In this document: positions 1 through 64,000 of the stretch, piece by piece
How the letters are laid out: every line of letters begins with the position of its first letter
How positions within the stretch are numbered: the first letter of the stretch is position 1
Assembly: GCA_947451035.1 (NCBI GenBank)
Contig: CANFXR010000003.1
Location: 221 to 64,220 of the forward strand
Source of the DNA: Burkholderiales bacterium
GTDB lineage: Bacteria; Pseudomonadota; Gammaproteobacteria; Burkholderiales; Burkholderiaceae_C
Length of the DNA stretch: 64,000 nucleotides
Direction: 5' to 3'
Position numbers and translations under genes: made by a program
Notes under the pieces: generated by a model
What the model saw: only the letters and a program-made list of their open reading frames with translations
What the model was told of the DNA's origin: nothing
The model's database searches: none

Positions 1-2
1 GC

Positions 3-2612
3 TTGCTCGATGACGAAATGTGGCTGCACCGCCTGCGGCAGGCGAGCGCGCTCAGCGGCATCACGCTGGTGGCCGCGGGCGATGTGCACTTTCATGTGCG
101 CTCGCGCAAGCCGCTGCAAGACGTGCTCACCGCCACGCGCGTGGGCCGGCCGCTCACCGAATGCGGCCTGGCGCTGCAGCCCAACGCCGAGCGGCATTTG
201 CGCACCCGCGTGCGCCTGGCGCAGACCTACCCGGCCGAGCTGCTGGCTGAAACGCTGGTGGTGGCCGCGCGCTGCCGTTTCAGCCTGGCCGAGCTGCGCT
301 ACCAGTACCCCGACGAGGTGGTGCCCGCCGGCGAAACGCCCGGCTCGTACCTGCGCCGCCTCACGTTCGAGGGGGCAGGGCGGCGCTGGCCGCAGGGGGT
401 GCCGGCGGCGCTGCAGCTGCAAATCGAGCACGAGCTCGAACTGATCGGCGAGCTGCGCTACGAGCATTACTTTTTGACGGTGGCCGACATCGTCACCTTC
501 GCGCGCTCGCGCCACATCCTGTGCCAGGGGCGCGGCAGCGCGGCCAACAGCGTGGTGTGCTTTTGCATCGGCGTGACCGAGGTCGACCCGGCGCGCATGA
601 GCGTGCTGTTCGAGCGCTTCATCAGCCGCGAGCGCAACGAGCCGCCCGACATCGACATCGACTTCGAGCACGAGCGCCGCGAGGAGGTGCTGCAGTACCT
701 GTACGCCAAGTACGGCCGCGACCGCGCCGCGCTCACCGGTGTGGTCATCAGCTACCGGCCCAAGAGCGCGCTGCGCGACGTGGGCAAGGCGCTGGGCTTC
801 AGTGTGGCCACGCTCGACGCGGTGGCGCGCGAGCACTCGCGCTGGGACGGCTGCGAGGTGCGCGCCGAGCGGCTGGCCGACGCCGGCCTGTCGGCCGACG
901 ACCTGCAGGTGCAGCAGCTGCTCAAGCTCGCCGGCCAGCTGCTGGGTTTCCCGCGCCACCTCAGCCAGCACACCGGCGGCTTCGTGCTCACGCGCGGCTT
1001 GCTGTGCCGCATGGTGCCCATCGAAAACGCCGCCATGCCCGATCGCACCGTCATCGAATGGGACAAGGACGACCTCGACGCCATCGGTTTGCTCAAGGTC
1101 GACTGCCTCGCGCTGGGCATGCTCACGGCGCTGAGCAAATCGCTGCGCTTCATCGGCGAGCGTCTGGGCGGCGTGTTCGAGATGCAAGACATCCCGAGCG
1201 AAGACCCCGCCACCTACGACATGGTGTGCCGCGCCGACACCGTGGGCGTGTTCCAGATCGAAAGCCGCGCGCAGATGAGCATGCTGCCGCGCTTGAAGCC
1301 GCGCTGCTTCTACGACCTGGTGATCGAAGTGGCCATCGTGCGCCCCGGCCCCATCGTGGGCGGCATGGTGCATCCGTACCTGAACCGGCGCCAGGGCAAG
1401 GAGCCGGTCAGCTACCCGAGTGCCGCGCTCGAGCAGGCGCTGGGCCGCACGCTGGGCGTGCCGGTGTTTCAGGAGCAGGTGATGCAGATCTCGATCCTGG
1501 CCGCCGGCTTCACGCCGGGCGAGGCCGACGGCCTGCGCCGCGCCATGGCCGCCTGGAAGCGCAAGGGCGGGCTTGAGAAATACCACGCCAAGATCATCGA
1601 CGGCATGACCTCGCGCGGCTACGACGAGGCCTTTGCACGGGCCATCTTCGAGCAGATCAAGGGCTTTTCGGAGTACGGCTTTCCCGAGAGCCATGCGGCC
1701 TCGTTCGCCTTGCTGGTCTACGCCAGTTGCTGGATCAAGTGCCACCACCCGGCCGAGTTTCTGGCCGCGATGCTCAACTCGCAGCCGCTGGGTTTTTATT
1801 CGCCGTCGCAGCTGGTGCAAGACGCCCGGCGCCACGGCGTCGAGGTGCGCGCGGCCGATGTCATGCACAGCGATGTCGACTGCACGCTCGAAGGCCTGCC
1901 GCATCCGCCGGCGGTGCGCCTGGGCTTGCGGCTGATCGCCGGGCTGTCAGCCGAGGCGGCCGCGCGCATCGTGGCCGCCCGCGGCGAGCAGGTGTTCGAC
2001 AGCGCCGACGACCTGGCCCGCCGCGCCGATTTGCAGCACCACGAGATGAAACTGCTGGCTGCGGCCGATGCGCTGATGAGCCTGTCGGGCCACCGCCGCC
2101 AGCAGGTGTGGGAGGCAGCCGCCTGGCGCGCCGCGCCGCTGCTGCTGCGCGAGGCACCCATCGATGAAGACGTGCTCGAGCTGCCGAGCGCACCCGAGGG
2201 CGAAGAGATCGTCTTCGACTACGCCGCGCTGGGCCTGAGCCTGCGCCGCCATCCGCTGGCGCTGCTGCGGCCGCAGTTGCGCGCGCGCCGGCTGCTCAGC
2301 GCCGAACAGCTGGCCGCCGTGCCCCACGGCCGCGCGGTGCGCTGCTGCGGCATCGTCACCTTGCGCCAGCAGCCCGAAACCGCCAACGGCACCACCTTCG
2401 TGTCGCTCGAAGACGAAACCGGCGTCGTGCAGGTGATCTGCTGGAAGTCGCTGCGCGAGCGCCAGCGCAGCGTGCTGCTGCGATCGCGGCTGCTGGCCGT
2501 TCACGGCACCTGGCAGCGCGAGGGTGCGGTGTGCAACCTGATCGCCGCGCAGCTCGAAGACCTCACGCCGCTGCTCGGGCGGTTGATGACCGACAGCCGC
2601 GATTTCAAGTGA
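3..2612 (+). CDS. dnaE2: Error-prone DNA polymerase DnaE2 (Pol III alpha family), 5' end cut by window edge
   Basis: The frame is open from the left edge. Pol III alpha motifs are present (GRGSAANSVVCFCIGVTEVDP, PDIDIDFEH, VFQIESRAQM, LGFYSP). An OB-fold C-terminus ends in SRDFK with no long tau-binding tail, which fits DnaE2/ImuC. Confidence 0.85.
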   Translation: MLDDEMWLHRLRQASALSGITLVAAGDVHFHVRSRKPLQDVLTATRVGRPLTECGLALQPNAERHLRTRVRLAQTYPAELLAETLVVAARCRFSLAELRYQYPDEVVPAGETPGSYLRRLTFEGAGRRWPQGVPAALQLQIEHELELIGELRYEHYFLTVADIVTFARSRHILCQGRGSAANSVVCFCIGVTEVDPARMSVLFERFISRERNEPPDIDIDFEHERREEVLQYLYAKYGRDRAALTGVVISYRPKSALRDVGKALGFSVATLDAVAREHSRWDGCEVRAERLADAGLSADDLQVQQLLKLAGQLLGFPRHLSQHTGGFVLTRGLLCRMVPIENAAMPDRTVIEWDKDDLDAIGLLKVDCLALGMLTALSKSLRFIGERLGGVFEMQDIPSEDPATYDMVCRADTVGVFQIESRAQMSMLPRLKPRCFYDLVIEVAIVRPGPIVGGMVHPYLNRRQGKEPVSYPSAALEQALGRTLGVPVFQEQVMQISILAAGFTPGEADGLRRAMAAWKRKGGLEKYHAKIIDGMTSRGYDEAFARAIFEQIKGFSEYGFPESHAASFALLVYASCWIKCHHPAEFLAAMLNSQPLGFYSPSQLVQDARRHGVEVRAADVMHSDVDCTLEGLPHPPAVRLGLRLIAGLSAEAAARIVAARGEQVFDSADDLARRADLQHHEMKLLAAADALMSLSGHRRQQVWEAAAWRAAPLLLREAPIDEDVLELPSAPEGEEIVFDYAALGLSLRRHPLALLRPQLRARRLLSAEQLAAVPHGRAVRCCGIVTLRQQPETANGTTFVSLEDETGVVQVICWKSLRERQRSVLLRSRLLAVHGTWQREGAVCNLIAAQLEDLTPLLGRLMTDSRDFK

Positions 2613-2967
2613 ATCCCGGCGAGCGCACCGCCTGAGCGAGCTGCTTTCGGGCCACGTGGGACGCCGCAGCCGCTGAACACGCCTTCAGACGGCCTTAAGG
2701 ATTGTTTCAGCAAGGGTTAACTCGTAACGACTTGCAACCAGGTGCTGCGGGATGCGCACCACACCATCGACGGACCCAGAGCCCGTTCCGGACCACGGTG
2801 CAAGCAAGCCTCCCCGGGGGCGCGGCGACGTGGCTGGGTGCTGCCGGCGTTGATCAACAGCAACGCGAAGGCATCTTCTTCAACTCACCCTCTCGAAATC
2901 GCACGTGCAAATCCCACGAACGCCCGGATACATCTGCACACCGCAAGACCCTGCGAGCGTCCAGACA

Positions 2968-3438
2968 ATGGGTTTGCCGACTCTTGATTTACTTCTTTTC
3001 GTCACCAAGACCATGCGTTTGCCTCACCTGTCACCTGCCAAATCCGACCCCAGCGCACGCCTGCTGTGGAGCGGCGTGTGCCTGGGTGCGCTGGTCTGGC
3101 TGCTCGCCCGGCAGCCGCTCGCCATGCCGTCGTGGTCCACCGTGTGGCTGCTCGCCGGCGCGCCGGTCGTCGAAGAAGTGATCTTCCGGCTCGGGCTGCA
3201 ACAAGAGCTCCTGTCCCGTGTGCGCTCGGCCGCCGTGGCCAATGTCGCCACCGCCGTGGTCTTCGCGCTGGCGCATGGCCTGAGCCAAGGCACGGGGCTG
3301 TCGCTGCTCACGCTGCTGCCGGCGCTGGTCATCGGTTCGATCTTCCAGCGCTCGCGCCATGTGGCGCCTTGCATCGCGCTGCACGCCGCTTTCAACGCCA
3401 TCTGGCTTGTCTTGCCCTCCACCCTCTTTTCAAGTTGA
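2968..3438 (+). CDS. CPBP-family (CAAX-type) glutamic intramembrane protease, small Mrt-like form
   Basis: Multi-TM protein with the CPBP signature motifs EEVIFR, FALAHG and HAAFN. The start is ambiguous (ATG 2968 or ATG 3013, neither with a clear SD). The stop lies 7 nt before the next gene. Confidence 0.7.
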   Translation: MGLPTLDLLLFVTKTMRLPHLSPAKSDPSARLLWSGVCLGALVWLLARQPLAMPSWSTVWLLAGAPVVEEVIFRLGLQQELLSRVRSAAVANVATAVVFALAHGLSQGTGLSLLTLLPALVIGSIFQRSRHVAPCIALHAAFNAIWLVLPSTLFSS

Positions 3439-3445
3439 GATCTCC

Positions 3446-6400
3446 ATGAACACTGCCCTACACACCTCGAAGTTCAAGGCCTGGAAGCAGCTGGTGGCCG
3501 TGGCCTGCGTCGGCATGCTCACGTCGATGTCCGCGCATGCCGACAACCCGGTCGCTGGTGCCACGCTCTACGCCAGCAACTGTTCGGGCTGCCACGGCGG
3601 TGCGCCGCTGACGAGCAATGGGTCCAAGATCTACAACGCGCGCAACGCGCGCCTCTGGATCCAGAGCAACATCAACAGCAACAACAGCGGCATGGGCTCG
3701 CTGCGCACCATGACCGTGCAGCAGGTCGCCGATGTGGCGGCCTACCTCGGCAACTCGCCTTCGAGCTTGACCTTCGCGTCGACCAACGTCGGCGTCACCG
3801 CGGCCACGCAGACGGTCACCGTCAAGGCCAGCCTGACGAACGCCACCTACGCGCTCAGCGCCCTGACAGTGAGCACCAGCGGCGACTTCGCGCGCTCGGG
3901 CGGCACTTGCGGCACGACCCTGGCCACAGGCCCCACCGGTTGCACGGTGATCGTGTCGTTCACGCCCACGGCAGCGGGCGCGCGCACCGGCACGCTGAGC
4001 ATTGGCCATTCCGGCACGATCACGCCGATCGCCATTGCGCTGAGCGGCACCGGCGCAGGCACCCCGGCGCCAGCCCCCGTGGCGTCCATCACACCGACTT
4101 CGCTGACGCTGGCGACCACCGCCATCGGCAACACCAGCGCGGCGCAAAGCGTGACCGTGAGCAACACGGGCAACGCAGCGCTCTCGCTGTCGGCGATCAC
4201 GCTGTCCAACCCGGCTGACTACATCATCAGCGGCGGCACCTGTGCTGCGCCTGGCAGCGTGGCCGCTGCCGGGAACTGCACCATCTCGGTGGCGTTCAAG
4301 CCGTCGGCGGGTGCCACCGGCGCTCGCAGCGGCACGTTGAGCATCACCCACAACGCCGCGGGCAGCCCCGGCAGCGTGACGCTCACCGGCAGCGCCACTG
4401 CGGCGCCGGCCCCGGTGGCCGCGCTGGCGCCCGTCTCGCTGTCGTACGGCAGCCTCAACGTGGGCACTGCGGCCTCGGCACAGACCGTCACGCTGTCGAA
4501 CACCGGCAACGCCGCATTGACCCTGGGCACGCTGTCGATCAGCAGCGGCACCGAGTTCTCCATCAGCGGCGGCACCTGCACGGCGGGCGGCACGGTCGCC
4601 GCTGCCGCCAGTTGCACCATCAGCGTGGGCTTCACGCCGTCGGCGGCAGGCGCACGCACCGCCAACCTGGTCGTCACGCACAACGCGGCCGGCGCATCCA
4701 GCACCACCAGCCTGTCGGGCACCGGCGTGGCGCTGACGCCGGTGATCGGCGTGTCGCCCACCACGCTGAGCTTCACGCAGACGATTTCCACGACATCGGC
4801 AGCCCAAACCGTGACCGTGAGCAACAGCGGCACCGGGCCGCTGACCCTCAGCGCCCTGACGCTCAGCGGCACCGCCTCGGCTGACTACACCCGCGGCGGC
4901 ACCTGCACGCCCAGCACGGTGGTGGCGGCTGGCGCCAACTGCACGGTGACGTTCACCTTCACGCCGGGCGCGGTGGGTGCCCGCACGGCCAGCCTGGCGA
5001 TCACGCACAACGCTGCCGGCTCGCCGTCAGCGGTCACGCTCAACGGCACCAGCACGGCCGCGCCGACGCCGGCCATCTCGCTCAACGCGACGACGCGCAC
5101 CTTCACGTCGCAAGTGGTGGCCACCACCAGCGCCAGCCAATCGGTGACGGTCAGCAACAGCGGCACCGCTGCCCTGACGTTCAACGCACTGACGCTCGCG
5201 GGCAGCGCCTCGGGTGACTTCACCCGCGGTGGCACCTGCACGCCCACCACGGTGCTGGCCGCTGCCGGCACTTGCACGGTGACCTTCACCTTCACGCCGG
5301 GCGCAGTGGGTCCACGCAGCGCCACGCTGACGCTCTCGTCTGATGCCAGCAACGGTGCTGCGGCGATCAGCCTCGCCGGCACCGGCGCGGCCGCTCCGGC
5401 GCCTGCCGTCTCGCTGTTGCCAGGCTCGCTGGCCTTTGGCAACCAGACCGACAGCGTGACCTCCACCGCACGCACCGTCACCTTGTCGAACCCCGGCTCT
5501 GCCGCGCTGAGCATCTCGGGCATCACCGCCACCTCGGGCTATGCGGTGACCCACAACTGCGGCGCCAGCCTGGCTGCGGCGGCGAGTTGCACCCTGTCGG
5601 TGACCTTCACCCCGGCCGGCCAGGGCGCTGCGCCTGGCAGCGTGTCGGTGGCCTCGAATGCGGCCGGCTCGCCGCACTCGGTGAGCCTCACCGGCACCGG
5701 CGTGGCCGCATCGCCGGTGCTGGCCTGGGTGGGGAGCACCACCACGCTGGCGTTTGGCAACCTGACCGTCGGTTCGGCCGCCACCACGCAGACCCTCAGC
5801 CTGATCAACAACGGCCCCGGTGCCGTGACGCTGTCGGGCTTCACGTTCGCTGGCGCGAATTCGGCTGACTACTCCGTCAGCGGTGGCACCTGCGCGCTGA
5901 GTTCGCTGGCGCAAGGTGCGAGCTGCACGCTCACGCTGTCGTTCGGACCCGGCGCGGTCGGTGCACGCAGCGCCACGCTGCAGGTCACCTCGACCGGAAC
6001 CAACCCGCCGGACGTGGCGCTCAGCGGCACTGGCACCGCACCGGCGCAGCCTGCGGCCGTGCTGTCGCCCCCGGTGCTGAGCTTCAGCGCGCTGCCGGGT
6101 GCCGCCGCCACGGATCAGACGCTGACGCTGCAAAGCTCCGGCAATGCCGTGTTGACGGTCACCGGGCTGCGCATCGCCTCGGGCTCGTTCACGCTGGCAC
6201 CGGCCGCGACCAACGGCTGCGGCACGCCGCCGTTCGACTTGATGCCAGGACAGAGTTGCACGGTGGTGGTGGGCTTGTCCGGCAAGGTAACCGCCTTGCA
6301 GGCCGGCAGCGTGTCCAGCACGCAGTCCGGTGTGCTCGAGATCGACACCAGCGCTTCCGTGTCGCCGCTGCAGGTGCCGGTCCAGGTCGTCGTGCTTGAC

Positions 6401-6553
6401 GTGGCCGCGACGCCTGTGCCCTCGGTCAGCAGCAATTCCGGCGGTGGCGGCGGCTGCTCGATCGCCCGCGGCAACACGCTGCTCGACCCGACGCTGTGGC
6501 TGCTCACGCTCGTTGCCGCCGGCGTGCTGTGGTACCGCCGCGCCCGCCGCTGA
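3446..6553 (+). CDS. Secreted monoheme cytochrome-c domain protein with eight choice-of-anchor-D/Ig-like repeats and a Cys-containing C-terminal sorting signal (1035 aa)
   Basis: ATG at 3446. Signal peptide ending MSAHA. CSGCH heme motif at nt 3581-3595. Eight repeats of about 105 aa, each with a GGTC...C-T-I/V cysteine pair. The tail reads GGGGGCS, then a hydrophobic helix, then RRARR. Confidence 0.8.
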   Translation: MNTALHTSKFKAWKQLVAVACVGMLTSMSAHADNPVAGATLYASNCSGCHGGAPLTSNGSKIYNARNARLWIQSNINSNNSGMGSLRTMTVQQVADVAAYLGNSPSSLTFASTNVGVTAATQTVTVKASLTNATYALSALTVSTSGDFARSGGTCGTTLATGPTGCTVIVSFTPTAAGARTGTLSIGHSGTITPIAIALSGTGAGTPAPAPVASITPTSLTLATTAIGNTSAAQSVTVSNTGNAALSLSAITLSNPADYIISGGTCAAPGSVAAAGNCTISVAFKPSAGATGARSGTLSITHNAAGSPGSVTLTGSATAAPAPVAALAPVSLSYGSLNVGTAASAQTVTLSNTGNAALTLGTLSISSGTEFSISGGTCTAGGTVAAAASCTISVGFTPSAAGARTANLVVTHNAAGASSTTSLSGTGVALTPVIGVSPTTLSFTQTISTTSAAQTVTVSNSGTGPLTLSALTLSGTASADYTRGGTCTPSTVVAAGANCTVTFTFTPGAVGARTASLAITHNAAGSPSAVTLNGTSTAAPTPAISLNATTRTFTSQVVATTSASQSVTVSNSGTAALTFNALTLAGSASGDFTRGGTCTPTTVLAAAGTCTVTFTFTPGAVGPRSATLTLSSDASNGAAAISLAGTGAAAPAPAVSLLPGSLAFGNQTDSVTSTARTVTLSNPGSAALSISGITATSGYAVTHNCGASLAAAASCTLSVTFTPAGQGAAPGSVSVASNAAGSPHSVSLTGTGVAASPVLAWVGSTTTLAFGNLTVGSAATTQTLSLINNGPGAVTLSGFTFAGANSADYSVSGGTCALSSLAQGASCTLTLSFGPGAVGARSATLQVTSTGTNPPDVALSGTGTAPAQPAAVLSPPVLSFSALPGAAATDQTLTLQSSGNAVLTVTGLRIASGSFTLAPAATNGCGTPPFDLMPGQSCTVVVGLSGKVTALQAGSVSSTQSGVLEIDTSASVSPLQVPVQVVVLDVAATPVPSVSSNSGGGGGCSIARGNTLLDPTLWLLTLVAAGVLWYRRARR
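3760..6400 (+). repeat. Eight tandem, diverged coding repeats of about 315 nt inside the cytochrome-c/Ig-repeat gene
   Basis: A recurring peptide pattern (S-L-x-F/L-G...V-G...Q-T/S-V-T-V/L-S-N-x-G...L...G-G-T-C...C-T-V/I-x-V/F-x-F-x-P...G-A-R-x-x-T/A-L...) was counted eight times by eye. Boundaries are approximate. Confidence 0.6.
6440..6550 (+). other. Putative C-terminal sorting signal (Gly-rich/Cys motif, TM helix, Arg cluster)
   Basis: The last 37 codons read GGGGGCSIARGNTLLDPTLWLLTLVAAGVLWYRRARR. Confidence 0.6.
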
Positions 6554-6632
6554 TGAGCCACCGCCACTCACAGCCACACACTGAACCTCACGCTTGATCC
6601 TTTTTGCCGACGAGACACTTTTGGAGCCCACC

Positions 6633-7142
6633 ATGAACAACACATCCCTGACCCGCGCGCTGCGCCTGACCGCGCTGTGCCTGGCCACCCTGGCCGCCCC
6701 GGCGGCCTGGTCGCTCGAGGCCGGTGCGGCCGCGCCTGAACTGAGCCTGCCCGGCCTGAAGGACGCGGTGTCGCTGGCCCAGATGAAGGGCAAGGTCGTC
6801 TACGTCGACTTCTGGGCCTCGTGGTGCGGCCCGTGCAAGCAGTCGTTTCCGTTCATGAACGAGCTCAAGGCCAAGTACGGCGCGCAAGGCTTCGAGGTGC
6901 TGGCGGTCAATCTCGACGCCAAGCGCGGCGACGCCGACAAGTTCCTCGCCGAGGTGCCCGCGCAGTTCACGGTGGCCTTCGACACCAGCGGCGAGAGCGC
7001 CAAGCGCTTCGAGGTCAAGGGCATGCCGTCGTCGTACCTGGTCGGCCGCGACGGCAAGATTGCTTCGGCGCACAAGGGCTTTCGAGAGCAAGATCGCAAG
7101 GAACTCGAGTCGCGCATCGTCCAGGTGCTGGGCGCCCCGTGA
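6633..7142 (+). CDS. TlpA-like periplasmic thiol:disulfide oxidoreductase (thioredoxin fold)
   Basis: Signal peptide (MNNTSLTRALRLTALCLATLAAPAAWS). WCGPC active site within FWASWCGPC. Redoxin-type length. Confidence 0.85.
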   Translation: MNNTSLTRALRLTALCLATLAAPAAWSLEAGAAAPELSLPGLKDAVSLAQMKGKVVYVDFWASWCGPCKQSFPFMNELKAKYGAQGFEVLAVNLDAKRGDADKFLAEVPAQFTVAFDTSGESAKRFEVKGMPSSYLVGRDGKIASAHKGFREQDRKELESRIVQVLGAP

Positions 7143-7180
7143 CATCGCTGCACCTTCCACCCCTTGCCGAGGATCCCGTG

Positions 7181-7417
7181 ATGCCCCATACCCCCCGACG
7201 TTCTTTGCGCGTGTTGAGCGCGCTGCTGGCCGCCAGCGCCCTGGGCGGCTGCGCCATGGCGCCCCCGCAACCCTGGGAGCGCGGCAACCTGGCCCGCCCC
7301 GAGATGACGATGGGCGGTGATCCGCTGGACCAGCGCTTCGTCCAGCACATCTACGGCAGCAAGGAAAACGCCTCGGGTGGCTACGGCGTCGGTGGAGGTG
7401 GCTGTGGCTGCAACTGA
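7181..7417 (+). CDS. DUF4266-like small lipoprotein ending in GGGGCGCN
   Basis: Lipobox LGGC after a short signal peptide. 78 aa. C-terminal Cys-Gly-Cys at nt 7403-7411. It sits in the recurrent TlpA/DUF4266/DUF3570/ApbE neighbourhood; the family call is from memory. Confidence 0.65.
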   Translation: MPHTPRRSLRVLSALLAASALGGCAMAPPQPWERGNLARPEMTMGGDPLDQRFVQHIYGSKENASGGYGVGGGGCGCN

Positions 7418-7427
7418 CCCCAAATCC

Positions 7428-8576
7428 ATGAAGACCGCCCGCAACGAAAAGGCCGGAGCGATCATCGCCGCCGCGCTGGCGCTGCCCGGCGTGATGGCCC
7501 CCGGCCTGGCGCGCGCCGATTCGGCGCCCGAGCACGGCGAGATCGCCCTGAAGTACCTGCACTACGACGATTCGCAGCCCGGCCTGTCGCGCATCAAGGT
7601 GAACGCGCCGTCCCTTTACGTGATGGTGCCGCTGTCGCCCAAGTGGTCGGTCGAGGGCTCGCTGGTGTCCGACAGCGTGTCGGGTGCCACGCCGCGCTAC
7701 CACTCGGCGATCTCCGGTGCGACCAAGCACATGAAGGACCAGCGCAAGGCGCAAGACGTCAAGGTCACGCGCTACGAGGAGCGCTCGAGCTACTCGTTCG
7801 GCGTGAGCCACTCCAAGGAGCACGACTACGAGAGCACCGCGGGCTCGCTCGATGCCAGTTTTTCCAGCGACGACAACAACCGCACCTGGAACGTGGGCGT
7901 GGGCTTTTCCGACGACAAGATCGGTTCGCACAACAACGCCGCGCTGCACAAGACCAAGCAGACCGTCGAGCTGATGGCCGGTGTGACGCAGGCCTGGACG
8001 GCCAACGATCTGGTGCAGTTCAACGTGTCGCACAACCGCGGCCACGGCTACTACTCCGACCCCTACAAGGATCCGGACGTGCGGCCCGACTATCGCAACC
8101 AGTCGATTCTGCTCACGCGCTGGAACCACCATTTCGACGGGATGCACTCGACGCTCAAGACCAGTTATCGCTACTACCGCGACAACTTCGGCATCAAGGC
8201 GCACACGCTGGGCCTGGACTGGGTGCAGCCGCTGGGCGACAAGTTCACGGTGACGCCGTCGCTGCGCTACTACACGCAAACCGCGGCCAAGTTCTATTAC
8301 GACCCGGTGTACGACCCGGACGTGGGTGCGCCCTATCCCGTGGGCTACTTCGACAACCCGCCGAAGTACATCTCCGCCGACCAGCGCTTGTCGTCCTTCG
8401 GCGCCATCACGGTGGGCCTGAAGGTGGCCATGAAGGTGACGGCGGACTGGACGGTCGATGCGAAGGTCGAACGCTACGAGCAGCGCTCCGACTGGCGGCT
8501 GGGCGGGCGCGCTTCGCCGGGGCTGGATCCGTTTCGGGCGACCTTCTTCCAGTTCGGCGTGAGCAGGCGCTTCTGA
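7428..8576 (+). CDS. DUF3570-like predicted outer-membrane beta-barrel protein
   Basis: Signal peptide (..GLARA/DS). Alternating Tyr/Gly-rich beta-strand pattern. Terminal ..FGVSRRF with a C-terminal Phe typical of OMPs. Contains DSVSGAT and SAISGAT (nt 7671-7724). Confidence 0.65.
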   Translation: MKTARNEKAGAIIAAALALPGVMAPGLARADSAPEHGEIALKYLHYDDSQPGLSRIKVNAPSLYVMVPLSPKWSVEGSLVSDSVSGATPRYHSAISGATKHMKDQRKAQDVKVTRYEERSSYSFGVSHSKEHDYESTAGSLDASFSSDDNNRTWNVGVGFSDDKIGSHNNAALHKTKQTVELMAGVTQAWTANDLVQFNVSHNRGHGYYSDPYKDPDVRPDYRNQSILLTRWNHHFDGMHSTLKTSYRYYRDNFGIKAHTLGLDWVQPLGDKFTVTPSLRYYTQTAAKFYYDPVYDPDVGAPYPVGYFDNPPKYISADQRLSSFGAITVGLKVAMKVTADWTVDAKVERYEQRSDWRLGGRASPGLDPFRATFFQFGVSRRF

Positions 8577-8579
8577 GCC

Positions 8580-9572
8580 ATGCGCGCCGCCGTGTCACCC
8601 CTTCGAAAGCGCGCCAAGGGTGCGCCGTCGAAGGCGCACGCCTATCGCTTCGAGTTCGATGCGATGTCCAGCGTGTGCGAGATCCGTCTCGACGACGCAC
8701 GCGGTGAAGGCGAGCCGGTGCTGGCGCTGGCGGCCGAACAGGCCATCAGCGAGGTGCGTCGCATCGAGGTGGCGTTTTCGCGCTACCGCGCCGACAGCAT
8801 CGTGTCGCGCATCAACGCGGCAGCGGGCGGGCCTGACGTGGTGGGGGTGGACGACGAGACCGCCTCGCTGCTGAACTTTGCGGCGCAGCTGCATGCGTTC
8901 AGCGACGGGCTGTTCGACATCACCTCCGGCGTGCTGCGCCGGGTCTGGGATTTCAAGGCGCAGCGCGTTCCTGATGAGGCGGCGCTGCAGCAGGTGCTGC
9001 CACTGATCGGCTGGTCGCAGGTGGAGTGGACGGGTCAGACGATCCGGCTGCCGCGGGCGGGCATGGAGGTCGACTTCGGCGGCTTCGGCAAGGAATACGC
9101 CGCCGACCGCGCGATGGCGGTGCTGCACGCCACCGGCCAGCGCCACGGCTACGTGAACCTGGGTGGCGACATCCGGGTGCTCGGGCCGCGTGCCGACGGC
9201 AGCGCGTGGCGCTTCGGCATCCAGCACCCGCGCCACGACGAGGGCACGATCGCCAGCGTCGAGTTGCGCGAGGGCGCGCTGGCCACCAGCGGCGACTACG
9301 AGCGTTACTTCGAGCAGGCGGGCCGGCGCTATTGCCACATCCTCGATCCACACACCGGCTGGCCGGTGACCCACTGGGCCAGCGTCAGTGTGACGGCACC
9401 GGCTTGCGTGGCGGCCGGCGCGCTCACCACGATCGCCATGCTCAAGGGCGCCTCGGCGCCCGAATTTCTCGCTGCCCAGGCCGCCACCGGCCTGGTCGTC
9501 GATACCGCGATGCGCAGCACGCGCATCGGCGCCGAGCACGACCGGCGCATCACCCAAGGAGAACAAGAATGA
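8580..9572 (+). CDS. apbE: FAD:protein FMN transferase (ApbE family)
   Basis: ApbE-type motifs are present (FSRYRADSIVSRIN, GLFDITSG, VDFGGFGKEYAADRA, NLGGDIRV, ATSGDYERYF, HILDP). No recognisable signal peptide or lipobox. Confidence 0.85.
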   Translation: MRAAVSPLRKRAKGAPSKAHAYRFEFDAMSSVCEIRLDDARGEGEPVLALAAEQAISEVRRIEVAFSRYRADSIVSRINAAAGGPDVVGVDDETASLLNFAAQLHAFSDGLFDITSGVLRRVWDFKAQRVPDEAALQQVLPLIGWSQVEWTGQTIRLPRAGMEVDFGGFGKEYAADRAMAVLHATGQRHGYVNLGGDIRVLGPRADGSAWRFGIQHPRHDEGTIASVELREGALATSGDYERYFEQAGRRYCHILDPHTGWPVTHWASVSVTAPACVAAGALTTIAMLKGASAPEFLAAQAATGLVVDTAMRSTRIGAEHDRRITQGEQE

Positions 9573-11419
9573 ACCTTCCACGATGGGCCCAGTGCCTGAG
9601 CGTGACCGCGGCCGCGCTGCTGTTCGCAGCCGTGTCGGGCGCCCCGGCGCTGGCCGGCGAGCCCGACTTTCTGGACCCGGCGCAGGCCTTCGTGGGCAGC
9701 GCCCGTGTGGGCAACGCGAAGACCGTGGAGCTGCGCATCGACGTCGCGCCGGAGTACCACCTCTACCGCGATCGCATCAGCGTCGAGGCCGAAGGGGCCG
9801 GTGCCACGCTGGGCGAAGTGGCCATTCCTGCGGGCAAGGTCGAGTTCGACACGAACTTCAACAAGAACGTCGAGGTGCTGCACGGCGCGTTGCTGATCCG
9901 CGTGCCGGTGCAGCCCACGGGCCGTGACTTCCGCTTGCGCGTGGTCTACCAGGGCTGCGCCGACAAGGGGCTGTGCTACCCGCCGCAAACCGCCTTCGTG
10001 AATGCCGACGCGCGCGACGGCCAGCTGCTGCGCGCGCAGTGGCAAGGCGAGGACGCCGCACCGGTCACCGTCTCGGACGTGGCTGTCGTGGTCGCGCCAG
10101 CGGTCGATGCCGCACCGGTGTCGCAAACCGCGAAGGTCGAGTCGGCACTCAAGTCGGGCAGCTTGCTCACCATCGCCGGCGTGTTTCTGGTGGCCGGCTT
10201 GCTGCTCGCCTTCACGCCTTGCGTGCTGCCGATGGTGCCCATCCTGTCTTCGATCATCGTGGGGCAGGGCGCACCGGTTTCGCGCACACGGGGCTTTGCG
10301 ATGGCGCTGGCCTATTCGCTGGGCATGGCGCTGGTCTACACCGCGTTCGGTGTGGTCGCCGGTCTGCTCGGCGAGGGGCTGGCCGCGGCGCTGCAAAACC
10401 CCTGGGTGCTGGGTGCTTTCGCGCTGATGCTGGCCACGCTGTCGCTGTCGATGTTCGGCGTGTTCGAGCTCCAAATGCCCAGCTTCATCCAAAGCCGCAT
10501 CACCGAGAGCTCGAGCCGTCTGCCCGGCGGCAAGTTCATGGGCGTGTTCGTCATGGGTGGCTTGTCGGCGCTGATCGTGGGCCCGTGCGTGGCCGCGCCG
10601 CTGGCCGGTGCACTGGTGTTCATCAGCCAGACGCGCGACGTCGTCATCGGCGGGCTGGCGCTGTTCAGTCTGGCCATGGGCATGAGCGTGCCGCTGCTGC
10701 TGGTGGGCGTGTCGGCGGGCTCGCTGCTGCCGCGCGCCGGCAGCTGGATGGAAGGCGTCAAGACCTTCTTCGGCGTGATGCTGTTGGGGGTGGCGCTGTG
10801 GATCGTCTCGCCGGTGCTGCCGGTGTGGGTGGTGATGTTGATCATCGGCAGCGGCTTGCTGGTCGCTGCGATCTACCTCAAGCTGTTTGACCGGCTGGCC
10901 GACACCGCTTCGGGCCGCCAGCGACTGGCCAAGGGCGCCGCGCTGGTGCTCGCCGTGCTGGGCGCCACGCAGGTGGTGGGCGCGCTGTCGGGCGGTGACA
11001 ACCCGCTGCAGCCGCTGGGGCATTTCGCTCGCGGCCCGAGCGCGGGTCCGGCCGCAACGCAGGCCACCAGCTTTCGGCGCATCCGCACCGTGGCCGAACT
11101 CGAGGCCGCGCTGAAGGTGACCGACCGTCCCGTGATGCTCGACTTCTATGCCGACTGGTGCGTGTCGTGCAAGGAAATGGAACACCTGACCTTCAGCCAT
11201 CCGACGGTGCAGCCTCGCATGGCCAACGCGCTGCTGCTGCAAGCCGACGTGACCGACAACTCGGCCGACGCCAAGGCGCTGCTCAAGCGCTTCGGGCTGT
11301 TCGGCCCGCCGGGCGTGCTGTTCTTCGACAAGCATGGCCGCGAGCAGGCCAACGCCCGCGTGGTCGGCTTCGTGCCGGCGCTGGGGTTTATCGCGTCGCT
11401 GGGGGCGGTCGGGCTGTAA
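9569..11419 (+). CDS. dsbD: Thiol:disulfide interchange protein DsbD
   Basis: The ATG overlaps the apbE stop (ATGA). Signal peptide and N-terminal DsbD-alpha domain (YQGCADKGLCYPP). Central multi-TM domain with CVLP and GPCVAAP. C-terminal thioredoxin domain with WCVSCK. Confidence 0.9.
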   Translation: MNLPRWAQCLSVTAAALLFAAVSGAPALAGEPDFLDPAQAFVGSARVGNAKTVELRIDVAPEYHLYRDRISVEAEGAGATLGEVAIPAGKVEFDTNFNKNVEVLHGALLIRVPVQPTGRDFRLRVVYQGCADKGLCYPPQTAFVNADARDGQLLRAQWQGEDAAPVTVSDVAVVVAPAVDAAPVSQTAKVESALKSGSLLTIAGVFLVAGLLLAFTPCVLPMVPILSSIIVGQGAPVSRTRGFAMALAYSLGMALVYTAFGVVAGLLGEGLAAALQNPWVLGAFALMLATLSLSMFGVFELQMPSFIQSRITESSSRLPGGKFMGVFVMGGLSALIVGPCVAAPLAGALVFISQTRDVVIGGLALFSLAMGMSVPLLLVGVSAGSLLPRAGSWMEGVKTFFGVMLLGVALWIVSPVLPVWVVMLIIGSGLLVAAIYLKLFDRLADTASGRQRLAKGAALVLAVLGATQVVGALSGGDNPLQPLGHFARGPSAGPAATQATSFRRIRTVAELEAALKVTDRPVMLDFYADWCVSCKEMEHLTFSHPTVQPRMANALLLQADVTDNSADAKALLKRFGLFGPPGVLFFDKHGREQANARVVGFVPALGFIASLGAVGL

Positions 11420-11470
11420 CGCACGGATTTCGCCTGTCACAGGGCGCGGCCACAATCAGTTCCCGGTCGT

Positions 11471-11511
11471 GATGGCCTGCAAGGTTCTGCCTTGCAGGCC
11501 ATCGTGATTTT
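11471..11511 (+). terminator. Rho-independent terminator after dsbD
   Basis: Perfect 14-bp stem (gatggcctgcaagg / ccttgcaggccatc), a 5-nt loop, then gtgatttt. Confidence 0.8.
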
Positions 11512-11543
11512 CGGGCCCGCCATTCACTCTGCGCAGTACACAG

Positions 11544-12440
11544 ATGAGCATCTCCGCCACCTCGAACTCCCATGAACGCGGCTTGCAGGTGGCCGTGGCC
11601 TTCTGCCTGCTCGATGTGTGCCTGACGGGGGGCGCGGCGTTTGCCTCGACCTCGCTCACCATCATGAGCGACCTGCTCAAGGAGTCGACTGACTTCCTGG
11701 CCGTGCTGGCGGCGTACCTCACGGTGCGCGCGGTGCGTCGCGCACCCGACGAGCGCTACGGCTACGGCATCGGCAAGCTCGAGAACCTGGTCAGCATGGC
11801 CATCGCCGTGGCGATGGTGGCGTGCGCGGGGTTCATCCTGATACAGGCGTCGCATCACCTGCGCGATCCGCAGCCCACCGAAGGCACGCTGCCCGGCATC
11901 GTGATCTTCTCGACCTATGCGGCGATCGGTTTCGGCATCTCGTTGCGCAACCGGCTCGAGCTGCGCAAGCGCGAGTCGGCGATCCTCGAATCACAGGCCC
12001 AGCTGTGGTTTTCCAAGGCGTGCTTCGACGCGCTGATGGCGCTCACGCTGATCACGCAGGTGGTGTGCCACGGGCAGCGCTGGAGCTTGTATCTGGATCC
12101 GATCGCGTCGCTGCTCGGCGTATTTTTCCTGCTGCACGCGGCCTGGGCGATCACCAGTTCATCGGTGGGTGACCTGCTCGATGCCAGCCTGTCCGAGCAC
12201 CTCCAGTTGCGCATCCTGCGCCAGCTGGTCGAGCGCTTCGACGACTACGACCGGCTGCACAAGATCCGCACCCGGCGCTCCGGGCCTCACGTGTACGTCG
12301 AAGTCTTTTTGCAGTTCGACCCCGCGCTGCTGATGCGCGAAGTGCAAAACCGCATCAACGCGATTGCCGCCCAGATCACCCGCGAGATTCCCGGCACGCA
12401 GGTGGTCATCGTGCCGTCGTGCGAGGCCCCTGCGGACTGA
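11544..12440 (+). CDS. Cation diffusion facilitator (CDF) family transporter
   Basis: Six-TM N-terminal part with CDF-like TM1/TM2 (ASTSLTIMSDLLKESTDF) and a cytoplasmic C-terminal domain (YVEVFLQFDP...). Confidence 0.75.
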   Translation: MSISATSNSHERGLQVAVAFCLLDVCLTGGAAFASTSLTIMSDLLKESTDFLAVLAAYLTVRAVRRAPDERYGYGIGKLENLVSMAIAVAMVACAGFILIQASHHLRDPQPTEGTLPGIVIFSTYAAIGFGISLRNRLELRKRESAILESQAQLWFSKACFDALMALTLITQVVCHGQRWSLYLDPIASLLGVFFLLHAAWAITSSSVGDLLDASLSEHLQLRILRQLVERFDDYDRLHKIRTRRSGPHVYVEVFLQFDPALLMREVQNRINAIAAQITREIPGTQVVIVPSCEAPAD

Positions 12441-12473
12441 GGGCGCACGCCGCCCGGGCCGGCCGCTGAACGA

Positions 12474-12689
12474 TCAGGGCGGGTCCGCGAGCAGCGACAT
12501 CACCAGCGTGTGGTAAGCCTCCCGCTCGGCCGTGGAACGTTGCTCGGGCGTGAGTTTCTCGCCGGCCAGGATGCGGCGCGACACCTGGGCCTGTGCGTCG
12601 CGCATGGCCTGCTGCTGGAGTTCTTGCGGGATGCGCCGGGCCTTGGCGGTCAGGCCATTGAGGGCGGTGGGAACGCTGTTGATGCCCAT
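12474..12689 (-). CDS. Hypothetical small protein (71 aa)
   Basis: ATG-started ORF in an otherwise empty gap downstream of the OlsB-like gene. Only a weak SD and no recognisable motifs. Confidence 0.3.
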   Translation of the reverse strand: MGINSVPTALNGLTAKARRIPQELQQQAMRDAQAQVSRRILAGEKLTPEQRSTAEREAYHTLVMSLLADPP

Positions 12690-12789
12690 CGAGAAGCTGC
12701 CTTGTGTGAGCGTGTGCGGCTCGACCTGACAACCTCGCGCTGACAGGCCGGCCGGGCCGGATTTTGCCCTCGCCGCGCCGCTGACTCGC

Positions 12790-13653
12790 TCACTCGCCGA
12801 GAAAGTGCTTGCGGTAGCGCGCCGGCAGGTCGTCCAGGCGGATGAGCATGGGCAGATCGGCGGTGTTGAATTCCGGGTCCCAGGCCGGTGGCCCCAGCAC
12901 CTTGGCGCCGCAGCGCAGGTAACCCTTGATCAGCGCGGGCGGCTCGACCGGCAGATCGCAGCGCAGCTGGTCGACCGGCAGCGGCAGGCGCGGACGAACC
13001 TGCCAGTCGATGGGTGCCAGGTGGGTGGCGCTCAGTTGCGTCCACAGGCTGGCGGCCACGTGGCCACCATCGCGCATGCCCACGCTGGCGCAGCCGATCA
13101 TCGTGTCGAGTTCGTTGCGCTTCATGAAGTCCGCGAGCGCGGCCCACAGCGCGAGGATGGCGCCACCCGATCGCCAGTCCGGGTGCACGCACGAGCGGCC
13201 CAGTTCGGCGATGCGCGTGCGCATCGCGCGCAGACGGGTCAGGTCGAATTCGGTCTCGCTGTACAGGCCGCCCACGCGCTTGGCCGCGGCCGGTGTCAGC
13301 ACGCGGTAGGTGCCGATCACGGGGCCGGGCTCGCCATCGGTGCTCACGCGCAGCAGCAGGTGTTCGCAGTGGTCGTCGAACAGGTCGGCGTCGTGGCCGC
13401 TGGGCGTGCCGGACGGCACCGACACGCGCGCACCCATTTCCTCGACGAACACGCGGTGGCGCAGTTGCTGTGCCAGTCGCACTTCATCGAGGTTGCGTGC
13501 CCACACGGCTTCGAAGGTGACGGGCGCGGTGCGGGCCCGCGGTTGCCGGTGCATGACCGGATGGGACGCCACCTGCACCGGGATGGAGCGGAACGGGTTC
13601 TTGCTCGGACGCAGATCGAACAGCGGCAGGGTGGGCATGGGCACGTCCCTCAT
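12790..13653 (-). CDS. GNAT-family lipid N-acyltransferase, OlsB-like (ornithine/amino-lipid synthesis)
   Basis: ATG at 13653 is preceded by AAGGAGAA. Typical OlsB/hemolysin-like GNAT motifs are present (LRHRVFVEEMGA, YRVL, SETEFDL, ELGRSCVHPDWR). Confidence 0.7.
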   Translation of the reverse strand: MRDVPMPTLPLFDLRPSKNPFRSIPVQVASHPVMHRQPRARTAPVTFEAVWARNLDEVRLAQQLRHRVFVEEMGARVSVPSGTPSGHDADLFDDHCEHLLLRVSTDGEPGPVIGTYRVLTPAAAKRVGGLYSETEFDLTRLRAMRTRIAELGRSCVHPDWRSGGAILALWAALADFMKRNELDTMIGCASVGMRDGGHVAASLWTQLSATHLAPIDWQVRPRLPLPVDQLRCDLPVEPPALIKGYLRCGAKVLGPPAWDPEFNTADLPMLIRLDDLPARYRKHFLGE

Positions 13654-13703
13654 CAACTTCTCCTTGGGTTTGGGAGATGCTCGGCGCCGCCGATGAATTC
13701 CCC

Positions 13704-13732
13704 GTGACGGTTTCTTGACGAAGCCGTGACAG
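13704..13732 (-). promoter_or_regulatory. Pho-box-like array (three 7-mers at 11-bp spacing) facing the OlsB-like gene
   Basis: The minus strand reads CTGTCAC-ggct-TCGTCAA-gaaa-CCGTCAC, against the consensus CTGTCAT-n4-CTGTCAT. It lies 51 nt upstream of the ATG. Confidence 0.5.
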
Positions 13733-13769
13733 TGGCGCGAATGAGGCGGCACGCGCGCGGCAGTTGCTG

Positions 13770-13787
13770 GTGTCAACAGCCTGTCAT
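13770..13787 (+). promoter_or_regulatory. Pho-box-like direct repeat facing the PlcP/LpxH-like gene
   Basis: GTGTCAA-cagc-CTGTCAT. The second half-site matches 7/7. Confidence 0.5.
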
Positions 13788-13811
13788 CTCGCGGCGTGAC
13801 GATGAGCGCCC

Positions 13812-14696
13812 ATGCACACACCTCCCGCCAGCATGGACGACGCCAACAAGGATGCAACCCTGGACGTGCGCACGGTCTGGATCTCGGACCTGCACCTGGG
13901 CACGCCGGGCTGCCAGGCGACCGCGCTGCTCGAATTCCTGCGCACCACCGAATGCCAGACGCTGTATCTGGTGGGCGACATCATCGACGGCTGGCAACTG
14001 CGCCGCTCCTGGTACTGGCCGCAAAGCCACAACGACGTGGTGCAAAAGATCTTGCGCAAGGCACGCAAGGGCACACGCGTGATCTTCGTGCCCGGCAACC
14101 ACGATGAATTTGCGCGCCGCTATGTGGCGCACAACTTCGGTGGCGTGGACATCGTCGAGGAATGCGTGCACACGCTGGCCGACGGTCGCCGCCTGTGGAT
14201 CACTCACGGCGACTTGTTCGACGGCGTGATCCAGTGCGCCAAGTGGCTGGCCTATGCGGGCGACGCCGCCTATGAATTCACGCTCAAGCTGAACCGCCGC
14301 TTCAATGCGGCGCGCGCGAGGCTCGGTCTGCCGTACTGGAGCTTGTCGCGCTTCTTGAAGCTCAAGGTCAAGCGTGCGGTCAGCTACATGGGCGACTTCG
14401 AGGCCGCGCTGGCCGCCGAGGCGCGCAAACGCGGCCTCGACGGCGTCGTGTGCGGGCACATCCACCACGCCGAGATCCGCCAGGTCGACGGGGTGCTGTA
14501 CTGCAACGACGGCGACTGGGTTGAAAGCCTCACCGCGCTGGTCGAGCACCACGACGGGCGGCTCGAAATCATCGACCACAGCGCCGAGGCGCAGCACAGC
14601 GTGGCGCCAGCCCAAGCGCCCCGATCCACCCCCGCGCTGCAGCCTTTGCCCAGCGGTGTGGCGATCGGTCGCATCGAGATCTCGCCGGGCTCCTGA
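13812..14696 (+). CDS. LpxH-family metallophosphoesterase, PlcP-like (phospholipase C of lipid renovation) or UDP-2,3-diacylglucosamine diphosphatase paralog
   Basis: Metallophosphoesterase motifs are present (ISDLHLG, VGDIIDGW, GNHDE, THGD, GHIH), as is the WYWPQSHNDVVQK block typical of this subfamily. An alternative start is ATG 13833. Confidence 0.7.
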   Translation: MHTPPASMDDANKDATLDVRTVWISDLHLGTPGCQATALLEFLRTTECQTLYLVGDIIDGWQLRRSWYWPQSHNDVVQKILRKARKGTRVIFVPGNHDEFARRYVAHNFGGVDIVEECVHTLADGRRLWITHGDLFDGVIQCAKWLAYAGDAAYEFTLKLNRRFNAARARLGLPYWSLSRFLKLKVKRAVSYMGDFEAALAAEARKRGLDGVVCGHIHHAEIRQVDGVLYCNDGDWVESLTALVEHHDGRLEIIDHSAEAQHSVAPAQAPRSTPALQPLPSGVAIGRIEISPGS

Positions 14697-14750
14697 GCTC
14701 GCGCGCCCATGCGGCGAGCGGGTTGCCCCGCTCGCGCAAATCGCGCGCCG

Positions 14751-15617
14751 TCAGGCCGCAGGGCCCTGCTGCATCAGCGCTTGCCCCATGCGGATGCGCT
14801 GACCGGTGGTGATGCCCTCGCACAAGCTGAACCCGGGCGGGGCGAACACCAGGATGGTCGAGCCGTGCTGGAACCAGCCCATCTCCTGACCCTTGGCAAA
14901 GCGGGCCTGGCAGGCGATCTCGTTCGCGCCCCGGTAGCGCAGGTGCAGCAGCACATCCAGAAAGTGCAGCCGGATGCTGGCCACCAGGATGGCGGCCACC
15001 GGCACCAGCGCGATGGGCTGGCCGCCGCGCTGCAGCCGCAGCCGCAGCACGGCGCGCTCGTTCTTGCAAAACAGCTGCTCGACACGCGCCAGCGCGATCG
15101 GGTTGACGTTCCAGGTGTCACCACTCAGGTAGCTCAGGTGCTCGACGTCGCAGTCCTGCGGCGCATGGAAGCGGTGGTACATCGCCGAGGTCAGCCGCAA
15201 GGTCACGTAGGTTCCGTTGCGGAACGCGCTGGTGTCTTGCGTGGGCCCGAACAGGTCCTTGATCGCGTACGGAAAGCCCTTGGCCTGGAACACCTGGCCG
15301 TCTTCAACCTGCCCGCACGCGCCGACTATCGCGTCACACGGGCTGCTCAGGATGTCGGTGCGCGCATCGATCGTGCGCGCACCGTCCTTGAGTTCGCGCG
15401 TGAAGCAATCGTGCAGACTGGCAAAGCGCTGCTGACGCGCGTCGCTGAGGTCCAGGTCGGTGAACAGCCGCCACACCGCGATCGACGCGCTGGCCACCCA
15501 CGGGTGACGGATCTGGCTGAACCAGCCCATCGCGCGCGTGAGCAGCATGCGCGGAACGCGGTTGGTCAGCAGGAAATTGAGGTCTTCGTTGGCGACGATT
15601 CTGCGCAGCGGATTCAT
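14751..15617 (-). CDS. Phosphatidylserine decarboxylase-related (pyruvoyl-dependent) protein
   Basis: Psd-family pattern with a G-S-T self-cleavage site (FQHGSTILVF) near the C-terminus. ATG 15617; an in-frame GTG at 15626 is also possible. Confidence 0.7.
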   Translation of the reverse strand: MNPLRRIVANEDLNFLLTNRVPRMLLTRAMGWFSQIRHPWVASASIAVWRLFTDLDLSDARQQRFASLHDCFTRELKDGARTIDARTDILSSPCDAIVGACGQVEDGQVFQAKGFPYAIKDLFGPTQDTSAFRNGTYVTLRLTSAMYHRFHAPQDCDVEHLSYLSGDTWNVNPIALARVEQLFCKNERAVLRLRLQRGGQPIALVPVAAILVASIRLHFLDVLLHLRYRGANEIACQARFAKGQEMGWFQHGSTILVFAPPGFSLCEGITTGQRIRMGQALMQQGPAA

Positions 15618-15619
15618 GG

Positions 15620-15637
15620 TTTTCACGGTCCTGTCAA
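15620..15637 (+). promoter_or_regulatory. Pho-box-like direct repeat facing the aminotransferase gene
   Basis: TTTTCAC-ggtc-CTGTCAA, ending 46 nt before ATG 15683. It overlaps the 5' end of the Psd-like gene. Confidence 0.4.
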
Positions 15638-15682
15638 TTGAGGCTAGTAAACAGCGGGTTGGGCATCAACACACACACATTC

Positions 15683-17335
15683 ATGGACGAATCCTTTGCT
15701 CTATCTGCCTTGGCGCTGGGCGTGTTCGCCTGGGCGTTCCCGCGCGCCAAGCAGCGGCTCGAGCTGTCGCGCGCCAAGCACCGCTCGCTGGCCGGCCATT
15801 CGCGCATGGCCAAGCGCGTGGCCGGGCTGGTCCCCGGCTACGCCTACGACGAGGACGACTTTTTCGGGTCTGACGGCGCCAGCGCTGACGTGATCGCCCG
15901 CCGGCGTGCGGGCTTCGAGCAACTGACGCGGCTGTACGACGAGCGTTACCCGCGCAGCGCCGCGATGACCGCCGAGGCGCGCGAGGGCGTGTCCGACTTG
16001 CAGTTCACCAGCAGCTACCGCGTGCCGTTCCAGTACAGCCCGTACCTGCGCCAGCACCTGAAGTCGGGCAGCTTCTTGCAGGCGTCGCACGGCGTGACGG
16101 TCGAAGACCTCGACGGCAACGCGTTCTACGACCTGACCGGCTCGTACGGCGTCAACGTGTTCGGCGTCGACTTCTACAAGGAGTGCATCGACGAGGGCGC
16201 GGCCAACGTGCGCGCGCTCGGCCCGGTGCTCGGTGCGTATCACCCGTGCGTGCTCGACAACGTGCAGCGCCTGAAGGCGATTTCCGGACTCGACGAGGTG
16301 TCGTTCCACATGTCGGGCACCGAAGCCGTGATGCAGGCGGTGCGGCTGGCGCGGTATCACACCGGTCGAACGCACCTGGTGCGCTTTTGCGGCGCGTACC
16401 ACGGCTGGTGGGGCGATGTGCAGCCCGGCCCCGGCAACCCGCTGCCGCCGCGCGAGACCTACACGCTGCGCGACATGCACGACAACGCGCTCAAGGTGCT
16501 GCGCACGAGGCGCGACATCGCCTGCGTGCTGGTCAACCCCTTGCAGGGACTGCACCCGAACGCCGGCGCGCCGGCCGACTCGTCGCTGGTCGACAGCGGC
16601 CGCTGCGCCGGCTTTGACCGCGAGGCCTACACCGCGTGGCTGCGTGAACTGCGCGCGGTGTGCACCGAGCGCGGCATCGTGCTGATCTTCGACGAGGTGT
16701 TCGTGGGCTTTCGGCTCGCGCCGCGCGGCGCGCAGCAGTACTTCGGCGTGGCCGCCGACATGGTGGTCTACGGCAAGACGCTGGGCGGTGGGTTGCCGGT
16801 GGGCGTGGTGTGCGGTCGCGCGGCGCTGATGAAGCGCTTTCGCGAGGACCGCCCGGCCGATCTGTGCTTTGCCCGCGGAACCTTCAACGCCCACCCGTAC
16901 GTCATGGGCGCGATGAACGCGTTTCTCCGACGGCTCGACAGCGCACCCGTGCAGGCGATCTACGACGGCATCGACGCGCGGTGGGAGCAGCGCGCGCAAC
17001 GCTTCAATCAGGCGCTCGAGGCGGCGGGCGTGCCGGTGCGCATCGCGAACCTGCAGTCGATCTGGACGGTGTTCTACACACAGCCCGCGCGCTACAACTG
17101 GATGCTGCAGTTCTACCTGCGGGCACATGGGCTGGCGCTGAGCTGGGTGGGTTCGGGTCGCATCATCTTCAGCCTCAACTACAGCGACGCCGATGTCGCC
17201 GAGGTGCAGCAGCGCTTCGTGGCCGCGGCGCGCGACATGCAGGTCGCCGGCTGGTGGGACGGTGCGGCGACGAGCAACCGCTTGATCCGCCGCGGCATCC
17301 TGCGCGAGATGCTGCAGCGGCGGTTTCGACGCTGA
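15683..17335 (+). CDS. Class-III (GSA-aminomutase-like) PLP aminotransferase with an N-terminal extension of about 130 aa
   Basis: Class-III motifs are present (FHMSGTEAVMQAVRLAR, LIFDEVFVGFR, YGKTLGGGLPVG). The N-terminus has a hydrophobic segment (FALSALALGVFAWAF). Confidence 0.75.
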   Translation: MDESFALSALALGVFAWAFPRAKQRLELSRAKHRSLAGHSRMAKRVAGLVPGYAYDEDDFFGSDGASADVIARRRAGFEQLTRLYDERYPRSAAMTAEAREGVSDLQFTSSYRVPFQYSPYLRQHLKSGSFLQASHGVTVEDLDGNAFYDLTGSYGVNVFGVDFYKECIDEGAANVRALGPVLGAYHPCVLDNVQRLKAISGLDEVSFHMSGTEAVMQAVRLARYHTGRTHLVRFCGAYHGWWGDVQPGPGNPLPPRETYTLRDMHDNALKVLRTRRDIACVLVNPLQGLHPNAGAPADSSLVDSGRCAGFDREAYTAWLRELRAVCTERGIVLIFDEVFVGFRLAPRGAQQYFGVAADMVVYGKTLGGGLPVGVVCGRAALMKRFREDRPADLCFARGTFNAHPYVMGAMNAFLRRLDSAPVQAIYDGIDARWEQRAQRFNQALEAAGVPVRIANLQSIWTVFYTQPARYNWMLQFYLRAHGLALSWVGSGRIIFSLNYSDADVAEVQQRFVAAARDMQVAGWWDGAATSNRLIRRGILREMLQRRFRR

Positions 17336-17388
17336 GCTCAGCCGGCTGACGGCCCACGGGCCGCCGGCCGGCTCACGAGCGCCGAGGC

Positions 17389-17997
17389 TCAATCAGCACG
17401 AACGTGTGGGGTCGTCTCGACCCACTCGCCGCGCAGCAGTTGCAACGGGGCGCGGTGGTAGAGCTTGATGTCGTGGAACGGGTCGCTCAGGATCTTGCTC
17501 ATCCAGACCAGCCCGGTGGCCAGGTCCTGCTGGACCCACAACTGACCCACCCGCACGAACAGACCGGCGGCGCCGAGAGCGAGCCAGCCGATGCCCACGT
17601 CATGCAGGTAGGCGCTGAACGACGTGGCCGGCGCGATCAGGTTGAACACCGACGGTGAGGCCCACAACAGCAGAGGGATCGCGGCCCACACGGCGAGCAG
17701 GACGATCTTGCGGCGGATGTTGTAGCCGACCTTGACCTCTTCCTTGAAGGCGTCGGTGACCTGGTTGAGTTGGTCGTAGCCGCGCGGCTCGAAGAAGAAG
17801 TGCCCGGCCTGACGGCTGGTCATCGACACGCCCCAAGCGAGGATGGCCGCCATCGCCGGATCCACGAACAGCAGCCCGTAAGAGATCACGAAGCAGATCG
17901 CGCTCAGCAGGTGCAGGCTCTGGTTGATGCGGCTGTGGTGGTAGTAGCGGTGGTCGTCCCAGCGCTGCTCTTCGAGTGCTTGCAGAAATTGGTTCAC
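17389..17997 (-). CDS. Mpo1-like (DUF962) membrane protein
   Basis: The coding-looking part of a longer ORF. A GTG start at 17997 is preceded by AAGG. It carries HSRINQSLH (H-x4-N-x3-H) and GHFFFEPRG blocks resembling DUF962, and three to four TM helices. Confidence 0.5.
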   Translation of the reverse strand: MNQFLQALEEQRWDDHRYYHHSRINQSLHLLSAICFVISYGLLFVDPAMAAILAWGVSMTSRQAGHFFFEPRGYDQLNQVTDAFKEEVKVGYNIRRKIVLLAVWAAIPLLLWASPSVFNLIAPATSFSAYLHDVGIGWLALGAAGLFVRVGQLWVQQDLATGLVWMSKILSDPFHDIKLYHRAPLQLLRGEWVETTPHVRAD

Positions 17998-18075
17998 GGC
18001 ATGCCTTGGTGGTTGTGGTCGAAGGGCGGGTGCGCTGCAAAGCGCGACTCGCGCCGGCGATGTTGACGACCTTGC

Positions 18076-18093
18076 GTGAAAGCGGCGTGACGG
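18076..18093 (-). promoter_or_regulatory. Weaker Pho-box-like repeat facing the Mpo1-like gene
   Basis: The minus strand reads CCGTCAC-gccg-CTTTCAC, 79 nt upstream of GTG 17997. Confidence 0.3.
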
Positions 18094-18162
18094 TCGCACC
18101 GTGCCGCGGCGAATGTGGCGCCTTGTCATCAAGTTGTTGCGATCGGCGTGCAGCATGGTGCG

Positions 18163-19395
18163 ATGGATTTGTCGGACATGCCCAGCATCGCGGCCTCTCA
18201 CCCTGTGGCGGACCGGCCATCGCTGCGCCTGGCGGTGGTCACCGAAACCTACCCGCCCGAGGTCAACGGCGTGGCGCTCACGCTGGCGCGCGTGGTCGAG
18301 GGCCTGCACCGGCGCGGCCACGACGTGCAACTGATCCGTCCGCGGCAGAACCCGGCCGATGCGCCCCGCACGAGCCCACGTTTTCAAGAGGTGCTGATGC
18401 GCGGGCTGCCGATCCCCAACTACCCGTCGCTGCGCATGGGGCTGCCGGCGCGCCGCGCGCTGATCCGGCTGTGGGGCGAGCAGCGCCCCGACGCCGTCCA
18501 CATCGCCACCGAAGGGCCGCTGGGCTGGTCGGCGCTGAGCGCGGCTGCCTACCTGAAGCTGCCGGTCAGCTCGGACTTCCGGACCAACTTTCACGCCTAC
18601 AGCCGCTACTACCGAATCGGCTGGCTCAACCGGCCGGTGATGGCCTATCTGCGCTGGTTCCACAACCGCACCGGCCGCACCATGGTGCCCACCGACGCGC
18701 TGCGCCGCGAGCTCGAGCTCATCGGGCTGCGCAACCTGAGCGTGGTCTCGCGCGGGGTCGACACCGCCGGCTTTTCACCCGACCAGCGCAGCGACGACGT
18801 GCGCCGCAGCTGGGGCGCGGAGCCCGACGACCTGGTGGTCACCTGCGTCGGGCGTCTCGCGCCCGAGAAGAACCTGGGCGTCGTCTTGCGCGCCTTCGAG
18901 GCGATCCGCGCCGTGCAGCCGCGAGCACGTCTGGTGTGGGTGGGCGACGGCCCGCAGCGCGATGAGCTGCACGCACTGTGCCCGTCGGCCTTCTTTGCCG
19001 GCCACCGCCACGGCGAGCAGCTGGCCGCGCATTACGCCTCGGCCGATCTGTTCTTGTTTCCCAGCCTGACCGAGACCTTCGGCAACGTCACCACCGAAGC
19101 CATGGCCAGCGGCCTGGCGGTGGTGGCCTACGACCACGCCGCCGCCGCCCAACTGATACGCCACGGTGACAACGGCCTGCTCGCGCCGTGCGACGACGAG
19201 CCCGCCTTCGTGCAGGCCGCGCTTGATCTGGCCGCCCACCCCGAACGCCGCCGCACCCTGGGCGCCCAGGCCCGGCGCAGCGCGTGCGAGCTCGACTGGG
19301 ATGTGATCGTCGAGCGCTTCGAAGGTGTGGTCGCGTCGCTGATCCAGCCACCGCGCCTGTGCAGGCTTGCTCCTGTCACGAGGGTAAAACTATAA
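18163..19395 (+). CDS. GT4-family glycosyltransferase (Agt-like glycolipid synthase candidate)
   Basis: N-terminal LRLAVVTETYPPEVNGVA and C-terminal FLFPSLTETFGNVTTEAMASGLAVVA (E-x7-E region) are typical of GT4. The start could be ATG 18163 or 18178. Confidence 0.8.
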   Translation: MDLSDMPSIAASHPVADRPSLRLAVVTETYPPEVNGVALTLARVVEGLHRRGHDVQLIRPRQNPADAPRTSPRFQEVLMRGLPIPNYPSLRMGLPARRALIRLWGEQRPDAVHIATEGPLGWSALSAAAYLKLPVSSDFRTNFHAYSRYYRIGWLNRPVMAYLRWFHNRTGRTMVPTDALRRELELIGLRNLSVVSRGVDTAGFSPDQRSDDVRRSWGAEPDDLVVTCVGRLAPEKNLGVVLRAFEAIRAVQPRARLVWVGDGPQRDELHALCPSAFFAGHRHGEQLAAHYASADLFLFPSLTETFGNVTTEAMASGLAVVAYDHAAAAQLIRHGDNGLLAPCDDEPAFVQAALDLAAHPERRRTLGAQARRSACELDWDVIVERFEGVVASLIQPPRLCRLAPVTRVKL

Positions 19396-19520
19396 AAACA
19401 GCCCACTGCACCCAATAGAATTTTCGGGAGACCTTGGAAACCTGAGGTCGTTGCATCCAGCCGCGATGATGGCGCGCCACGGGTGTGGGTCGTTGCCGGT
19501 TATCGAGCCGAGGCGCGGTG

Positions 19521-20402
19521 ATGATCAAGCCGATGGACAACGAAAAGCTGGCACGCGCCGCAGTCTGGGTGTCGGCGTCCGCGGTGATGTGGTGTCTGGC
19601 TGCAGCCATCGCCAGCACGTCGCTGACATTGATCGCCGATGTGGTGAACGCCTCGCTGGATCTGGCCGCCTGTGTGCTGGCTTATGTGACGTTGCGGCTG
19701 CAGCGGGGCACCTATCGCGCCTTGCTTGATTACGGCGTGGGCAAGCTTGAGGCCATCGCTTCGCTTTTCATCGGCTTGCTGGCTGGCGGCGGTGCGGCAT
19801 TTGTTCTGTACGAGGCTTTTCGCGCGCTGGTCAATCCGCAGCCCGTGTCTGGCGGCGGCATTGTCTGGGGCCTCATCGGGTGCTGGGTGATCAGCGGGCT
19901 TTGCGGGCGTTTGTGGTGGCAGTTCAAGCGGCAGCTTTCGCATGGCGATTCGCCGATAACAGCCGCCCAAATGCACATACACCTCATCAGCTGCTGGACG
20001 TCGCTCGGGGTTTCGGTGCCACTGGCGTGTTCGCTGGTCTTCAACGCCGGCTGGGTGCGTTACCTGGATGTCACGATTTCTGTGGCGCTGGGTCTGTTTG
20101 CGGCCCACGTGGGCTGGGGCATGGTTCGCCACTCGTTGGGCAACATGGTCGATCAGTCCCTGGACGAACCTTTGCAGGTCATCATCAACCGACACCTGGT
20201 CGAGCATTTCGAGACTTACGGAATGTTCGAAAAGGTTCGATCGCGCACCTGTGGCACCGACATCTTTATCGAGATATTTCTGAACTTCCAGCCGCACACG
20301 TCCATCGGCGACATTCAGGTGGTGTTCGATGCCATCAAAGGTGGCATCGAAAGCGACATCCACAAATCGCACGTGACCATGATCGCGGCTGCCGTGAAAT
20401 AG
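19521..20402 (+). CDS. Second CDF-family transporter (paralog of 11544..12440), lower GC
   Basis: Same architecture as the first CDF (ASTSLTLIADVVNASLDL, C-terminal IFIEIFLNFQP). The codon third positions are visibly richer in A/T than in its neighbours. Confidence 0.7.
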   Translation: MIKPMDNEKLARAAVWVSASAVMWCLAAAIASTSLTLIADVVNASLDLAACVLAYVTLRLQRGTYRALLDYGVGKLEAIASLFIGLLAGGGAAFVLYEAFRALVNPQPVSGGGIVWGLIGCWVISGLCGRLWWQFKRQLSHGDSPITAAQMHIHLISCWTSLGVSVPLACSLVFNAGWVRYLDVTISVALGLFAAHVGWGMVRHSLGNMVDQSLDEPLQVIINRHLVEHFETYGMFEKVRSRTCGTDIFIEIFLNFQPHTSIGDIQVVFDAIKGGIESDIHKSHVTMIAAAVK

Positions 20403-20538
20403 GTCGAGGCGGGACGTTTTCCGGGGGCAAGGTCACAGGCCGGTTGGCCCATCACACCGTCTGTACCCCCATGGATGTGCGGGATCAACTGCGGCCTCGT
20501 GCCACATCGTGAGTCGACCGTGAAGCACATTGAGACGT

Positions 20539-20558
20539 AGCCCCTGAACGGGGCTTTT
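20539..20558 (+). terminator. Possible rho-independent terminator
   Basis: agcccc-tgaac-ggggct followed by TTTT. It lies 137 nt after the CDF stop and abuts the tRNA 3' end. Confidence 0.45.
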
Positions 20559-20647
20559 GGTGGAAGCGGTGAGATTCGAACTCACGGTGGGGTTACCCCC
20601 ACGGCAGTTTTCAAGACTGCAGCCTTAAACCGCTCGGCCACGCTTCC
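20558..20647 (-). tRNA. tRNA-Ser (anticodon UGA), CCA encoded
   Basis: The reverse complement folds as a cloverleaf. It has acceptor GGAAGCG/CGCTTCC, anticodon stem GCAGT/ACTGC with loop CTTGAAA, a long variable arm (CGTGGGGGTAACCCCACC) and T arm GTGAG-TTCGAAT-CTCAC, and it ends in ACCA. Confidence 0.9.
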
Positions 20648-20714
20648 AGACGCCGCGAATTGTATCGGTGGGGTTGGGCCGCTCCGGTCTACACGACCCG
20701 GGTGGCGCGCGCCG

Positions 20715-21149
20715 TCAGTCGGCCGGTCGCGACAGCGGCACGCGCTGGGCGCCGGCGTAGAACACCAGCAGCACCACGGGCTGCTCGCCGGTGTAGCCGC
20801 GGTGCGTCGAGTTGACCGTCTCGGGCAGCACGTCGCCGGCCACCAGTTGGCGCTTCAGGCCGCTGTCGGCCTTTTCCACCGTCAGCTCGCCCGACAGCAC
20901 ATAGGCCGCGTTGGGCATCGGGTGGGTGTGCCACGGCAAGGTGGTGTGCGGCGCGATGGTGATCCTCAGCACCGTCAGCTCGGTCTGGCCGGTGGGGTAG
21001 GCCGGATAGGGCACGCTGTCCCACGAGGTGGTCGACTGCATGAGCACGTCGACCTTGACGCCTGAGGCGTCGGCAGCGCGGGTGGTCGAGGCGATCAGGG
21101 CGCACGCGCACAGGGCGAGCGCGGCGAGGGTCTTGTGTGCGTTCATCAT
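20715..21149 (-). CDS. Secreted cupin-domain protein
   Basis: Signal peptide (ALALCACALIASTTRA/AD). Cupin motif (PWHTHPMPNAAYVLSGEL). Confidence 0.7.
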   Translation of the reverse strand: MMNAHKTLAALALCACALIASTTRAADASGVKVDVLMQSTTSWDSVPYPAYPTGQTELTVLRITIAPHTTLPWHTHPMPNAAYVLSGELTVEKADSGLKRQLVAGDVLPETVNSTHRGYTGEQPVVLLVFYAGAQRVPLSRPAD

Positions 21150-21191
21150 GGGGCGCGAGTGTGCACTGCGCGCGTGACGCCGTTCATGCGT

Positions 21192-21662
21192 TCAGCGCGC
21201 CGGCCGCCCGCGCGGGAACAGCAGCCACTCGGGCAGCAGCGGGCCGATGGCGTCCAGCGTGTTCTTCAGCACCAGGCCCAGTTCGGTGTCGCCTTCCATC
21301 ACCAGCGCGCGCTCGAAGAACAGCTGATCGGGGTCGTCCTGACCGCGCGCCAGCCGCAGGAAACTGGCGCTCGGAGCCATGATGCGCAGAGCGGTTTCGA
21401 CGGACTCGGCCGCCGGCGCGTAGCCACGCGCACCCAGTTGCAGGCGCAACCGGATGCCCAGGTCGGTGATGTGCAACTCGATGCACCGGCCGGTCATCGC
21501 CTGCCGCGCGTCGTCGGGCAGGCGCGGCAGCAGCACGCGGTCGAGCAAGCGCGCCGCGACGAACGAAGGCGGGGTGGTCGGCAGTCGCTCGACCCAGGCG
21601 CACACGCGCTGGTGCGCCGGTGCCAGCCAGGCCGGCAGGCCGAGGGGAATGGTGTGGTTCAT
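21192..21662 (-). CDS. ubiT: SCP2-domain ubiquinone biosynthesis accessory factor UbiT
   Basis: The ATG overlaps the ubiV stop (ATGA). YhbT-like SCP2 pattern (..RCIELHITDLGIRLRL.., ..ALVMEGDTELGLVLKNTLD..). Confidence 0.75.
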   Translation of the reverse strand: MNHTIPLGLPAWLAPAHQRVCAWVERLPTTPPSFVAARLLDRVLLPRLPDDARQAMTGRCIELHITDLGIRLRLQLGARGYAPAAESVETALRIMAPSASFLRLARGQDDPDQLFFERALVMEGDTELGLVLKNTLDAIGPLLPEWLLFPRGRPAR

Positions 21663-22600
21663 GTGTCGCTCCAACTCATGCCGGGCTGGCGGTGGGCATA
21701 GCCATTGATGAAAGGTCCGGGAACGCCCAGCGCGCACCAGGCGGCGTCGCGGGCGAGCGCTGGTGCGCCCGCGTTGATCACCGCATTGAAATCATCCAGC
21801 ACCTGGCCGAAGCCTTGCGCGCACGGCGACAGGCGCAGCCGCGTCACGCCCGCTGCGCGCAGCGCGCTGTCGGCGTTGAGCAGGTTGTGCACGCCGGCCG
21901 ATTGCGTTTGCGTGCCGTTGAGCACCAGGAAGGGCTGGCCTTCGGTGGACGACAGCAGCAGCCCGTCGGGGTCGGCCAGACAGCGGAAGTTGCAGTCGTC
22001 CCGGGGCAGGTGGTGGTGACGGGCGGTGAAGCAGCGTGCCGAGAAGGCCAGCGGCAAGCGCCCGAAGGCCCAGGCCTCGGTGACGATGGGCGTGCCCTCG
22101 GGCGTGCGCACCGGATCGAGCGGCGGGTTGACCAGCGCCAGCGTGTCCAGCGACAACTCGACCGGCGCCACCCAGCGCGTGGCACCCAGGTCGGCGTGCT
22201 CGAGCAGCGCAGCGCGGCTGTGGATGTTCAGGTGCGGCCCCAGCACCAGGCGAACCTTGCCCGCCAGCAACTGCAGCGCCGAAGCGTCGTTGGCCTCGAC
22301 CGCGAACCATGGCTGCTCGGCCTGGCGCTCGATCAGGCGCAGGTCGGCCTCGGTCTCGATCAGTGTCTGAGCCACCAGCACCACTTCCTTGCCGGCGGCG
22401 ACCAGTTCGCGGCCCAGCGCCAGCCAGTCGTCGATGCGCAGTTCGCGCCGGCGCGCGCACACCGCTTCGCCCAGCACGATGGTGTCGGCCGGGCTGTCGG
22501 CCATGTCGGCGTAGAACTGCATCAAGGTGTTGCGCGACCAGTGGTACAGGACCGGGCCCACGGTCAGCGCCATGCGCGCAGCGGTGTCGGGTGTCGTCAT
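21659..22600 (-). CDS. ubiV: U32-family O2-independent ubiquinone hydroxylase subunit UbiV
   Basis: MALTVGPVLYHW...GEAVCARRR matches the YhbV N-terminus. The chosen ATG 22600 overlaps the ubiU stop (ATGA); ATG 22573 is the alternative. Confidence 0.8.
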   Translation of the reverse strand: MTTPDTAARMALTVGPVLYHWSRNTLMQFYADMADSPADTIVLGEAVCARRRELRIDDWLALGRELVAAGKEVVLVAQTLIETEADLRLIERQAEQPWFAVEANDASALQLLAGKVRLVLGPHLNIHSRAALLEHADLGATRWVAPVELSLDTLALVNPPLDPVRTPEGTPIVTEAWAFGRLPLAFSARCFTARHHHLPRDDCNFRCLADPDGLLLSSTEGQPFLVLNGTQTQSAGVHNLLNADSALRAAGVTRLRLSPCAQGFGQVLDDFNAVINAGAPALARDAAWCALGVPGPFINGYAHRQPGMSWSDT

Positions 22601-23616
22601 CGCCATGGCCGGTTGTAGGCGCCCAGCGTGTGCTGCTGGCCTTCGGCGTGGCGCGCCAGCGTGGCCGTCCATTCGGGCTGCACGCTGTAGCGGCCGGCCG
22701 CAGCGCAGGCGTGATCGATCGCCCGGCGCCACACGTCGGTGACCTGCTCGACATAGGCCGCGCTGCGCTGGCGTCCCTCGATCTTGATCGCCTTGACGCC
22801 CATGCCGATCAGCTCGGGCAGGATGGCCAGCGTGTTCAGGCTCGTGGGTTCCTCGACCGCGTAGTCACGCTCGCCCTCGACCCGGTAGCGGCCCTTGCAC
22901 AGCGTGGGGTAGCCGCGTGGCTCGTCGGGGGCATAGCTGTCGATCAGCACGCCGCCCAGGCGCACCTGCACACCGCTGGCGCTGTCTTGCCAGCGCACGG
23001 CCGACGGCGGCGAGCAGACGCCGGCGGTGTTGGGCGACTGCCCGGTGGCGTAGGACGACAGGATGCAGCGCCCCTCGACCATCACGCACAGGCTGCCGAA
23101 GCCGAAGACCTCGATGTCGACCTCGGTGTTGCGGATCACGTGGCCCACCTGCTGCAGCGTCAGCACCCGGGGCAGCACGGCGCGCTGGATGCCGTAGCGG
23201 CTGCGGTAGAACTCGATCGCCGCGTGGCTGGTGGCCGAGGCCTGCACCGACAAGTGCAGTCGCAATTCGGGATGGTGGTCGCGGCAGTAGGCCATCACCG
23301 CGGTGTCGGCCACGATCAGCGCGTCGGCGCCCAGCGCTGCCGCTCGGTCCACCGCCCGCTGCCACGGAGTCGGGTCGCGCGCATCGGCGTAGGTGTTCAG
23401 CGCCATCAGCACCCGCACGCCGCGCGCATGGGCGTAGGCCACGCCTTCGCGCACCTGCGCGTCATCGAAGTTCAGGCCCGCGAAGTTGCGTGCGTTGGTG
23501 GCGTCTTTGAGCCCCAGGTAGACCGCGTTGGCGCCCGCGTTCACCGCGGCTTGCAGCGCGCGCAGCGAGCCGGCGGGGCAGACCAGTTCCGGTGCCGTGA
23601 TCGTGTCGCTGGCCAT
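22597..23616 (-). CDS. ubiU: U32-family O2-independent ubiquinone hydroxylase subunit UbiU
   Basis: ELVCPAGSLRALQAAVNAGANAVYLGLKDATNARNFAGLNF matches the YhbU N-terminus. ATG at 23616. Confidence 0.85.
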   Translation of the reverse strand: MASDTITAPELVCPAGSLRALQAAVNAGANAVYLGLKDATNARNFAGLNFDDAQVREGVAYAHARGVRVLMALNTYADARDPTPWQRAVDRAAALGADALIVADTAVMAYCRDHHPELRLHLSVQASATSHAAIEFYRSRYGIQRAVLPRVLTLQQVGHVIRNTEVDIEVFGFGSLCVMVEGRCILSSYATGQSPNTAGVCSPPSAVRWQDSASGVQVRLGGVLIDSYAPDEPRGYPTLCKGRYRVEGERDYAVEEPTSLNTLAILPELIGMGVKAIKIEGRQRSAAYVEQVTDVWRRAIDHACAAAGRYSVQPEWTATLARHAEGQQHTLGAYNRPWR

Positions 23617-23805
23617 CAGGCCGCGCACCGAAACCCGGGCCGCTGCGGGCAACCGCACGCCGGCAAGTCACACACCCGCGTGTGCGAGCGGTGGCCCAGG
23701 GTGTCTGAGGGGTGCGGCATGTCGGCTCCAGTGACTGATCAGGCTGGGGCATCGCCGTCGGTGCGCCAAGCCCTGTGCACTGTAGGCACATCGCCCGTGG
23801 CCGCC

Positions 23806-23819
23806 ATGATCGGCATCAA
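23806..23819. promoter_or_regulatory. FNR/Anr-type box upstream of ubiUVT
   Basis: ATGAT-cggc-ATCAA matches TTGAT-n4-ATCAA at 9/10 positions. It lies in the 263-nt gap between apaH and ubiU, about 190 nt upstream of the ubiU ATG. Confidence 0.45.
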
Positions 23820-23879
23820 GCGCGGCACCTGTGCGCTCGCCAAATGCGGTGCCAGCGCCTGCGGCGGCACCGCGGCGGA

Positions 23880-24704
23880 TCAGCCGGGCCGCTGCGCCTG
23901 TTCGCAATCGACCTGGATGATCTCGGCGCCGCCCGCGCCATCGAGCCGTGCGGCGCTGAGCCGCCCGCCCCACACGCAGCCGGTGTCCAGCGCGAGCAGG
24001 TCGGGGCGGTGGATCAGGCCGAGCGTGGACCAGTGGCCAAACGCCATCGGCACGCCGGCGGTGCGGCGCTCGGGGTGATCGAACCACGGCACCAGGCCGG
24101 GCGGGGCGCCGGCAGCGCCTTCTTTCGTTTCGAAGTCGAGCGTGCCGTCGGCGGCCACGAAGCGCGCCCGCGTGAGCGCGTTGACCGCAAAGCGCAGCCG
24201 GTCGTGGCCGCCCAGCGTGTCGTCCCAGCGTGCGGGCTGGTTGCCGTACATCACGCTCAGGAAGCCGTGCAGATCGGGGCCTCGCAGTTGCTGCTCGACC
24301 TCGCCGGCCAGCTGCAGCGTGGTTTGAAGCGTCCACGCGGGCGGCACGCCGGCGTGCACCATCAGCCAGCCGTGCTCGTGCAGCGCAAGGCGCCGCTGGC
24401 GTATCCAGTCGATCCAGACCTCGCGGTCGGGCGCATTCAGGATGTCGTCCAGCGTGTCGCTGCGGTGCAGCTTGCGCACGCCGTGTGCCGCCGCCAGCAG
24501 GTGCAAATCGTGGTTGCCGAGCAGGCAGCTCGCCGCATCGCCCAGACCGCGCAGCAAGCGCAGCGTGCCCAGGCTGTCGGGGCCGCGGTTGACCAGATCG
24601 CCGAGCACGATCACGCGGTCGCGCGACGGTGAAAAGTCCACCGCGTCGAGCAGCCGCTGCAGCGCGCCGCAGCAGCCTTGCACATCGCCAATCAGATAGA
24701 CCAT
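23880..24704 (-). CDS. apaH: Bis(5'-nucleosyl)-tetraphosphatase (symmetrical) ApaH
   Basis: MVYLIGDVQGC...LGDLVNRGPDS...GNHD is the ApaH metallophosphatase signature. Confidence 0.9.
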   Translation of the reverse strand: MVYLIGDVQGCCGALQRLLDAVDFSPSRDRVIVLGDLVNRGPDSLGTLRLLRGLGDAASCLLGNHDLHLLAAAHGVRKLHRSDTLDDILNAPDREVWIDWIRQRRLALHEHGWLMVHAGVPPAWTLQTTLQLAGEVEQQLRGPDLHGFLSVMYGNQPARWDDTLGGHDRLRFAVNALTRARFVAADGTLDFETKEGAAGAPPGLVPWFDHPERRTAGVPMAFGHWSTLGLIHRPDLLALDTGCVWGGRLSAARLDGAGGAEIIQVDCEQAQRPG

Positions 24705-24752
24705 CGATTGATTCTGCTACGCTGGCCCGCCCCCGCTCCCCACACGCCTTGC

Positions 24753-26054
24753 ATGGACGTTGCCCTTCTGTTTTTCCTGATCGTGCTCAACGCCTTGTTC
24801 GCCATGTCCGAGATGGCGCTCACGGCCAGCCGCAAGGCGCGGCTCCAGGTGATGGTGGAAACCGGCGATGCCGGCGCCCTGGCGGCCATGGAGCTGCACG
24901 TGGACCCGACCAAGTTCTTGTCGACCGTGCAGATCGGCATCACCTCGATCGGCGTCCTGAACGGCATCGTGGGCGATGCGGCGTTTTCCGAACCGTTTTC
25001 GGTGTGGCTGCAAAACACCTTGGGCCTGCACGACCGGGCGGCACACGTCAGCGCCACGGCCATGGTGGTGGCACTGATCACCGTGCTGACCATCATCTTT
25101 GGCGAGCTGGTGCCCAAGCGCCTGGGCCAGATGTACCCCGAGTCGGTGGCCCGTCTGGTGGCGCAGCCGATGAACTGGCTGTCCACGGCCACCCGTCCGT
25201 TCGTGTGGATGCTGTCGTTTTGCACCGAGAGCACGCTGCGCCTGATGGGCATACGCGGCGGCCCCAATCGCAGCGTGACCGAAGAGGAAATCGCCGCCAG
25301 CCTGGAAGAAGGCCTGGACGCCGGCGTGATCGAGGCGCAGGAGCACCAGATGGTGCGCAACGTGTTCCGCCTCGATGACCGGCAGGTCGGCTCGATGATG
25401 ATTCCGCGCACCGACATCGTCTGGCTCGACGCGGCCGGCCGACCCGAAGACGTGCTCAGGATCATCTCGGGCGACGAGCACTCGCGCTACCCGGTGTGCC
25501 GCGGCGGACTCGACGATGTGGTGGGTGTGGTGTCGGCGCAAAGCCTGCTGCAGCAGGTGATGGGCGGCGGCGCGCTCGAGGTGACCGAGCGGCTGCAAGC
25601 GGCGGTGTTCGTGCCCGAGACCTTGTCGGGCATGGAGCTGCTCGACCAGTTCCGCGCGTCGAGCACGCAGCTGGTGTTCGTGGTCGACGAGTACGGCGAG
25701 GTGCAGGGCATGATCACCGTGCGCGACGTGCTCGAGGCCATCACCGGGGAGTTCACCACGCCGAGCGATGGCGACTCCTGGGCGGTGCGCCGCGAAGACG
25801 GCAGCTGGCTGTTCGACGGGCTGATCCCGGTGCCCGAGCTGAAAGACCGGCTCGATCTGAAAGAGCTGCCCGAAGAAGACCGTGGCCGCTACAACACCCT
25901 GGCCGGCATGATCATGCTGCTGCTGGGCCGCCTGCCCGAGATCACCGACAGCGTCGAGTGGGAAGGCTGGCGCTTCGAGGTGGTCGACCTCGACGGCAAG
26001 CGTGTCGACAAGGTGCTGGCGAGCCTGTCGCCCACCGGCGATCACGACCGCTGA
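24753..26054 (+). CDS. CNNM/TlyC-family membrane protein (DUF21, CBS pair and CorC_HlyC domains)
   Basis: N-terminal LNALFAMSEMAL, the FGELVPKR motif, CBS-pair region and a C-terminal CorC/HlyC-like domain. Confidence 0.85.
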   Translation: MDVALLFFLIVLNALFAMSEMALTASRKARLQVMVETGDAGALAAMELHVDPTKFLSTVQIGITSIGVLNGIVGDAAFSEPFSVWLQNTLGLHDRAAHVSATAMVVALITVLTIIFGELVPKRLGQMYPESVARLVAQPMNWLSTATRPFVWMLSFCTESTLRLMGIRGGPNRSVTEEEIAASLEEGLDAGVIEAQEHQMVRNVFRLDDRQVGSMMIPRTDIVWLDAAGRPEDVLRIISGDEHSRYPVCRGGLDDVVGVVSAQSLLQQVMGGGALEVTERLQAAVFVPETLSGMELLDQFRASSTQLVFVVDEYGEVQGMITVRDVLEAITGEFTTPSDGDSWAVRREDGSWLFDGLIPVPELKDRLDLKELPEEDRGRYNTLAGMIMLLLGRLPEITDSVEWEGWRFEVVDLDGKRVDKVLASLSPTGDHDR

Positions 26055-26071
26055 GCCGCGTGTCGCACCCC

Positions 26072-27415
26072 ATGCACAGCGCCGATCCGCGCCACGGGCA
26101 ACTGCTCAACGACGGCGTGCTCAAGCGCGAGGTGTTCGGCTGGGCGCTGTATGACTTCGCCAACTCGGGCTACACCACCGTCGTCCTGACGGCGGTGTTC
26201 AACGCCTACTTCGTGAGCGTGGTGGCCGACGGCGCGGCCTGGGGCACGCTGGCGTGGACGCTGGCGGTTGCCGCGTCGAGCCTGATCGCCATGCTGACGC
26301 TGCCGGCGCTCGGCGCCCACGCCGACCGCTACGCGGCCAAGAAGCGGCTGCTCGGGTTTTGCACCGTGGCCTGTGTGGTGGCCACCGCGGCGCTGGCCGA
26401 AGCCGGCCGCGGCGACCTGTGGCTGGCCGTGCTGGCGGTGATCGTGTCCAACGTGGCCTACACCTACGGCGAGGCGTTGATCGCCGCGTTTTTGCCCGAG
26501 CTGGCGCGCCCCGAATCGCTGGGCCGCGTGTCGGGCTGGGGCTGGAGCTTTGGCTACCTCGGCGGCATGCTGGCGCTCGGGCTGAGCCTGGCCTATGTGC
26601 TGGGCGCGCAGGCCCGCGGCGAGCCGGCCACCTCGTTCGTGCCGGTCACCATGCTGATCACCGCGGGCCTGTACGCGGTGGCCTCGCTGGGCACCTTCGT
26701 GCTGCTGCGCGAGCGCGCGGTGCCGCAGGCCGAGCGGGCGGCCACGGGCGCACGTGCCGCCACCGCCGTGGCCGACGAGGCCGATGCCTCGCTCGTGCGG
26801 CTGGCGCACAGCTGGCGGCTGGCGCGCAGCTACCGTGATTTCTCATGGCTGCTGCTGTGCGGTGCGTGCTACCAGGCCGGCATCTCGGTGGTGGTGGCGC
26901 TGGCCGCGGTGTACGCCGAGCAGGCGCTGGGCTTCAAGCAGGCCGACACCATGGCGCTGATCTTTCTGGTCAACATCGCCGCGGCCGGCGGGGCTTTCGG
27001 CTTTGGCTACTGGCAAGACCGCGTGGGCCACAAGCCGGCGCTGGCCGTCACGCTGGTCGGCTGGATCGTCATGACGGTGCTGGCGGTGGCGGCCACCGGG
27101 CCGGGTCTGTTCTGGTGTGCCGCGCTGCTTGCCGGGCTGTGCATGGGGTCGAGCCAGTCGGCCGGTCGTGCGATGGTCGCGCAGTTCAGCCCGCTGGCCC
27201 ACCGCGCCGAATTCTTCGGCCTGTGGACCTTCGCCATTCGCGCCTCGGCTGTGCTGGGGCTGCTCACCTACGGCGCGGTCACCTGGGCGACCGACGGCAA
27301 CCAGCGCCTGGCCATGGCCGCCACGGGGCTGTTTTTCGTCGGCGGCTTGCTGCTGCTGACCCGGGTGGACATCGCGCGCGGGCAGGATGCAGCGCGCGGC
27401 GAGGTGGCCGCTTGA
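26072..27415 (+). CDS. MFS transporter (UMF1/Atg22-like family)
   Basis: WALYDFANSGYTTVV N-terminal motif and about 12 TM helices. Confidence 0.75.
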   Translation: MHSADPRHGQLLNDGVLKREVFGWALYDFANSGYTTVVLTAVFNAYFVSVVADGAAWGTLAWTLAVAASSLIAMLTLPALGAHADRYAAKKRLLGFCTVACVVATAALAEAGRGDLWLAVLAVIVSNVAYTYGEALIAAFLPELARPESLGRVSGWGWSFGYLGGMLALGLSLAYVLGAQARGEPATSFVPVTMLITAGLYAVASLGTFVLLRERAVPQAERAATGARAATAVADEADASLVRLAHSWRLARSYRDFSWLLLCGACYQAGISVVVALAAVYAEQALGFKQADTMALIFLVNIAAAGGAFGFGYWQDRVGHKPALAVTLVGWIVMTVLAVAATGPGLFWCAALLAGLCMGSSQSAGRAMVAQFSPLAHRAEFFGLWTFAIRASAVLGLLTYGAVTWATDGNQRLAMAATGLFFVGGLLLLTRVDIARGQDAARGEVAA

Positions 27416-27440
27416 CGTCGATGTCCCGGCCGGTGATCCC

Positions 27441-28496
27441 ATGCGACTGACCCAGCTGCGCCAGCGACTGCGCGATCACGGCGCCTTGCCGTGTCACGAA
27501 CACCGCGTGCTGCGGCTGTGGTCGCAGGCCTTGGCGCAAGACAGCCCGCGGCGCAAGCCGCAAGACTTTCTGCCGCTGTCGGTGCGCACCGAGCTGCCGG
27601 CGCTCGAGGCCGATCTGAATGGGCTGGCGAGGCTGATTTCCGAGCACCCGGCCGATGATGGTTCGGCGCGCTTGCTGGTCGGGCTGCACGATGGCCAGAC
27701 GGTCGAATCGGTGCTGCTGCCGCGCGACGGCCTGTGCGTGTCGACGCAGGTCGGCTGCGCGGTGGGTTGCGTGTTTTGCATGACCGGCCAGAGCGGCTTG
27801 CTGCGCCAGCTGGGCAGCGCCGAGATCGTCGCGCAAGTGGCGCTGGCGCGGCGGCTGCGCGTGGTCAAGAAGGTGGTGTTCATGGGCATGGGCGAGCCCG
27901 CGCACAACCTCGACAACGTGATGGAGGCGATCACGCTGCTCGGCCATGAAGGCGGCATCGGCCACAAGAGCCTGGTGTTTTCGACGGTGGGCGACCGGCG
28001 CGCCTTCGAGCAACTGGCCGCCGCGCCGGTCAAGCCCGCGCTGGCGTTGTCGCTGCACACCACCAAGGCCGCGCTGCGCGCCGAGCTGCTGCCGCGCGCG
28101 CCGCTGATCGACCCCGAAGAACTGGTGGAACTCGCCGAGCGTTACGCGCTGGCCACCGGCTACCCGGTGCAGTACCAGTGGACGCTGCTGGCCGGCATCA
28201 ACGACGGCGACGACGAGCTCGATGGCATCGTGAGGCTGCTCGCGGGCAAGCGCGCCATCATGAACATGATTCCGTACAACGCGGTCGACGGGCTGGGTTT
28301 TGCGCGGCCGGCCGACGAGCGCTCGGCGCACATCGCACGCTCATTGCATCAGCGCGGCGTGCTGACCAAGTTGCGCCAGTCGGCCGGGCAGGACATCGAC
28401 GGCGGTTGCGGCCAGCTGCGCGCCCGCGCCGCACCGGCGCTGCACACCGTCACGCTGCACCGCAGCGCGCCGCGCGCTGTGGCGCCGCCGCGCTGA
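27441..28496 (+). CDS. RlmN/Cfr-family radical-SAM RNA methyltransferase paralog
   Basis: CAVGCVFC (CxxxCxxC) cluster, FMGMGEP, and a C-terminal GGCGQL catalytic-Cys motif. Confidence 0.75.
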   Translation: MRLTQLRQRLRDHGALPCHEHRVLRLWSQALAQDSPRRKPQDFLPLSVRTELPALEADLNGLARLISEHPADDGSARLLVGLHDGQTVESVLLPRDGLCVSTQVGCAVGCVFCMTGQSGLLRQLGSAEIVAQVALARRLRVVKKVVFMGMGEPAHNLDNVMEAITLLGHEGGIGHKSLVFSTVGDRRAFEQLAAAPVKPALALSLHTTKAALRAELLPRAPLIDPEELVELAERYALATGYPVQYQWTLLAGINDGDDELDGIVRLLAGKRAIMNMIPYNAVDGLGFARPADERSAHIARSLHQRGVLTKLRQSAGQDIDGGCGQLRARAAPALHTVTLHRSAPRAVAPPR

Positions 28497-28526
28497 TCCG
28501 CCACAGCGTTCAACGCTGCGGCGCGG

Positions 28527-31085
28527 TCAGAGATTGCTGCTGGCGCGCACTTCCTCGAGCGAGGTGATGCCTTGCAGCACCTTTTCGATGCCGTCCTGGC
28601 GCAGCGTGCGCATGCCTTCGCTCATGGCCACGCGCTGCAACTCCTCGGCACGTGAGCCCGTCTGGATCATGCGGCGAATCCCGGGCGACACCGTGAGCAA
28701 CTCGTGCAGGCCGGCGCGGCCACGCTGACCGGTCTGGTTGCACGTGGCGCACCCGCTGCTCGAGTGGTGCATCAGCCGGCCCGAATCGCCAAAGCGTTCG
28801 GTCCAGTCCGCGCGCAGCGCCTCGCGGGTGAACAGCGGGTTGTCCTTCGGGCTGGTGTGCAGGTAGTCGGCCAGCAGCTCCTCGATTTCTTCTTCGGTGG
28901 CCGGCCGGCTGGTGAGGCAGGCCGTGCACAGGCGGCGCACCAGGCGCTGCGCCAGCACGACGAGCAGCGCGTCGGCGAAGTTGAACGGGTCCATGCCCAT
29001 GTCGAGCAATCGCGTCACGGTCTCGGGCGCGCTGTTGGTGTGCAGCGTGGACAGCACCAGGTGGCCGGTGAGCGAGGCCTCGACGGCCATGTGCGAAGTG
29101 TCCTGGTCGCGGATTTCGCCGACCATGATCACGTCCGGGTCGGCGCGCAGGAACGCGCGCAGCGCCTTGGCAAAGGTCCAGTCGATCCGCGGGTTGATCT
29201 GCACCTGGCGCAGTCCGGCCTGCGTGATCTCGATCGGGTCTTCGGCCGTCCAGATCTTGCGCTCGGGCACGTTGATGTAGCTCAGCGCCGAGTGCAGCGT
29301 GGTCGTCTTGCCCGAGCCGGTCGGCCCCACGCACAGCACCAGGCCGTAGGGGCGCTGGATGGCGCGCGTGAGCTGCTGGAAGTTGTGCTCGGTCAGACCG
29401 ATGCGGTCGAGTGGCATCGGCTTGGCCGACGTCAGGATGCGCATCACCACGTCTTCGAGGTTGCTGTGGGTGGGGATGGTCGCCACGCGCAGTTCGATGC
29501 GGTGCTGCGGCATGAACTTGGCGAAGTTGATCTTGCCGTCTTGCGGCTTGCGGCGCTCGGAGATGTCGAGGTCGCACATGATCTTCAGGCGGGCCACCAG
29601 CGCGCTGCGGTAGGTGGGCGGCAGCTCGAGGTAGGTGCGCAAGGCGCCGTCCTTGCGAAAGCGGATGCGGATCTTCTCGCGCCCCGGGTAGCTTTCGATG
29701 TGGATGTCGGACACGCCCTCACGGTGCGCCTCGACGATCATGTTGTTGATCAGCCGCACCAGCGAGTTGTCCGACTGCTCGATGGGCTTGTCTTCGTGCG
29801 ATGTGTCTTCGTTCTCGCGCTCGAGGCTCTCGACCAGTTGGTCGGTGCCGAACGCCGGCAGCGTATCGTCTTCGGATCGATCTTGCGGGGTCGCGCGCGG
29901 TCCGGTGGCCGCGCCGATCTGGTCGTAGGCCGCGTGCGTGCGCTCGTCCATCGAGCGGGACTGCCCGAGCACCGGCAGCACCTTCATCTGCGCCGAGAAC
30001 TCGGCCTCGTCGACCGCCTCGCGGCGGCGTGCGGGGTCGTCCAGCGCCACGACCAGGCGGCCCTCATGAACCAGCAGCGGCAGCATGCGCAGCCGCATGG
30101 CCACGGCGTAGGGCAGCTTGCGCAGCGCCTCGGCCTCGACCGGGAATGCATCCACGTCGACCAGCGGGTAGCCCATCTTGCGGGCCATCGCCACTTGCAG
30201 GTCGGGCCGCGTGACCACCCCGCTGCGCACCAGGATCTCGCCCAGCGGCACGCCGCGGTCGATTTCCTGCTGGCGCAGCGCGGCCTGCAAGTCGTTGATG
30301 TCGATCAGGCCCAGCGACATCAGCGCCTCGCCGATGCGCACCATGGGCATGCGCGACTGCTGATCGAGCGCGCTGACCAGCTGCCCGGGCGTGACGATGT
30401 TGCGCGACACCAGGATGTCGCCCAGCCGTTTCTCGCGCATGTGGCGCTGCTGCTCGGCTGCGCGCTCGACCTGAAGCGGCGTGGCGGACTTTTGCTCGAT
30501 CAGCACTTCGCCGATGCGCTGGCCGATGTCAAACGATGCGAATGCGCCGCTGGGCACAAAGGTACGCAACACCTCGCCCGAGTCGCCCTCGGGCTGGAAC
30601 AGGAACAGGCCGTACGGCGTTTCGATGTGGCCAACGGTCGAGCCGGACCACTCGCCGCCTTGTTTCCAGACCAGCTTGAAGGTCGTGGGCTTGCCGGGCG
30701 ACAGCGCCAGCCCGTTGGGCTCACCGTCTTCCAGGGGCTGAGGCGCCAATGTCGTGGTCAGCGTCAGCGAGCGGAACTGCTCGAAGCGCAGCAGCAATTC
30801 GGAGCGCGAGGGCGGCAGTTGCACCCAGGCGGAACGCCGGTCGGGCAGGAACGAACTCACGTGGCCTTGCATGTGCTTGTCGTTGAGACCGACGATGGTG
30901 CAAGGCAGCGGGCCCGACTGCGGCTCGGCCATCGGATAGATCGCAAACGGCGGCGCCGGCCAGCAAAACGCCGGGGCGTTGTGCTCGGTGTCTTCAGGCA
31001 CGGCCGGGTCGGTCAGGTCGACGGCGGCCGCCTCGTCAGTGCGATCGCGGTTGCTGCGCTTGGATGATGTCGTCATGTTGGCCAC
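28527..31085 (-). CDS. GspE/PilB-family secretion ATPase with a long N-terminal extension (852 aa)
   Basis: Walker A GPTGSGKTTT, Asp/His boxes and a tetracysteine motif (CTAC...CATC). T2SSE_N/MshEN-like repeats span aa 190-303. The first 189 aa have no motif I recognise. Start is GTG 31085 or ATG 31076. Confidence 0.85.
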   Translation of the reverse strand: MANMTTSSKRSNRDRTDEAAAVDLTDPAVPEDTEHNAPAFCWPAPPFAIYPMAEPQSGPLPCTIVGLNDKHMQGHVSSFLPDRRSAWVQLPPSRSELLLRFEQFRSLTLTTTLAPQPLEDGEPNGLALSPGKPTTFKLVWKQGGEWSGSTVGHIETPYGLFLFQPEGDSGEVLRTFVPSGAFASFDIGQRIGEVLIEQKSATPLQVERAAEQQRHMREKRLGDILVSRNIVTPGQLVSALDQQSRMPMVRIGEALMSLGLIDINDLQAALRQQEIDRGVPLGEILVRSGVVTRPDLQVAMARKMGYPLVDVDAFPVEAEALRKLPYAVAMRLRMLPLLVHEGRLVVALDDPARRREAVDEAEFSAQMKVLPVLGQSRSMDERTHAAYDQIGAATGPRATPQDRSEDDTLPAFGTDQLVESLERENEDTSHEDKPIEQSDNSLVRLINNMIVEAHREGVSDIHIESYPGREKIRIRFRKDGALRTYLELPPTYRSALVARLKIMCDLDISERRKPQDGKINFAKFMPQHRIELRVATIPTHSNLEDVVMRILTSAKPMPLDRIGLTEHNFQQLTRAIQRPYGLVLCVGPTGSGKTTTLHSALSYINVPERKIWTAEDPIEITQAGLRQVQINPRIDWTFAKALRAFLRADPDVIMVGEIRDQDTSHMAVEASLTGHLVLSTLHTNSAPETVTRLLDMGMDPFNFADALLVVLAQRLVRRLCTACLTSRPATEEEIEELLADYLHTSPKDNPLFTREALRADWTERFGDSGRLMHHSSSGCATCNQTGQRGRAGLHELLTVSPGIRRMIQTGSRAEELQRVAMSEGMRTLRQDGIEKVLQGITSLEEVRASSNL
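30177..30518 (-). other. Four tandem 30-aa MshEN-like (putative c-di-GMP-binding) motif units inside the ATPase
   Basis: The units are RIGEVLIEQKSATPLQVERAAEQQ, RLGDILVSRNIVTPGQLVSALDQQ, RIGEALMSLGLIDINDLQAALRQQ and PLGEILVRSGVVTRPDLQVAMARK. They start at aa 190, 220, 250 and 280. The comparison motif is RLGxx(LVI)(LVI)xxG(LVI)(LVI)xxxxLxxxLxxQ. Confidence 0.5.
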
Positions 31086-31230
31086 GAGAAATAGTCGGTG
31101 TCGATCGTCGGGAATGGCGCGTGGCCCGAGGCGAACCCACGCCCCTGCACGAGTGACGAACCCTCAGCGTGATATTTGCCGCAAAAAGGACGCGTTGGTG
31201 CCCTGATCTGCAGTGGGTTGTACACGCATA

Positions 31231-31542
31231 TCAGGGTTTTTCAGGTTTTCCCCGACGTTTGATCTCATGGCGCAGCGAACTCAGCAGCGGCCAGACCGCC
31301 AGCGCCAGTCGCACGATGCGACCGAGCCGCACACGCCGCCCCAGCAGCACGCCCAAGGGGGCGCCGATCAGCGCGGCCGGTGCCAGCCAGCTGCGCCAGC
31401 GCTCGACCCACCCGCCGGCGGCTTGCAGCGGTGCTGCGATCGCCTGACATCGGGCTTGCAGCGACTCGCGCTGACTCGCGGCGCGCGCCACCAGATGTTG
31501 GCGCCTGCGCTCGAGCAACCTCAGGCGCTCATCAAGCTTCAT
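31231..31542 (-). CDS. YqjK-like small membrane protein
   Basis: 103 aa with a coiled N-terminus and one TM helix. The ATG overlaps the upstream stop (ATGA). The family call is from memory. Confidence 0.5.
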   Translation of the reverse strand: MKLDERLRLLERRRQHLVARAASQRESLQARCQAIAAPLQAAGGWVERWRSWLAPAALIGAPLGVLLGRRVRLGRIVRLALAVWPLLSSLRHEIKRRGKPEKP

Positions 31543-31907
31543 TCGCTGGCCGGCTGCGCTCGCAGCGAGTCCGCGTCGCGTTGCAACTCGGCCACGGTGG
31601 CCGCCATGAAGGGCGGCCGGTTGACCAGCCGCTCATGCCAGCGCCGGGCGCTGACCAGCGTGGCGATCGCCGAAGCCACTGCCACGCTGCCGATGGCGAG
31701 CAGACGGTGGCTGTCCCACAGCAGCACGATCACGAAGGTGGCCAACAGCAGCACCGTGATGCCCAGCAGCAGCAGCGTGGCGATGGTCGAGATCAACAGC
31801 CCGATCAGGCGCAACCGCTCTTCGTCGAATTCGGTGGCGGCCAGCTCGATGCGCGTGGCGCCGGCGTCGATCAGCAAGGCCAGGGAAGAACGCAGCGATT
31901 CCAGCAT
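31539..31907 (-). CDS. YqjE-like / phage-holin-family membrane protein
   Basis: 122 aa with two TM helices (LIGLLISTIATLLLLGITVLLLATFVIVLL.. and ..LLAIGSVAVASAIATLV). Confidence 0.5.
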   Translation of the reverse strand: MLESLRSSLALLIDAGATRIELAATEFDEERLRLIGLLISTIATLLLLGITVLLLATFVIVLLWDSHRLLAIGSVAVASAIATLVSARRWHERLVNRPPFMAATVAELQRDADSLRAQPASE

Positions 31908-31934
31908 CGAAGGGCTCCCGTTGAGGTGGCCGGC

Positions 31935-32807
31935 TCAGTCGCGCGGCCGGTACACGATGGTCATGCCAGGTGGCACCTTACCGTTTTCGTCGCGCGGCAA
32001 CACCTCGGTGCGCTCAATGGCACGCAAGACAGCCTCGTCCCATTCGGGCACACCACTGCGCTTGACGATGCGGCTGGACATGATGCGCCCGTCAGGCGCC
32101 AGCCGGATGTCGATTTCGACGGCGGGGTTGCCCGGCAGGGTGTCGGGGAACGACACGTTCGGGCGGATGCGGCCCTTGATGCGACCCAGGTAATCGGCGC
32201 TCGGCCCGGCGCTTTGCAGCGCGCTGCCGGTGGCCGTGGGCGCGCCGGTGGCGCCAGCCAGCCCGGCCAGCCGCTGCATCTGCTTGTCGCGCGCGGCGGC
32301 CAGGGCGGCGGTTTGCGCCTCGTCGCGCTTTTTCTTGTCGAGCTCGGCGCGGCGCTTGTCGGCGGCCTCGTCCTTGCGCTTTTGCTCGGCGAGCTTTTCA
32401 GCCTCGCGTGCGGCGGCTTCCTTGGCGGCCTGCTTCGCGGCTTGCTTGGCCAGTTCCTTCTTGCGTTTGGCCTTTTCGATGGCGATCTGCGCGTCGGGTT
32501 CGGGCGCCACCACGGGGGCGGCCTGGACCGGCTCGGGCGGCGGCTCGATCTTGGGTTCGGGGGCGGGTGGCGGTGGCGGCGGGGGTTCGGGCTCGGCCGG
32601 TCGCGGTGCGGCCATTTGCGGCACCGAGGCCCACAGCTCGGCTTCGATGCCTTCGGGCGGGCTCACATGCCAGCTCACACCCACCGACAGCGCCACGACC
32701 AGCAGCAAGTGCGCGGCCACCGCGAACGCCAGCCCACGGCCGAACGCATCCGGCGCGTGCGGCCTGAACGCGTCGCGTTCGAGGGTGGCGCGGGCGCTCA
32801 TCGTCAT
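31935..32807 (-). CDS. tolA: Cell envelope integrity protein TolA
   Basis: N-terminal TM helix, Pro-rich segment, then a long Ala/Lys/Glu-rich helix (KKELAKQAAKQAAKEAAAREAEK) and a C-terminal TolA domain. It follows tolQ-tolR. Confidence 0.85.
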   Translation of the reverse strand: MTMSARATLERDAFRPHAPDAFGRGLAFAVAAHLLLVVALSVGVSWHVSPPEGIEAELWASVPQMAAPRPAEPEPPPPPPPAPEPKIEPPPEPVQAAPVVAPEPDAQIAIEKAKRKKELAKQAAKQAAKEAAAREAEKLAEQKRKDEAADKRRAELDKKKRDEAQTAALAAARDKQMQRLAGLAGATGAPTATGSALQSAGPSADYLGRIKGRIRPNVSFPDTLPGNPAVEIDIRLAPDGRIMSSRIVKRSGVPEWDEAVLRAIERTEVLPRDENGKVPPGMTIVYRPRD

Positions 32808-32829
32808 CGCCGGGGTGATGGCGCGCGCC

Positions 32830-33258
32830 TCAGCCGCCGTTCTTCACCGACAGGCCCACGCGCTGCACACCGGCGTGCTGCAGCGTGTCCATCAGCTTGA
32901 CCACGGCTTCGTACTTGACGTTGCGGTCGGCCGAGATCACCACCGGCGTGTTGGCATCGCCCGCCTGCAGCTCGCGCACGCGCTCGGCGATCTTGTTCAG
33001 CGGCACCACCACGCCGTCTTCCTGGCCGTCGAGCTTGATGCGAAACACTGCGTCGCTCTTGATGATCAGTTCGACCACGTGCTCGGGGCGCTGCTTGCTC
33101 TTGCCCACGCTGGGCAGATCGACCACGCCGGTGGTGATCAGCGGCGCGCTCACCATGAAGATGATCAGCAGCACCAGCATCACGTCGATGAACGGCACCA
33201 TGTTGATCTCGTTGATGGTGCGGCGGCGCCCGCCACCGCGATGGCTGACGGCCGGCAT
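32830..33258 (-). CDS. tolR: TolR (ExbD/TolR family)
   Basis: INMVPFIDVMLVLLIIFM motif. 142 aa. Confidence 0.9.
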   Translation of the reverse strand: MPAVSHRGGGRRRTINEINMVPFIDVMLVLLIIFMVSAPLITTGVVDLPSVGKSKQRPEHVVELIIKSDAVFRIKLDGQEDGVVVPLNKIAERVRELQAGDANTPVVISADRNVKYEAVVKLMDTLQHAGVQRVGLSVKNGG

Positions 33259-33259
33259 C

Positions 33260-33958
33260 TCAGTGCGCTCCGGCCACGGCGGCGGTCTGGCCGACGTTGC
33301 GCTGCAAGATGTTGGAGAACTCCTCGATGAAGGTCTCCATCTGCATGGCGATGCGGTCGATGTCGCGGGCGAAGCGGTTGTAGGCGATCACCGCGGGGAT
33401 CGCCGCAAACAGGCCGATGGCGGTGGCCACCAGCGCTTCGGCGATGCCCGGCGCCACCGAGGCCAGCGACACCTGCGTCAGCGTGGCCAGCCCGATGAAG
33501 GCATGCATGATTCCCCACACCGTGCCGAACAGCCCCACGTAGGGCGACACCGAGCCCACCGACGCCAGGAACGACAGGTTCGATTCGATGGTGTCGAGCT
33601 CGCGCTGGAAGCTCGCGCGCATGGCGCGGCGTGCGCCGTCGAGCAGCGCGCCCGAATCGGCGACGCGGCGCTCGCGCAGCTTCATGAATTCGCGCATGCC
33701 CGAGGCGAACAAGCGCTCCATCGGCGCGGACGTGTCGGCGTGCCTGGCGGCCTCGTCGTACAGGTCGTTGAGGTTCTTGCCGGCCCAGAACTCGCGCTCG
33801 AAGTTCTCGTTCTGGCTGCGCACGCGGCGCAAGCCGAACAGCTTGCTGAAGATCACCGACCAGCTGGTCAGCGAGGTGATCAAAAGGCCGGCCATCACGA
33901 GTTGCACCACCAGGCTGGCGTGCAGCACGAGGCTGAGGATCGACATGTCTTGGTTCAT
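33260..33958 (-). CDS. tolQ: TolQ (MotA/TolQ/ExbB family)
   Basis: ATG 33958. Three TM helices. C-terminal APGIAEALVATAIGLFAAIPAVIAYN motif. Confidence 0.9.
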   Translation of the reverse strand: MNQDMSILSLVLHASLVVQLVMAGLLITSLTSWSVIFSKLFGLRRVRSQNENFEREFWAGKNLNDLYDEAARHADTSAPMERLFASGMREFMKLRERRVADSGALLDGARRAMRASFQRELDTIESNLSFLASVGSVSPYVGLFGTVWGIMHAFIGLATLTQVSLASVAPGIAEALVATAIGLFAAIPAVIAYNRFARDIDRIAMQMETFIEEFSNILQRNVGQTAAVAGAH

Positions 33959-33962
33959 GGGG

Positions 33963-34379
33963 TCACCGGGGTGAGGTCTGTGTAAGGGCGTTGGTGATGC
34001 CGGCCGGAATGCGCCGCAGCGCGAACCTGGCGGTGTCGACGCAGGCGATGCGGATGCTGCCTTCGGCGAGCAGCTCATCACCGCGCCAGGCCTGCTGCTC
34101 GATGGTGATGGACGCTCGCGCCACCACGGCCAGGCGCACGGTGACGGTGAGCCAGTCGTCGAGTCGCGCCGGGCGCAAGTAGCGCACGGAGGTTTCGCTG
34201 ACGACGAAGGCCGCCGCATCGTCCACGCGCATGCGTTCCTGGCTGAAGCCCAGCGAGCGCAGCCATTCGGTGCGCGCGCGCTCGAAGAATTTCAGGTAGT
34301 TGGCGAAGAACACCACGCCGCCGGCGTCGGTGTCTTCCCAGTAGACGCGCAGCCCGATGTCGAAGTCGCGTGGCGTCAT
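33963..34379 (-). CDS. ybgC: Tol-Pal-associated acyl-CoA thioesterase YbgC
   Basis: The 4HBT hotdog motif VYWEDTDAGGVVFFANYLKFFE. Positioned immediately upstream of tolQ. Confidence 0.85.
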   Translation of the reverse strand: MTPRDFDIGLRVYWEDTDAGGVVFFANYLKFFERARTEWLRSLGFSQERMRVDDAAAFVVSETSVRYLRPARLDDWLTVTVRLAVVARASITIEQQAWRGDELLAEGSIRIACVDTARFALRRIPAGITNALTQTSPR

Positions 34380-34429
34380 GCGTGCAGGCAGATCACCGCG
34401 CCGATCAGGGTCTGGCCCGACACCCCGGC

Positions 34430-34960
34430 TCAGCGCCGGGCTGCGCGCGCAGCCTCGACTTCGACGGCGCGCAAGTCGGCCGCGGTCTTGTCGATCACGC
34501 CGTTGACGAACTTGTGGCCGTCGGTGCCGCCGAAGCTCTTGGCGAGCTCGACCGCTTCGTTGATGACCACGCGGTAGGGGATGTCGATGCAGTGCGTGAG
34601 CTCGTACACGCCGATCATCAGCACGCCGTGCTCGACCGGCGACAGCTCGCTGAGCTTGCGGTCGACGTGGCGTGCGAGCGCGACATCGATGCTTTCGGAC
34701 TCGGCGATGCAGCCACTGAGCAGCGCGTCGAAGTGCTCTGCATCGCAGGGATCGAAGTTGACCTGTTCACGCATGTGGGCGCTGATCACCGACGTCTTTT
34801 CGCGCGACAGCAGCCACTCGTACAGGCCTTGCAGCGCCAGTTCGCGCGAGCGCCGGCGCAGCGACTTCTGCGAGGTCTTGGACGACTTGGGCGCGGGCTT
34901 GGGCGGTGCGGCGTCGGCGCCGGGCGCTTCGGTGGTGGCTGGCAATTCGGTGTCGATCAC
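34430..34960 (-). CDS. nusB: Transcription antitermination factor NusB
   Basis: [15 protein letters not shown] signature. The GTG start overlaps the ribH stop (GTGA). Confidence 0.85.
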
Positions 34961-35421
34961 GAGAGCTTGTCCATCAAATGAGCCATTTCAACGGCCACGC
35001 GTGCGGCGTCGCGGCTCTTTTCTTCGGCGCGGGCCCAGGCCTGCGCTTCGTCGTCCACGGTGAGGATGGCGTTGGCCACCGGCAGCACGTGGTCGAGCGA
35101 CACGCGGCTGACGCCCGAGCCGCTTTCATTGGCGACCAACTCGAAGTGATACGTGTCACCGCGGATCACGCAGCCCAGCGCGATCAGCGCGTCGTAGTTG
35201 GCGCTGTCGGCCATGGCCATCAGCGCCACCGGAATTTCCAGCGCGCCGGGCACGGTCACGTGCTCGATCGACTCGGCGTCCACGCCCAGCGCCTTCAACT
35301 CGGCGATGCACGCTTCGGCCATGCGGTTGGTGATGGGCGCGTTGAAGCGCGCCTGCACGATGCCGATGCAGAAGTCTGCGCCGTCGAGGGGGGCCGGGTG
35401 GCCGGTGTCAGCACCTTGCAT
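34957..35421 (-). CDS. ribH: 6,7-dimethyl-8-ribityllumazine synthase
   Basis: [33 protein letters not shown] motifs. Confidence 0.9.
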
Positions 35422-35445
35422 GGGAAGTCCTTGGGGGTTGGTTCA

Positions 35446-36558
35446 TCAGTCGGTGCCTTGCGAAGCGTCTGCGGCGAGGAAGCCGGTCACTTCGAGCCCG
35501 TAGCCCACCATGCTCGGCATCCGCCTGGGACTGCCGAGCAGTTTCATTCTGGCCACGCCCATGTCGCGCAGGATCTGCGCGCCGATGCCGTAGGTGCGCA
35601 AGTCCATCGGGGGCGCGCGGCGCGCGGCCAGATCGTCTTGCGGCTGGAATTTCTCGAGCAGCGCAGGCGTGCCCTCGCCGCAGTTGAGCAGCACGGCGAT
35701 GCCACGCTCGCTGGCGTGCAGCCGGGTCAGCGCGCGCGGCAGCGGCCACGAGTGGCGGCAGTTGCCGGTGTCGAGCAGGTCCATCACCGACAGCGGCTCG
35801 TGCACGCGCACCAGCACCTCGTCGCGCGCGGTCCAGTGGCCGCGCGTGAGCGCCATGTGCAGCCCGCCGGTGCGGTCGCTGTACGAGATGCAGTCGAACT
35901 CGCCGTATTCGGTCTTGAGCACGCGCTGGCCGATGCGCTCGATGAGCGTTTCGTTGCGGCTGCGGTATTCGATCAGGTCGGCGATGGTGCCGATCTTCAA
36001 GCCGTGCTGCTGGGCGAACACCTCGAGGTCGGGCAGCCGCGCCATCGTCCCGTCGTCGTTCATGATTTCGCAGATCACCGCGGCGGGCGACAGGCCGGCC
36101 ATCGCCGACAGGTCGCAGCCGGCTTCGGTGTGGCCGGCGCGCATCAGCACGCCGCCGTCTTGCGCTTGCAGCGGAAAGATGTGGCCGGGTTGCACCAGAT
36201 CGGCCGGCGTGGCGTCGCGCGCCACGGCGGCTTGCACGGTGCGCGCGCGGTCGGCCGCCGAGATGCCGGTGGTCACGCCCACCGCGGCTTCGATCGACAC
36301 GGTGAACGCGGTGCCGTGCTGCGCGCCGTTCTTGAGCGCCATGGGCGGCAGCTGCAGCCGCTCGCAGCGCTCACGCGTCAGCGTCAGGCAGATCAGGCCG
36401 CGGCCGAAGCGCGCCATGAAGTTGATGGTGTCGGCCGTCACGTGGTCGGCTGCGACCACCAGATCGCCTTCGTTTTCTCGGTCTTCCTCGTCCACGAGGA
36501 TGACCATGCGTCCGGCTGCCAACTCGGTCAGCAGCTCGGGAATAGGGGAAATCGCCAT
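35446..36558 (-). CDS. ribBA: Bifunctional 3,4-dihydroxy-2-butanone-4-phosphate synthase / GTP cyclohydrolase II-like protein
   Basis: ATG 36558. The N-terminal motif is [15 protein letters not shown]-terminal RibA-like domain is present. Confidence 0.85.
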
Positions 36559-36623
36559 CGACGGATTGTAGGTGGCGGGTGCTGCCGCACCCGGCGTCCA
36601 GGCGGCCGTCTTGCGGCGGGTGT

Positions 36624-37256
36624 TCAGGCGGGCGCGGGGGCTGGCGCCGAGAGCATGCGCTCGACGTAGCGCGCGATCAGGTCGATCTCGAGGTTGACCG
36701 CCACCCCGGGCTGCAGGCGCCCGAGCGCCGTGTTGTCGATCGTGTGCGGAATCAGGTTGATGCTGATCTCGCAGCCGCCGGCGTGATCGGCCACGCGGTT
36801 GACGGTCAGGCTCACGCCATTGACCGTGATCGAACCCTTGTAGGCCAGGAAGCGCGCCAGCGCGGGCGGCACGTCGATGCGCAAGGTCCACGACTCGCCG
36901 GTCGCTTCGAACACCCTCACCGTGCCGATGCCGTCGACATGGCCGCTGACCAGGTGGCCGCCCAGGCGGTCGTTGGCGCGCAAGGCTTTTTCGAGGTTGA
37001 CGGGCCCGAGCGTGGCCAGACCGGCGGTCTTGTCCAGGCTTTCAGCCGACACGTCGATGGTGAACGTGCCGCGCGTGGCGTCGAACGAGGTGACGGTCAT
37101 GCACGCGCCGTTGATGGCGATGCTGTCGCCCAGACCCACGTCGTCGAGGTAGCCCGCGGGCGTGGCGAGGGTCAGTCGCTTGCCATGCGAGGCGTCGCCG
37201 CCCAGCGCGCGCACGTCAGTGATGTGGCCGAGGCCCGTGATGATTCCGGTGAACAT
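36624..37256 (-). CDS. ribE: Riboflavin synthase (alpha chain)
   Basis: MFTGIITGLG start with duplicated lumazine-binding repeats (SIAINGACMTV and SITVNGVSLTV). Confidence 0.9.
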   Translation of the reverse strand: MFTGIITGLGHITDVRALGGDASHGKRLTLATPAGYLDDVGLGDSIAINGACMTVTSFDATRGTFTIDVSAESLDKTAGLATLGPVNLEKALRANDRLGGHLVSGHVDGIGTVRVFEATGESWTLRIDVPPALARFLAYKGSITVNGVSLTVNRVADHAGGCEISINLIPHTIDNTALGRLQPGVAVNLEIDLIARYVERMLSAPAPAPA

Positions 37257-37277
37257 GGGTCGATGGTCCGTTGGGTG

Positions 37278-38405
37278 TCAGGCGGCGGGGCGCGCCAGGA
37301 TGCGCAGGTCGTCGCCGACGCGCTCGATGCGGTGAAAGCGCAGCTCGGCCGCCTGCGACAGCTCGGCCAGCGGGCCGAAGGCGGCCATGTCGAGGCCCGG
37401 CCCCAGCAGCTTGGGCGCCAGGTAGATCAGGTATTCGTCGACCAGCCGCTCGCGCACGAGGGCGCCATTAAGTTGAGCGCCGGCTTCCACGTGCAGTTCG
37501 TTGATGCCGCGCTGCGCCAGATCGGCCAGCACCGCGGCCAGATCGACGCGGCCGTGGGCACCGGCGGCCTGCACCACTTCAATGCCATGCGCCGTGAAAG
37601 TGGCAAGCCGTTCGGCATCGGGCTGCGCCGCGTACACCAGCGCCGAGCCCGCGCTCTGGAACACGCGCGCACCCAGCGGTGCGGCGAGGTTCGAGTCGAG
37701 CACCACGCGCAGCGGTTGGCGCGCGGTGGCCACCAGCCGCACATCGAGCCGCGGGTCGTCATGGACCAGCGTGCCCACTCCGGTGAGCAGCGCGCCGGCG
37801 CGGCGGCGCCAGGCGTGGCCGTCGGTGCGCGCGGCCTCGCCGGTGATCCATTGGCTCGTGCCGTCGGGCAGCGCGGTGCGCCCGTCGAGCGAGGCCGCCA
37901 CCTTCAGCCGCACCCAGGGCCGCTGGCGCTGCATGCGCGAGAAAAAGCCGATGTTGAGTTCGCGCGCGGCGTCGGCTTCGATGCCGGCGATCACCTCGAT
38001 GCCCGCCGCGCGCAAACGCGCTGCGCCCTGGCCGGCCACCAGCGGGTTCGGGTCCTCGAGCGCCATCACCACGCGGCCCACGCCGGCTTGCGCCAGCGCA
38101 TCGCAGCACGGCGGCGTGCGGCCGTGGTGGGCGCAAGGCTCGAGCGTGACGATGACCGTGGCGCCGCGCACCGGATGACCGTGCGCGGCGGCATCGCGCA
38201 GCGCCATCACTTCAGCGTGTGGTCCGCCGGCTTGCTGCGTGTGGCCGCGCCCGAGCACGGTGCCGTCATCGGCCACGATCAGGCAGCCCACGCGCGGATT
38301 GGGTTCGCTCAGACCGATGGCCTGTTCGGCCAGCGCCAGTGCTTCGCGCATCCACCGGTGGTGCGGGTGCGCGGCGAGGTCGGCGGGGTTCGGTGGGGTG
38401 GTCAT
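37278..38405 (-). CDS. ribD: Bifunctional riboflavin biosynthesis deaminase/reductase RibD
   Basis: Deaminase zinc motif (HAEV...TLEPCAHHGRTPPC) followed by a reductase domain. Confidence 0.9.
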   Translation of the reverse strand: MTTPPNPADLAAHPHHRWMREALALAEQAIGLSEPNPRVGCLIVADDGTVLGRGHTQQAGGPHAEVMALRDAAAHGHPVRGATVIVTLEPCAHHGRTPPCCDALAQAGVGRVVMALEDPNPLVAGQGAARLRAAGIEVIAGIEADAARELNIGFFSRMQRQRPWVRLKVAASLDGRTALPDGTSQWITGEAARTDGHAWRRRAGALLTGVGTLVHDDPRLDVRLVATARQPLRVVLDSNLAAPLGARVFQSAGSALVYAAQPDAERLATFTAHGIEVVQAAGAHGRVDLAAVLADLAQRGINELHVEAGAQLNGALVRERLVDEYLIYLAPKLLGPGLDMAAFGPLAELSQAAELRFHRIERVGDDLRILARPAA

Positions 38406-38423
38406 CGGAGTCGGGCTCGCGAG

Positions 38424-39677
38424 TCAGGGCTGATGCTGAACCGTCGCCACGCCGGCGGGGGTGCCTGGCGCGGTTGAATCGATTGTCGCGGCAGCGGGCT
38501 GCGGGCAGGCCAGATCGCCGCGGATCACCAGAAAGTTCTGCTGCAGCAGCGCCCCATCGACCTGGCGGTAGACCGACGGGTGTTCGTCGTTGCGGTCGAT
38601 GGCGCCGCTGCTGTCGTTGTCGGCGACATAGCGGCACACCTTGCGCTGCGCGGGGGCGTTGCCGATCTCCCAGCCCAGCGGCACCACGATGCTCTGGCCC
38701 GACCAGCGCGGCGGGTCGCCGGCGGCGGCCACGACGCAGCGGTAGGCGGTGTGGCGCTCGCCGGTGTCTTGCCAGTCGGTCGCCGCGAGGCTGGCCGGCG
38801 TGGCCTCGAGGGCGACCGCTTCTCGGTGCACGCCATCGGACGCGCGGTAGACCACCGTCTTGCGCGCTTCGGCGTGGCACCACGGCGAAGCCGGCGACAG
38901 CATGCCCGCCAGCCCGACCGACAGCGCCAACGCGAGCGGCGTGTCGTTGGCGGCCAGCGCATCCGGCGGGTTGCTGCCTGAAAAGCGCACCACACCACTG
39001 AGCAGCAGCGCCTTGAACTCGGCGCAGTGCGTCAGGTGCTCGGCCCCGAGGTCTGCGCTGCGCACGTCGGCCGGCACATCGGTGCATTGCTCGACCACCC
39101 GCGCGCTGGCGTTGTCGACCACGAAGGCGACGGTGGCGCCGGGCGTGGGCTTGAAAGCGCTGCGCCGGTCGTCGACGATGTGCACGCCCGGCGGGATGGC
39201 ACTGGATCGGCCCGCCGCGCCGGCTTGCGCGCTGGCGACGAGCGTCAGCGCGCCCGAGAAGGCCGGGTCCTGATCGGTGAGCGCCGAGGCCAGCACCGTT
39301 TGCTGGGTCGAGCCGTCGCGGGCTCGCCAGACGACCGCGACCGTGGCCGATCTGAACGGCGCGGCCCCCGTGTCGCTCGCGTCAATCTGGCGGGTCAGCT
39401 CGAAGGTGGTGTTCAGGCGCAGCGCGGCGCTGTCTTGCACCGACCGGACATCGGATGCCGCAGGTGACCCGAACAGGCGGGCGGCTTCCAGATCTTCTTG
39501 CGCCAGCCGCACCGCCTCGGAGCGTTGCCGAGCGATGTCGGCGTGCGTCTCGAGATGCCGGTGCACATGGCCTGTGGCCGCCACGCCCACCGACAGCACG
39601 AGCAGCGAGAACAACGCTTCGAGCAGGCTGACGCCGGTCTGCTGCTCGCGCGGGGCACCGGTCGATGTGCGGCGCAT
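38424..39677 (-). CDS. PilV-like minor pilin with an unusually large C-terminal region (417 aa)
   Basis: Class-III signal-like G/VSLLEALFSLLVLSVG with Glu at +5. The start shares one base with the pilX-like stop (TGATG). The roughly 380 aa that follow have no motif I recognise. Confidence 0.6.
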   Translation of the reverse strand: MRRTSTGAPREQQTGVSLLEALFSLLVLSVGVAATGHVHRHLETHADIARQRSEAVRLAQEDLEAARLFGSPAASDVRSVQDSAALRLNTTFELTRQIDASDTGAAPFRSATVAVVWRARDGSTQQTVLASALTDQDPAFSGALTLVASAQAGAAGRSSAIPPGVHIVDDRRSAFKPTPGATVAFVVDNASARVVEQCTDVPADVRSADLGAEHLTHCAEFKALLLSGVVRFSGSNPPDALAANDTPLALALSVGLAGMLSPASPWCHAEARKTVVYRASDGVHREAVALEATPASLAATDWQDTGERHTAYRCVVAAAGDPPRWSGQSIVVPLGWEIGNAPAQRKVCRYVADNDSSGAIDRNDEHPSVYRQVDGALLQQNFLVIRGDLACPQPAAATIDSTAPGTPAGVATVQHQP

Positions 39678-40984
39678 CAGAAATCCTTCCAGCTGCCCGG
39701 CACGCGCGCGAAGCTGCCGGTGTGCAGTTGCAGCGCGCGCAGCACCGCCGCGTCGCGCTGCAACCGGGGCGCGCCGTTGCCGCGGTAATCCGACGCCGAG
39801 ATCACCGCGCCGTGGACGCCGGCGGGCGCGCCGGTGGGGCCGTCCCAGCGGATGTCGCCGGCGTACAGCACGCCGTGCAGCGTGACGTCGCCGCGCAGCG
39901 TCGCGGTGCCGCTCACCACGAGGATCACCGGACGTTCTGCCGAGCCCAGCGTGAGCGGCCCGTCGAGGGTGGCGTCGCCGGTGATGGAAACCATGCGGTT
40001 GCTGCCGGCGGCGTTGATGGCCGCGGCGATGGCCGCTCCACAGGCCAGCGTGCAATCGACCGCCTGCGCCGCCGGGTGGCGCGCCCAGCGGGTGCGATCG
40101 AGCCCGAAGTGCGAGGCGAACAGCCGCTCAGGCGCCAGCGCAGCCAGCGCCATGTCGTGCGTGGCCGCCGAGGCTTCGGCCGCACCACCGGCGGCGGTGC
40201 TCAGGCGCAGCGCCGTGCCGATCAGGCTGCCGCCGGCGCGCACCGTGAGTCCGCCGCTGGCGGTGTCGGTGTTGTGCACACCGAGCGCGCCGGCGGCATC
40301 GACCGTGTCGCGCACCGTGAGTGCCGCTTGCGGCAGCACCGACGCGCCCGGCAGCAGTCCGAGCAGCACCTGCAAACGCACCACCGCATCGGCACGACCG
40401 GCCACGCCGGGGCGACACGCGCCGGCCGCGTTCGAGCAGCCGGTGGCGATCAGGCGAACCAGCCCGGGGCGCGGCTCGGCGCTGAACTGCACGCTGAACG
40501 CGGGCTGCGGCGCAAGGTCGTCGCCGGTGGCCACCATCAGGCCCGGCCAGCCGTTCGACGGGCAGGCGCACGACCAGCCGTGGCCTGAGCGCACGCAGCC
40601 GGGTTGCAGCGCGAGTTCTTGCGCGCCGAGCTTCCACAGTCGTGGCGCGTGCAGCCCGGAGTCGGTGTCGACGCTCAGGTAGCGCTCGCGAAACGAGCTG
40701 CCGCTGGCGTCGGTGAGCGGCTCGCAGTGCTCATCGACCGGCCGTGGTGCGTTGAGCTGCGCGATGGCCCAGTCGATGCCGGCCTCGGCGGCTTCGAAGG
40801 CCTGCGTGGCGCGCTGCTGGTTGGCCGAGGAACGCTGCTCGAACAGCAGAGCGCGGTTGGCGTACGTGGCGCTCAGCAGCATCGCCATCAAAAGCAGCAG
40901 GCTCACCGCGAGCGTGGCGGCGCCGCGCTGCTGGCGCAGGTGACGTGGCCGGTGGCTCACGCGGGGGCGGGGGGCGGTTGGCAT
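39677..40984 (-). CDS. PilX-N-domain pilus assembly protein (435 aa)
   Basis: N-terminal QQRGAATLAVSLLLLMAMLLSA...Q..A..AAEAG pattern typical of PilX_N. Confidence 0.6.
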   Translation of the reverse strand: MPTAPRPRVSHRPRHLRQQRGAATLAVSLLLLMAMLLSATYANRALLFEQRSSANQQRATQAFEAAEAGIDWAIAQLNAPRPVDEHCEPLTDASGSSFRERYLSVDTDSGLHAPRLWKLGAQELALQPGCVRSGHGWSCACPSNGWPGLMVATGDDLAPQPAFSVQFSAEPRPGLVRLIATGCSNAAGACRPGVAGRADAVVRLQVLLGLLPGASVLPQAALTVRDTVDAAGALGVHNTDTASGGLTVRAGGSLIGTALRLSTAAGGAAEASAATHDMALAALAPERLFASHFGLDRTRWARHPAAQAVDCTLACGAAIAAAINAAGSNRMVSITGDATLDGPLTLGSAERPVILVVSGTATLRGDVTLHGVLYAGDIRWDGPTGAPAGVHGAVISASDYRGNGAPRLQRDAAVLRALQLHTGSFARVPGSWKDF

Positions 40985-40994
40985 CGGCAGGGCC

Positions 40995-41684
40995 TCACGC
41001 CGGGCAGCGCCCGGTGATCTCGTCGTTGCGCAGCCGCACCGCCGTGCGCGCGGTGCGCACCGTTCGGGCGTCGGTGGCGCTCTGGGCGGTGATCGTCACC
41101 ACCACGCTGCGCAGCGTCTGGCGCGGCGGGCAGCGGGCGTCACCGGCGGCGCACGGTGCGCTGCACAACGCGCCCAGGGCTAGCGTGTCTTCGCGCGGGG
41201 CGAACTCCAGGGCGGTGACTTTCATCGTGTTCACATCGGTCATCGACTGCCAGCTCGCGCCGCCCACGCGCATCTCGAGCGCACCGCTGCGCAGCCGAAA
41301 GCCGAACTGCTCGTGGCTGTCGACCTGCTGGTTTTCGGTGCTGTCGAGCGAGTAGCGCAGCGTGACCGTGGCGGCGGTGGATTCGATCGCGGCGTAGGGG
41401 TTGCTGGCGACGCTGGCGGCTGCCGAATCGCGCATCCACACGCCCGCGCCGGCATCGCCCCAGTGGCCGGCGCGGCGCAGGTCGCGGGCGATCAGCTCGC
41501 TGGCGCTGCGCAGATCGTGCATGAGGCGGTTGTGTTCGATGAGCGCGCGGTTGTCGCGCAGCTGGATCAGCAGCACCGTGATGCCGCACGCCACCAGCAG
41601 CAAGCCCAGCGCCGTGCCGATCAGCAGTTCGACCAGCGACAAGCCGCGCTGGCGGCGATCACGTGGCGCGATGCGGTGGCGCAT
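40995..41684 (-). CDS. PilW-like minor pilin
   Basis: Prepilin-type N-terminus RGLSLVELLIGTALGLLLV with Glu at +5. 229 aa. Confidence 0.7.
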   Translation of the reverse strand: MRHRIAPRDRRQRGLSLVELLIGTALGLLLVACGITVLLIQLRDNRALIEHNRLMHDLRSASELIARDLRRAGHWGDAGAGVWMRDSAAASVASNPYAAIESTAATVTLRYSLDSTENQQVDSHEQFGFRLRSGALEMRVGGASWQSMTDVNTMKVTALEFAPREDTLALGALCSAPCAAGDARCPPRQTLRSVVVTITAQSATDARTVRTARTAVRLRNDEITGRCPA

Positions 41685-41685
41685 G

Positions 41686-42156
41686 TCACTGGCCCCAGCA
41701 GCGGCGGTTGAGCGCGGCCGTGTTGGCGGTGGCGTCGGTCTCTCCCGAGGCGTAGGTGAGGTTCAGGCCCTCGACCGTGAGCCGCAGATACCGGCAGGCG
41801 CTGTCATTGCGCTGCGCGCCGGTGGCCGCAGCACGCACCGAATAGCCGGTGGACGATGCGGCTTCCAGGGTGAGCTCGTAATGGCCTGAAGGCGACACGC
41901 CCGCCACACCGAGTTGCGCCAGATCGCCGTAGGCCTCGTGGTTGGCGCGATAGCGCTCTTGCTGCGTTTGCAGGTTCATCAGCGCGACCAGCGCATCCGA
42001 GCGCCGAACGCTGGCCAGCGTGCTGCTGAAAGCCGGGTAGGCGATCGACGAAAGGATGCCCACGATGGCCAGGCCCAACGCCAGTTCGGGCAGGCTGAAG
42101 CCCGTCGCCCGTGCGCGGCGGCGTGGTGCGGGCGGGTGGGGTCGGGACAGCGTCAT
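41686..42156 (-). CDS. Type IV pilin-like protein (PilE-type)
   Basis: TGFSLPELALGLAIVGILSSIAYPAF N-terminus. A C-terminal Cys pair (C...C-W-G-Q) is present. Confidence 0.7.
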   Translation of the reverse strand: MTLSRPHPPAPRRRARATGFSLPELALGLAIVGILSSIAYPAFSSTLASVRRSDALVALMNLQTQQERYRANHEAYGDLAQLGVAGVSPSGHYELTLEAASSTGYSVRAAATGAQRNDSACRYLRLTVEGLNLTYASGETDATANTAALNRRCWGQ

Positions 42157-42193
42157 GGTCGGCTCCTTGGGTCAGGGGTTGAGGAATCGAAAC

Positions 42194-42748
42194 TCAGCAC
42201 AGCGGGTAGCCGGCCACCGCCGGACCGGGTATGGCCGGCGTGCAGCTGCGCAAGCGCCCGAGCACATTGACCACGTGGTGGATGGCCCGGCCGCTGGCGC
42301 CCGAGACCTTCAAGGTGCCCGCCGGCGTGGCCGTGCCGTGCAGCGGGTCGAACACCATCGAGCTCACGTTGGACTGCACGCCGATGCGCGCCGAGGCGCT
42401 GAGCGTCACGGTCTTGAGCGCCACCGCGTCGGCGGTGCACATGGCGGAGGCGGACTGGCCATCGCACTGGCACTGGTTGCGCGCGCCCGTGTGCAGCACG
42501 TAGCAACTGCCGCCGGCGTTGTCGAAAAAGCTCAGCCGCAAGGTCTCGTTGCGCAGCACCGCTTCGCTGCGCAGCCACTGCACGTCGCTGGCGAGTTGCG
42601 TGGCCGCGCCGGTCAGCCGTTGACGTTCGAGCGTGGCGGCCAAGTCGGGCGCGGCGCTGCACACCAGGATCGCCATGAGGGCCAGCGTGATGGCCGATTC
42701 GATCAGCGTGAAGCCGCGTTGTGCGGCGGGTGTGTGCAGCGAGTCCAT
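42194..42748 (-). CDS. GspH/FimT-family minor pilin
   Basis: RGFTLIESAITLALMAILV N-terminus and the LASDVQWLRSEA pattern typical of FimT/GspH. ATG 42748. Confidence 0.7.
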   Translation of the reverse strand: MDSLHTPAAQRGFTLIESAITLALMAILVCSAAPDLAATLERQRLTGAATQLASDVQWLRSEAVLRNETLRLSFFDNAGGSCYVLHTGARNQCQCDGQSASAMCTADAVALKTVTLSASARIGVQSNVSSMVFDPLHGTATPAGTLKVSGASGRAIHHVVNVLGRLRSCTPAIPGPAVAGYPLC

Positions 42749-42842
42749 GGGGCTCACTGTAGAAATCACGCCCGCTTTTTTCGACCCCACGAGGTGGGTC
42801 TTCGCCCTGCCGCGAGGGGTGCCCCCGAACGGGGGTGTCGGC

Positions 42843-42945
42843 TCAGATGTTGCGGATCAGCGGGTGGAAAGCGTCGACGTCTGCGAGGCTGAGGCACATC
42901 GAGACAAAGCGCATGCGGCCCAGTTGTCTGGCACCTCGCTTGGAT
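42843..42945 (-). pseudogene. Relic copy of the 3' end of nrdR (about 33 codons plus stop)
   Basis: nt 42843-42913 match nt 48449-48519 (the intact nrdR 3' end) at 59/71 positions in my hand alignment. The minus-strand translation ..SKRGARQLGRMRFVSMCLSLADVDAFHPLIRNI* parallels the NrdR C-terminus ..[32 protein letters not shown]. No upstream nrdR coding sequence accompanies it. Confidence 0.75.
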
Positions 42946-42949
42946 CGGT

Positions 42950-43873
42950 TCAGCCCCGCATCGGCATGGACGTCTTGCATTTTGGATAGCCCTCGCAGCC
43001 CCAGAACGGCGATCCCCCCGTTCGTGGACGGCGCTCAACCATCTTGACGCCGCAGTTGACGCAAGTCGGTCGCCAGTAGTCGCCTTCAAGGGCCACGCAG
43101 AGAAGTGCTTGTTGCTGCTCGTCGCTTCGTGTGGCGATGAGCGCGAGCAGCGCCTTCACGTCGAGCAGATTGATCGCGTTGTCTCTGGCAAACGCGATCG
43201 CATCGTCGGTGAAGGTCGAGGTCGTGGCGAATTGGCCCCGCCCTATGCCTTTGGCTGCCATGACGCCACGCAGTTCGCGCACCTTGTCGACGCCGACCCG
43301 CTTGCCCTGCCAATGCTTGCATTGAACGATGCTCACGGGCATGACCTGGTTGGTGCGGGAGTACAGCCAGATATCGATCCCCTCATCGGCACCGTGTGAC
43401 TGCGATTTGGTTTCGAAGCCGGCCTGCGAGAACAAGGCCTCCACCAACGCCTCGAAGCGACGCCACTCGATCTGCTCAAAGACAGCGCTCCCCCACGATT
43501 GAGGCGTGGGTTCGGGGCGGCCACTTCGCGGCTTTGTGGCGGCCGACATTTCTTCAAGGCGCGGTTCCACGCTGTGCGCCGGTGCTGGCGCCATCGGTGG
43601 CGCCCGCTGGGGTTTCGGTGGTGTCTCACTTGCCCAGGCTGGAGTTGCCGCTGGCTTGGTTGGTGGGGCTCTGTTTTGCCACCACAGCAGGGCGCAACCG
43701 ATCACGAAAAAGAACCATCCGAATGGCGCCATGGGCTTGAGGGCCGCGCCGATCGGCGACTTGGCAAGAAACCACGGGACAAGCCCCAGCAGCAGTCCCA
43801 ATCCAATCAACTTCGGGGCAAGCTCTTTTCGCTTGCGCTGTTTGCTGGCATCAGGTCTTCCGCGTCGTGCCAT
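42950..43873 (-). CDS. Membrane-anchored Mrr-cat restriction-endonuclease-fold protein with a C-terminal topoisomerase-type C4 zinc finger
   Basis: Two N-terminal TM helices and a Pro-rich linker. An Mrr-like nuclease core (..GADEGIDIWLY..VSIVQCKHW..) follows. The C-terminus reads CVNCGVKMVER..FWGCEGYPKCK. Confidence 0.7.
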   Translation of the reverse strand: MARRGRPDASKQRKRKELAPKLIGLGLLLGLVPWFLAKSPIGAALKPMAPFGWFFFVIGCALLWWQNRAPPTKPAATPAWASETPPKPQRAPPMAPAPAHSVEPRLEEMSAATKPRSGRPEPTPQSWGSAVFEQIEWRRFEALVEALFSQAGFETKSQSHGADEGIDIWLYSRTNQVMPVSIVQCKHWQGKRVGVDKVRELRGVMAAKGIGRGQFATTSTFTDDAIAFARDNAINLLDVKALLALIATRSDEQQQALLCVALEGDYWRPTCVNCGVKMVERRPRTGGSPFWGCEGYPKCKTSMPMRG

Positions 43874-43992
43874 GGTTCAGCCTTGAAGTCATCGGCCATC
43901 CGACTGGCAGCCCACTTTCTCAGAATCGTGTGTCGCGGTGATGAATGGCCCACTGAGCGCGAAGCGCGCAGGCCCGGTCAAACGGTTGTCAG

Positions 43993-45825
43993 TCAGCGCG
44001 CCGAAAACAGCCCCGGCAGCCCCGTCGCGAGCACCGGAATCCAGGCGATGAGCATGGTGCCGATGAAGATCGCCAGCATGGCGGGCAGCACCGAGGCGGC
44101 CACGTAGCGGATCGATTTTCCGAACATGGCCGAGGCGAAGTACAGGTTCATGCCTGCCGGCGGGCACAGGAAACCCACTTCCATCGCCGCCAGAAAGATG
44201 ATTCCGAAGTGCACCGGGTCGATGCCGTAGCTCAGCGCCAGCGGCAGCAGCAACGGCACCAGCACCACAAGCGCCGCAAAGATCTCCATCAGCGCGGCCG
44301 CGGCGAACAAAAACACGCACAGCGCGAGCATGAAGGCGTAGCGGTTCGGGATGACGCTGCGCACCCATTCCACCGCCAGATCGGGAATGCCGGCATCAAC
44401 GAGGAAGTTGGTCAGTGCCAGCGCCATCCCGAGGATGAGCATCACGCCGCCGATCAGCCGCACGCATTCGGCCAGGCACTGCGCGAGCAGCCGGCGGTCG
44501 AGTTCGCGGTGCGCCACGGCCTGCGTGATGACGGCATAGGCGGCAGTCAGCGCGGCGCTCTCAGTCGGCGTGGCGAGACCTCCCACCAGCGAGCCGATGG
44601 CCACCAGCGGGGCGAGCATTTCCCACTTGGCAGCCCAGGCCGCCTTCGCCACATTCAGGCGCTGCGGTGCAGCCGGCGCGGCAGTCGCGGGCGTCGGGCC
44701 ACGTCGCAGGTAGCCGCCGATCACCAGCAGGCACACCACCATCAAGACGGCCGGCACCAGACCCGCGAGCAGCATGTCCTTGATGGGCACGCGCGCAATG
44801 ACGGCGTACATGATCAAGGGCACCGAGGGCGCGAGCAGCACGCCCAGCGCGCTTGCGCTGGTGACCAGCCCGATGCCGCGCTGTTCGGGGTAACCGGACT
44901 CGCGCAGCAGCGGCAGCAGCAAGCCGCCCAGCGCCAGGATGGTGACGCCGCTGCCGCCGGTGACGGCGGTGAACGCCGAGCACAAGACGGCCGAGGCCAG
45001 CACCGTGCCGCGCACGCCGCCGCCAAACAGCGCGAGGAACAGCGCGCCCAGCCGCTGCGCCGCGCCGGTGCGCGCGAAGATCAGGCCGGCCAGCGTGAAC
45101 AGCGGCAACGCCGGCAGCGACGGGTTGACGGTGATCTGGTAGTGCGACAGCGCGATGGACGCCATCGGCAAGCCGTCGCTCCAGAACAAGGCCAGTGCCA
45201 GGCCGCCCAGCACCGCGAAGATGGGCGCGCCGCTCAGCAAGACGCACAGCAGCCACAGCAAACCGGGCCACAGCGGCACCGAGCCGCCGTCGATGAGCGC
45301 CGCTGCGGCGCCACCGGCCAGCGGCAAGGCGAGCGCGCACAGCGCCGTCCACGGCCAGGTGTCAGCGCAACGCGCGCCCAGCCTCACGCCCAGCCAAACA
45401 AAGCCCACGGGCATGGCGGCTTGCACCCACCACACCGGTACGCCATAGGCGAGCACCTGCGCCGCCTGCATTTCGCTGGCCACGAAGCGCCAGCTGGCAA
45501 ACGCCAGCAATCCGCAGATGACCGAGGCGCTGCCCTGGGCGAAGGCCCGCACGGCCAACTGAAAGCGTGCGTCGCCCCAGCGGCTGACGCCGCTGCCCAG
45601 CGTGCTCAGGTGGCCGTGCCGTTCAGCCGCCACCGCGCCGAACATCGCCAGCACCAGCCCGAGGTGCTGAACCAGCACCGGCGCGTTCGCGATGCCGCGA
45701 CCGTGCAGCGGCCGCAGGGCCATTTCGATCAGCGGGATCAGCGTCATCAGCGCGAGCGCTGCCGATGCCAGCGGCTCGTCGCCGCGCGCCCACGCCTGCA
45801 GCCTGACCCTCAGCGAGCCGGCCAA
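43993..45825 (-). CDS. TRAP transporter fused small/large permease (DctQ-DctM type)
   Basis: 610 aa and highly hydrophobic. A DctQ-like N-terminal part is followed by DctM-like helices. The ORF begins with TTG at 45825, right after the dctP-like stop, so the start is uncertain. Confidence 0.8.
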   Translation of the reverse strand: MAGSLRVRLQAWARGDEPLASAALALMTLIPLIEMALRPLHGRGIANAPVLVQHLGLVLAMFGAVAAERHGHLSTLGSGVSRWGDARFQLAVRAFAQGSASVICGLLAFASWRFVASEMQAAQVLAYGVPVWWVQAAMPVGFVWLGVRLGARCADTWPWTALCALALPLAGGAAAALIDGGSVPLWPGLLWLLCVLLSGAPIFAVLGGLALALFWSDGLPMASIALSHYQITVNPSLPALPLFTLAGLIFARTGAAQRLGALFLALFGGGVRGTVLASAVLCSAFTAVTGGSGVTILALGGLLLPLLRESGYPEQRGIGLVTSASALGVLLAPSVPLIMYAVIARVPIKDMLLAGLVPAVLMVVCLLVIGGYLRRGPTPATAAPAAPQRLNVAKAAWAAKWEMLAPLVAIGSLVGGLATPTESAALTAAYAVITQAVAHRELDRRLLAQCLAECVRLIGGVMLILGMALALTNFLVDAGIPDLAVEWVRSVIPNRYAFMLALCVFLFAAAALMEIFAALVVLVPLLLPLALSYGIDPVHFGIIFLAAMEVGFLCPPAGMNLYFASAMFGKSIRYVAASVLPAMLAIFIGTMLIAWIPVLATGLPGLFSAR

Positions 45826-45827
45826 AC

Positions 45828-46847
45828 CTATTGGCCCCGCGCCGCGCGATAGGCCTTGAGATGGGCGAACACCTCGTCGAAGGTGTCGGCCGGGACCATG
45901 GTGCCGCGGATGCGTGGATACAGCCGCTCGGCCAGTTCGTTCCAGGCGCGCATCTGCTCGGGCGTCGGCCGGTTCACGACCAGACCGCGTTTTTTCATCG
46001 CGGCCACGGCCTCATCGACTTCTTGCCGGGCCTGATTGCGCATGCGGATGCTGGCTTGCTCGCCGCCGGTGCGCAGCGCTTGCTGGCCGGCCGGCGACAT
46101 CTCGTCCCAGGCCTTCTTGGTGACCACGAGCGCGCCGACGATCGGTGCCCAGTTGAGCTCGAGCATGTTGGGCGCCGTGTTGTAGATCTGGCTGGCCAGC
46201 GCGAAGTAGGGCGTGGACGGCACCACGTTGATCATCCCGGTCTGCAACGACGGCAGGATGTCGGCGGTTTCCAGCGGCACCGGTGTGTAGCCCAGGCTCT
46301 TCATGATCGACTGCTGCTCGGGCTCGGACCCCCAGGCGAAGAACTTCATGCGCTTGTAGTCGTCGGGCAGGAAAGCCGGCTCCTTCGAGAAGAAGCGCAC
46401 CCAGCCGGCATCCCCCCAGCCGATGACCACGAAGCCACGCTCCAGAAAGCGCTTTTCGAGGCCCGGGCGCATCTTTTCGCGCACATGGTCTACCTCGTCC
46501 CAGTTGCGAAACAGCAGCGGCAGGTTTTGCAACGCGGAGATCGACGGCTCGATCTCGCGCAAGCCCACCACCGACATCAGCGCGCCTTGCAACTGACCGA
46601 TGCGCATGCGCCGCGCCAGTTCGGCTTCGCCGCCCTGGCTGCCGTCGGTGAACACAGCGAAGCGCGCGTTGCCGCCCTGGGCCGCGCGCCAGGTTTCTCC
46701 CAGCTCGAGCAGTTGCTGGTGGTACGGCGAGTTCTTGGGCACCAGCGAGCCAAAGCGCAGCTGCGTGGTCTGGGCCATGGCGGCCATGGGCAAGGCGAGC
46801 GAGAGGCAGCCCAGCCACGCGCTGTAGCGCCGGCGTTTGATGTTCAT
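45828..46847 (-). CDS. TRAP transporter periplasmic solute-binding protein (DctP/TatP type)
   Basis: Signal peptide (..LPMAAMA/QT). DctP-family length and pattern. Confidence 0.8.
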   Translation of the reverse strand: MNIKRRRYSAWLGCLSLALPMAAMAQTTQLRFGSLVPKNSPYHQQLLELGETWRAAQGGNARFAVFTDGSQGGEAELARRMRIGQLQGALMSVVGLREIEPSISALQNLPLLFRNWDEVDHVREKMRPGLEKRFLERGFVVIGWGDAGWVRFFSKEPAFLPDDYKRMKFFAWGSEPEQQSIMKSLGYTPVPLETADILPSLQTGMINVVPSTPYFALASQIYNTAPNMLELNWAPIVGALVVTKKAWDEMSPAGQQALRTGGEQASIRMRNQARQEVDEAVAAMKKRGLVVNRPTPEQMRAWNELAERLYPRIRGTMVPADTFDEVFAHLKAYRAARGQ

Positions 46848-46884
46848 GGGTGGAGTGGTCCGGGGCAGGGGAATGTGTGGGGGA

Positions 46885-47775
46885 TCAGAAGCGGTCGTCG
46901 GCCGTGTCGAGCAACCACTGCGCGCGCTCGCGCATCACTTCGTTGCCGAGGTCGCGGTGCGCCGCGCTGATGGCCAGGGCCTGGTGCAAGAGCGCCTCGA
47001 AGGCCGCGCGGTCGCCCGCCGGTGCGGCCAGCATTTCGGCCCGGGCCACGCACACGCCGGCGTTGCGGCCGTGAGCGGCTTGCATCGCCTGATCGAAATA
47101 GAGCGCGGCCTGGCGCGGGCTGCCGCCGGGCCGTGCGGCTTCAAAGCTGCCCATCAACGAGGCCAGGTCGCCATTGCCGTAGGCGGGGTTGCTCATCCAG
47201 GCCAGGCTCGCGAGCCGCACCGCCAGTGGCAGGTCGGCGACCACGTCCGGCTGGTCCTTGGACAGCGAGATGTAAGCCCCCCACGAGGCCGCCGCCCAGT
47301 AGGCCACGCCCACCTGATCCGCGGGCAGGCGCAGGGTCGGGCTGCCGGCTGCCGGGCTGCTGTTGAGCGCCTTCAACAAGGCGGGGTTGTTCAGCTCGAG
47401 GGCCGCCATGGCGTGGCGATGCGCGCGCCAGTAAAGCCGCGCCGCGCGCGCTCGCAGTCGCTGTGCGGCCTTGGCGTCGTGGGCTTCAGTGCGGTCGGCC
47501 TCGAACGCGACGAAGGCGTAGGCGTATTGCGTGAACCCGCCGGCCACCGATTCGGCCAGTGGCAGGTGGTCGGGTGTCTTGCGCAGCACCGACTCGGACA
47601 GCTTCAGATAGAAAGCGCTGGCCTCGCGCGCCAGCACGATGTCGTCTTCTTCGGCCTGGCTCTGACCGGCGAGTTCGTTGGCGACGTTGCGGACCAGCAT
47701 CGTGCGCGGTGAGCAGGCCGTCAGCAGCGCGACCAGCAACGACAGGCTCAGGAGGCGGGCGCAAAAAAATGTCAA
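46885..47775 (-). CDS. TRAP-T-associated TPR-like lipoprotein (TatT family)
   Basis: Lipobox LLTAC after a TTG start at 47775. Helical-repeat protein encoded immediately upstream of the dctP/QM-like genes (TPAT arrangement). Confidence 0.6.
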   Translation of the reverse strand: MTFFCARLLSLSLLVALLTACSPRTMLVRNVANELAGQSQAEEDDIVLAREASAFYLKLSESVLRKTPDHLPLAESVAGGFTQYAYAFVAFEADRTEAHDAKAAQRLRARAARLYWRAHRHAMAALELNNPALLKALNSSPAAGSPTLRLPADQVGVAYWAAASWGAYISLSKDQPDVVADLPLAVRLASLAWMSNPAYGNGDLASLMGSFEAARPGGSPRQAALYFDQAMQAAHGRNAGVCVARAEMLAAPAGDRAAFEALLHQALAISAAHRDLGNEVMRERAQWLLDTADDRF

Positions 47776-47986
47776 AGCTTCACCGTCGCTTTCCGTGGTC
47801 GATCTCTTGGGGGGACGATGCCGGGCCGCGCAGCCTGTGCATGGTGGGGCCAGGGGAGCGCTTGGCGTGGCACGTGTTCCGACGCTGGAGCAGGGCTGCG
47901 GCCACACCGCAGTCCGTTCGGCCCGACGCTACCGTGTGATCGTGAATCTGCGGTGACACGAACGGGCGGCTGCCCGCGCCGGCCGA

Positions 47987-48217
47987 TCAAGAAGTCAGCG
48001 GCACCACGGCGTAGTTGCAAACCGCGTCACAACGGGCGTGATGCTCGATCGTCAGACCGATGCGCTGGCCGGGTCTCAGGGCTGCAAACTCGCCCCCGCT
48101 CGTGCTGCGGGTGATGGTCCAGTCGCGGTGGTCGTCGCCAGACAGATAGGCCATGCCCAAGCCGGGCAACACATCTTCGACGGTGGCTTTGACGGTTGAC
48201 GTGGCGAGATATTGCAT
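47987..48217 (-). CDS. Hypothetical small protein (76 aa)
   Basis: ATG preceded by GAGG at a 7-nt spacing. No recognisable motif. Confidence 0.45.
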   Translation of the reverse strand: MQYLATSTVKATVEDVLPGLGMAYLSGDDHRDWTITRSTSGGEFAALRPGQRIGLTIEHHARCDAVCNYAVVPLTS

Positions 48218-48448
48218 GGCGGAACCTCAGTCGGATCGGACGGCCGCCACGTGTGAAAACATGGTTGCCATTGACCCACATACTAGTACAAACCCTAATC
48301 ATTCGGGTCGCTGGTGCGCGCTCACGGCCATTGGGTTGATCTCAATCCCCGCCACAGTCTGACGAGACCGGCAAGGCCGTGCCTTGATGCAGCGCAAAGG
48401 CCCTCTTGCGAACGAGGCGCCACCCGCCAGGTCCGGGCCGGCGACAGT

Positions 48449-48892
48449 TCAGATGTCGCGGATCAGCTGGCGGAAGGCGTCGACGTCTTCGAAGCTGCGG
48501 TAGACCGACGCAAAGCGCACATAGGCCACCTTGTCGATGCGCTTGAGTTCGCGCATGACCAGCTCGCCCAGGCGGGTCGACGGCACTTCGCGTGCGCCGC
48601 TGCCGAGCAGCTTTTCCTGGATGCGATCGATCGCGGCATCGATCTGCTCGACGCTGACCGGGCGCTTGCGCAGCGCCAGCGTCATCGACGCGCGGATCTT
48701 CGACATGTCGAAATCAGCGCGCGTGCCGTCTTTCTTGATGACCGACGGCAGCGCGATTTCGGCGCGCTCGTAGGTGGTGAAGCGCTTGTCGCAACTCTGG
48801 CAGCGTCGGCGCCGCCGCACCACGTCGCCTTCGTCCGACTCGCGCGTCTCGACGACTTGCGTATCGGTGTGGCTGCAGTAGGGGCAACGCAT
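48449..48892 (-). CDS. nrdR: Transcriptional repressor NrdR
   Basis: [17 protein letters not shown]...[12 protein letters not shown] zinc ribbon plus an ATP-cone. Confidence 0.95.
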
Positions 48893-48942
48893 GCGACGAG
48901 ACCGGCCGGATCAGTCAGGGTGAGCGATCCGACCGCCGCGCT

Positions 48943-50193
48943 TCAGCGGTAGACCGGAAAGTCGCGCGTCAGCGCGGCGACCTTGGCGCGCACCGCGGCC
49001 AGGTTGGCCTCGTCGTGCGGGTTGTCGAGCACATCGGCGATCAGGTGCGCGGTGAGGCGCGTTTGCTCTTCCATGAATCCGCGCGTGGTGAGCGCCGGCG
49101 TGCCCAGACGGATGCCGCTGGTGACCATCGGCTTTTGCGGATCGTTCGGGATGCCGTTCTTGTTGCACGTCATGTGCGCCAGGCCGAGCGCGGCTTCGGC
49201 TTCCTTGCCGGTGAGATTCTTCGGGCGCAGATCGACCAGCATCACGTGGCTTTCGGTGCGCCCGCTCACGATGCGCAGGCCGCGCGAGATCAGTGTTTCA
49301 GCCAGCACCACGGCGTTCCTCAGCACTTGCTGCTGGTAGGTCTTGAACTCGGGCGCCAGCGCTTCCTTGAAGGCCACGGCCTTGGCGGCGATCACGTGCA
49401 TCAGCGGGCCGCCCTGAATGCCGGGAAACACCGCGCTGTTGATCTTCTTGGCGATGTCTTCCTTGTTCGTGAGGATGATGCCGCCGCGCGGGCCGCGCAG
49501 GCTCTTGTGGGTGGTGGAGGTCACCACGTCGGCGTGCGGCACCGGGTTCGGGTAGACGCCGGCGGCGATCAGCCCCGAGTAGTGCGCCATGTCGACCATG
49601 AAGTACGCGCCGATGTCGCGCGCCACCTTGGCGAAGCGCTCGAAGTCGATGCGCAGCGAGTAGGCCGACGCGCCGGCGATGATCAGCTTGGGCTTGTGTT
49701 CGTGCGCCAGCCGCTCCATCGCTTCGTAGTCGATCTCTTCTTTCGCATCCAGGCCGTAGCTGACGACCTTGAACCACTTGCCGCTCATGTTGAGCGGCAT
49801 GCCGTGGGTCAGGTGGCCGCCTTCGGCCAGGCTCATGCCCATGATGGTGTCGCCCGGCTGCAGCAGCGCAAAGAACACCGCCTGATTGGCCTGCGATCCG
49901 GAATTGGCCTGCACGTTGGCAAAGTCCGCGCCGTACAGCGCCTTGAGGCGGTCGATGGCGAGCTGCTCGGCCACATCGACGAACTCGCAGCCACCGTAAT
50001 AACGCTTTCCGGGATAGCCCTCGGCGTACTTGTTGGTGAGCTGGCTGCCCTGGGCGGCCATGACCGCCGGCGAGGTGTAGTTCTCGGAGGCGATCAGCTC
50101 GATGTGCTCCTCCTGACGGCGGTTCTCGTTCTGGATGACCGTCCAGAGTTCCGGGTCGATGAGGGCGAGTGTGGATTGGGTGCGGTCAAACAT
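48943..50193 (-). CDS. glyA: Serine hydroxymethyltransferase
   Basis: ATG 50193. Motifs [11 protein letters not shown] and [12 protein letters not shown] (PLP lysine). Confidence 0.95.
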
Positions 50194-50257
50194 GTCGACG
50201 TTTCTCTGCGGCAAAAGACCCGCGGCGTGAAGGCGGCGAAAGCGCCAGGCCAGCGGA

Positions 50258-50380
50258 TTGCCCAGGCGGGCGGCTCGGTACGCAACGCATGTCAAAACGG
50301 ACATGGGTGCGGCCGCGCTGATCGGTGGAAACCACCTCGGATCCAACGGCGTAGGTCGGATCCTCACGCCTGTCGCGCGG
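50258..50380 (-). promoter_or_regulatory. ZTP (pfl-motif) riboswitch candidate in the glyA leader
   Basis: The minus strand reads CGCGCGACAGGCG...GGTGGtttCCACCGATCAGCGCG...(linker)...CCGCCCGCCTGGGCA. This reproduces the GACUGGCG-like joining region, the GGUGG/CCACC helix, closure of the outer helix, and the distal CCGCCUGGGCA pseudoknot element. Confidence 0.65.
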
Positions 50381-50449
50381 CGGGCGAAGTCTAACGTGCC
50401 GACCTGAACACGACCGCCGCCGTCAAGCGGCCTTCTGCGTGGTCCGCGA

Positions 50450-51358
50450 TCAGCGCAGGGAAGCCAGCTTCTCCGACATCGGTGGGGGATCCGCATCCGG
50501 TGCAGGCTCGGGAGACGCCGACGGCCCCCCCGGCGTGAGCGGCGATGACGACGGGGACGAAAGGCCGTTGGGCGCGTTGAACGCCACCAGCTTGCCGGCC
50601 GCGACGGCCAAAAGATGAGACTGCTCGGTCAGCACCTTCAAGGCGTAGCCATCGTCGCCGCTGAGGTTTCCAGCGCCCACGTAAAGCCGCAGGCCGGCTT
50701 CGATACCGCCCGCACGCAAGATGCACTCCTTGAGCACTTGCGCGCCCACCCGCAGGTTGGACACCGGGTCGAAGGCCGCCATCGTTCCGCCGAACTGCTC
50801 ATATTTGTTGTCGTGCACGTGGGTCATGACCTGCATCAGACCTTGGGCACCGACGGCGCTCTGGGCGAACGGGTTGAAACTGGACTCGACCGCCATGATC
50901 GCCAGGATCAAGGTCGGGTCCAGTCCCGCTTTCGCGCCGACCTGCCAGGCTTCGATGACCAGCCGGCTGACGGGTTCCGGTGCCACCCGGTAACGCCTGG
51001 ACAGCCACAGAGCGACGGCCGCCTGCTTGTGCGTCAGGTCCTTGGGGTCGCTGGCCGTCACCCGGGAGATGGCATCCGGCTCGCTCAGGTCGTTGGCCAG
51101 GACATCGGCCGGGTCGGCGCGGGCTTCCTGTCTAGCCTGCAGCCACGACAGGGCGTTGCCTTCCAGTGATTGGCGAAATTCCGGGCGACCGGCCACGAAG
51201 ATCAGCAGCGCCACCGCGACCAACCCCAGCAAGGCGAGCGTGTTGTGACTGACCTCGAGCATGCCGCTGCCCACGTCGCGCAAGAAAACGCCGGCCGACT
51301 GCGTACACGAATTGCAAAGCTGCCGTGTCTTCGAAAGAAACTGCCGAATCATGGGCAT
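50450..51358 (-). CDS. Lytic transglycosylase (SLT domain) with an N-terminal membrane anchor
   Basis: SLT catalytic block [28 protein letters not shown] 51358 has a GGAGG 10 nt upstream; ATG 51262 is the alternative. Confidence 0.8.
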
Positions 51359-51620
51359 GACGCTGGTACCTCCAGGGCTCCGACCGGGCTGTCGCCTGCG
51401 GAGCTTTGACGAGCATGGCGACGAACATAATGGTTCGCGCTGAAAGAGAGATCTCGCAGGTGGGGGCGTCGAAACGCTCCCCGAAGTCTGCCGAAGTGAA
51501 TTCCCTAGGCTGGAATGGATCGAGGGTTTACACCTAATCGCAACTTCCGAGCGGAATTCTAGGAAGTCGCAACATAACCAGTCAACCTTTAGTTGGTGAC
51601 CTTTAACTACTAATGCGTCT

Positions 51621-53222
51621 ATGAAATATCGCGACCTCCGGGAGTTCTGTGTTGGGCTGGAAGCCAAGGGCGAACTCCGGCGGGTAGTTGAACCGGTCTC
51701 CACCGTGCTGGAGATGACCGCGCTCAGCGACCGTGTGTTGCGCAGCGAGGGGCCGGCGCTTTGGTTCGAGCGGCCCGTGGATTCGCAGGGCCGCCATACG
51801 ATGCCGGCGTTGACGAATCTGTTTGGCACCCCCAAGCGCGTCGCGATGGGCATGGGCGCGAGCGAGGTGGCTGAACTGCGCGATGTGGGGCGTGTGCTCG
51901 CCAGCCTCAAGGAGCCCGAGCCACCCAAGGGGTTGAAGGACACCGGCCGGCTGCTGCACATGATCAAGTCGCTGTGGGACATGAAGCCGGCCACGGTGCG
52001 CCAGGCCGCATGCCAGCAAGTGCTGATCGAAGGGCCTGATGTCGATCTACTGGGCCTGCTTCCTGTACAGACCTGCTGGCCGGGAGATGCCGGCCCGCTG
52101 ATCACCTGGGGCCTGGTTGTCACCCGCGGACCGCAGGGCGGGGCGAACCCGCGTCGTCGGCAGAACCTGGGCATCTACCGGCAACAGGTGATCTCGCGCC
52201 ATCAGGTCATCATGCGATGGCTTGCCCATCGGGGCGGTGCGCTCGACTTCCGGGACTTCGCGCTGGCCAATCCCGGCCAGCCTTTCCCGTTGGTGGTGGC
52301 GCTCGGCGCCGATCCGGCCACCATCCTGGGTGCGGTGACCCCCGTGCCCGACACACTGTCCGAGTACCAGTTTGCCGGCCTCTTGCGCGGCAGTCGCACC
52401 GAGGTGACCGATTCGAGCGTCGGTGATGCTGGCGTGATGCTTCAGGCGCCGGCGAACGCCGAGGTGGTGCTGGAAGGGCACATTCCCCCCGCAGCACGCG
52501 GCTATGTCGGACGCAGCGAGCACGGTATCCCCCTTAAAGAAGTGAACGGTTACTTGCACGCACTCGAAGGCCCGTTCGGAGACCACACCGGCTACTACAA
52601 CGAGCAGGACTGGTTTCCGGTGTTCGAGATCAGCCGGCTGACGCACCGACGCGACCCGGTCTACCACTCGACCTACACGGGCAAACCGCCCGATGAGCCG
52701 GCCATCCTGGGCGTGGCGTTGAACGAAGTGTTCGTGCCCATCCTGCAAAAGCAGTTTCCGGAGATCGTGGACTTCTACCTGCCGCCCGAGGGTTGCAGCT
52801 ACCGCATGGCGATCATCAGCATCAAGAAGGCCTACCCGGGGCATGCCAAGCGGCTGATGTTCGGGCTGTGGAGCTTCCTTCGCCAATTCATGTACACCAA
52901 GTTCATCGTGGTGACCGACGACGACGTGGACATCCGGCGCTGGACGGAGGTGATGTGGGCCATCACCACGCGCATGGACCCGGTGCGCGATGTCACGCTG
53001 GTGGAGAACACGCCGATCGATTACCTCGACTTCGCCTCGCCGGTCAGCGGACTGGGCGGCAAGATGGGACTCGACGCCACCAACAAATGGCCGGGAGAGA
53101 CCTCCCGCGAATGGGGGCAGCCCATCACCATGGACGCTGCCGTGCAAGCCAGGGTTGCCGCCTTGTTTGACGAGATCATGCAAGCCGCCCCGAAGTGCGC
53201 CGAGGCAGCGCAGAAACTCTGA
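51621..53222 (+). CDS. ubiD: 4-hydroxy-3-polyprenylbenzoate decarboxylase UbiD
   Basis: MKYRDLREF...LE..GEL N-terminus. The length and pattern are typical of UbiD, with a short C-terminal extension. Confidence 0.9.
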
Positions 53223-53263
53223 AAGAACGCTTGTGGTCCGGGCGGCTCAGGCGTAAGGTCGAC

Positions 53264-53390
53264 TTGCCTGCTCTCAGGCAAACCCAGCGGCGCAGTCCCT
53301 GCGCCCCAGGGACCCCGGACTGTCAACCTCCGGAGTTCCGAACCGGTGGCTCCAGCCACCTGCCCCTCCCGTCATGATGATCGGGAGGGG
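53264..53390 (+). other. Cluster of four short perfect hairpins downstream of ubiD
   Basis: The hairpins are ttgcctg-ctct-caggcaa (53264-53281), ggcgcag-tcc-ctgcgcc (53289-53305), ggtggc-tcca-gccacc (53345-53360) and cccctcccg-tcatgatgat-cgggagggg (53363-53390). None is followed by a T-run. Confidence 0.5.
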
Positions 53391-53683
53391 CTCACCCAAA
53401 CACCAACCCTGTCAGTGATCGCAATTGGCAGCCGGCTACACGATGGTGGCCTGAGTCCAGTTGACCGAAATCAGATGGTTGCTCACGGACCAGCCGATGC
53501 AACGGAGCCATTCCCCAAGCGGTCGGGTTTGGAAAACGAAGCACAATCCTTTCGTCGCTTGCCGCACCGCTGACGGGGTCATGGATGGCACCAAAGTCAA
53601 CAGCGGGCGGGTCATTCCCAACGGGGTCTTCTCGGAGCAAGGTGCTGGCTTGAGAGGTCGCCCACAAATCAGGGTGTTCGTGA

Positions 53684-55192
53684 ATGAGTCTCTTCTCGCT
53701 GCTCGACCACACGGCTACACGCTTCCCCGATCACGGCGCGGTTTTCCGCGGGCTTGAGCAGGTTCTCTCCTGGCGAGAACTGAAGGCTCGGGCGCTGGGG
53801 TTGGGCGCAGGAATACGCACCAGGTGTCGCCCTGGCGATCGCGTGGCGCTCGTCAGTGAGAACCGCACCGAATATGTCGAGCTGATGTTCTCGGCATGGG
53901 CCGCCGAGGCCGTCACCGTGCCGGTCAACTACAAACTGCACGACAAGGAGGTGTCCCAGATCCTGGAGGACGCTGAGGTGTCGCTGGTCTTCGTGTCGCC
54001 GAAGCTGCTCGCCGGGTTGCCCCGCACGGTAGCGACTTATGGTGACAGGATGGTGGTCATCGGCGACGCCGCTTACGAACAAATGGTGTCTGGCGAGCCG
54101 ATTGCCGTTCCGTCGGCCGAGCCGGAAGCCTTGGCGTGGCTGTTCTACACGAGCGGAACCACCGGCCGATCAAAGGGCGCCATGCTGTCCCATCGCAACC
54201 TGATGGCGGCGACCATCGCCCACTTGGCCGACATCGAGTCGCTCGATGAGTGGTGTAGCCAATTGCATGTGGCGCCCATGTCGCACGGTTCAGGCATGTA
54301 CATGCTGCCGTCGATCGCGCGCGGCGCGCGGCAGGTCGTTCCAGCCTCCGGCGCCTTCGAGCCTGTGGAATTCCTCGAACTTTGCGACCAGCATCCGGCG
54401 TGCGGGGCCTTCTTGGCCCCGACCATGATCCAGCGCTTGCGGATCGCGGTCGAAGAAGGCAAGCGAAGCCGGCCGAAGCATCTGCGCAACATCGTTTACG
54501 GTGGCGGGCCGATGTACGTCGAGGAGCTGAGAAAGTCGACCACTGTGCTGGGCCCGGTGTTCTCGCAGATCTACGGCCAAGGCGAAGCCCCGGTCACCAT
54601 CACCGGAATGAATCAGGCTGCGCACGTCACCGATGACGATGCCATCCTGGGCTCTGTCGGTTGGCCCCGAAGCGGCACCGAGGTTCGGGTGACCGACTCG
54701 GATGGCAAGGACTTGCCGGCTGGCTCGATCGGCGAAATCCTGTGCCGCGGTGATGTGGTGATGGCGGGGTATTGGCGAAACCCCTCGGCAACTGCCGAGA
54801 CGCTGCGCGGTGGGTGGCTCCATACGGGTGACATGGGTTCGTTCGATGAGCGTGGCTGCCTGACGCTGAGAGACCGTTCCAAGGACGTCGTGATCAGCGG
54901 AGGCAGCAACATTTACCCCCGTGAAGTGGAGGAGGTACTGCTATTGCATCCAGCCGTCGCAAAGACCAGCGTTGTGGGGCGTCCTGACAACGAATGGGGC
55001 GAGGTGCTCATTGCCTTTGTGGTCCGGGAGGCGGGGGCCGAGGTCAGCACCGCCGAGCTTGATGCGCATTGCCTTGAACACATCGCACGCTTCAAGCGGC
55101 CGAAGGAATATAAATTCCTCGATGAGTTACCAACCAGCAGTTATGGCAAGGTTCTCAAGAGCGAGTTGAGAAAGCTTTTGGAAAACACCTGA
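53684..55192 (+). CDS. AMP-dependent acyl-CoA synthetase/ligase
   Basis: AMP-binding motifs YTSGTTGRSKGA, GEIL.RG and GWLHTGD, with a C-terminal K in SSYGKVLK. Confidence 0.85.
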   Translation: MSLFSLLDHTATRFPDHGAVFRGLEQVLSWRELKARALGLGAGIRTRCRPGDRVALVSENRTEYVELMFSAWAAEAVTVPVNYKLHDKEVSQILEDAEVSLVFVSPKLLAGLPRTVATYGDRMVVIGDAAYEQMVSGEPIAVPSAEPEALAWLFYTSGTTGRSKGAMLSHRNLMAATIAHLADIESLDEWCSQLHVAPMSHGSGMYMLPSIARGARQVVPASGAFEPVEFLELCDQHPACGAFLAPTMIQRLRIAVEEGKRSRPKHLRNIVYGGGPMYVEELRKSTTVLGPVFSQIYGQGEAPVTITGMNQAAHVTDDDAILGSVGWPRSGTEVRVTDSDGKDLPAGSIGEILCRGDVVMAGYWRNPSATAETLRGGWLHTGDMGSFDERGCLTLRDRSKDVVISGGSNIYPREVEEVLLLHPAVAKTSVVGRPDNEWGEVLIAFVVREAGAEVSTAELDAHCLEHIARFKRPKEYKFLDELPTSSYGKVLKSELRKLLENT

Positions 55193-55223
55193 CCGATAAT
55201 TTTTTAAAAACTGGAGAAAACCG

Positions 55224-56393
55224 ATGAGCGTGGCAATCGTTGGGTGGGCACAAACTCCCTTTGGTAAGTTTGACAATGAAAGCGTCGAAAGCCTGATCGT
55301 CAAGGCGGTCAACGAGGCACTTGCCTATGCCGGCGTGGCGGCAGCAGATGTGGATGAGATCTATCTCGGCCACTTCAATGCGGGCTTTTCGAAGCAGGAC
55401 TTCACCGCATCGTTGGTACTTCAGGCCGATGATGGCTTGCGCTTCAAGCCAGCCACGCGTGTAGAAAACGCATGCGCCACCGGATCAGCGGCCATTCACC
55501 AAGGCATCAAGTCGATCGAAGCAGGGCGCGCACGCATTGTCCTGGCGGTGGGTGTCGAGCAGATGAGCCTGACACCCGGCCCCGAAGTAGGCTCCAACCT
55601 GCTACGTGCGTCCTACCTGCGAGAAGAAAGCGATATTCAAGGGGGCTTTGCCGGCCTGTTCGGAAAAATAGCGCAGTCCTATTTCGACAAGTATGGCGAC
55701 CAGTCTGATGCGTTGGCAATGATCGCAGCCAAGAACCACAAGAATGGAGTTTCCAACCCTTATGCTCAGATGCGAAAGGATCTGGGCTTTGATTTTTGTC
55801 GACAGGTCAGCGACAAGAACCCTATCGTTGCCGGCCCGTTGAAGCGCACTGACTGTTCTCCTGTTTCCGATGGCGCGGCCGCCGTGGTGCTGGCCGATCA
55901 CAACACCGCCCTGTCAATGCGTAAGGCGGTTGCTGTCCGGTCGGTGGCGCATGTCCAGGATTACCTGCCGATGTCCCGCCGCGATATCTTGCTATTTGAA
56001 GGGTGTTCTTTGGCATGGCGCCAAGCACTGTCGGCGGCCAACCTGCAGCTCTCGGATTTGTCGTTTGTCGAGACGCACGACTGTTTCACGATGGCCGAGT
56101 TGATCGAATACGAGGCGATGGGACTGACTCCTTACGGCCAGGGCGCGCGCGCCATTCAGGAGGGGTGGACCCTCGTTGGCGGGAAGCTGCCCGTCAACCC
56201 GTCCGGTGGATTGAAGTCCAAGGGTCACCCCGTGGGCGCCACTGGCGTATCGATGCACGTGATGACGGCCATGCAACTGAATGGCGAGCTTCCTGCACCC
56301 ATTACCGTCAACAACGCAACCCTCGGTGGAATTTTCAATATGGGTGGCGCCGCGGTGGCCAACTACGTCAGCATCCTTGAGCGCGTGAGGTAG
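55224..56393 (+). CDS. Thiolase-family protein (SCP-x / non-condensing type)
   Basis: GGAG SD upstream. Active-site block NACATGSAAI, then ETHDCFT and KGHPVGATG. Confidence 0.8.
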   Translation: MSVAIVGWAQTPFGKFDNESVESLIVKAVNEALAYAGVAAADVDEIYLGHFNAGFSKQDFTASLVLQADDGLRFKPATRVENACATGSAAIHQGIKSIEAGRARIVLAVGVEQMSLTPGPEVGSNLLRASYLREESDIQGGFAGLFGKIAQSYFDKYGDQSDALAMIAAKNHKNGVSNPYAQMRKDLGFDFCRQVSDKNPIVAGPLKRTDCSPVSDGAAAVVLADHNTALSMRKAVAVRSVAHVQDYLPMSRRDILLFEGCSLAWRQALSAANLQLSDLSFVETHDCFTMAELIEYEAMGLTPYGQGARAIQEGWTLVGGKLPVNPSGGLKSKGHPVGATGVSMHVMTAMQLNGELPAPITVNNATLGGIFNMGGAAVANYVSILERVR

Positions 56394-56793
56394 CCGACGA
56401 CCCATTCTGGCGGGCTGCTCATGGCGAGAACGCGACTCATCTCCAAGCGAGTCCGAGGCATCCCGAAGTCGCACTTGCGTGTCCGGTGCGTCCAGATTGC
56501 GGACGGGCTGGTCTGTTGTGACGGGGGTGCTCGGGTTCATTTCGTCTGAATTCCGAACACTTTGGTCGATTTCTACGGGGGATTCCCTCGGTAACGTTTG
56601 CCCGTTTGGGACGTACAGTCCGACTTCGCTCTGGCGCACATGGCCCAATCGGGCCACATCGCGAGTTCACCGATTGCCCGTGGCTCGAATTGGAGGAGTT
56701 CGCAGATTGTTTCTGCGTTCGCCGGTAGCGAGTCGAACTTGAAACTGCCAGCTTCGGCAACTAAAGGCACACACCCCAGAGGCGAGCAAGCAA

Positions 56794-58836
56794 ATGCAGA
56801 ATTCAAGCCAGATCTTTTCGCTCCCAGAGAACGACGCGCGCGTCAGTTCAACGTGGGAAAAATTTCTGAGCGGCGAGTCCTGCGGATCTGATGCCCTGCG
56901 CCGGCTGATTGACGATTCATGGCGCCGTTGTCAGACGGCCGACGTGGATCCCGAAAGGGACAAGGCGCCACCTCCGCTCAGTGAGGATTCGTTACAGCGT
57001 CTGCTCGAGGAGCACGACGAACTCTTGTCGGCAGGCACGCCCGTCATGGCGCACGCGCGCCAATTCCTCGATGAAACTGGCACCGTCATGGTGTTGACCA
57101 CCAATGGTGGCGTAGTGCTTAACCTTGAAGGCGACCCCTCAACTTCGGCCGCAGCAGCAGAGCGTATCCGCATGCTGCCGGGAAGCAGCTGGAGCGAGGC
57201 CGCCTGTGGCACCAATGCCATCGGTACGGCGCTCGCCATCGGACAGCCAGTTCAGATCCACTCAGCCGAGCATTACTGCGCCGGCATCAAGCGCTGGACG
57301 TGTTCGGCTACGGTTGTCCGCGATCCCTACGACAACAGCATATTGGGCGTTGTTGATGTGTCAGGGCTTAACTCAACCTACAACCGGCACAGCCTGGCCT
57401 TGGTCGTGACGACAGCAAGCCGGATCGAAAGCAGGCTGGCAAGGCGTGAGATGGAGTTGCGCTACCGTCTGCTTGACTTGTGTGTCTCGCGAGTCGGCAG
57501 CCCGACGACAGACGGCATCATTTTGCTTGACCGGCGCGGCAACCCCATCAAAGCCTCAGACCGAGCGCAGGCTGCCCTCAACTCCTTGAGTGCGAATGGC
57601 CGGATGTCTGCTCCCATCGAGCTGTCTAAGCTGAAGATACCTGCATCCTTCAAGGGTGACTTGCGCACCAACTTGCCAGAGTGGCTGAACAATGATTGGA
57701 TCGAACCGATCATCGACAACGGTCAAAAGCTGGGCTCGATATTGACGATCCCAAATCGGAGTTCACATTTGGTCCAACGCCGCGTCGAAAGTGTGTCCGT
57801 CAAGAGCGCCTGCGACAAGAACGCATCTTTCGAGCGAGTTATTGGCAGGTCGCCGAAGCTGTTGGAGGCCGTGGCTTGCGCGCAGCGGCTCGCCAAATCC
57901 ACGGTACCCATCTTGCTGCTCGGCGAGACGGGGGTGGGTAAAGATGTGTTTGCGCACGCCATTCATGGCACCGGGGCGCCCGTTGATGCGCCGTTTGTCG
58001 CCTTGAATTGCGGAGCATTCTCGCGCGAGTTGCTGACCAGCGAGTTGTTCGGTTATGCCGAGGGGGCGTTTACTGGCGCGCGCCGTGGCGGCATGGTCGG
58101 CAAGATCGAGGCCGCGAGCGGCGGCACACTCTTCCTTGATGAGATCGGCGAGATGCCGCTAGACCTGCAGCCGCACTTTCTCAGGGTTTTAGAGGACGGA
58201 GCGATCTTCCGACTCGGCGAAAACAAGGCACGGAAGGTGTCGTTTCGCCTCGTCGCTGCGACCAATCGGGACCTGCGAAAAGATGTGGCCGAGGGCCGGT
58301 TCAGGATGGACCTCTACTACCGGATCGCGGTCGCGGCAATCAATGTGCCGCCCCTTCGCGAGCGTGTAGAGGACATCCCGGCCATCGCAGGCTACTTTTT
58401 GGAAAAACTCGCAAAGCTGCACGGCCTTCCGAAGCCGACACTCAGTCCCGAGGCCATGGACTTGTTGCTCCGCTGCGACTGGCCGGGCAACGTGCGTGAA
58501 TTGCGAAATGTCCTGGAACGAGCCATGTTGATGTGCTCGGATCTGGTTCTCACGAAGGAATCCCTGCCTCCCGAGATTCGAAAACTGGAACCGCTTGACC
58601 CACAAAGCCAGTTAGTCCAAGCCCCAAATCTTGAGATGAAAAGTCTGGAGCAAGTTGAGAAAGACACCATCATTTCGATGATCGAGCGTCAAAAAGGCAA
58701 CATGACTGCAGTCGCACGCGAACTGGGGATTGCCAAAAGTACGCTCTATGTGAAGCTCAAAAAATTCGATCTTGGATCGGGTGTGCAGGGCTTACCCGCT
58801 ACCACGAGCGAGGTGCATGCGGGTGCAATCAGCTAG
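56794..58836 (+). CDS. acxR: Sigma-54-dependent transcriptional activator, AcoR/AcxR type (GAF, AAA+ and HTH domains)
   Basis: The N-terminal signature is IDDSWRRC. The GAF region contains the GTNAIGTA block. The AAA+ core has [14 protein letters not shown] and ELRN. A C-terminal Fis-type HTH is present. The gene lies upstream of acetone carboxylase genes. Confidence 0.8.
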
Positions 58837-59166
58837 GTGCCAGACTTGAATCTTTCGCATCATGCTGAGTTGATGGCGCTGAGATCGCCCTACGGCAATC
58901 CGTAAATTTGCGGCACAAAGGCGCGGCACTCCTGGCGCGGGTGTAACGTGCCCCGCGCTCTGCACTTTCGGTGCGCCGAATGTCACAGGTTCGAAGGGTG
59001 CAATCGAGCCCAAGTCGGGTTCAAATCTTGCTCTACTTTCGAAAACAAAGTCAGTTCTCGGGATCTGCCTGGGTTCAATGAGCGCAGCCTGCCACCACCA
59101 ACGGTGGGGCCCTGTGAATTGGCCTGAGAATTTCTCTATTCAATATATAAATCCATTTTTAATAAC

Positions 59167-59916
59167 ATGAACGGAGCTGTGTTTGTGTCTGGTAAAAAGA
59201 TGTCCGGCTATACACTTACCTCTACCTTGCTCAAGGGATACAGAAAAGCAGCGGTCGATAACGCGAGAGAACTACAGTACGAAGCGGCCCTGCTTCTAGC
59301 CAACAACCATTTTTCACGCGCATATTTTTTGGCGACGGCTTCCATCGAGGAAATTGGGAAAGCCGTCCAAGCCTTCGATGCGTTAGGGCGAAACGTAAGA
59401 GACACAGAGATATCAACTCGTGTCAGGCTTAACTTCCAGGATTACTCGAAAAAGCTCGCGGCTGCAGTGTTCCCATGGATGTTACGTGACCCTAAAAATC
59501 GCGAGTCAGTAGCGCTATTTATTGAGACTCTGGTAGAAGCCAAGAACGCCAGTGAGCCATCGCTATTCGTGGGTATCGAACCACAAGGGATGGACATTCA
59601 TACTCCCTTCGCAGTGGTTCGTCGTGAAATGGCCGAAGAATGTGTGCGGATGGCACGAACCATATTTTCGTATGCTGCGCCGCATGTATTGGATGGTCAT
59701 TACAAGGTTCGCACCAAGGCGGAGGATGATTTTTTTGTAATGAAACCTTCGTCCGTTTTGAACATGTCGAGCGGGGCAGATTTCTGGCAGTACTACATAG
59801 CGTGCATGAAATCCGGGGATGCGGCTTTTGAGGCGGCATTGATGGACTACACCAAAAAATATCTAGCAAAGAATGAAAAGTACAAGGGCGCAGACCTTGG
59901 CGGACTCGAAGCCTGA
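59167..59916 (+). CDS. AbiV-like (HEPN-superfamily) abortive-infection family protein candidate
   Basis: The N-terminal helix pair ..AVDNARELQYEAALLLANNHFSRAYFLATASIEEIGKA.. resembles the AbiV family signature as I remember it. The gene sits in a markedly AT-richer islet. The start is ATG 59167 or 59200. Confidence 0.45.
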   Translation: MNGAVFVSGKKMSGYTLTSTLLKGYRKAAVDNARELQYEAALLLANNHFSRAYFLATASIEEIGKAVQAFDALGRNVRDTEISTRVRLNFQDYSKKLAAAVFPWMLRDPKNRESVALFIETLVEAKNASEPSLFVGIEPQGMDIHTPFAVVRREMAEECVRMARTIFSYAAPHVLDGHYKVRTKAEDDFFVMKPSSVLNMSSGADFWQYYIACMKSGDAAFEAALMDYTKKYLAKNEKYKGADLGGLEA

Positions 59917-60015
59917 ACGCGCTCAAAGAGGCGCCGGTCAGCCTGTTTCGCTTGTTTCAGGCGGTTAAAAGAGCAACCTTCACTGGCAATTTTTTCACAA
60001 AAGGAGATGACAGAA

Positions 60016-60645
60016 ATGAGGATTTATGACTGGGCGGCAGCACCCAATCCAAAGCGACTTCGCATGTACCTTGTTGAAAAAGGTCTAAATATCGAAATCG
60101 TTCAGGTTTCCGGGGAAAATCTCCGGTTGAGGCCGGACTATGTGGCGAAGTTCCCGCAGGCCATGGTTCCCATGCTTGAACTCGATGACGGACGGCAGAT
60201 CGGCGAATCTATTGCGATATGTCGATATTTTGAGGAAATTCATCCGAATCCTCCGCTGTTGGGTCGCGATCCTTACGAGAAGGCGATCGTCGACATGTGG
60301 GAGCGACGGGCTTTTGACGAAGGCATGATGGCGGCCGGCGAGGTCTTTCGAAATACCGCGGAGGCTTTCAAGGATCGGGGCTTGCCGGGATTTTCTGGCC
60401 CGGTTCCCCAGATACCCGCTTTGATCGAACGCGGAAAAATGCGCCTCGCAAACTTCTTTGCCAAGTTCGATGAGCAACTAAAATCAAATCGATTTATTGC
60501 AGGCGATCAATTCACGCTTGCAGATTGCACGCTGTTTTGCAGTATCGAATTTGCGGGCTGGTCTGACATCAAGATCCCATCAGAATGCAAAAACCTCCTG
60601 CGCTGGCAGGAGGAGGTGAGCGCTCGTCCAAGCGCAAAGGCCTGA
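60016..60645 (+). CDS. Glutathione S-transferase
   Basis: AAGGAG lies 9 nt before ATG 60016, while the upstream in-frame ATG 60007 abuts the SD. Thioredoxin-like N-domain (..VPMLELDDGRQIGESIAICRYFEE..) and a helical C-domain. Confidence 0.8.
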   Translation: MRIYDWAAAPNPKRLRMYLVEKGLNIEIVQVSGENLRLRPDYVAKFPQAMVPMLELDDGRQIGESIAICRYFEEIHPNPPLLGRDPYEKAIVDMWERRAFDEGMMAAGEVFRNTAEAFKDRGLPGFSGPVPQIPALIERGKMRLANFFAKFDEQLKSNRFIAGDQFTLADCTLFCSIEFAGWSDIKIPSECKNLLRWQEEVSARPSAKA

Positions 60646-60713
60646 TGTACGTTCCCGGCCGGCATGGCGGGCCGACCGGAAGACGAACGGTCGCGAAAGC
60701 GGGCGTCCGACTT

Positions 60714-60725
60714 CCATCCGGATGG
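60714..60725. promoter_or_regulatory. Candidate activator (UAS) palindrome upstream of the acx promoter
   Basis: Perfect 12-bp palindrome ccatccggatgg about 95 nt upstream of the -24 element. GGATGG recurs at 60737-60742, and an AT-rich stretch follows. Confidence 0.3.
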
Positions 60726-60819
60726 TGAGTTAGCTTGGATGGCGTGGGTGTACCATGTTGCCGAGAAAAACGTTAAGAAACAATAAGTTAAGTTGATTTT
60801 TTGTGTGCTGTCGATGGGC

Positions 60820-60834
60820 TGGCACTGACCTTGC
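60820..60834 (+). promoter_or_regulatory. Sigma-54 (-24/-12) promoter for acxAB
   Basis: TGGCAC-tgacc-TTGC matches TGGCAC-n5-TTGC exactly. It lies about 100 nt upstream of the acxA ATG. Confidence 0.8.
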
Positions 60835-60935
60835 GATGGGAACACCGTTCGGTCTCAGTCAGATCGTTCAGTAATTTCGGGCCCGTGAGGGCTATTGGCG
60901 TAGACCAGATTGCTTTTTTTTATGGAGACGTGGAG

Positions 60936-63083
60936 ATGACAACGGAAAATTCGTCGGTTCAGGTGCTTGGCATTGATGCCGGCGGCACCATGACTGACAC
61001 ATTCTTTGTTCGTGCTGACGGGCGGTTTGTGGTCGGTAAGGCGCAAAGCAACCCTGCAGATGAATCCCTGGCGATCTACAACTCATCAGTTGACGCTTTG
61101 GCTCACTGGGGTCGCACGGTTGATGATGTTTACCCTGAACTGGTGACGTGCGTTTATTCGGGCACCGCCATGTTGAACCGCGTGTTGCAGCGCAAGGGTC
61201 TCGATGTGGGCCTGATGGTCAATCGCGGCTTTGAGCAGGTCCATTCCATGGGCCGTGCTCTGCAAAGCTACCTCGGCTACGCGCTTGAGGACCGTATTCA
61301 CCTGAATACGCACCGCTACGATGAGCCACTGGTTCCAATTTCGCGCACCCGCGGCGTTGCCGAGCGCACTGACGTGCAAGGCAAGATCGTTATTCCGCTG
61401 CGTGAAGACGAAGTTCGGGTTGCCACTAGGGAATTGGTCGAGGCAGGCTCAAAGGCCATCGTGATCTGCTTGCTGCAGGCTCACAAGAACGGCACAAGCG
61501 AGCAGCGCGCTCGGGACATCTGCAAGGAAGAGCTCGCCAAGCTGGGTTCGACGATTCCAGTGTTCGCATCGGTTGACTACTATCCTTCGCGCAAGGAAAG
61601 CCACCGCATGAACACGACGATTCTGGAGGCCTATGGCGCAGAACCGTCGCGTGCAACGCTCAAGCTTGTGGCCGATCGCTTCGCAAAGCACGGCGCCAAG
61701 TTTGCGCTGCGCGTGATGGCCACGCACGGCGGCACCATCAGCTGGAAGGCCAAGGAACTGGCTCGCACGATCGTGTCCGGCCCAATCGGCGGCGTGATCG
61801 GCTCCAAGCTCTTGGGCGATGCGCTCGGCGACGAGAACATTGCTTGCTCGGACATCGGCGGCACCAGCTTTGACGTGGCGCTGATCACCAAGGGCAACTT
61901 TGCGATCAAGTCTGATCCGGACATGGCTCGACTGGTTCTGTCGCTGCCGTTGGTGGCCATGGACTCCGTGGGCGCTGGTGCGGGCAGCTTCGTCCGCATT
62001 GACCCGTACAGCAAATCCATCAAGCTGGGTCCTGATAGCGCAGGCTATCGCGTCGGTACCTGCTGGCCAGAAAGCGGCTTGACCACGGTTTCGGTGTCCG
62101 ACTGCCACGTCGTTCTTGGCTACCTCAACCCGGATAACTTCCTGGGTGGCGCCATCAAGCTCGACGTTCAGCGCGCTCGTGATCACATCAAAGAGCAAGT
62201 TGCTGACCCGCTGGGTCTCTCGGTTGAAGATGCAGCCGCTGGCGTGATTGAGTTGCTCGACCTGACTTTGAGCGAATACCTTCGCGCCAACATCAGCGCA
62301 CGTGGTTACAACCCAATCGAGTTCACCTGCTTCTCGTACGGTGGTGCTGGTCCTGTTCACACCTATGGCTACACCCAGGGCGTGGGCTTCAAGGACGTGG
62401 TGGTTCCAGCTTGGGCCGCCGGCTTCTCGGCTTTCGGTTGCGCCTGTGCTGACTTCGAGTATCGCTACGACAAGTCGGTCGACCTCGGCGTTGCCGAGTT
62501 GGCTCCGGATGCAAACAAGATTGCCGCTTGCAAGGAACTCCAGTCGGCCTGGGAAACCTTGGCAGAGAAGGTGGTTGACGAGTTCATCATCAACGGCTTC
62601 AAGCGTGATGATGTGCTGTTGATCCCCGGTTTCAAGATGCAATACATGGGCCAGCTGAACGACCTCGAAATCATTTCGCCGGTTGCTCATGCAGGTACCG
62701 CGGCGGATTGGAACAAGATCGTTGAAGCGTTTGAGACGACCTATGGTCGCGTTTACGCTAATTCAGCACGCTCGCCGGAATTGGGATACTCGGTTACTGG
62801 CGCGATCATGCGCGGTACTGTGGCGACCCAGAAGCCTGTGCTGCCTGAGGATGCGGATGAGGGCCCAGTGCCACCAGCCAATGCGCGCCTTGGAACCCGT
62901 CCGTTCTATCGCCACAAGAAGTGGGTTGATGCCGTGATCTGGAAGATGGAGTCGCTGAAGGCTGGTAATCACATTTCTGGTCCAGCCATCATTGAATCCG
63001 ATGCAACCACGTTCGTTGTGCCAGATGGTTTCCGTACCACCGTCGACAAGCATCGCCTGTTCCACCTGATTGAAGTCAAGTAA
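60936..63083 (+). CDS. acxA: Acetone carboxylase beta subunit (hydantoinase A/oxoprolinase family)
   Basis: GGAG SD. VLGIDAGGTMTDTF ATPase motif. 715 aa. Followed after 12 nt by the alpha subunit. Confidence 0.75.
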   Translation: MTTENSSVQVLGIDAGGTMTDTFFVRADGRFVVGKAQSNPADESLAIYNSSVDALAHWGRTVDDVYPELVTCVYSGTAMLNRVLQRKGLDVGLMVNRGFEQVHSMGRALQSYLGYALEDRIHLNTHRYDEPLVPISRTRGVAERTDVQGKIVIPLREDEVRVATRELVEAGSKAIVICLLQAHKNGTSEQRARDICKEELAKLGSTIPVFASVDYYPSRKESHRMNTTILEAYGAEPSRATLKLVADRFAKHGAKFALRVMATHGGTISWKAKELARTIVSGPIGGVIGSKLLGDALGDENIACSDIGGTSFDVALITKGNFAIKSDPDMARLVLSLPLVAMDSVGAGAGSFVRIDPYSKSIKLGPDSAGYRVGTCWPESGLTTVSVSDCHVVLGYLNPDNFLGGAIKLDVQRARDHIKEQVADPLGLSVEDAAAGVIELLDLTLSEYLRANISARGYNPIEFTCFSYGGAGPVHTYGYTQGVGFKDVVVPAWAAGFSAFGCACADFEYRYDKSVDLGVAELAPDANKIAACKELQSAWETLAEKVVDEFIINGFKRDDVLLIPGFKMQYMGQLNDLEIISPVAHAGTAADWNKIVEAFETTYGRVYANSARSPELGYSVTGAIMRGTVATQKPVLPEDADEGPVPPANARLGTRPFYRHKKWVDAVIWKMESLKAGNHISGPAIIESDATTFVVPDGFRTTVDKHRLFHLIEVK

Positions 63084-63095
63084 GGAGAAACAAAC

Positions 63096-64000
63096 ATGAA
63101 TATGATGAGTAACAAGGAAGTTGGTTTTGCCGACCTCTTGAAGAATGGCAAGACCCTCAAGCAGCACCGTGACGAGATGCTCGCCCGGACCAAGGAAACG
63201 GGCCACTACAACGGCCTGACCAAGTTGGCTCTGCGTGACAGTGATCCTATCGGCTACGAAAAGCTGTTCTCGAAGCTTCGCGGTGGTCTGGTTCACGCTC
63301 GTGAAACCGCCAAGAAGATTGCAGCCAGCCCTATCGTTGAGCAAGAAGGCGAACTGTGCTTCACGCTGTACAACGCGGTCGGTGACTGCGTCTTGACCTC
63401 AACCGGCATCATCATCCACTGCGGAACGATGGGCGCTGCGATCAAGTACATGTGCGAGAACAACTGGGAATCCAACCCAGGCATCGCTGACGGTGACATG
63501 TTCACCAACAACGATTGCGCGATCGGTAACGTGCACCCTTGCGACATTCAGACCATCGTGCCGATCTTCCACGAAGGTCGTTTGATCGGCTGGGTTGGCG
63601 GCGTGACCCACGTGATCGACACCGGTGCTGTGACTCCTGGCTCGATGAATACCGGACAGGTTTCTCGTTTCGGCGACGGCTACATGATCACCTGCCGCAA
63701 GACCGGTGTGAATGACACACCTCTGCGCGACTGGCTGCATGAGAGCCAGCGTTCGGTCCGTACGCCTAAGTACTGGATCCTTGATGAGAAGACCCGTATC
63801 GCCGGCTGCCACATGATCCGTGAACTCGTTCACGAAGTCATTGCTGCCGACGGTATCGTGAACTACGAAGCCTTCTGCCATGAAGTGATTGAAGAAGGCC
63901 GTCAAGGTCTGATCATGCGCATCAAGGCGATGTGCATTCCTGGCATTTACCGCAAGGTGGCTTTCGTTGACGTGCCATATGCGCACGACGACGTGGGTGT
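63096..64000 (+). CDS. acxB: Acetone carboxylase alpha subunit (hydantoinase B family), 3' end beyond window
   Basis: This ORF is absent from the supplied track because it is open at the right edge. AAGGAG lies 8 nt before ATG 63096. My translation is MNMMSNKEVGFADLLKNGKTLKQHRDEMLARTKETGHYNGL...SPIVEQEGELCFTLYN...IHCGTMGAAIKYM.... Confidence 0.75.
   Translation, partial: MNMMSNKEVGFADLLKNGKTLKQHRDEMLARTKETGHYNGLTKLALRDSDPIGYEKLFSKLRGGLVHARETAKKIAASPIVEQEGELCFTLYNAVGDCVLTSTGIIIHCGTMGAAIKYMCENNWESNPGIADGDMFTNNDCAIGNVHPCDIQTIVPIFHEGRLIGWVGGVTHVIDTGAVTPGSMNTGQVSRFGDGYMITCRKTGVNDTPLRDWLHESQRSVRTPKYWILDEKTRIAGCHMIRELVHEVIAADGIVNYEAFCHEVIEEGRQGLIMRIKAMCIPGIYRKVAFVDVPYAHDDVG

Follow-up and report, generated by a model that had tools for sequence, protein, structure and literature searches.

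A small intramembrane protease gene and, directly behind it, the gene of a long secreted protein with one haem site and a series of immunoglobulin-like repeats raise the question of whether the two belong together and what process the secreted protein serves. Both lie in the window, i.e. the whole stretch of DNA analysed here (64,000 nucleotides). A first-pass annotation had read them as one protease and its one cargo, a sorting pair of the CTERM class with a Cys in the tag, and the features it listed, namely the CPBP motifs, a 7-nt gap, a 1035-aa cargo, a CSGCH site and the C-terminal tail, are all present where it had placed them (Table 1).

Table 1. Coordinates of the protease gene, the cargo gene and the downstream genes in the window
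Feature	Position (nt)	Strand	Details
CPBP ORF	2968-3438	+	156 aa from ATG at 2968
mrtJ, minimal CPBP/Rce1-like glutamic intramembrane protease	3013-3438	+	141 aa from likely start 3013
mrtJ catalytic motifs	3172-3189; 3262-3279; 3382-3396	+	EEVIFR; FALAHG; HAAFN (sequence)
Cargo gene	3446-6553	+	1035 aa; signal peptide, cytochrome c domain, eight Ig-like repeats, linker, JDVT-CTERM tail
Cargo Sec signal peptide	3446-3541	+	aa 1-32; predicted cleavage between AHA and D; read from sequence by eye
Class I cytochrome c domain	3542-3760	+	aa 33-105; CSGCH 3581-3595 (aa 46-50); putative axial Met83 3692-3694
Eight tandem choice-of-anchor D Ig-like domains (ASH/PapD-like fold)	3752-6394	+	NF012200
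JDVT-CTERM sorting tag	6440-6550	+	Gly-rich GGGGGCS from 6440, DP, helix, RRARR
Tag parts	6455-6457; 6485-6490; 6491-6535; 6536-6550	+	Cys1004; DP; helix TLWLLTLVAAGVLWY; RRARR
TlpA-like periplasmic thiol:disulfide oxidoreductase	6633-7142	+	signal peptide; CGPC 6825-6836; PF08534 Redoxin 1.6e-23
DUF4266 small lipoprotein	7181-7417	+	lipobox LGGC; end ...GGGGCGCN; PF14086 1e-21
DUF3570, predicted 16-stranded outer-membrane beta-barrel	7428-8576	+	PF12094 3e-63; two ApbE flavinylation motifs SGAT (7680-7691, 7713-7724) in strand 3-4 loop
ApbE FAD:protein FMN transferase	8580-9572	+	PF02424 2.2e-78; N-terminus without recognisable signal peptide
Full-length DsbD (N-terminal, transmembrane and thioredoxin-like domains)	9569-11419	+	PF11412, PF02683, PF13899

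The protease matches the MrtJ equivalog model NF033192 with 79.4 bits (E 2.4e-22), a small margin of about 4 bits over the cut-off of 75, and the Pfam Rce1-like family PF02517 with an E-value of 1.6e-16. It contains the complete CPBP motif set (EExxxR, FxxxH and HxxxN) and several hydrophobic windows, and residues E69, E70, R74, H103, H139 and N143 are invariant among 22 homologues. Since most homologues are 141-145 aa long and begin at a Met equivalent to nt 3013, this position is more likely to be the true start of mrtJ than the ATG at 2968. Identity with MrtX was rejected: the MrtX model NF040593 gives 14.7 bits against a cut-off of 180 and the Mrt_core domain 35.6 against 100. The window protease is therefore an analogue of MrtX and not a member of its family.

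The cargo tail consists of a single Cys, nine residues, a DP pair, a Leu-rich helix and an Arg cluster (C1004-SIARGNTLL-DP-TLWLLTLVAAGVLWY-RRARR), and residues 999-1034 match the JDVT-CTERM model NF033191 with 41.5 bits (cut-off 27, E 8.9e-11). These are the parts by which Haft 2023 (bioRxiv 10.1101/2023.06.07.544157) defines the tag, with the DP placed about nine residues after the one Cys. Judged by sequence, protease and cargo are a genuine MrtJ/JDVT-CTERM sorting pair, a system already catalogued, because each of the two genes scores above its curated NCBIfam cut-off. They share with that system both models, the tandem adjacency and the make-up of the tail. The system typically has one tagged protein per genome, and the cargo's is the only JDVT-CTERM-like tail in the 64-kb window. 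Searching both proteins with NCBIfam CTERM and Mrt models was the check that the first-pass annotation had proposed, and JDVT-CTERM, which it had named among the Cys-containing variants, is the exact class returned.

Other tag classes gave a different picture. The window cargo does not match the MYXO-CTERM model (TIGR03901), nor the GlyGly-CTERM/rhombosortase and PEP-CTERM/exosortase models at E <=1, and four Cys-less cargo relatives do not match the GlyGly-CTERM and PEP-CTERM models at E <=0.1. The MYXO-CTERM/MrtX system of Myxococcus xanthus nevertheless resembles the window pair: the CPBP cores are homologous, and its tripartite tag likewise contains an invariant Cys. Cleavage of MYXO-CTERM by MrtX depends on this Cys and is required for surface display, and this work (PMC11980579) provides the sole experimental evidence for the CPBP/Cys-tag mechanism. 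Unlike the window pair, MrtX is a housekeeping enzyme that is unlinked to the genes of its approximately 35 clients, and its tag is often GCGC and lacks DP. Clients of the GlyGly-CTERM/rhombosortase system, such as VesB of Vibrio cholerae, carry the same kind of Ig-like domain in front of a Gly-rich tag, helix and Arg cluster, but there the protease is a rhomboid and the tag has no Cys, in contrast to the CPBP protease and Cys tag of the window.

The pairing on which the first-pass annotation had made its reading depend also holds in related genomes. A cargo with a GGC-x9-DP-helix-Arg tail is adjacent at 17 of 18 MrtJ-seeded loci with sufficient flank, a sample skewed to close relatives because the search patterns were derived from alignment A1. 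Among six loci found independently of MrtJ, via the DUF3570 or cytochrome domain, five have the protease gene, Rce1-like, directly upstream (L042, where it is frameshifted, L043, L050, L052 and L054). One locus counts against the reading preferred below: at L051, no protease gene lies upstream of a cargo whose Cys tail scores below threshold. In a sister cargo family, 17 proteins retain the helix and Arg cluster in a tail that lacks both the signature Cys and DP. The CPBP gene is absent from all five fetched contigs of this family, and a six-frame HMM search for CPBP on four of the five was negative. Thus, Cys tag and MrtJ protease co-vary, since the Cys-less, DP-less sister cargos have no mrtJ beside them.

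The cargo frame is taken as the coding frame because of its GC3 of 0.89, despite the presence of long antisense ORFs. The position of the signal peptide is conserved among homologues. The N-terminal domain matches PF13442 (Cytochrome_CBB3; 30.0 bits, gathering score 27) and PF00034 (22.8 bits, gathering score 21.3), and its CSGCH is the sole CxxCH in the 1035-aa protein. C46, C49, H50 and M83 are invariant among 18 homologues, and every homologue inspected retains a CxxCH or Cx4CH motif together with the axial Met. A profile search of the PDB with the haem domain returned cytochromes c6 and a lipoprotein cytochrome c (E about 2e-6), and the AlphaFold2 model of residues 35-102 is helical (pLDDT 88.8). 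In sequence and model, the domain thus fits a class I c-type cytochrome, with haem occupancy predicted.

Behind it, NF012200 matches in eight stretches (480.4 bits, cut-off 45, E 5.6e-147); at this E-value, as at those of the MrtJ and JDVT-CTERM models, the matches lie far beyond chance. The Pfam families ASH, Cep192_D4 and HYDIN_VesB_CFA65-like_Ig likewise match the repeats, and Foldseek finds Ig domains of HYDIN, CEP192 and VesB/VesC. The haem domain on an Ig-like stalk that the first-pass annotation had described is therefore a class I cytochrome c domain followed by eight choice-of-anchor D domains, and its repeat count is confirmed, with units of 107-112 aa. Pairwise identity in the repeat alignment is 21-60% (mean 39%). 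Each repeat contains one Cys pair (155/166, 266/278, 378/390, 487/499, 598/610, 705/715, 816/827 and 925/938).

The same annotation had considered protease and cargo alone. The pair is not free-standing: protease and cargo are the first two of seven conserved genes and head a redox cluster. The order mrtJ, cargo, tlpA, DUF4266, DUF3570, apbE, dsbD is identical in 16 GTDB species representatives (Burkholderiales, Nevskiaceae) and is repeated in contigs L043 and L054; L050 has the full gene set too, but there dsbD lies on the other strand. The TlpA-like protein, which matches Redoxin and Thioredoxin_8 and not PF13899, has a conserved position at at least 16 loci. In the window, the genes are separated by 7, 79, 38, 10 and 3 nt, the start of dsbD overlaps the stop of apbE by 4 nt, and no terminator-like sites were found between 2500 and 11298. 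The seven genes from mrtJ to dsbD probably constitute one operon. The AlphaFold2 model of DUF3570 has 16 strands (pLDDT 81.5, pTM 0.80), and the PDB matches listed for it by Foldseek are outer-membrane barrels without exception.

The five downstream genes are those that define the DsbD flavinylation system in the available part of Méheust et al. 2021 (eLife, PMC8238504), and their arrangement is the one published: ApbE, DUF3570 with two [ST]GA[ST] motifs, a thioredoxin-like protein, DUF4266 with a C-terminal CXC (here CGC at residues 75-77 of 78) and DsbD. That text reports experimentally demonstrated flavinylation of a DUF3570 homologue from C. luteolum by ApbE and terms the function of the system uncertain. 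Its available account of the DsbD system mentions neither a cytochrome/Ig-repeat protein nor a CPBP protease; unlike that system, the window has a haem protein and its sorting protease joined to the front of the cluster. The statement in the first-pass annotation that no characterised example of the combination was known is correct experimentally but not in silico, because the available part of Haft 2023 already describes the system and a MrtJ subgroup with DUF4266/DUF3570/TlpA neighbours and cargos homologous over their full length. This neighbourhood is called rare there ('a few species'), whereas it is the rule among the MrtJ relatives sampled here. In the same portion of the preprint, the word 'cytochrome' is absent, and the text deals with neither the haem domain nor ApbE/DsbD nor the flavinylation context.

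The cargo family is tied to the DUF4266/DUF3570 module beyond the tag alone, because the Cys-less cargo also adjoins DUF4266/DUF3570 redox genes in 5/5 contigs. The link of pair and module is lineage-specific and not obligatory, since each occurs without the other: in L009 (Rhodocyclaceae), mrtJ and cargo have an OmpA-like and a porin gene as neighbours instead of the redox module, L045 has the module without the pair, and hundreds of DsbD-type clusters (about 600) without such a cargo are reported in the accessible text of Méheust et al. 2021.

Taken together, the pair is probably a sorting pair whose cargo is a conserved accessory subunit of the flavinylation module, with which it would exchange electrons; on this reading, the cargo is not an isolated adhesin but belongs to the TlpA-DUF4266-DUF3570-ApbE-DsbD module. 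The cargo would be exported by Sec and receive one c-type haem at CSGCH. Its C-terminal helix would anchor it in the inner membrane, the Arg cluster remaining cytoplasmic. By extrapolation from MrtX and Rce1, the invariant Cys1004 would then be modified, probably lipidated, by a separate enzyme, and MrtJ would cleave just past it and remove the helix. The product would be a C-terminally anchored cargo that can move outward; its surface location is assumed by the same analogy. From a stalk of eight disulfide-bonded Ig domains, the haem domain could exchange electrons with the module, and the flavinylated outer-membrane barrel DUF3570 would be its likeliest partner.

Two further observations count against this reading. 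A single haem on a stalk of about 30 nm cannot alone carry electrons along the stalk, and an ApbE without a signal peptide, set against an exported DUF3570 barrel, makes the place of flavinylation problematic. In MtrCAB, too, an outer-membrane beta-barrel is paired with a cytochrome anchored by lipid, the latter being decahaem and N-terminally lipidated and the barrel having no cofactor. Such porin-cytochrome conduits may offer a functional analogy alone: unlike in MtrCAB, the window cargo would carry one haem and has its tag at the C-terminus, and the barrel is predicted to bear covalent flavins. A multihaem conduit of the MtrCAB type was rejected on the single CxxCH in 1035 aa and the lack of any family match in the HMM searches.

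The cargo may instead remain at the inner membrane, through its helix in the Cys-less family or through a lipidated Cys after MrtJ cleavage, so that the stalk places the haem domain at the inner face of the outer membrane. The length of the Ig stalk suits such a periplasm-spanning tether, and the pattern in the sister family, where helix and Arg cluster are retained and a dedicated protease is missing from the vicinity, agrees with permanent anchoring in the inner membrane. Cargos from Ideonella point the same way, as they replace most Ig domains by a Pro/Ala-rich linker of about 70 aa rather than just being shorter. However, the experimentally studied relative, MYXO-CTERM/MrtX, reaches the cell surface (PMC11980579), the stalk length is not tightly fixed, since repeat number ranges from 2 to about 9 among homologues, and the usual topology rule for porins puts the flavin loop of DUF3570 outward or in the lumen. 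Overall, a tether appears unlikely.

DsbD-to-CcmG/TlpA-type pathways are the established route for the reduction of apocytochrome c. TlpA and DsbD could therefore adjoin the cargo merely to reduce its CxxCH cysteines and correct its eight disulfides, while the cargo itself functions apart from the flavin proteins, e.g. in adhesion or a surface layer. Its 2 haem and 16 paired cysteines, its composition, very poor in charge and rich in Ala, Thr, Ser and Gly, which resembles surface or adhesin proteins, and the naming of this reductive route as a DsbD-family function in the available text of PMC8238504 are in line with such a role. Yet DUF4266, DUF3570 and ApbE are unnecessary for cytochrome maturation and present in every module, the same five genes exist without any cargo (L045 and the clusters of PMC8238504, as far as its text is available), and the cargo and MrtJ of L009 manage without them. 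This makes a pure maturation role quite improbable, and the accessory-subunit reading is preferred. Hardly credible is a chance upstream position of a bacteriocin-immunity or housekeeping CPBP protein: many CPBP proteins of prokaryotes serve other purposes or have no assigned role (PMC11980579; Haft 2023), and the more distant CPBP matches (L012, L022-L041) have no tagged cargo as neighbour, but protease and tagged cargo are adjacent at more than 20 related loci, the protease gene is missing where the tail Cys and DP are missing, and partial phylogenetic profiling, in the part of Haft 2023 available, ranks the MrtJ family top by about 50 orders of magnitude.

The protein encoded directly upstream of the cargo gene matches the MrtJ equivalog model NF033192 with 79.4 bits (cut-off 75), while the next-best NCBIfam models, MrtS, Mrt_core and MrtX, all stay far below their cut-offs; in Pfam it matches the Rce1-like family PF02517. 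The tail of the cargo, a 1035-aa cytochrome c/Ig-repeat protein, scores 41.5 bits against the JDVT-CTERM model NF033191 (cut-off 27). The first-pass annotation had described a CPBP ORF with its motifs and a neighbouring protein with signal peptide, CSGCH site, eight repeats and tail, all of which are present (see table), and its placement of the two among the sorting pairs of Cys-containing C-terminal tags and CPBP proteases is borne out by the NCBIfam search. The finding is real and its interpretation correct, and the sorting system is already catalogued. NF033192 and NF033191 are curated models that NCBI uses for protein naming in genome annotation. The tail contains one cysteine, nine residues followed by DP, a Leu-rich helix and an Arg cluster, in agreement with the JDVT-CTERM definition of Haft 2023 (bioRxiv 10.1101/2023.06.07.544157). 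No second JDVT-type tail was found within the 64-kb window.

Features of the mrtJ-cargo locus, the downstream module and a side region of the window
Feature	Position (nt unless stated)	Strand	Remarks
mrtJ ORF	2968-3438	+	EEVIFR 3172-3189, FALAHG 3262-3279, HAAFN 3382-3396
Cargo ORF	3446-6553	+	1035 aa; begins 7 nt past the mrtJ stop codon
Cargo signal peptide	aa 1-32		predicted cleavage AHA/D
Cargo CSGCH	3581-3595		sole CxxCH of the cargo
Eight cargo repeats	3752-6394		107-112 aa each; one Cys pair each; pairwise identity 21-60%
Cargo tail	6440-6550		GGGGGC-SIARGNTLL-DP-TLWLLTLVAAGVLWY-RRARR
TlpA-like redoxin	6633-7142	+	CGPC
DUF4266 lipoprotein	7181-7417	+	ends GGGGCGCN
DUF3570	7428-8576	+	two SGAT motifs
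ApbE	8580-9572	+	
DsbD	9569-11419	+	
MshE-type secretion/pilus ATPase	28527-31085	-	MshEN domain; in side region 28527-42800
ribBA	35446-36891		riboflavin synthesis
ribD	37278-38405		riboflavin synthesis
Minor-pilin gene	39677-40984		PilX_N domain

Across 22 aligned protease homologues, residues E69, E70, R74, H103, H139 and N143 are invariant. Most homologues comprise 141-145 aa and start at a methionine equivalent to nt 3013, which makes 3013 a more likely start than 2968. The gene is preceded by a 400-nt intergenic region, and an Rfam scan of the whole window returned a tRNA at 20561-20647 as the sole match and no riboswitch upstream of mrtJ. Further upstream lies a fragment of a DnaE2-like error-prone polymerase (3-2612), a neighbour shared only by the closest relatives (L001-L005).

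The N-terminal domain of the cargo exceeds the Pfam cut-offs of Cytochrome_CBB3 (30.0 bits versus 27) and Cytochrom_C (22.8 versus 21.3), and the choice-of-anchor D model NF012200 matches the protein eight times, with 480 bits. In an alignment of 18 cargo N-termini, C46, C49, H50 and M83 are invariant; so are AAYLGN, the closing motif of the domain, and C155/C166, the first of the Ig Cys pairs. Loss of haem binding was considered for close relatives devoid of CxxCH and was rejected, since these carry Cx4CH at the equivalent site (e.g., CATSGCH and CANSSCH); judged from these motifs, haem attachment is therefore probably conserved. A profile of the domain run against PDB sequences retrieved cytochromes c6 and a lipoprotein cytochrome c (E ~2e-6). 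The cytochrome assignment rests on this search and not on Foldseek, in which the Ig domain dominates and cytochromes are absent from the matches listed for the N-terminal model. The AlphaFold2 model of this region (pLDDT 88.8) consists of a helical domain (residues 35-102) followed by a β-sandwich, which Foldseek matches to HYDIN, CEP192 and PapD-like domains and also to the Ig domains of VesB and VesC, two clients of the GlyGly-CTERM system. Antisense ORFs of high GC3 over 3847-6567 were rejected as compositional artefacts of a high-GC gene rich in Ala, Gly, Ser and Thr, because the sense frame has a GC3 of 0.89 as well as HMM matches.

The number of Ig repeats varies among cargos from two, in Ideonella cargos that have a Pro/Ala-rich linker, to roughly nine, while the cytochrome domain is always retained. 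The short Ideonella cargos (L010 and L016) consist of a Cx4CH cytochrome domain and only two Ig repeats, joined to the JDVT tag by a ~70-aa linker rich in Pro, Ala and Ser, so that a low-complexity spacer replaces most of the stalk. Queried with the cytochrome domain, a word-indexed homologue search returned nine matches and no full-length cargo; an exhaustive search of representatives was substituted for it and yielded 396 proteins at E values up to 0.001. The top matches contain many tandem copies of the domain, with up to 15 matched stretches (e.g., P0169, P0170 and P0171). P0169-P0185 are large proteins with this cytochrome c domain type in tandem, and P0169, P0170 and P0172, among those inspected, have N-termini that resemble those of lipoproteins, plus further CxxCH-rich modules at the C-terminus.

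Co-occurrence of the protease with tagged cargo in related genomes had been named beforehand as the test of the proposed pairing. A scan with the MrtJ alignment, covering one genome per GTDB species, returned 41 loci. At 17 of the 18 proteobacterial loci with enough downstream flank (L003-L011, L013-L016 and L018-L021, of which L015 is frameshifted), the adjacent ORF ends in a GGC...DP...helix...Arg tail; the lone exception, L012, has no adjacent tagged ORF. The distant CPBP loci L022-L041, from Actinomycetes, Planctomycetes and others, had no tagged neighbour and were not taken to be MrtJ. In loci found independently of MrtJ, via DUF3570 or the cytochrome domain, an Rce1-like gene again lies directly upstream of the tagged cargo (L042, which is broken, L043, L050, L052 and L054). 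The cargo of L051 has a sub-threshold tail (25.7 bits) with the Cys and no DP, and a PilZ gene occupies the upstream position instead of a protease gene.

The five genes that follow the cargo gene on the same strand, with short gaps, are what Méheust et al. 2021 (PMC8238504) named the "DsbD system". These authors demonstrated ApbE-dependent flavinylation of a DUF3570 protein and called the function of the system uncertain. Sixteen GTDB loci share the order mrtJ-cargo-tlpA-DUF4266-DUF3570-apbE-dsbD without change, as do the additional loci L043 and L054; L050 also has all seven genes, with its dsbD encoded on the other strand. The link between pair and module is non-obligatory in both directions: L045 contains the module without the mrtJ-cargo pair, and L009, from a Rhodocyclaceae metagenome-assembled genome, contains the pair with no DsbD module within 10 kb. 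In L009 (3605-11419) the cargo gene precedes mrtJ, and the pair is flanked by a 778-aa protein of unknown type, an OmpA-domain protein and a Porin_4 porin. A promoter and terminator scan of 2500-12600 in the window detected no promoter-like site and, up to 11298, no terminator either, and the arrangement hints, if weakly, at a single operon of seven genes.

A sister family from the cytochrome-domain search (P0249-P0312) shares the cytochrome plus Ig-repeat architecture of the cargo and ends in SEDPAxRSN-V/Q-G-x-GGG-A (e.g., SNVGAGGGA), followed by a helix and Arg residues. Both the Cys and the DP at the signature positions are missing in 17 of 17 of these tails, and the NCBIfam CTERM models do not match them; the tail could represent a tag not yet described, or serve as a permanent anchor in the membrane. 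In all five contigs fetched (L046-L049 and L053) the sister-family gene adjoins DUF4266/DUF3570 genes, with ApbE genes also present; it lies directly upstream of DUF4266/DUF3570 in four contigs and is one gene removed from them in L047. The cargo family itself therefore belongs with the flavin module. None of the five contigs contains a CPBP gene, and a six-frame HMM search of L046-L049 for CPBP was likewise negative. The Cys plus DP tag thus co-varies with mrtJ, which provides independent comparative support for an enzyme-substrate relationship.

For DUF3570, a 16-stranded outer-membrane β-barrel is predicted. The AlphaFold2 model, built with 34 homologues, has 16 long strands (pLDDT 81.5, pTM 0.80), and the Foldseek PDB matches listed are exclusively outer-membrane barrels (e.g., PelB, BcsC, OmpG and PgaA), with TM-scores of ~0.5. 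In the model, all even-numbered strand connections comprise 3-5 residues and all long connections are odd-numbered. Both flavinylation motifs fall on a loop modelled with low confidence that connects strands 3 and 4 (residues 89-98), and under the porin topology rule this pattern of connections would place the flavinylated loop outward or into the lumen.

ApbE has no recognisable signal peptide or lipobox (N-terminus MRAAVSPLRKRAKGAPSKAHAYRFEF) and starts 3 nt past the DUF3570 stop codon, in the same frame; its presumed partners are all exported. The end of DUF4266, GVGGGGCGCN, is similar to the Cys-containing, Gly-rich signature in the cargo tag (SGGGGGC/S), SGGGGGC being the expected cargo C-terminus if MrtJ cleaves after the Cys.

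For the related protease MrtX, Cys-dependent cleavage of MYXO-CTERM and a requirement for surface display have been reported, and it was proposed that another enzyme lipidates the Cys (PMC11980579). Beyond the observed family membership, motifs, adjacency, tag-protease co-variation and module conservation, we infer that the cargo would be exported, receive haem and be anchored via its own helix; Cys1004 would then be modified and MrtJ would remove the helix, relocating the cargo, whose haem domain could exchange electrons with the DsbD-TlpA-DUF4266-DUF3570 chain. A bolder and rather improbable reading is that the seven genes encode an unrecognised trans-envelope redox chain of three cofactor chemistries, ending at a surface monohaem cytochrome. 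Cytoplasmic reducing power would pass to DsbD and on, via thiol-disulfide exchange, to TlpA and the CXC-bearing lipoprotein DUF4266, then to two covalent FMNs on the outward- or lumen-facing loop of the DUF3570 barrel, and lastly to the cytochrome, lipid-anchored at the surface on its Ig stalk by MrtJ sorting. Such a chain, if real, would supply an end-point for the orphan DUF3570 flavinylation system and a physiological role for MrtJ.

Haft 2023 noted that some JDVT proteins have DUF4266, DUF3570 and TlpA as neighbours "in a few of the species" and suggested that these act together with the mature cargo; the paper nowhere uses the word cytochrome. This short remark is the only published connection found between the JDVT-CTERM/MrtJ and DsbD/DUF3570 systems, and a search of the literature brought up nothing more recent on DUF3570 or DUF4266. 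The sorting pair by itself is routine; the value lies in joining two comparative-genomics observations, Haft's JDVT-CTERM/MrtJ and the DsbD/DUF3570 system of Méheust et al. Modest added interest comes from the conservation of the haem cargo, from its fusion with an orphan flavinylation module, and from the contrast between Cys-tagged cargos with a protease and untagged ones without. A haem protein heading the cluster, together with this contrast, offers both fields a concrete two-gene or seven-gene test system, and tests on it could address the purpose of MrtJ-type sorting and the partner of the flavinylated barrel.

Elsewhere in the window, the region 28527-42800 contains TonB/ExbB genes besides those in the table, and no link between its genes and the mrtJ-cargo pair was established. 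Over 54000-64000, GC drops from about 0.68 to 0.53-0.60, suggesting that the last 10 kb are a compositionally foreign segment.

Follow-up and report, generated by a model that had tools for sequence, protein, structure and literature searches.

The closest described relatives of the locus studied here are the "DsbD systems" of Méheust, Huang, Rivera-Lugo, Banfield and Light (Méheust 2021, eLife 10:e66878), which combine ApbE, DUF3570, a thioredoxin-like protein, and DUF4266, with or without DsbD. In these systems, ApbE covalently attaches FMN to DUF3570 at two [S/T]GA[S/T] sites, as established in E. coli with the proteins of Chlorobium luteolum, the sole DUF3570 case shown. Méheust 2021 (Fig. 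4D) already modeled clusters of this type as a thiol arm and a flavin arm that converge. In addition, Haft 2023 (bioRxiv 10.1101/2023.06.07.544157) described a JDVT-CTERM protein and the adjacent MrtJ beside genes for DUF4266, DUF3570, and TlpA, and proposed that these neighbors work with the mature sorted protein. We analyzed a related locus within a 64,000-nt stretch of Burkholderiales DNA (the window), and we find that its gene cluster belongs to the DsbD-linked DUF3570 flavinylation system already published and is not a new one. It shares with the system of Méheust 2021 the five families, the two DUF3570 flavinylation motifs, the C-terminal CXC of DUF4266, and a hybrid thiol/flavin route for electrons that DsbD is proposed to feed. 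The view in the first-pass annotation that the two DUF proteins lack an assigned function is thus out of date, since DUF3570 is an experimentally demonstrated ApbE substrate. The thioredoxin-like family of the published system is PF13899 (Thioredoxin_7), whereas the separate protein encoded here is of the Redoxin/TlpA type and PF13899 matches only the gamma domain of DsbD. The text of Méheust 2021 is silent on a DUF3570 barrel or the outer membrane, on an ApbE without a leader, and on a cytochrome c partner, all of which are seen here, the barrel as a model. A DUF3570 barrel with outward flavin sites, a leaderless ApbE, and a cytochrome c partner are likewise unmentioned in the searchable literature on these clusters.

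The array consists of five genes on the forward strand. The tlpA gene (6633-7142) encodes a periplasmic, TlpA/ResA-like protein of the thioredoxin fold that has a signal peptide and the active site WCGPC (FWASWCGPCK), and the DUF4266 gene (7181-7417) encodes a small lipoprotein with the lipobox LGGC and Ala at +2. They are followed by the DUF3570 gene (7428-8576), whose product has a signal peptide, a terminal Phe, and a modeled 16-strand outer-membrane beta-barrel; by apbE (8580-9572), for a leaderless FAD:protein FMN transferase with a predicted cytoplasmic location; and by dsbD (9569-11419), for a full-length protein with a signal peptide, an alpha domain, a membrane beta domain, and a gamma thioredoxin domain. 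All five family assignments passed the curated Pfam and NCBIfam cutoffs: Redoxin for the tlpA product (83.6 bits, E 1.6e-23), PF14086 for DUF4266 (78 bits), PF12094 for DUF3570 (214.5 bits against a cutoff of 25), ApbE (263.9 bits), and DsbD_TM (PF02683, 315 bits) together with NCBIfam DsbD NF001419 (563 bits against a cutoff of 330). The first-pass annotation had reported five same-strand open reading frames with small gaps, an ATGA overlap, and a strong terminator 3' of dsbD, and each of these points was borne out. The first four genes are spaced by 38, 10, and 3 nt, apbE and dsbD share the ATGA overlap, and a hairpin on the forward strand at 11462-11515, with UUUU after the stem, likely constitutes the intrinsic terminator that closes the array. 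This hairpin has a folding energy of -39.3 kcal/mol (z = -6.1), and 0 of 200 shuffled sequences folded equally well. A simple terminator scan made no call at this position because the hairpin is trailed by just four U residues. Directly downstream, beyond the hairpin, lies a CDF cation efflux gene (11544-12440).

Neighbors were counted at 80 loci each from genomes and metagenomes, considering only same-strand genes and contigs that reached far enough. The gene order was conserved across the 160 loci, over a GC range of 0.38 to 0.71. DUF4266 adjoined DUF3570 in 75/76 genome loci and 68/71 metagenome loci, and tlpA stood beside DUF4266/DUF3570 in 72/73 and 58/60, respectively. Adjacency to DUF3570 was also found for apbE (66/75 and 45/53) and for dsbD (48/63 and 14/35), with no dsbD in the neighborhood at the other 15 genome loci and 21 metagenome loci. 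The five-gene arrangement is therefore not due to chance.

Upstream of tlpA, on the same strand, mrtJ (2968-3438; start at ATG 2968 or ATG 3013) encodes the intramembrane protease, of CPBP/Rce1 type, that belongs to the JDVT-CTERM sorting system (NCBIfam NF033192, 79 bits against a cutoff of 75; Pfam Rce1-like, E 2e-16). After 7 nt it is followed, again on the forward strand, by a gene (3446-6553) for a large secreted cytochrome c protein with a signal peptide, 8 choice-of-anchor D/ASH Ig-like repeats (NCBIfam choice_anch_D, 8 stretches, 480 bits), and a monoheme cytochrome c domain with a single CXXCH (CSGCH; Pfam Cytochrome_CBB3, 30 bits against a cutoff of 27). The protein ends in a JDVT-CTERM sorting signal (NF033191, 41.5 bits against a cutoff of 27), GGGGGCSIARGNTLLDP...RRARR, with the tail GGGGGCSIARGNTLLDPTLWLL...RRARR; it displays the single Cys, the DP motif in the helix, and the Arg cluster of such signals, and MrtJ is encoded next to it. 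We found no hairpin between the mrtJ/cytochrome c genes and tlpA. Orthologues of the large secreted protein precede tlpA at most related loci: at least 47 of 61 genome loci have an open reading frame with a cytochrome c motif immediately upstream of tlpA, and such genes adjoined the cluster in at least 27/36 metagenome loci. Together with the neighborhood described in Haft 2023, these results support the proposal of the first-pass annotation that 2968-11419 is a single wider locus. A cytochrome c-domain protein accompanies most clusters but is not universal; no gene with a cytochrome c motif was found near the clusters at L096, L104, and L121, where tlpA is still present. The C-terminal ends of the cytochrome proteins vary among loci (JDVT-CTERM, Cys-less tails, or DUF5648), and many orthologues have the unusual heme motifs CX3CH and CX4CH. 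The neighborhood of Haft 2023 concerned a few species and left the nature of the sorted protein unstated, whereas here it is a cytochrome c/Ig-repeat protein whose cytochrome domain remains beside the cluster even when another C terminus takes the place of the sorting signal.

The DUF3570 protein, whose N-terminal hydrophobic segment is KAGAIIAAALALPGV, is modeled as a Sec-exported, 16-strand outer-membrane barrel with the features of a BAM substrate. The AlphaFold2 model (pLDDT 84.9, pTM 0.82) resembled the solved barrels BcsC, PelB, PgaA, OmpG, and FadL in Foldseek searches (E 8e-10 to 4e-07, TM about 0.5), and the terminal Phe is conserved, an aromatic residue ending 149/151 complete DUF3570 proteins. 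One alternate set of strand connections measures 3 to 5 residues, and the other set comprises every long loop (L2, 10; L4, 9; L5, 14; L7, 39; and L8, 15 residues). The flavinylation motifs S85-G-A-T88 and S96-G-A-T99 flank loop L2, and in the model the beta3-L2-beta4 hairpin carries both flavin sites at its tip, on the outward-facing long-loop side; sidedness was judged by how long the loops are and by the rule that usually holds for outer-membrane barrels rather than by coordinates, and L2 (pLDDT about 55) and L7 are the weakest parts of the model. The S, G, and A of both motifs were invariant in 34 close relatives, the first motif even at 28 to 39% identity, and 140/156 related DUF3570 proteins carried two [S/T]GA[S/T] motifs. 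As a natural control, at loci L159 and L160 both motifs are gone and no apbE lies next to the DUF3570 gene. Residues invariant across the family cluster in L2, L5 (DPYK..D.RP), and L7.

By sequence, the ApbE encoded here is not an extracytoplasmic enzyme. Its domain is intact, with the motifs GG..K.YA, TSGDYERYF, and H.LDP.TG and strong matches to PDB 1vrm (E 9e-41) and 5mgy (E 2e-34), and the first residues of mature ApbE crystal chains align to about residue 28-50 of the protein. However, its N terminus, MRAAVSPLRKRAKGAPSKAHAYRFEFDA, shows neither a signal peptide nor a lipobox and has no hydrophobic core, and no signal peptide was detected in the cluster-linked ApbE of any of the 122 loci examined. 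The median of the N-terminal maximum hydropathy was 0.81 for ApbE (n = 122), compared with 2.31 to 2.51 for TlpA, DUF4266, DUF3570, and DsbD from the same loci, and in low-GC loci a leader would have no space because of stop codons. We thus rejected a lipoprotein-type, extracytoplasmic ApbE and assigned the protein to the leaderless class. As ApbE lacks a signal peptide, flavin is probably attached to DUF3570 in the cytoplasm, before export; to our knowledge, flavinylation ahead of Sec export has no precedent.

An alternative, which we consider unlikely, is that ApbE reaches the periplasm by an unrecognized route, or that another, exported ApbE, which may be encoded elsewhere in the genome beyond the window, acts there, and that DUF3570 is flavinylated in the periplasm on its way to BAM. 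In favor of it, the characterized extracytoplasmic substrates of ApbE are all modified outside the cytoplasm, and a cytosolic ApbE variant did not complement in Salmonella (review PMC12052999). Moreover, apbE is missing from some clusters in which both flavinylation motifs are intact (Undibacterium), which must therefore be served by an ApbE encoded elsewhere. Against periplasmic flavinylation, 0 of the 122 cluster-linked ApbEs had a leader while the four partner proteins of the same loci have one, and active leaderless cytosolic ApbEs are known: that of Klebsiella pneumoniae, which also lacks a signal peptide, serves a cytosolic fumarate reductase (PMC12052999), a substrate that is not exported like the one here. 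In addition, a cognate ApbE/DUF3570 pair was functional in the E. coli cytoplasm, where leaderless constructs were flavinylated and DUF3570 accumulated in inclusion bodies (eLife 10:e66878).

Judged from their sequences, the TlpA and DsbD proteins of the thiol arm are complete, with predicted signal peptides. TlpA matched Redoxin, AhpC-TSA, and Thioredoxin_8 in Pfam, and its best NCBIfam likenesses were ResA, DsbE, and TlpA, each below the equivalog cutoff. DsbD matched DsbD_N, DsbD_TM, and Thioredoxin_7 and retains all three cysteine pairs (GCADKGLCYPP in the alpha domain, FTPCVLPM and GPCVAAPL in the beta domain, and WCVSCK in the gamma domain). DUF4266 is predicted to be an outer-membrane-type lipoprotein. 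Its C terminus, GGGGCGCN, comprises the invariant glycine-rich stretch GVGGGGCGCN and ends in CGCN, a CXC motif that closes 77/77 DUF4266 orthologues from the genome loci. Because the DUF3570 translation contains no cysteine, the role of conserved thiol partner falls to the CXC tail of DUF4266.

This arm may instead serve biogenesis only, TlpA and DsbD being no steady source of electrons and the flavins exchanging electrons with another periplasmic or extracellular partner. The clients kept reduced during maturation would then be the DUF4266 CXC, the cysteine of the JDVT sorting signal, and the heme-binding cysteines of the cytochrome c domain. We find this doubtful. The NCBIfam likenesses of TlpA, though below cutoff, are cytochrome-maturation reductases, the CX3CH and CX4CH motifs of the cytochrome orthologues might need dedicated handling, the cluster at L081 sits after a cytochrome oxidase operon, and dsbD is frequently outside the cluster. 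However, tlpA is kept with DUF4266 and DUF3570 (72/73 and 58/60) even at the three loci without a nearby cytochrome gene, the cysteine-free DUF3570 leaves the CXC tail as the conserved thiol partner, and the invariance of this tail fits a catalytic motif.

We favor, with moderate confidence, a DsbD-linked DUF3570 flavinylation system extended by the sorted cytochrome c protein, with the following electron path. Using the FAD available in the cytoplasm, ApbE would flavinylate the unfolded DUF3570 precursor there, which would then be exported by Sec and assembled into a barrel by BAM. Electrons from NADPH/thioredoxin would pass through DsbD across the inner membrane to TlpA, and reduced TlpA would act on the CXC disulfide of the flexible DUF4266 tail. 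The resulting dithiol would deliver two electrons to the barrel-bound FMNs, which would hand over single electrons to the heme of the JDVT-anchored surface cytochrome c protein and, through it, to an acceptor outside the cell. The two flavinylation motifs, the invariant CXC, and the synteny support the earlier suggestion that a thiol arm and a flavinylation arm converge on the lipoprotein/barrel pair. Both the direction in which the electrons move and their final acceptor are guesses; most likely, the output is reductive rather than energy conserving, such as the reduction of a metal or a reaction with oxygen or with oxidants.

In its way of working, this path resembles the mitochondrial Mia40 (CPC)-Erv1/ALR (FAD)-cytochrome c relay, in which a short CXC-type dithiol gives two electrons to a flavin, from which they go one by one to cytochrome c. 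The proteins are unrelated: Erv1 is a soluble helical protein with noncovalent FAD in a relay that makes disulfides, whereas here FMN would be covalently bound to an outer-membrane barrel and the reductant DsbD would feed the chain. The DsbD-TlpA/CcmG/ResA pathways are thiol-reducing pathways with apocytochrome, ScoI, or CoxB as partners. They share with this locus a DsbD with three cysteine pairs and a periplasmic client with a CXXC thioredoxin fold but differ in the conserved partner, which here is a CXC lipoprotein plus a predicted flavinylated barrel.

A further alternative concerns the output and overlaps in part with the favored electron path: the CXC of DUF4266 would bind a thiophilic metal such as Cu(I), the barrel would be an outer-membrane channel, the flavins would reduce Fe(III) or Cu(II), and TlpA would keep the ligand cysteines reduced. 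In Bradyrhizobium, TlpA is a reductant of CoxB and of the copper chaperone ScoI, which counts in favor of such metal handling. So do the CDF gene that comes next at 11544-12440 and the VIT1 ferrous iron transporter reported for 25 clusters of this kind (Méheust 2021, eLife 10:e66878). Metal handling nevertheless appears quite improbable, as the CDF gene lies past the terminator hairpin and is kept in just two loci by tblastn (L002 and L045), and Pfam and NCBIfam revealed no metal-binding domain in the five proteins.

The MtrAB/MtrCAB porin-cytochrome conduits and the fused cytochrome-porin Cyc2 combine an outer-membrane barrel with a redox cofactor and with a partner that is a lipoprotein or a cytochrome, and they resemble the favored path by functional analogy only, through the possible passage of electrons across the outer membrane. 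An MtrAB-type conduit was rejected here, since the cytochrome is only monoheme and the barrel has 16 modeled strands compared with 26 in MtrB. The electron source also differs, the quinol pool there versus the thioredoxin/DsbD route here, and the barrel cofactor of this locus would be a flavin.

The five genes of the cluster, tlpA (6633-7142; Redoxin, 83.6 bits), the DUF4266 lipoprotein gene (7181-7417; DUF4266 family, 78 bits), the DUF3570 gene (7428-8576; DUF3570 family, 214.5 bits), apbE (8580-9572; ApbE family, 263.9 bits), and dsbD (9569-11419; DsbD_TM, 315 bits; NCBIfam DsbD, 563 bits versus a cut-off of 330), all lie on the + strand where the first-pass annotation had placed them, and each family call is above the curated threshold. 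We confirmed the gaps of 38, 10, and 3 nt, the ATGA overlap of apbE and dsbD, and the details first read by eye, namely WCGPC in TlpA, a lipobox (LGGC) followed by Ala in DUF4266, and a terminal Phe in DUF3570. All three cysteine pairs are present in the DsbD translation. The strong hairpin proposed after dsbD was recovered at 11462-11515 (-39.3 kcal/mol, z = -6.1); a simple terminator scan missed it because just four U residues follow. Upstream of the cluster are mrtJ (2968-3438), which encodes a CPBP/Rce1-type protease and passes its family cut-off, and a gene for a protein of 1,035 residues (3446-6553), in which a cytochrome c domain, eight choice-of-anchor D repeats, and a JDVT-CTERM signal pass theirs. 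The 79-nt gap between this gene and tlpA contains no structure beyond chance and no terminator, so the seven genes from mrtJ to dsbD could form a single transcript. A scan of 2500-12600 gave no sigma-70 promoter, and 2400-12600 contained no match to known RNAs, FMN riboswitches included. A CDF transporter gene (11544-12440) was rejected as a part of the module, since it lies beyond the hairpin and tblastn finds CDF by the cluster only in related loci L002 and L045. A second cation diffusion facilitator gene is located 7 kb downstream of it (19470-20402), and unrelated genes at 12790-23667 encode an acetyltransferase, a phosphoesterase, a PS decarboxylase, an aminotransferase, a glycosyltransferase, and others.

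The locus adds another member to a system already in the literature. The same components are listed in the "DsbD systems" section of Méheust et al. 2021 (eLife 10:e66878), which also reports 316 further clusters without DsbD nearby. In that study, DUF3570 of Chlorobium luteolum was flavinylated by its cognate ApbE upon co-expression in E. coli, and the signal was abolished only when both [S/T]GA[S/T] sites were mutated. The earlier view that the two DUF proteins have no assigned role is thus out of date for DUF3570, an experimentally shown ApbE substrate. Méheust et al. proposed that DsbD feeds a hybrid thioredoxin/flavin system, whose function they called uncertain; the idea of a thiol arm and a flavinylation arm converging on the lipoprotein and the barrel agrees with their proposal and is supported. 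The thioredoxin-like protein differs, being of the Redoxin/TlpA type in the window, whereas PF13899, the family of the 2021 paper, matches the gamma domain of the window DsbD. Haft 2023 (bioRxiv 10.1101/2023.06.07.544157) noted that JDVT-CTERM proteins adjoin DUF4266, DUF3570, and TlpA genes in a few species, and suggested that these neighbours cooperate with the mature sorted protein, a published counterpart of the wider envelope locus, including the sorted cytochrome c gene, that had been put forward for the window.

To this we added related loci (L001 to L160). The 80 loci recovered from genomes all belong to Burkholderiales (Roseateles/Mitsuaria, Ideonella, Rhizobacter, Duganella, Undibacterium, and many MAGs), the closest at 91% identity. 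The search for the 80 metagenome loci, with GC contents of 0.38-0.71, was seeded with distant family members (6-sequence alignment). Partners were counted when they adjoined DUF3570 on the same strand, with contigs reaching far enough as denominators. By this count, tlpA accompanied DUF3570 in 72/73 genome and 58/60 metagenome loci, DUF4266 in 75/76 and 68/71, apbE in 66/75 and 45/53, and dsbD in 48/63 and 14/35, respectively. Therefore, the core is tlpA-DUF4266-DUF3570-apbE and dsbD is a frequent, optional neighbour, as it is in the published clusters (Méheust et al. 2021). In the window, a single codon separates the DUF3570 stop from an in-frame apbE ATG; a DUF3570-ApbE read-through fusion was dismissed, as the two genes share a frame in only about half of the loci. 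In L081 (positions 1-5242, GC content of 0.38), the tlpA-DUF4266-DUF3570-apbE core directly follows ORFs that by eye resemble genes for cytochrome c oxidase subunits I and III and haem O synthase, and a 317-residue lipoprotein-like ORF there has two CXXCH motifs and no Pfam match.

A predicted cytochrome c domain protein is a recurrent accessory of the cluster. In at least 47 of 61 genome loci, the gene immediately preceding tlpA is an ORF encoding a C(X2-4)CH motif, 36 of these having a JDVT-like tail, and tblastn detected relatives of the cytochrome protein in several more. Among metagenome loci with enough flank, 27/36 had a cytochrome-motif gene, either upstream or divergently downstream, and some of the encoded proteins had another C-terminal end, a cysteine-less tail or a DUF5648 domain. 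Across the loci, the cytochrome c domain with its Ig-like repeats persists and the mode of anchoring changes. The ends of the divergent cytochrome c proteins (such as EGYGVGVGWCAPQ) resemble the DUF4266 tail, but a tail of that kind was discarded, as Pfam assigns the region to the DUF5648 domain. The spacing of the haem motif varies among orthologues: CSGCH in the window and, elsewhere, CASCH, CQASCH (CX3CH), CATSGCH/CTGSGCH/CGNSGCH (CX4CH), and CSNSNCH/CASSSCH. In L019, L023, and L026, the position upstream of tlpA is taken by a different protein of ∼628 residues with an N-terminal CXXCH and the end ...RQGF, possibly a fusion between a cytochrome and another outer-membrane barrel.

We then examined the putative cofactor sites. 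The window DUF3570 contains SGAT at residues 85-88 and 96-99. The S, G, and A of both sites are invariant in 34 relatives (64-87% identity); the first site is still invariant at 28-39% identity, and the second is missing in one subgroup. Of 156 related DUF3570 proteins, 140 carry two motifs, 14 a single one, and 2 neither. The last two come from metagenome loci L159 and L160, where both motifs are degenerate (SGPS, SSAS), no apbE is adjacent, and dsbD lies upstream on the opposite strand. They resemble natural variants that lack flavin, and the joint absence of motif and enzyme is what one would expect if the two go together. Both motifs are kept, with dsbD directly after DUF3570 and no apbE nearby, in L058, L068, L070, L072, L073, and L078 (Undibacterium and one unclassified genome) and in L155 and L156, so an ApbE encoded elsewhere must serve these loci. 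DUF3570 contains no cysteine. The DUF4266 orthologues of the genome loci all end in GVGGGGCGCN (77/77), and the C-terminal tail GGGGCGCN contains the CXC cysteines; Ala or Ser at +2 after the lipobox Cys suggests outer-membrane sorting. Many database gene models of DUF3570 start with a conserved "MAATD/VAAT" extension (window 7389-7430). This extension is an alternate-frame reading of the invariant GCGC codons ending DUF4266, so its conservation belongs to DUF4266, and the start codon of DUF3570 appears ambiguous.

The AlphaFold2 model of DUF3570 (107 sequences) has 16 strands (pLDDT 84.9, pTM 0.82), and Foldseek against the PDB matched it to the BcsC, PelB, PgaA, OmpG, and FadL barrels (E from 8e-10, TM ∼0.5). 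A signal peptide is present, and the C-terminal residue is aromatic in 149/151 complete relatives. DUF3570 thus appears to be an outer-membrane barrel. One alternate set of strand connections in the model has 3-5 residues each, and the other set comprises all the long loops (L2, 10; L4, 9; L5, 14; L7, 39; and L8, 15 residues). In outer-membrane barrels, both termini and the short turns usually face the periplasm. By this rule, we infer that the tip of the β3-L2-β4 hairpin, on the outward-facing side, holds both flavin sites. Model confidence is lowest in L2 and L7. Residues invariant across the family concentrate in L2, L5 (DPYK..D.RP), and L7. Such a concentration in loops is unusual for outer-membrane proteins and suggests that L2, L5, and L7 build the cofactor site. 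The word "barrel" is absent from Méheust et al. 2021, where "outer membrane" is used only for TonB receptors; a 2024 follow-up paper omits DUF3570, and we found nothing further on a DUF3570 barrel in the searchable literature.

The window ApbE starts with MRAAVSPLRKRAKGAPSKAHAYRFEFDA. Its ApbE domain begins at residue 29, lines up with the beginning of the mature chains in ApbE crystal structures, and shares their conserved motifs. In every locus examined, the apbE ORF starts a few residues before the first conserved strand, and stop codons bound this start tightly in low-GC loci. As a test for leaders, we took the maximum 11-residue hydropathy of the N-terminal region. The median was 0.81 for ApbE (n = 122), 2.31 for DUF3570 (n = 77), 2.35 for TlpA (n = 121), 2.45 for DsbD (n = 76), and 2.51 for DUF4266 (n = 144). 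Five ApbE values were ≥2.0, and these seem to stem from read-through translation out of the 3' end of DUF3570 or from the domain's own first strand. The ApbE of the cluster has no leader and appears to be cytoplasmic. Leaderless ApbEs are known, and their substrates are cytosolic (review PMC12052999), whereas the substrate in clusters of this type, DUF3570, is exported. On the simplest reading, FMN would be attached to the unfolded DUF3570 precursor in the cytoplasm. To our knowledge, covalent cofactor attachment before Sec export has no precedent, and DUF3570 may still be flavinylated in the periplasm, either by this ApbE exported by another route or by a second, exported ApbE. Attachment in the cytoplasm agrees with the flavinylation of leaderless constructs in the E. 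coli cytoplasm, with DUF3570 in inclusion bodies (Méheust et al. 2021).

Sequence or model gives each part a likely localisation, places the cofactor sites, and shows that the CXC tail is invariant and that DUF3570 is free of cysteine. In the mechanism that we propose, electrons from thioredoxin would pass through DsbD across the membrane to TlpA and then to the CXC of DUF4266, whose glycine-rich tail of ∼20 residues could extend to the flavins. There, two-electron thiol chemistry would give way to the transfer of one electron at a time to the haem of the sorted cytochrome, and this protein would in turn reduce some acceptor outside the cell. The closest working analogy to this path is the Mia40-Erv1-cytochrome c relay, and the closest architectural analogy is the porin-cytochrome conduit, neither with any family relationship. 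With NADPH/thioredoxin as the source of electrons, the system would more probably serve assimilation or protection than respiration. The output may be metal handling, in line with VIT1 being present in 25 clusters (Méheust et al. 2021), or TlpA and DsbD may serve only the maturation of cysteine-bearing partners. The fullest form of the proposed mechanism is a tentative and rather unlikely one, in which the flavin-bearing DUF3570 barrel itself conducts electrons across the outer membrane, from DsbD, TlpA, and a DUF4266 CXC tail reaching into the barrel to the surface-tethered cytochrome c, its FMN having been attached by the leaderless ApbE before Sec and BAM. If true, it would be a flavin counterpart of porin-cytochrome conduits, with metal or oxygen reduction at the cell surface as a possible output.

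Taken alone, the window cluster changes little, being one more example of a published system of unsolved function. Three added features, all computational and none found described in the searchable literature, give this system a concrete, testable mechanism: the barrel architecture, the leaderless ApbE, and the cytochrome c partner. The flavin carrier appears to be an outer-membrane barrel whose cofactor sites face outwards; the apparently cytoplasmic transferase raises the question of when and where FMN attachment takes place and whether a flavinylated chain can pass through Sec; and the recurrent cytochrome c partner suggests a path from dithiol to flavin to haem out of the cell. If these points hold, reducing power would be exported independently of quinones and multihaem proteins, a route that could bear on cell-surface metal reduction or oxidant chemistry.

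Elsewhere in the window, a long ORF running off the left end (3-2612) resembles, by eye, the C-terminal part of a DnaE-type DNA polymerase III alpha subunit. The GC content falls from ∼0.68 to 0.53-0.60 across the last 10 kb (54000-64000) and the AT skew rises up to +0.28 at 44000-46000, changes that may mark foreign or unusual DNA.

Follow-up and report, generated by a model that had tools for sequence, protein, structure and literature searches.

Annotation of the window (the whole stretch of DNA that was analysed, 64 kb) showed seven neighbouring genes on the forward strand in the order mrtJ, JDVT-CTERM cytochrome c protein, tlpA, DUF4266, DUF3570, apbE, and dsbD, with junctions that were short or overlapping. 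Seven proteins were scanned with Pfam, and the coordinates of the genes and of the two flavinylation motifs are shown in Table 1. A cognate apbE, a DsbD, a thioredoxin-like protein and a DUF4266 protein were found in one cluster with DUF3570.

Table 1. Genes and predicted flavinylation motifs of the DUF3570 locus, with positions in the window
Feature	Coordinates	Strand	Evidence
MrtJ, JDVT-CTERM glutamic-type (CPBP) intramembrane protease	2905..3438	+	NCBIfam NF033192, 79 bits (cut-off 75); EExxFR and HxxxN motifs
JDVT-CTERM protein, 1064 aa, likely start ATG 3443	3359..6553	+	NF012200 E 7e-147; NF033191 41.5 bits (cut-off 27); Pfam Cytochrome_CBB3
TlpA/ResA-like periplasmic thiol:disulfide oxidoreductase (WCGPC), signal peptide	6594..7142	+	Pfam Redoxin 2e-23, AhpC-TSA
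DUF4266 small lipoprotein, lipobox LGG/C, C-terminal GGGCGCN (CXC motif)	7181..7417	+	Pfam PF14086 E 1e-21
DUF3570 protein, 382 aa, Sec signal peptide (...LARA/DS)	7428..8576	+	Pfam PF12094; AF2 model; Foldseek
Flavinylation motif 1, D82-S-V-S-G-A-T88; T88 predicted FMN acceptor; end of strand 3	7671..7691	+	Translation, family alignment, AF2 model
Flavinylation motif 2, S93-A-I-S-G-A-T99; T99 predicted FMN acceptor; 17-residue strand 3/4 loop, low model confidence	7704..7724	+	Translation, family alignment, AF2 model
ApbE, FAD:protein FMN transferase, without signal peptide	8580..9572	+	Pfam PF02424 E 2e-78, 263.9 bits
Three-domain DsbD (DsbD_N, DsbD_TM, thioredoxin); start overlaps ApbE stop (ATGA)	9569..11419	+	Pfam

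The DUF3570 gene is enclosed in an open reading frame at 7317-8576 that matched Pfam DUF3570 (PF12094) with an E-value of 5e-63 and 213.8 bits against a cut-off of 25. This was the only Pfam match of the protein, and no FMN_bind domain was found in it. Translation probably begins at ATG 7428 (MKTARNEK...), 10 nt past the DUF4266 stop. The DUF3570 stop codon TGA lies at 8574-8576 and the ApbE start codon ATG at 8580, with one codon between them, so the original prediction had correctly placed the ApbE gene 4 nt past the stop. Read-through of this stop into a DUF3570-ApbE fusion, both genes being in the same frame, was considered and rejected because spacing and frame differ among relatives.

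The matches of the TlpA-like protein to the NCBIfam ResA/TlpA models were under the equivalog cut-offs. The JDVT-CTERM protein and its MrtJ protease both scored above their NCBIfam cut-offs. Besides a signal peptide, the JDVT-CTERM protein contained a monohaem cytochrome c domain in its N-terminal part (NCSGCH), about eight choice-of-anchor D Ig-like domains, and a C-terminal sorting signal (GGCSIA...TM...RRARR); its haem motif is CX2CH here and CX4CH in most relatives.

The gene order was conserved across 80 Burkholderiales-type loci, which came from Rubrivivax, Roseateles, Ideonella, Rhizobacter, Methylibium, and many metagenome-assembled genomes. Homologues of DUF4266, TlpA, ApbE, DsbD, and the JDVT-CTERM protein were present in 78, 73, 70, 56, and 54 of the 80 loci, respectively, and several of the missing genes were due to truncated contigs. 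ApbE adjoined DUF3570 in 70 of the 80 related loci and likewise in four distant ones. The core order was also found in distant loci, where Redoxin, DUF4266, DUF3570, and ApbE were retained, often with a different cytochrome c protein upstream, while one distant cluster adjoins MoxR and DUF58 instead. A CDF transporter gene was found downstream in only 2 of the 80 loci and lies outside the conserved cluster.

Flavinylation motifs of the DUF3570 protein

Translation of positions 7671-7724 on the forward strand gave DSVSGATPRYHSAISGAT, which divides into DSVSGAT-PRYH-SAISGAT. Together with the PF12094 match, this confirmed the two ApbE-type motifs that had been predicted in a DUF3570-like protein. 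The SGAT tetrapeptides occupy residues 85-88 and 96-99, and both aligned with the motifs of the family. The first site fits the ApbE consensus, as had been claimed, and its D-x-x-S-G-A-T/S-P context matches. The second was said to follow nine residues later, but the two heptads are separated by four residues (PRYH) and the SGAT-to-SGAT offset is 11.

Shuffled family members contained on average 0.077 [ST]GA[ST] motifs per protein, and the SGAT pair is beyond chance expectation. Both motifs were invariant in 32 homologues of 63-95% identity, and a synonymous T/S exchange at the acceptor position was the sole variation within the motifs over this identity range. At least two motifs were present in 67 of the 79 species-level loci in which the motif region was covered, with a spacing that was always 11 residues. 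A diverse set of 102 sequences was also aligned (the query and 101 full-length representatives of 50%-identity clusters, with 31-55% identity to the query). The motif 1 position carried [ST]GA[ST] in 100 of these sequences, the G-A pair was invariant, and G-A-(S/T)-P was essentially invariant. A second motif was found in 56 of the 102, so that about 45% of the distant members have a single motif; it trails motif 1 by 11 residues in most of the set and by about 19-20 residues in the most distant members. The expectation that the motifs would be conserved in the DUF3570 family was thus borne out, fully so in the 32 homologues and more strongly for motif 1 than for motif 2 in the diverse set.

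It could be argued that the SGAT motifs are structural, or relics in this lineage that go unflavinylated because enzyme and substrate reside in different compartments, given that DUF3570 has a signal peptide and ApbE has none, and that motif 2 was lost repeatedly in the family. This reading is very improbable. The motifs vary among the 63-95% identical homologues at the acceptor alone, their context is that of the ApbE consensus, apbE has been retained with its catalytic stretches intact, and a cytoplasmic enzyme can reach a nascent or SecB-held precursor.

Flavinylation of DUF3570, its two sites, and this type of gene cluster have been known since 2021. The abstract of Meheust et al. (eLife 10:e66878, PMC8238504) names DUF3570 as one of two DUFs shown to be flavinylated by ApbE, and two conserved [S/T]GA[S/T] motifs were reported across 228 ApbE-associated DUF3570 proteins. 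A UV-fluorescent band appeared when the Chlorobium luteolum DUF3570 protein (ABB24424.1) was co-expressed with its cognate ApbE, and this band was abolished only when both motif serines were mutated (double Ser-to-Ala) (PMC8238504). The same paper described clusters containing ApbE, DUF3570, a thioredoxin-like protein, and DUF4266 (CXC), of which 227 were DsbD-linked and 316 were without DsbD, and proposed a hybrid thioredoxin/flavin relay fed by DsbD, while calling the function of the clusters "uncertain". The checks proposed with the original prediction (conservation, co-expression, and point mutants) are the same as those carried out in that paper.

The Burkholderiales protein shares with the C. 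luteolum type its Pfam family, the [S/T]GA[S/T] pair, and its neighbours ApbE, DsbD, a thioredoxin-like protein, and a DUF4266 protein with a C-terminal CXC (PMC8238504). It differs in having Thr rather than Ser as acceptors, in a thioredoxin-like partner that scores best as Redoxin/TlpA whereas PF13899 was cited in the 2021 paper, and in having MrtJ and a JDVT-CTERM cytochrome c protein encoded upstream, an arrangement absent from that paper. The motif conservation, the adjacency in 70 of 80 loci, and the published co-expression of a homologue support the claim that the neighbouring ApbE has DUF3570 as its substrate.

Predicted fold and topology of DUF3570

An N-terminal Sec signal peptide was read from the DUF3570 sequence, MKTARNEK-AGAIIAAALALPGVMAPGLARA/DS, also given as MKTARNEKAGAIIAAALALPGVMAPGLARA/DS. 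The protein is free of cysteine and hence has no CXXCH motif; any thiol chemistry must therefore come from partner proteins. An AF2 model built on a 32-sequence alignment had a mean pLDDT of 79.7 and a pTM of 0.78, and contained 16 beta-strands in a closed barrel. The top Foldseek matches against the PDB were all outer-membrane barrels (OmpG, PelB, BcsC, FadL, and TonB-dependent receptors), with E-values of 5e-10 and weaker and TM-scores of about 0.5. No sequence relative of DUF3570 was found in the PDB, and the NCBIfam model of the YaiO outer-membrane barrel gave a weak, sub-threshold match. The C-terminal Phe382 was invariant in the 32 homologues, and in distant members the last residue is W, Y, or F, and L in one case. 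The model, the Foldseek matches, and the invariant C-terminal Phe together indicate a 16-stranded outer-membrane barrel, which agrees with the barrel that had originally been predicted.

DUF3570 might instead be a soluble or peripheral periplasmic beta-rich protein, in line with the 2021 model of a generic "secreted" extracytosolic acceptor; it was never called a membrane protein in that paper (PMC8238504). Some strands are very polar, for example S4 (KDQRKAQDVKVTRY), the outward face is on average only modestly hydrophobic, and the pTM of the model is no higher than 0.78. This is a distinctly improbable alternative, however, in view of the closed 16-strand model, the integral outer-membrane proteins that make up all of its top structural matches, the alternation of hydrophobic and polar residues in the strands, and the conserved C-terminal aromatic residue. 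The C. luteolum protein made without its signal peptide also went mostly to the insoluble pellet in the E. coli cytoplasm, as outer-membrane proteins do (PMC8238504).

In the AF2 model of the outer-membrane barrel, the connections from even to odd strands are 3-5 residues long, and the long ones (17, 9, 15, 39, and 15 residues) all run from odd to even strands. Motif 1 ends strand 3, and motif 2 lies in the 17-residue connection between strands 3 and 4, which is loop L2. This loop has a pLDDT below 50, which makes any placement of it in the lumen, at the surface, or elsewhere tentative. Canonical BAM substrates have both termini in the periplasm. With the termini placed by this rule, the loop lengths suggest that the long loops point outward or fold into the lumen. 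The topology rests on the loop lengths and on the canonical rule for outer-membrane proteins. DUF3570 would lie in the outer membrane, and its flavin loop would face the lumen or the exterior.

In 15 of the 16 strands, conservation was higher on the polar than on the hydrophobic face. The near-invariant residues were mostly charged or polar (R106, E131, D133, D163, D211, K214, R219, R248, R280, D318, and R320). On the long-loop side, conservation scores were 0.69 for L5 (GxxxDPYKxxDxRP), 0.68 for L3, and 0.50 for L2, against 0.24-0.53 for the short turns, which makes L3 and L5 the most conserved segments. Ordinary porins are most variable in their outer loops, whereas DUF3570 has the reverse pattern, with a conserved long-loop side. 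The conserved polar face and the conserved long loops suggest a functional site that is built from the lumen and the long loops and surrounds the flavin loop, and the model indicates that the flavin loop is loop 2 on this unusually conserved side.

An ApbE without an export signal

The N-terminus of the ApbE protein (MRAAVSPLRKRAKGAPSKAHAYRFEF, also given as MRAAVSPLRKRAKGAPSKAHAYRFEFDAMSS) is charged and has no hydrophobic stretch, an in-frame stop lies one codon upstream, and the Pfam ApbE match starts at residue 29. Neither a signal peptide nor a lipobox was found on this ApbE, on those of about 70 related Burkholderiales loci, or on those of the four distant loci, which are 272-300 aa long with a domain that begins almost at the N-terminus. 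The redoxin, DUF4266, and DUF3570 proteins of the same loci all have signal peptides. The catalytic stretches TSGDYERYF and HILDPHTG are intact and aligned with the PDB relatives 1VRM and 5MGY.

An exported substrate combined with a signal-less ApbE requires either that flavinylation takes place before Sec transport or that there is some other export route. Tat export of a pre-folded flavoprotein was rejected, as no conserved twin-arginine motif was present in the 32 homologues and BAM needs an unfolded barrel. The precursor is thus probably flavinylated in the cytoplasm and then exported through Sec with FMN attached. We know of no direct precedent for an FMN-bearing chain passing through Sec; precedents exist for bulky adducts that pass SecYEG. 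The insoluble C. luteolum product would fit an ApbE that modifies a chain while it is unfolded, the folding state at modification not being given in PMC8238504.

Flavinylation could also follow the periplasmic Nqr/Rnf paradigm, by another, signal-bearing ApbE encoded elsewhere, with the adjacent signal-less ApbE being cytoplasmic or redundant. The characterised extracytosolic substrates are modified outside the cytoplasm by lipoprotein ApbEs (PMC12052999), many genomes encode several ApbEs (PMC8238504), and the adjacent enzyme has no export signal of its own. We consider this route unlikely. The adjacency of DUF3570 and a signal-less ApbE is kept in the related and distant loci alike, which argues for a dedicated pair, no second ApbE was found within the 64 kb window, and the cluster's own ApbE was enough for the published test in the E. 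coli cytoplasm (PMC8238504).

Cytoplasmic ApbEs are known for cytoplasmic substrates (PMC12052999). The Klebsiella pneumoniae enzyme, which modifies soluble fumarate reductase in the cytoplasm (PMC12052999), resembles the ApbE described here in having no signal peptide and in its site of action, which for the latter is probably the cytoplasm too. The Klebsiella substrate stays in the cytoplasm, whereas DUF3570 has a Sec signal and a predicted outer-membrane destination. NqrC, RnfG, and NosR, which have the FMN_bind domain (PF04205), share with DUF3570 the D-x-x-(S/T)-G-A-(T/S) motif and, as predicted for DUF3570, an FMN phosphoester on the last Thr/Ser and extracytosolic electron transfer. In contrast to them, DUF3570 has no FMN_bind domain, a predicted 16-strand barrel, two sites in one loop, and a cognate ApbE without a lipoprotein signal.

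Proposed electron route and significance

Taken together, we give a probability of about 0.8 to the reading in which DUF3570 is a Sec-exported, cysteine-free, 16-stranded outer-membrane barrel of the published DsbD-type cluster, to which the adjacent ApbE attaches FMN by a phosphoester at T88 and T99 of the loop that follows strand 3, and which takes part in a route from thiol to flavin. DsbD would move reducing equivalents from cytoplasmic thioredoxin over the inner membrane, and the TlpA-like redoxin would hand the electrons on, probably via DUF4266, the lipoprotein with the CXC motif. On DUF3570, the two FMNs would accept them and turn two-electron thiol chemistry into one-electron steps. 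Since flavins are naturally suited to couple two-electron dithiols to one-electron haem, the co-encoded JDVT-CTERM protein, with its monohaem cytochrome c domain, is a plausible downstream acceptor here. The sequence of carriers, the direction of the flow, and its end function are putative. Flavinylation is the one step of the mechanism with experimental support, which would carry over from the C. luteolum homologue (PMC8238504).

The upstream JDVT-CTERM cytochrome c protein and its MrtJ suggest that the route may run from thiol to flavin to haem. Haft (2023 preprint, 10.1101/2023.06.07.544157) reported that some JDVT-CTERM proteins adjoin DUF4266, DUF3570, and TlpA genes and called this neighbourhood "rare". 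MrtJ and a JDVT-CTERM protein, the two parts of the system described there, are both present at this locus. The preprint noted neither a link to flavinylation nor a cytochrome c domain. In contrast to the term "rare", the JDVT-CTERM protein was found here in 54 of the 80 related loci.

Outer-membrane barrels that work with a redox cofactor are found in MtrAB/PioAB and Cyc2, which are porin-cytochrome conduits, Cyc2 being a fused cytochrome-porin that is predicted to be 16-stranded. The likeness to DUF3570 is a functional analogy that consists of an outer-membrane barrel with a redox cofactor and a cytochrome encoded alongside. DUF3570 differs from Cyc2 and MtrAB in a predicted cofactor that is covalent FMN rather than haem and in a predicted input from a thiol relay (DsbD/TlpA) rather than from quinol or cytochromes, and no sequence homology to them was detected. 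The DUF3570 barrel itself has no haem-binding CXXCH, the haem motif being on the separate JDVT-CTERM protein. A more far-reaching and rather doubtful proposal would make DUF3570 a "flavo-porin", the flavin counterpart of Cyc2/MtrAB. Its two covalent FMNs would sit in loop 2, in the lumen or at the outer face, amid the conserved polar lumen and loops; they would be attached in the cytoplasm by the signal-less ApbE and carried through SecYEG on the chain; and electrons would pass from DsbD, TlpA, and DUF4266 to the flavins, across the outer membrane, and on to a surface-anchored JDVT-CTERM cytochrome c.

The original prediction had also presented a covalently flavinylated outer-membrane barrel as undescribed. 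Its flavinylation part does not stand as new, as the two sites and the cluster type were published in 2021, while its barrel part is fair to a limited extent: in PMC8238504, DUF3570 is called neither a "barrel" nor an outer-membrane protein, and "outer membrane" refers there to TonB receptors only. In the literature searched, DUF3570 was mentioned in only four papers. The 2024 mSystems follow-up and the 2025 JBC review of ApbE do not mention DUF3570, and the former makes only a brief reference to the "outer membrane" as the location of some substrates. As a two-site ApbE substrate, DUF3570 has been textbook-adjacent in the flavinylation field since 2021, and its recognition here adds nothing new to that field.

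What we infer beyond the 2021 text is an outer-membrane barrel whose flavin loop belongs to the side of the conserved long loops, an ApbE without an export signal, and a JDVT-CTERM cytochrome c partner, and the remaining interest lies in these features of a widespread cluster. If the barrel, the flavin loop, and the cytoplasmic ApbE are as proposed, no earlier redox-active outer-membrane barrel would be known to work with a flavin rather than haem, and in the biogenesis of DUF3570 the chain would pass through the Sec channel with its flavins covalently attached.

Conservation of the predicted DUF3570 barrel

The family alignment showed that the most conserved parts of the DUF3570 protein (7428-8576), a predicted outer-membrane barrel, were the polar lumen-facing residues and the long loops, with the signatures HD in loop L3 and GxxxDPYKxxDxRP in loop L5, while the lipid-facing residues and the short turns were the least conserved. 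This pattern is inverted relative to that of ordinary porins. The protein contained no cysteine.

Genes flanking DUF3570 and ApbE

The genes upstream of tlpA and the cation-efflux genes are listed in the table below. The JDVT-CTERM protein contained a monohaem cytochrome c domain at its N-terminus and eight choice-of-anchor D domains, and a homologue was found in 54 of the 80 related loci. Its haem motif was CX2CH in the window and in the related locus L003, and CX4CH in most relatives.

Features upstream of tlpA and downstream of dsbD
Feature	Position	Location
MrtJ protease	2905-3438	upstream of tlpA
JDVT-CTERM protein, 1064 aa	3359-6553	directly upstream of tlpA
FieF-like CDF cation-efflux gene	11544-12440	next gene after dsbD
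Paralogue of the FieF-like CDF gene, 32% identical	19581-20390	~8 kb downstream

The FieF-like gene was retained in the two closest relatives only (L002 and L042). Since VIT1 iron transporters occur in 25 DUF3570 clusters (Meheust et al. 2021, PMC8238504), a link of the cluster to iron is possible but weak. At the left end, a putative DnaE2-like error-prone DNA polymerase alpha subunit ORF (3-2612), assigned by reading the sequence alone, continues past the window and is unrelated to the cluster.

In one distant lineage (L081, 4655-8057, and also L082), MoxR-type AAA and DUF58 genes were followed by DUF3570-ApbE, with no redoxin, DUF4266 or DsbD at the site; DUF3570 and its ApbE can thus function in a different gene context as well. 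In two distant gammaproteobacterial-type clusters (L083, 370-5226, and L086, 1193-5289), the genes ahead of the redoxin-DUF4266-DUF3570-ApbE core encode a large lipoprotein along with an HXXSHH (PF07586) protein that bears a Tat-like signal. The large protein of L083 carried PSCyt/PSD and cytochrome c domains and is a different candidate redox partner.

Junction with apbE and possible routes of flavinylation

DUF3570 and apbE share a reading frame, separated by TGA and one codon (gcc) at 8574-8582, and read-through of the stop would give a DUF3570-ApbE fusion. The shared frame is probably a coincidence, because spacing and frame vary among relatives.

Neither a signal peptide nor a lipobox was found in the adjacent ApbE (8580-9572), in the DUF3570-adjacent ApbE of about 70 related loci (among L001-L080), or in that of four distant loci (L081, L083, L085 and L086). 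In contrast, its predicted substrate DUF3570 and all remaining cluster proteins are exported, which implies that DUF3570 is flavinylated prior to Sec export or that an unknown route of export is used.
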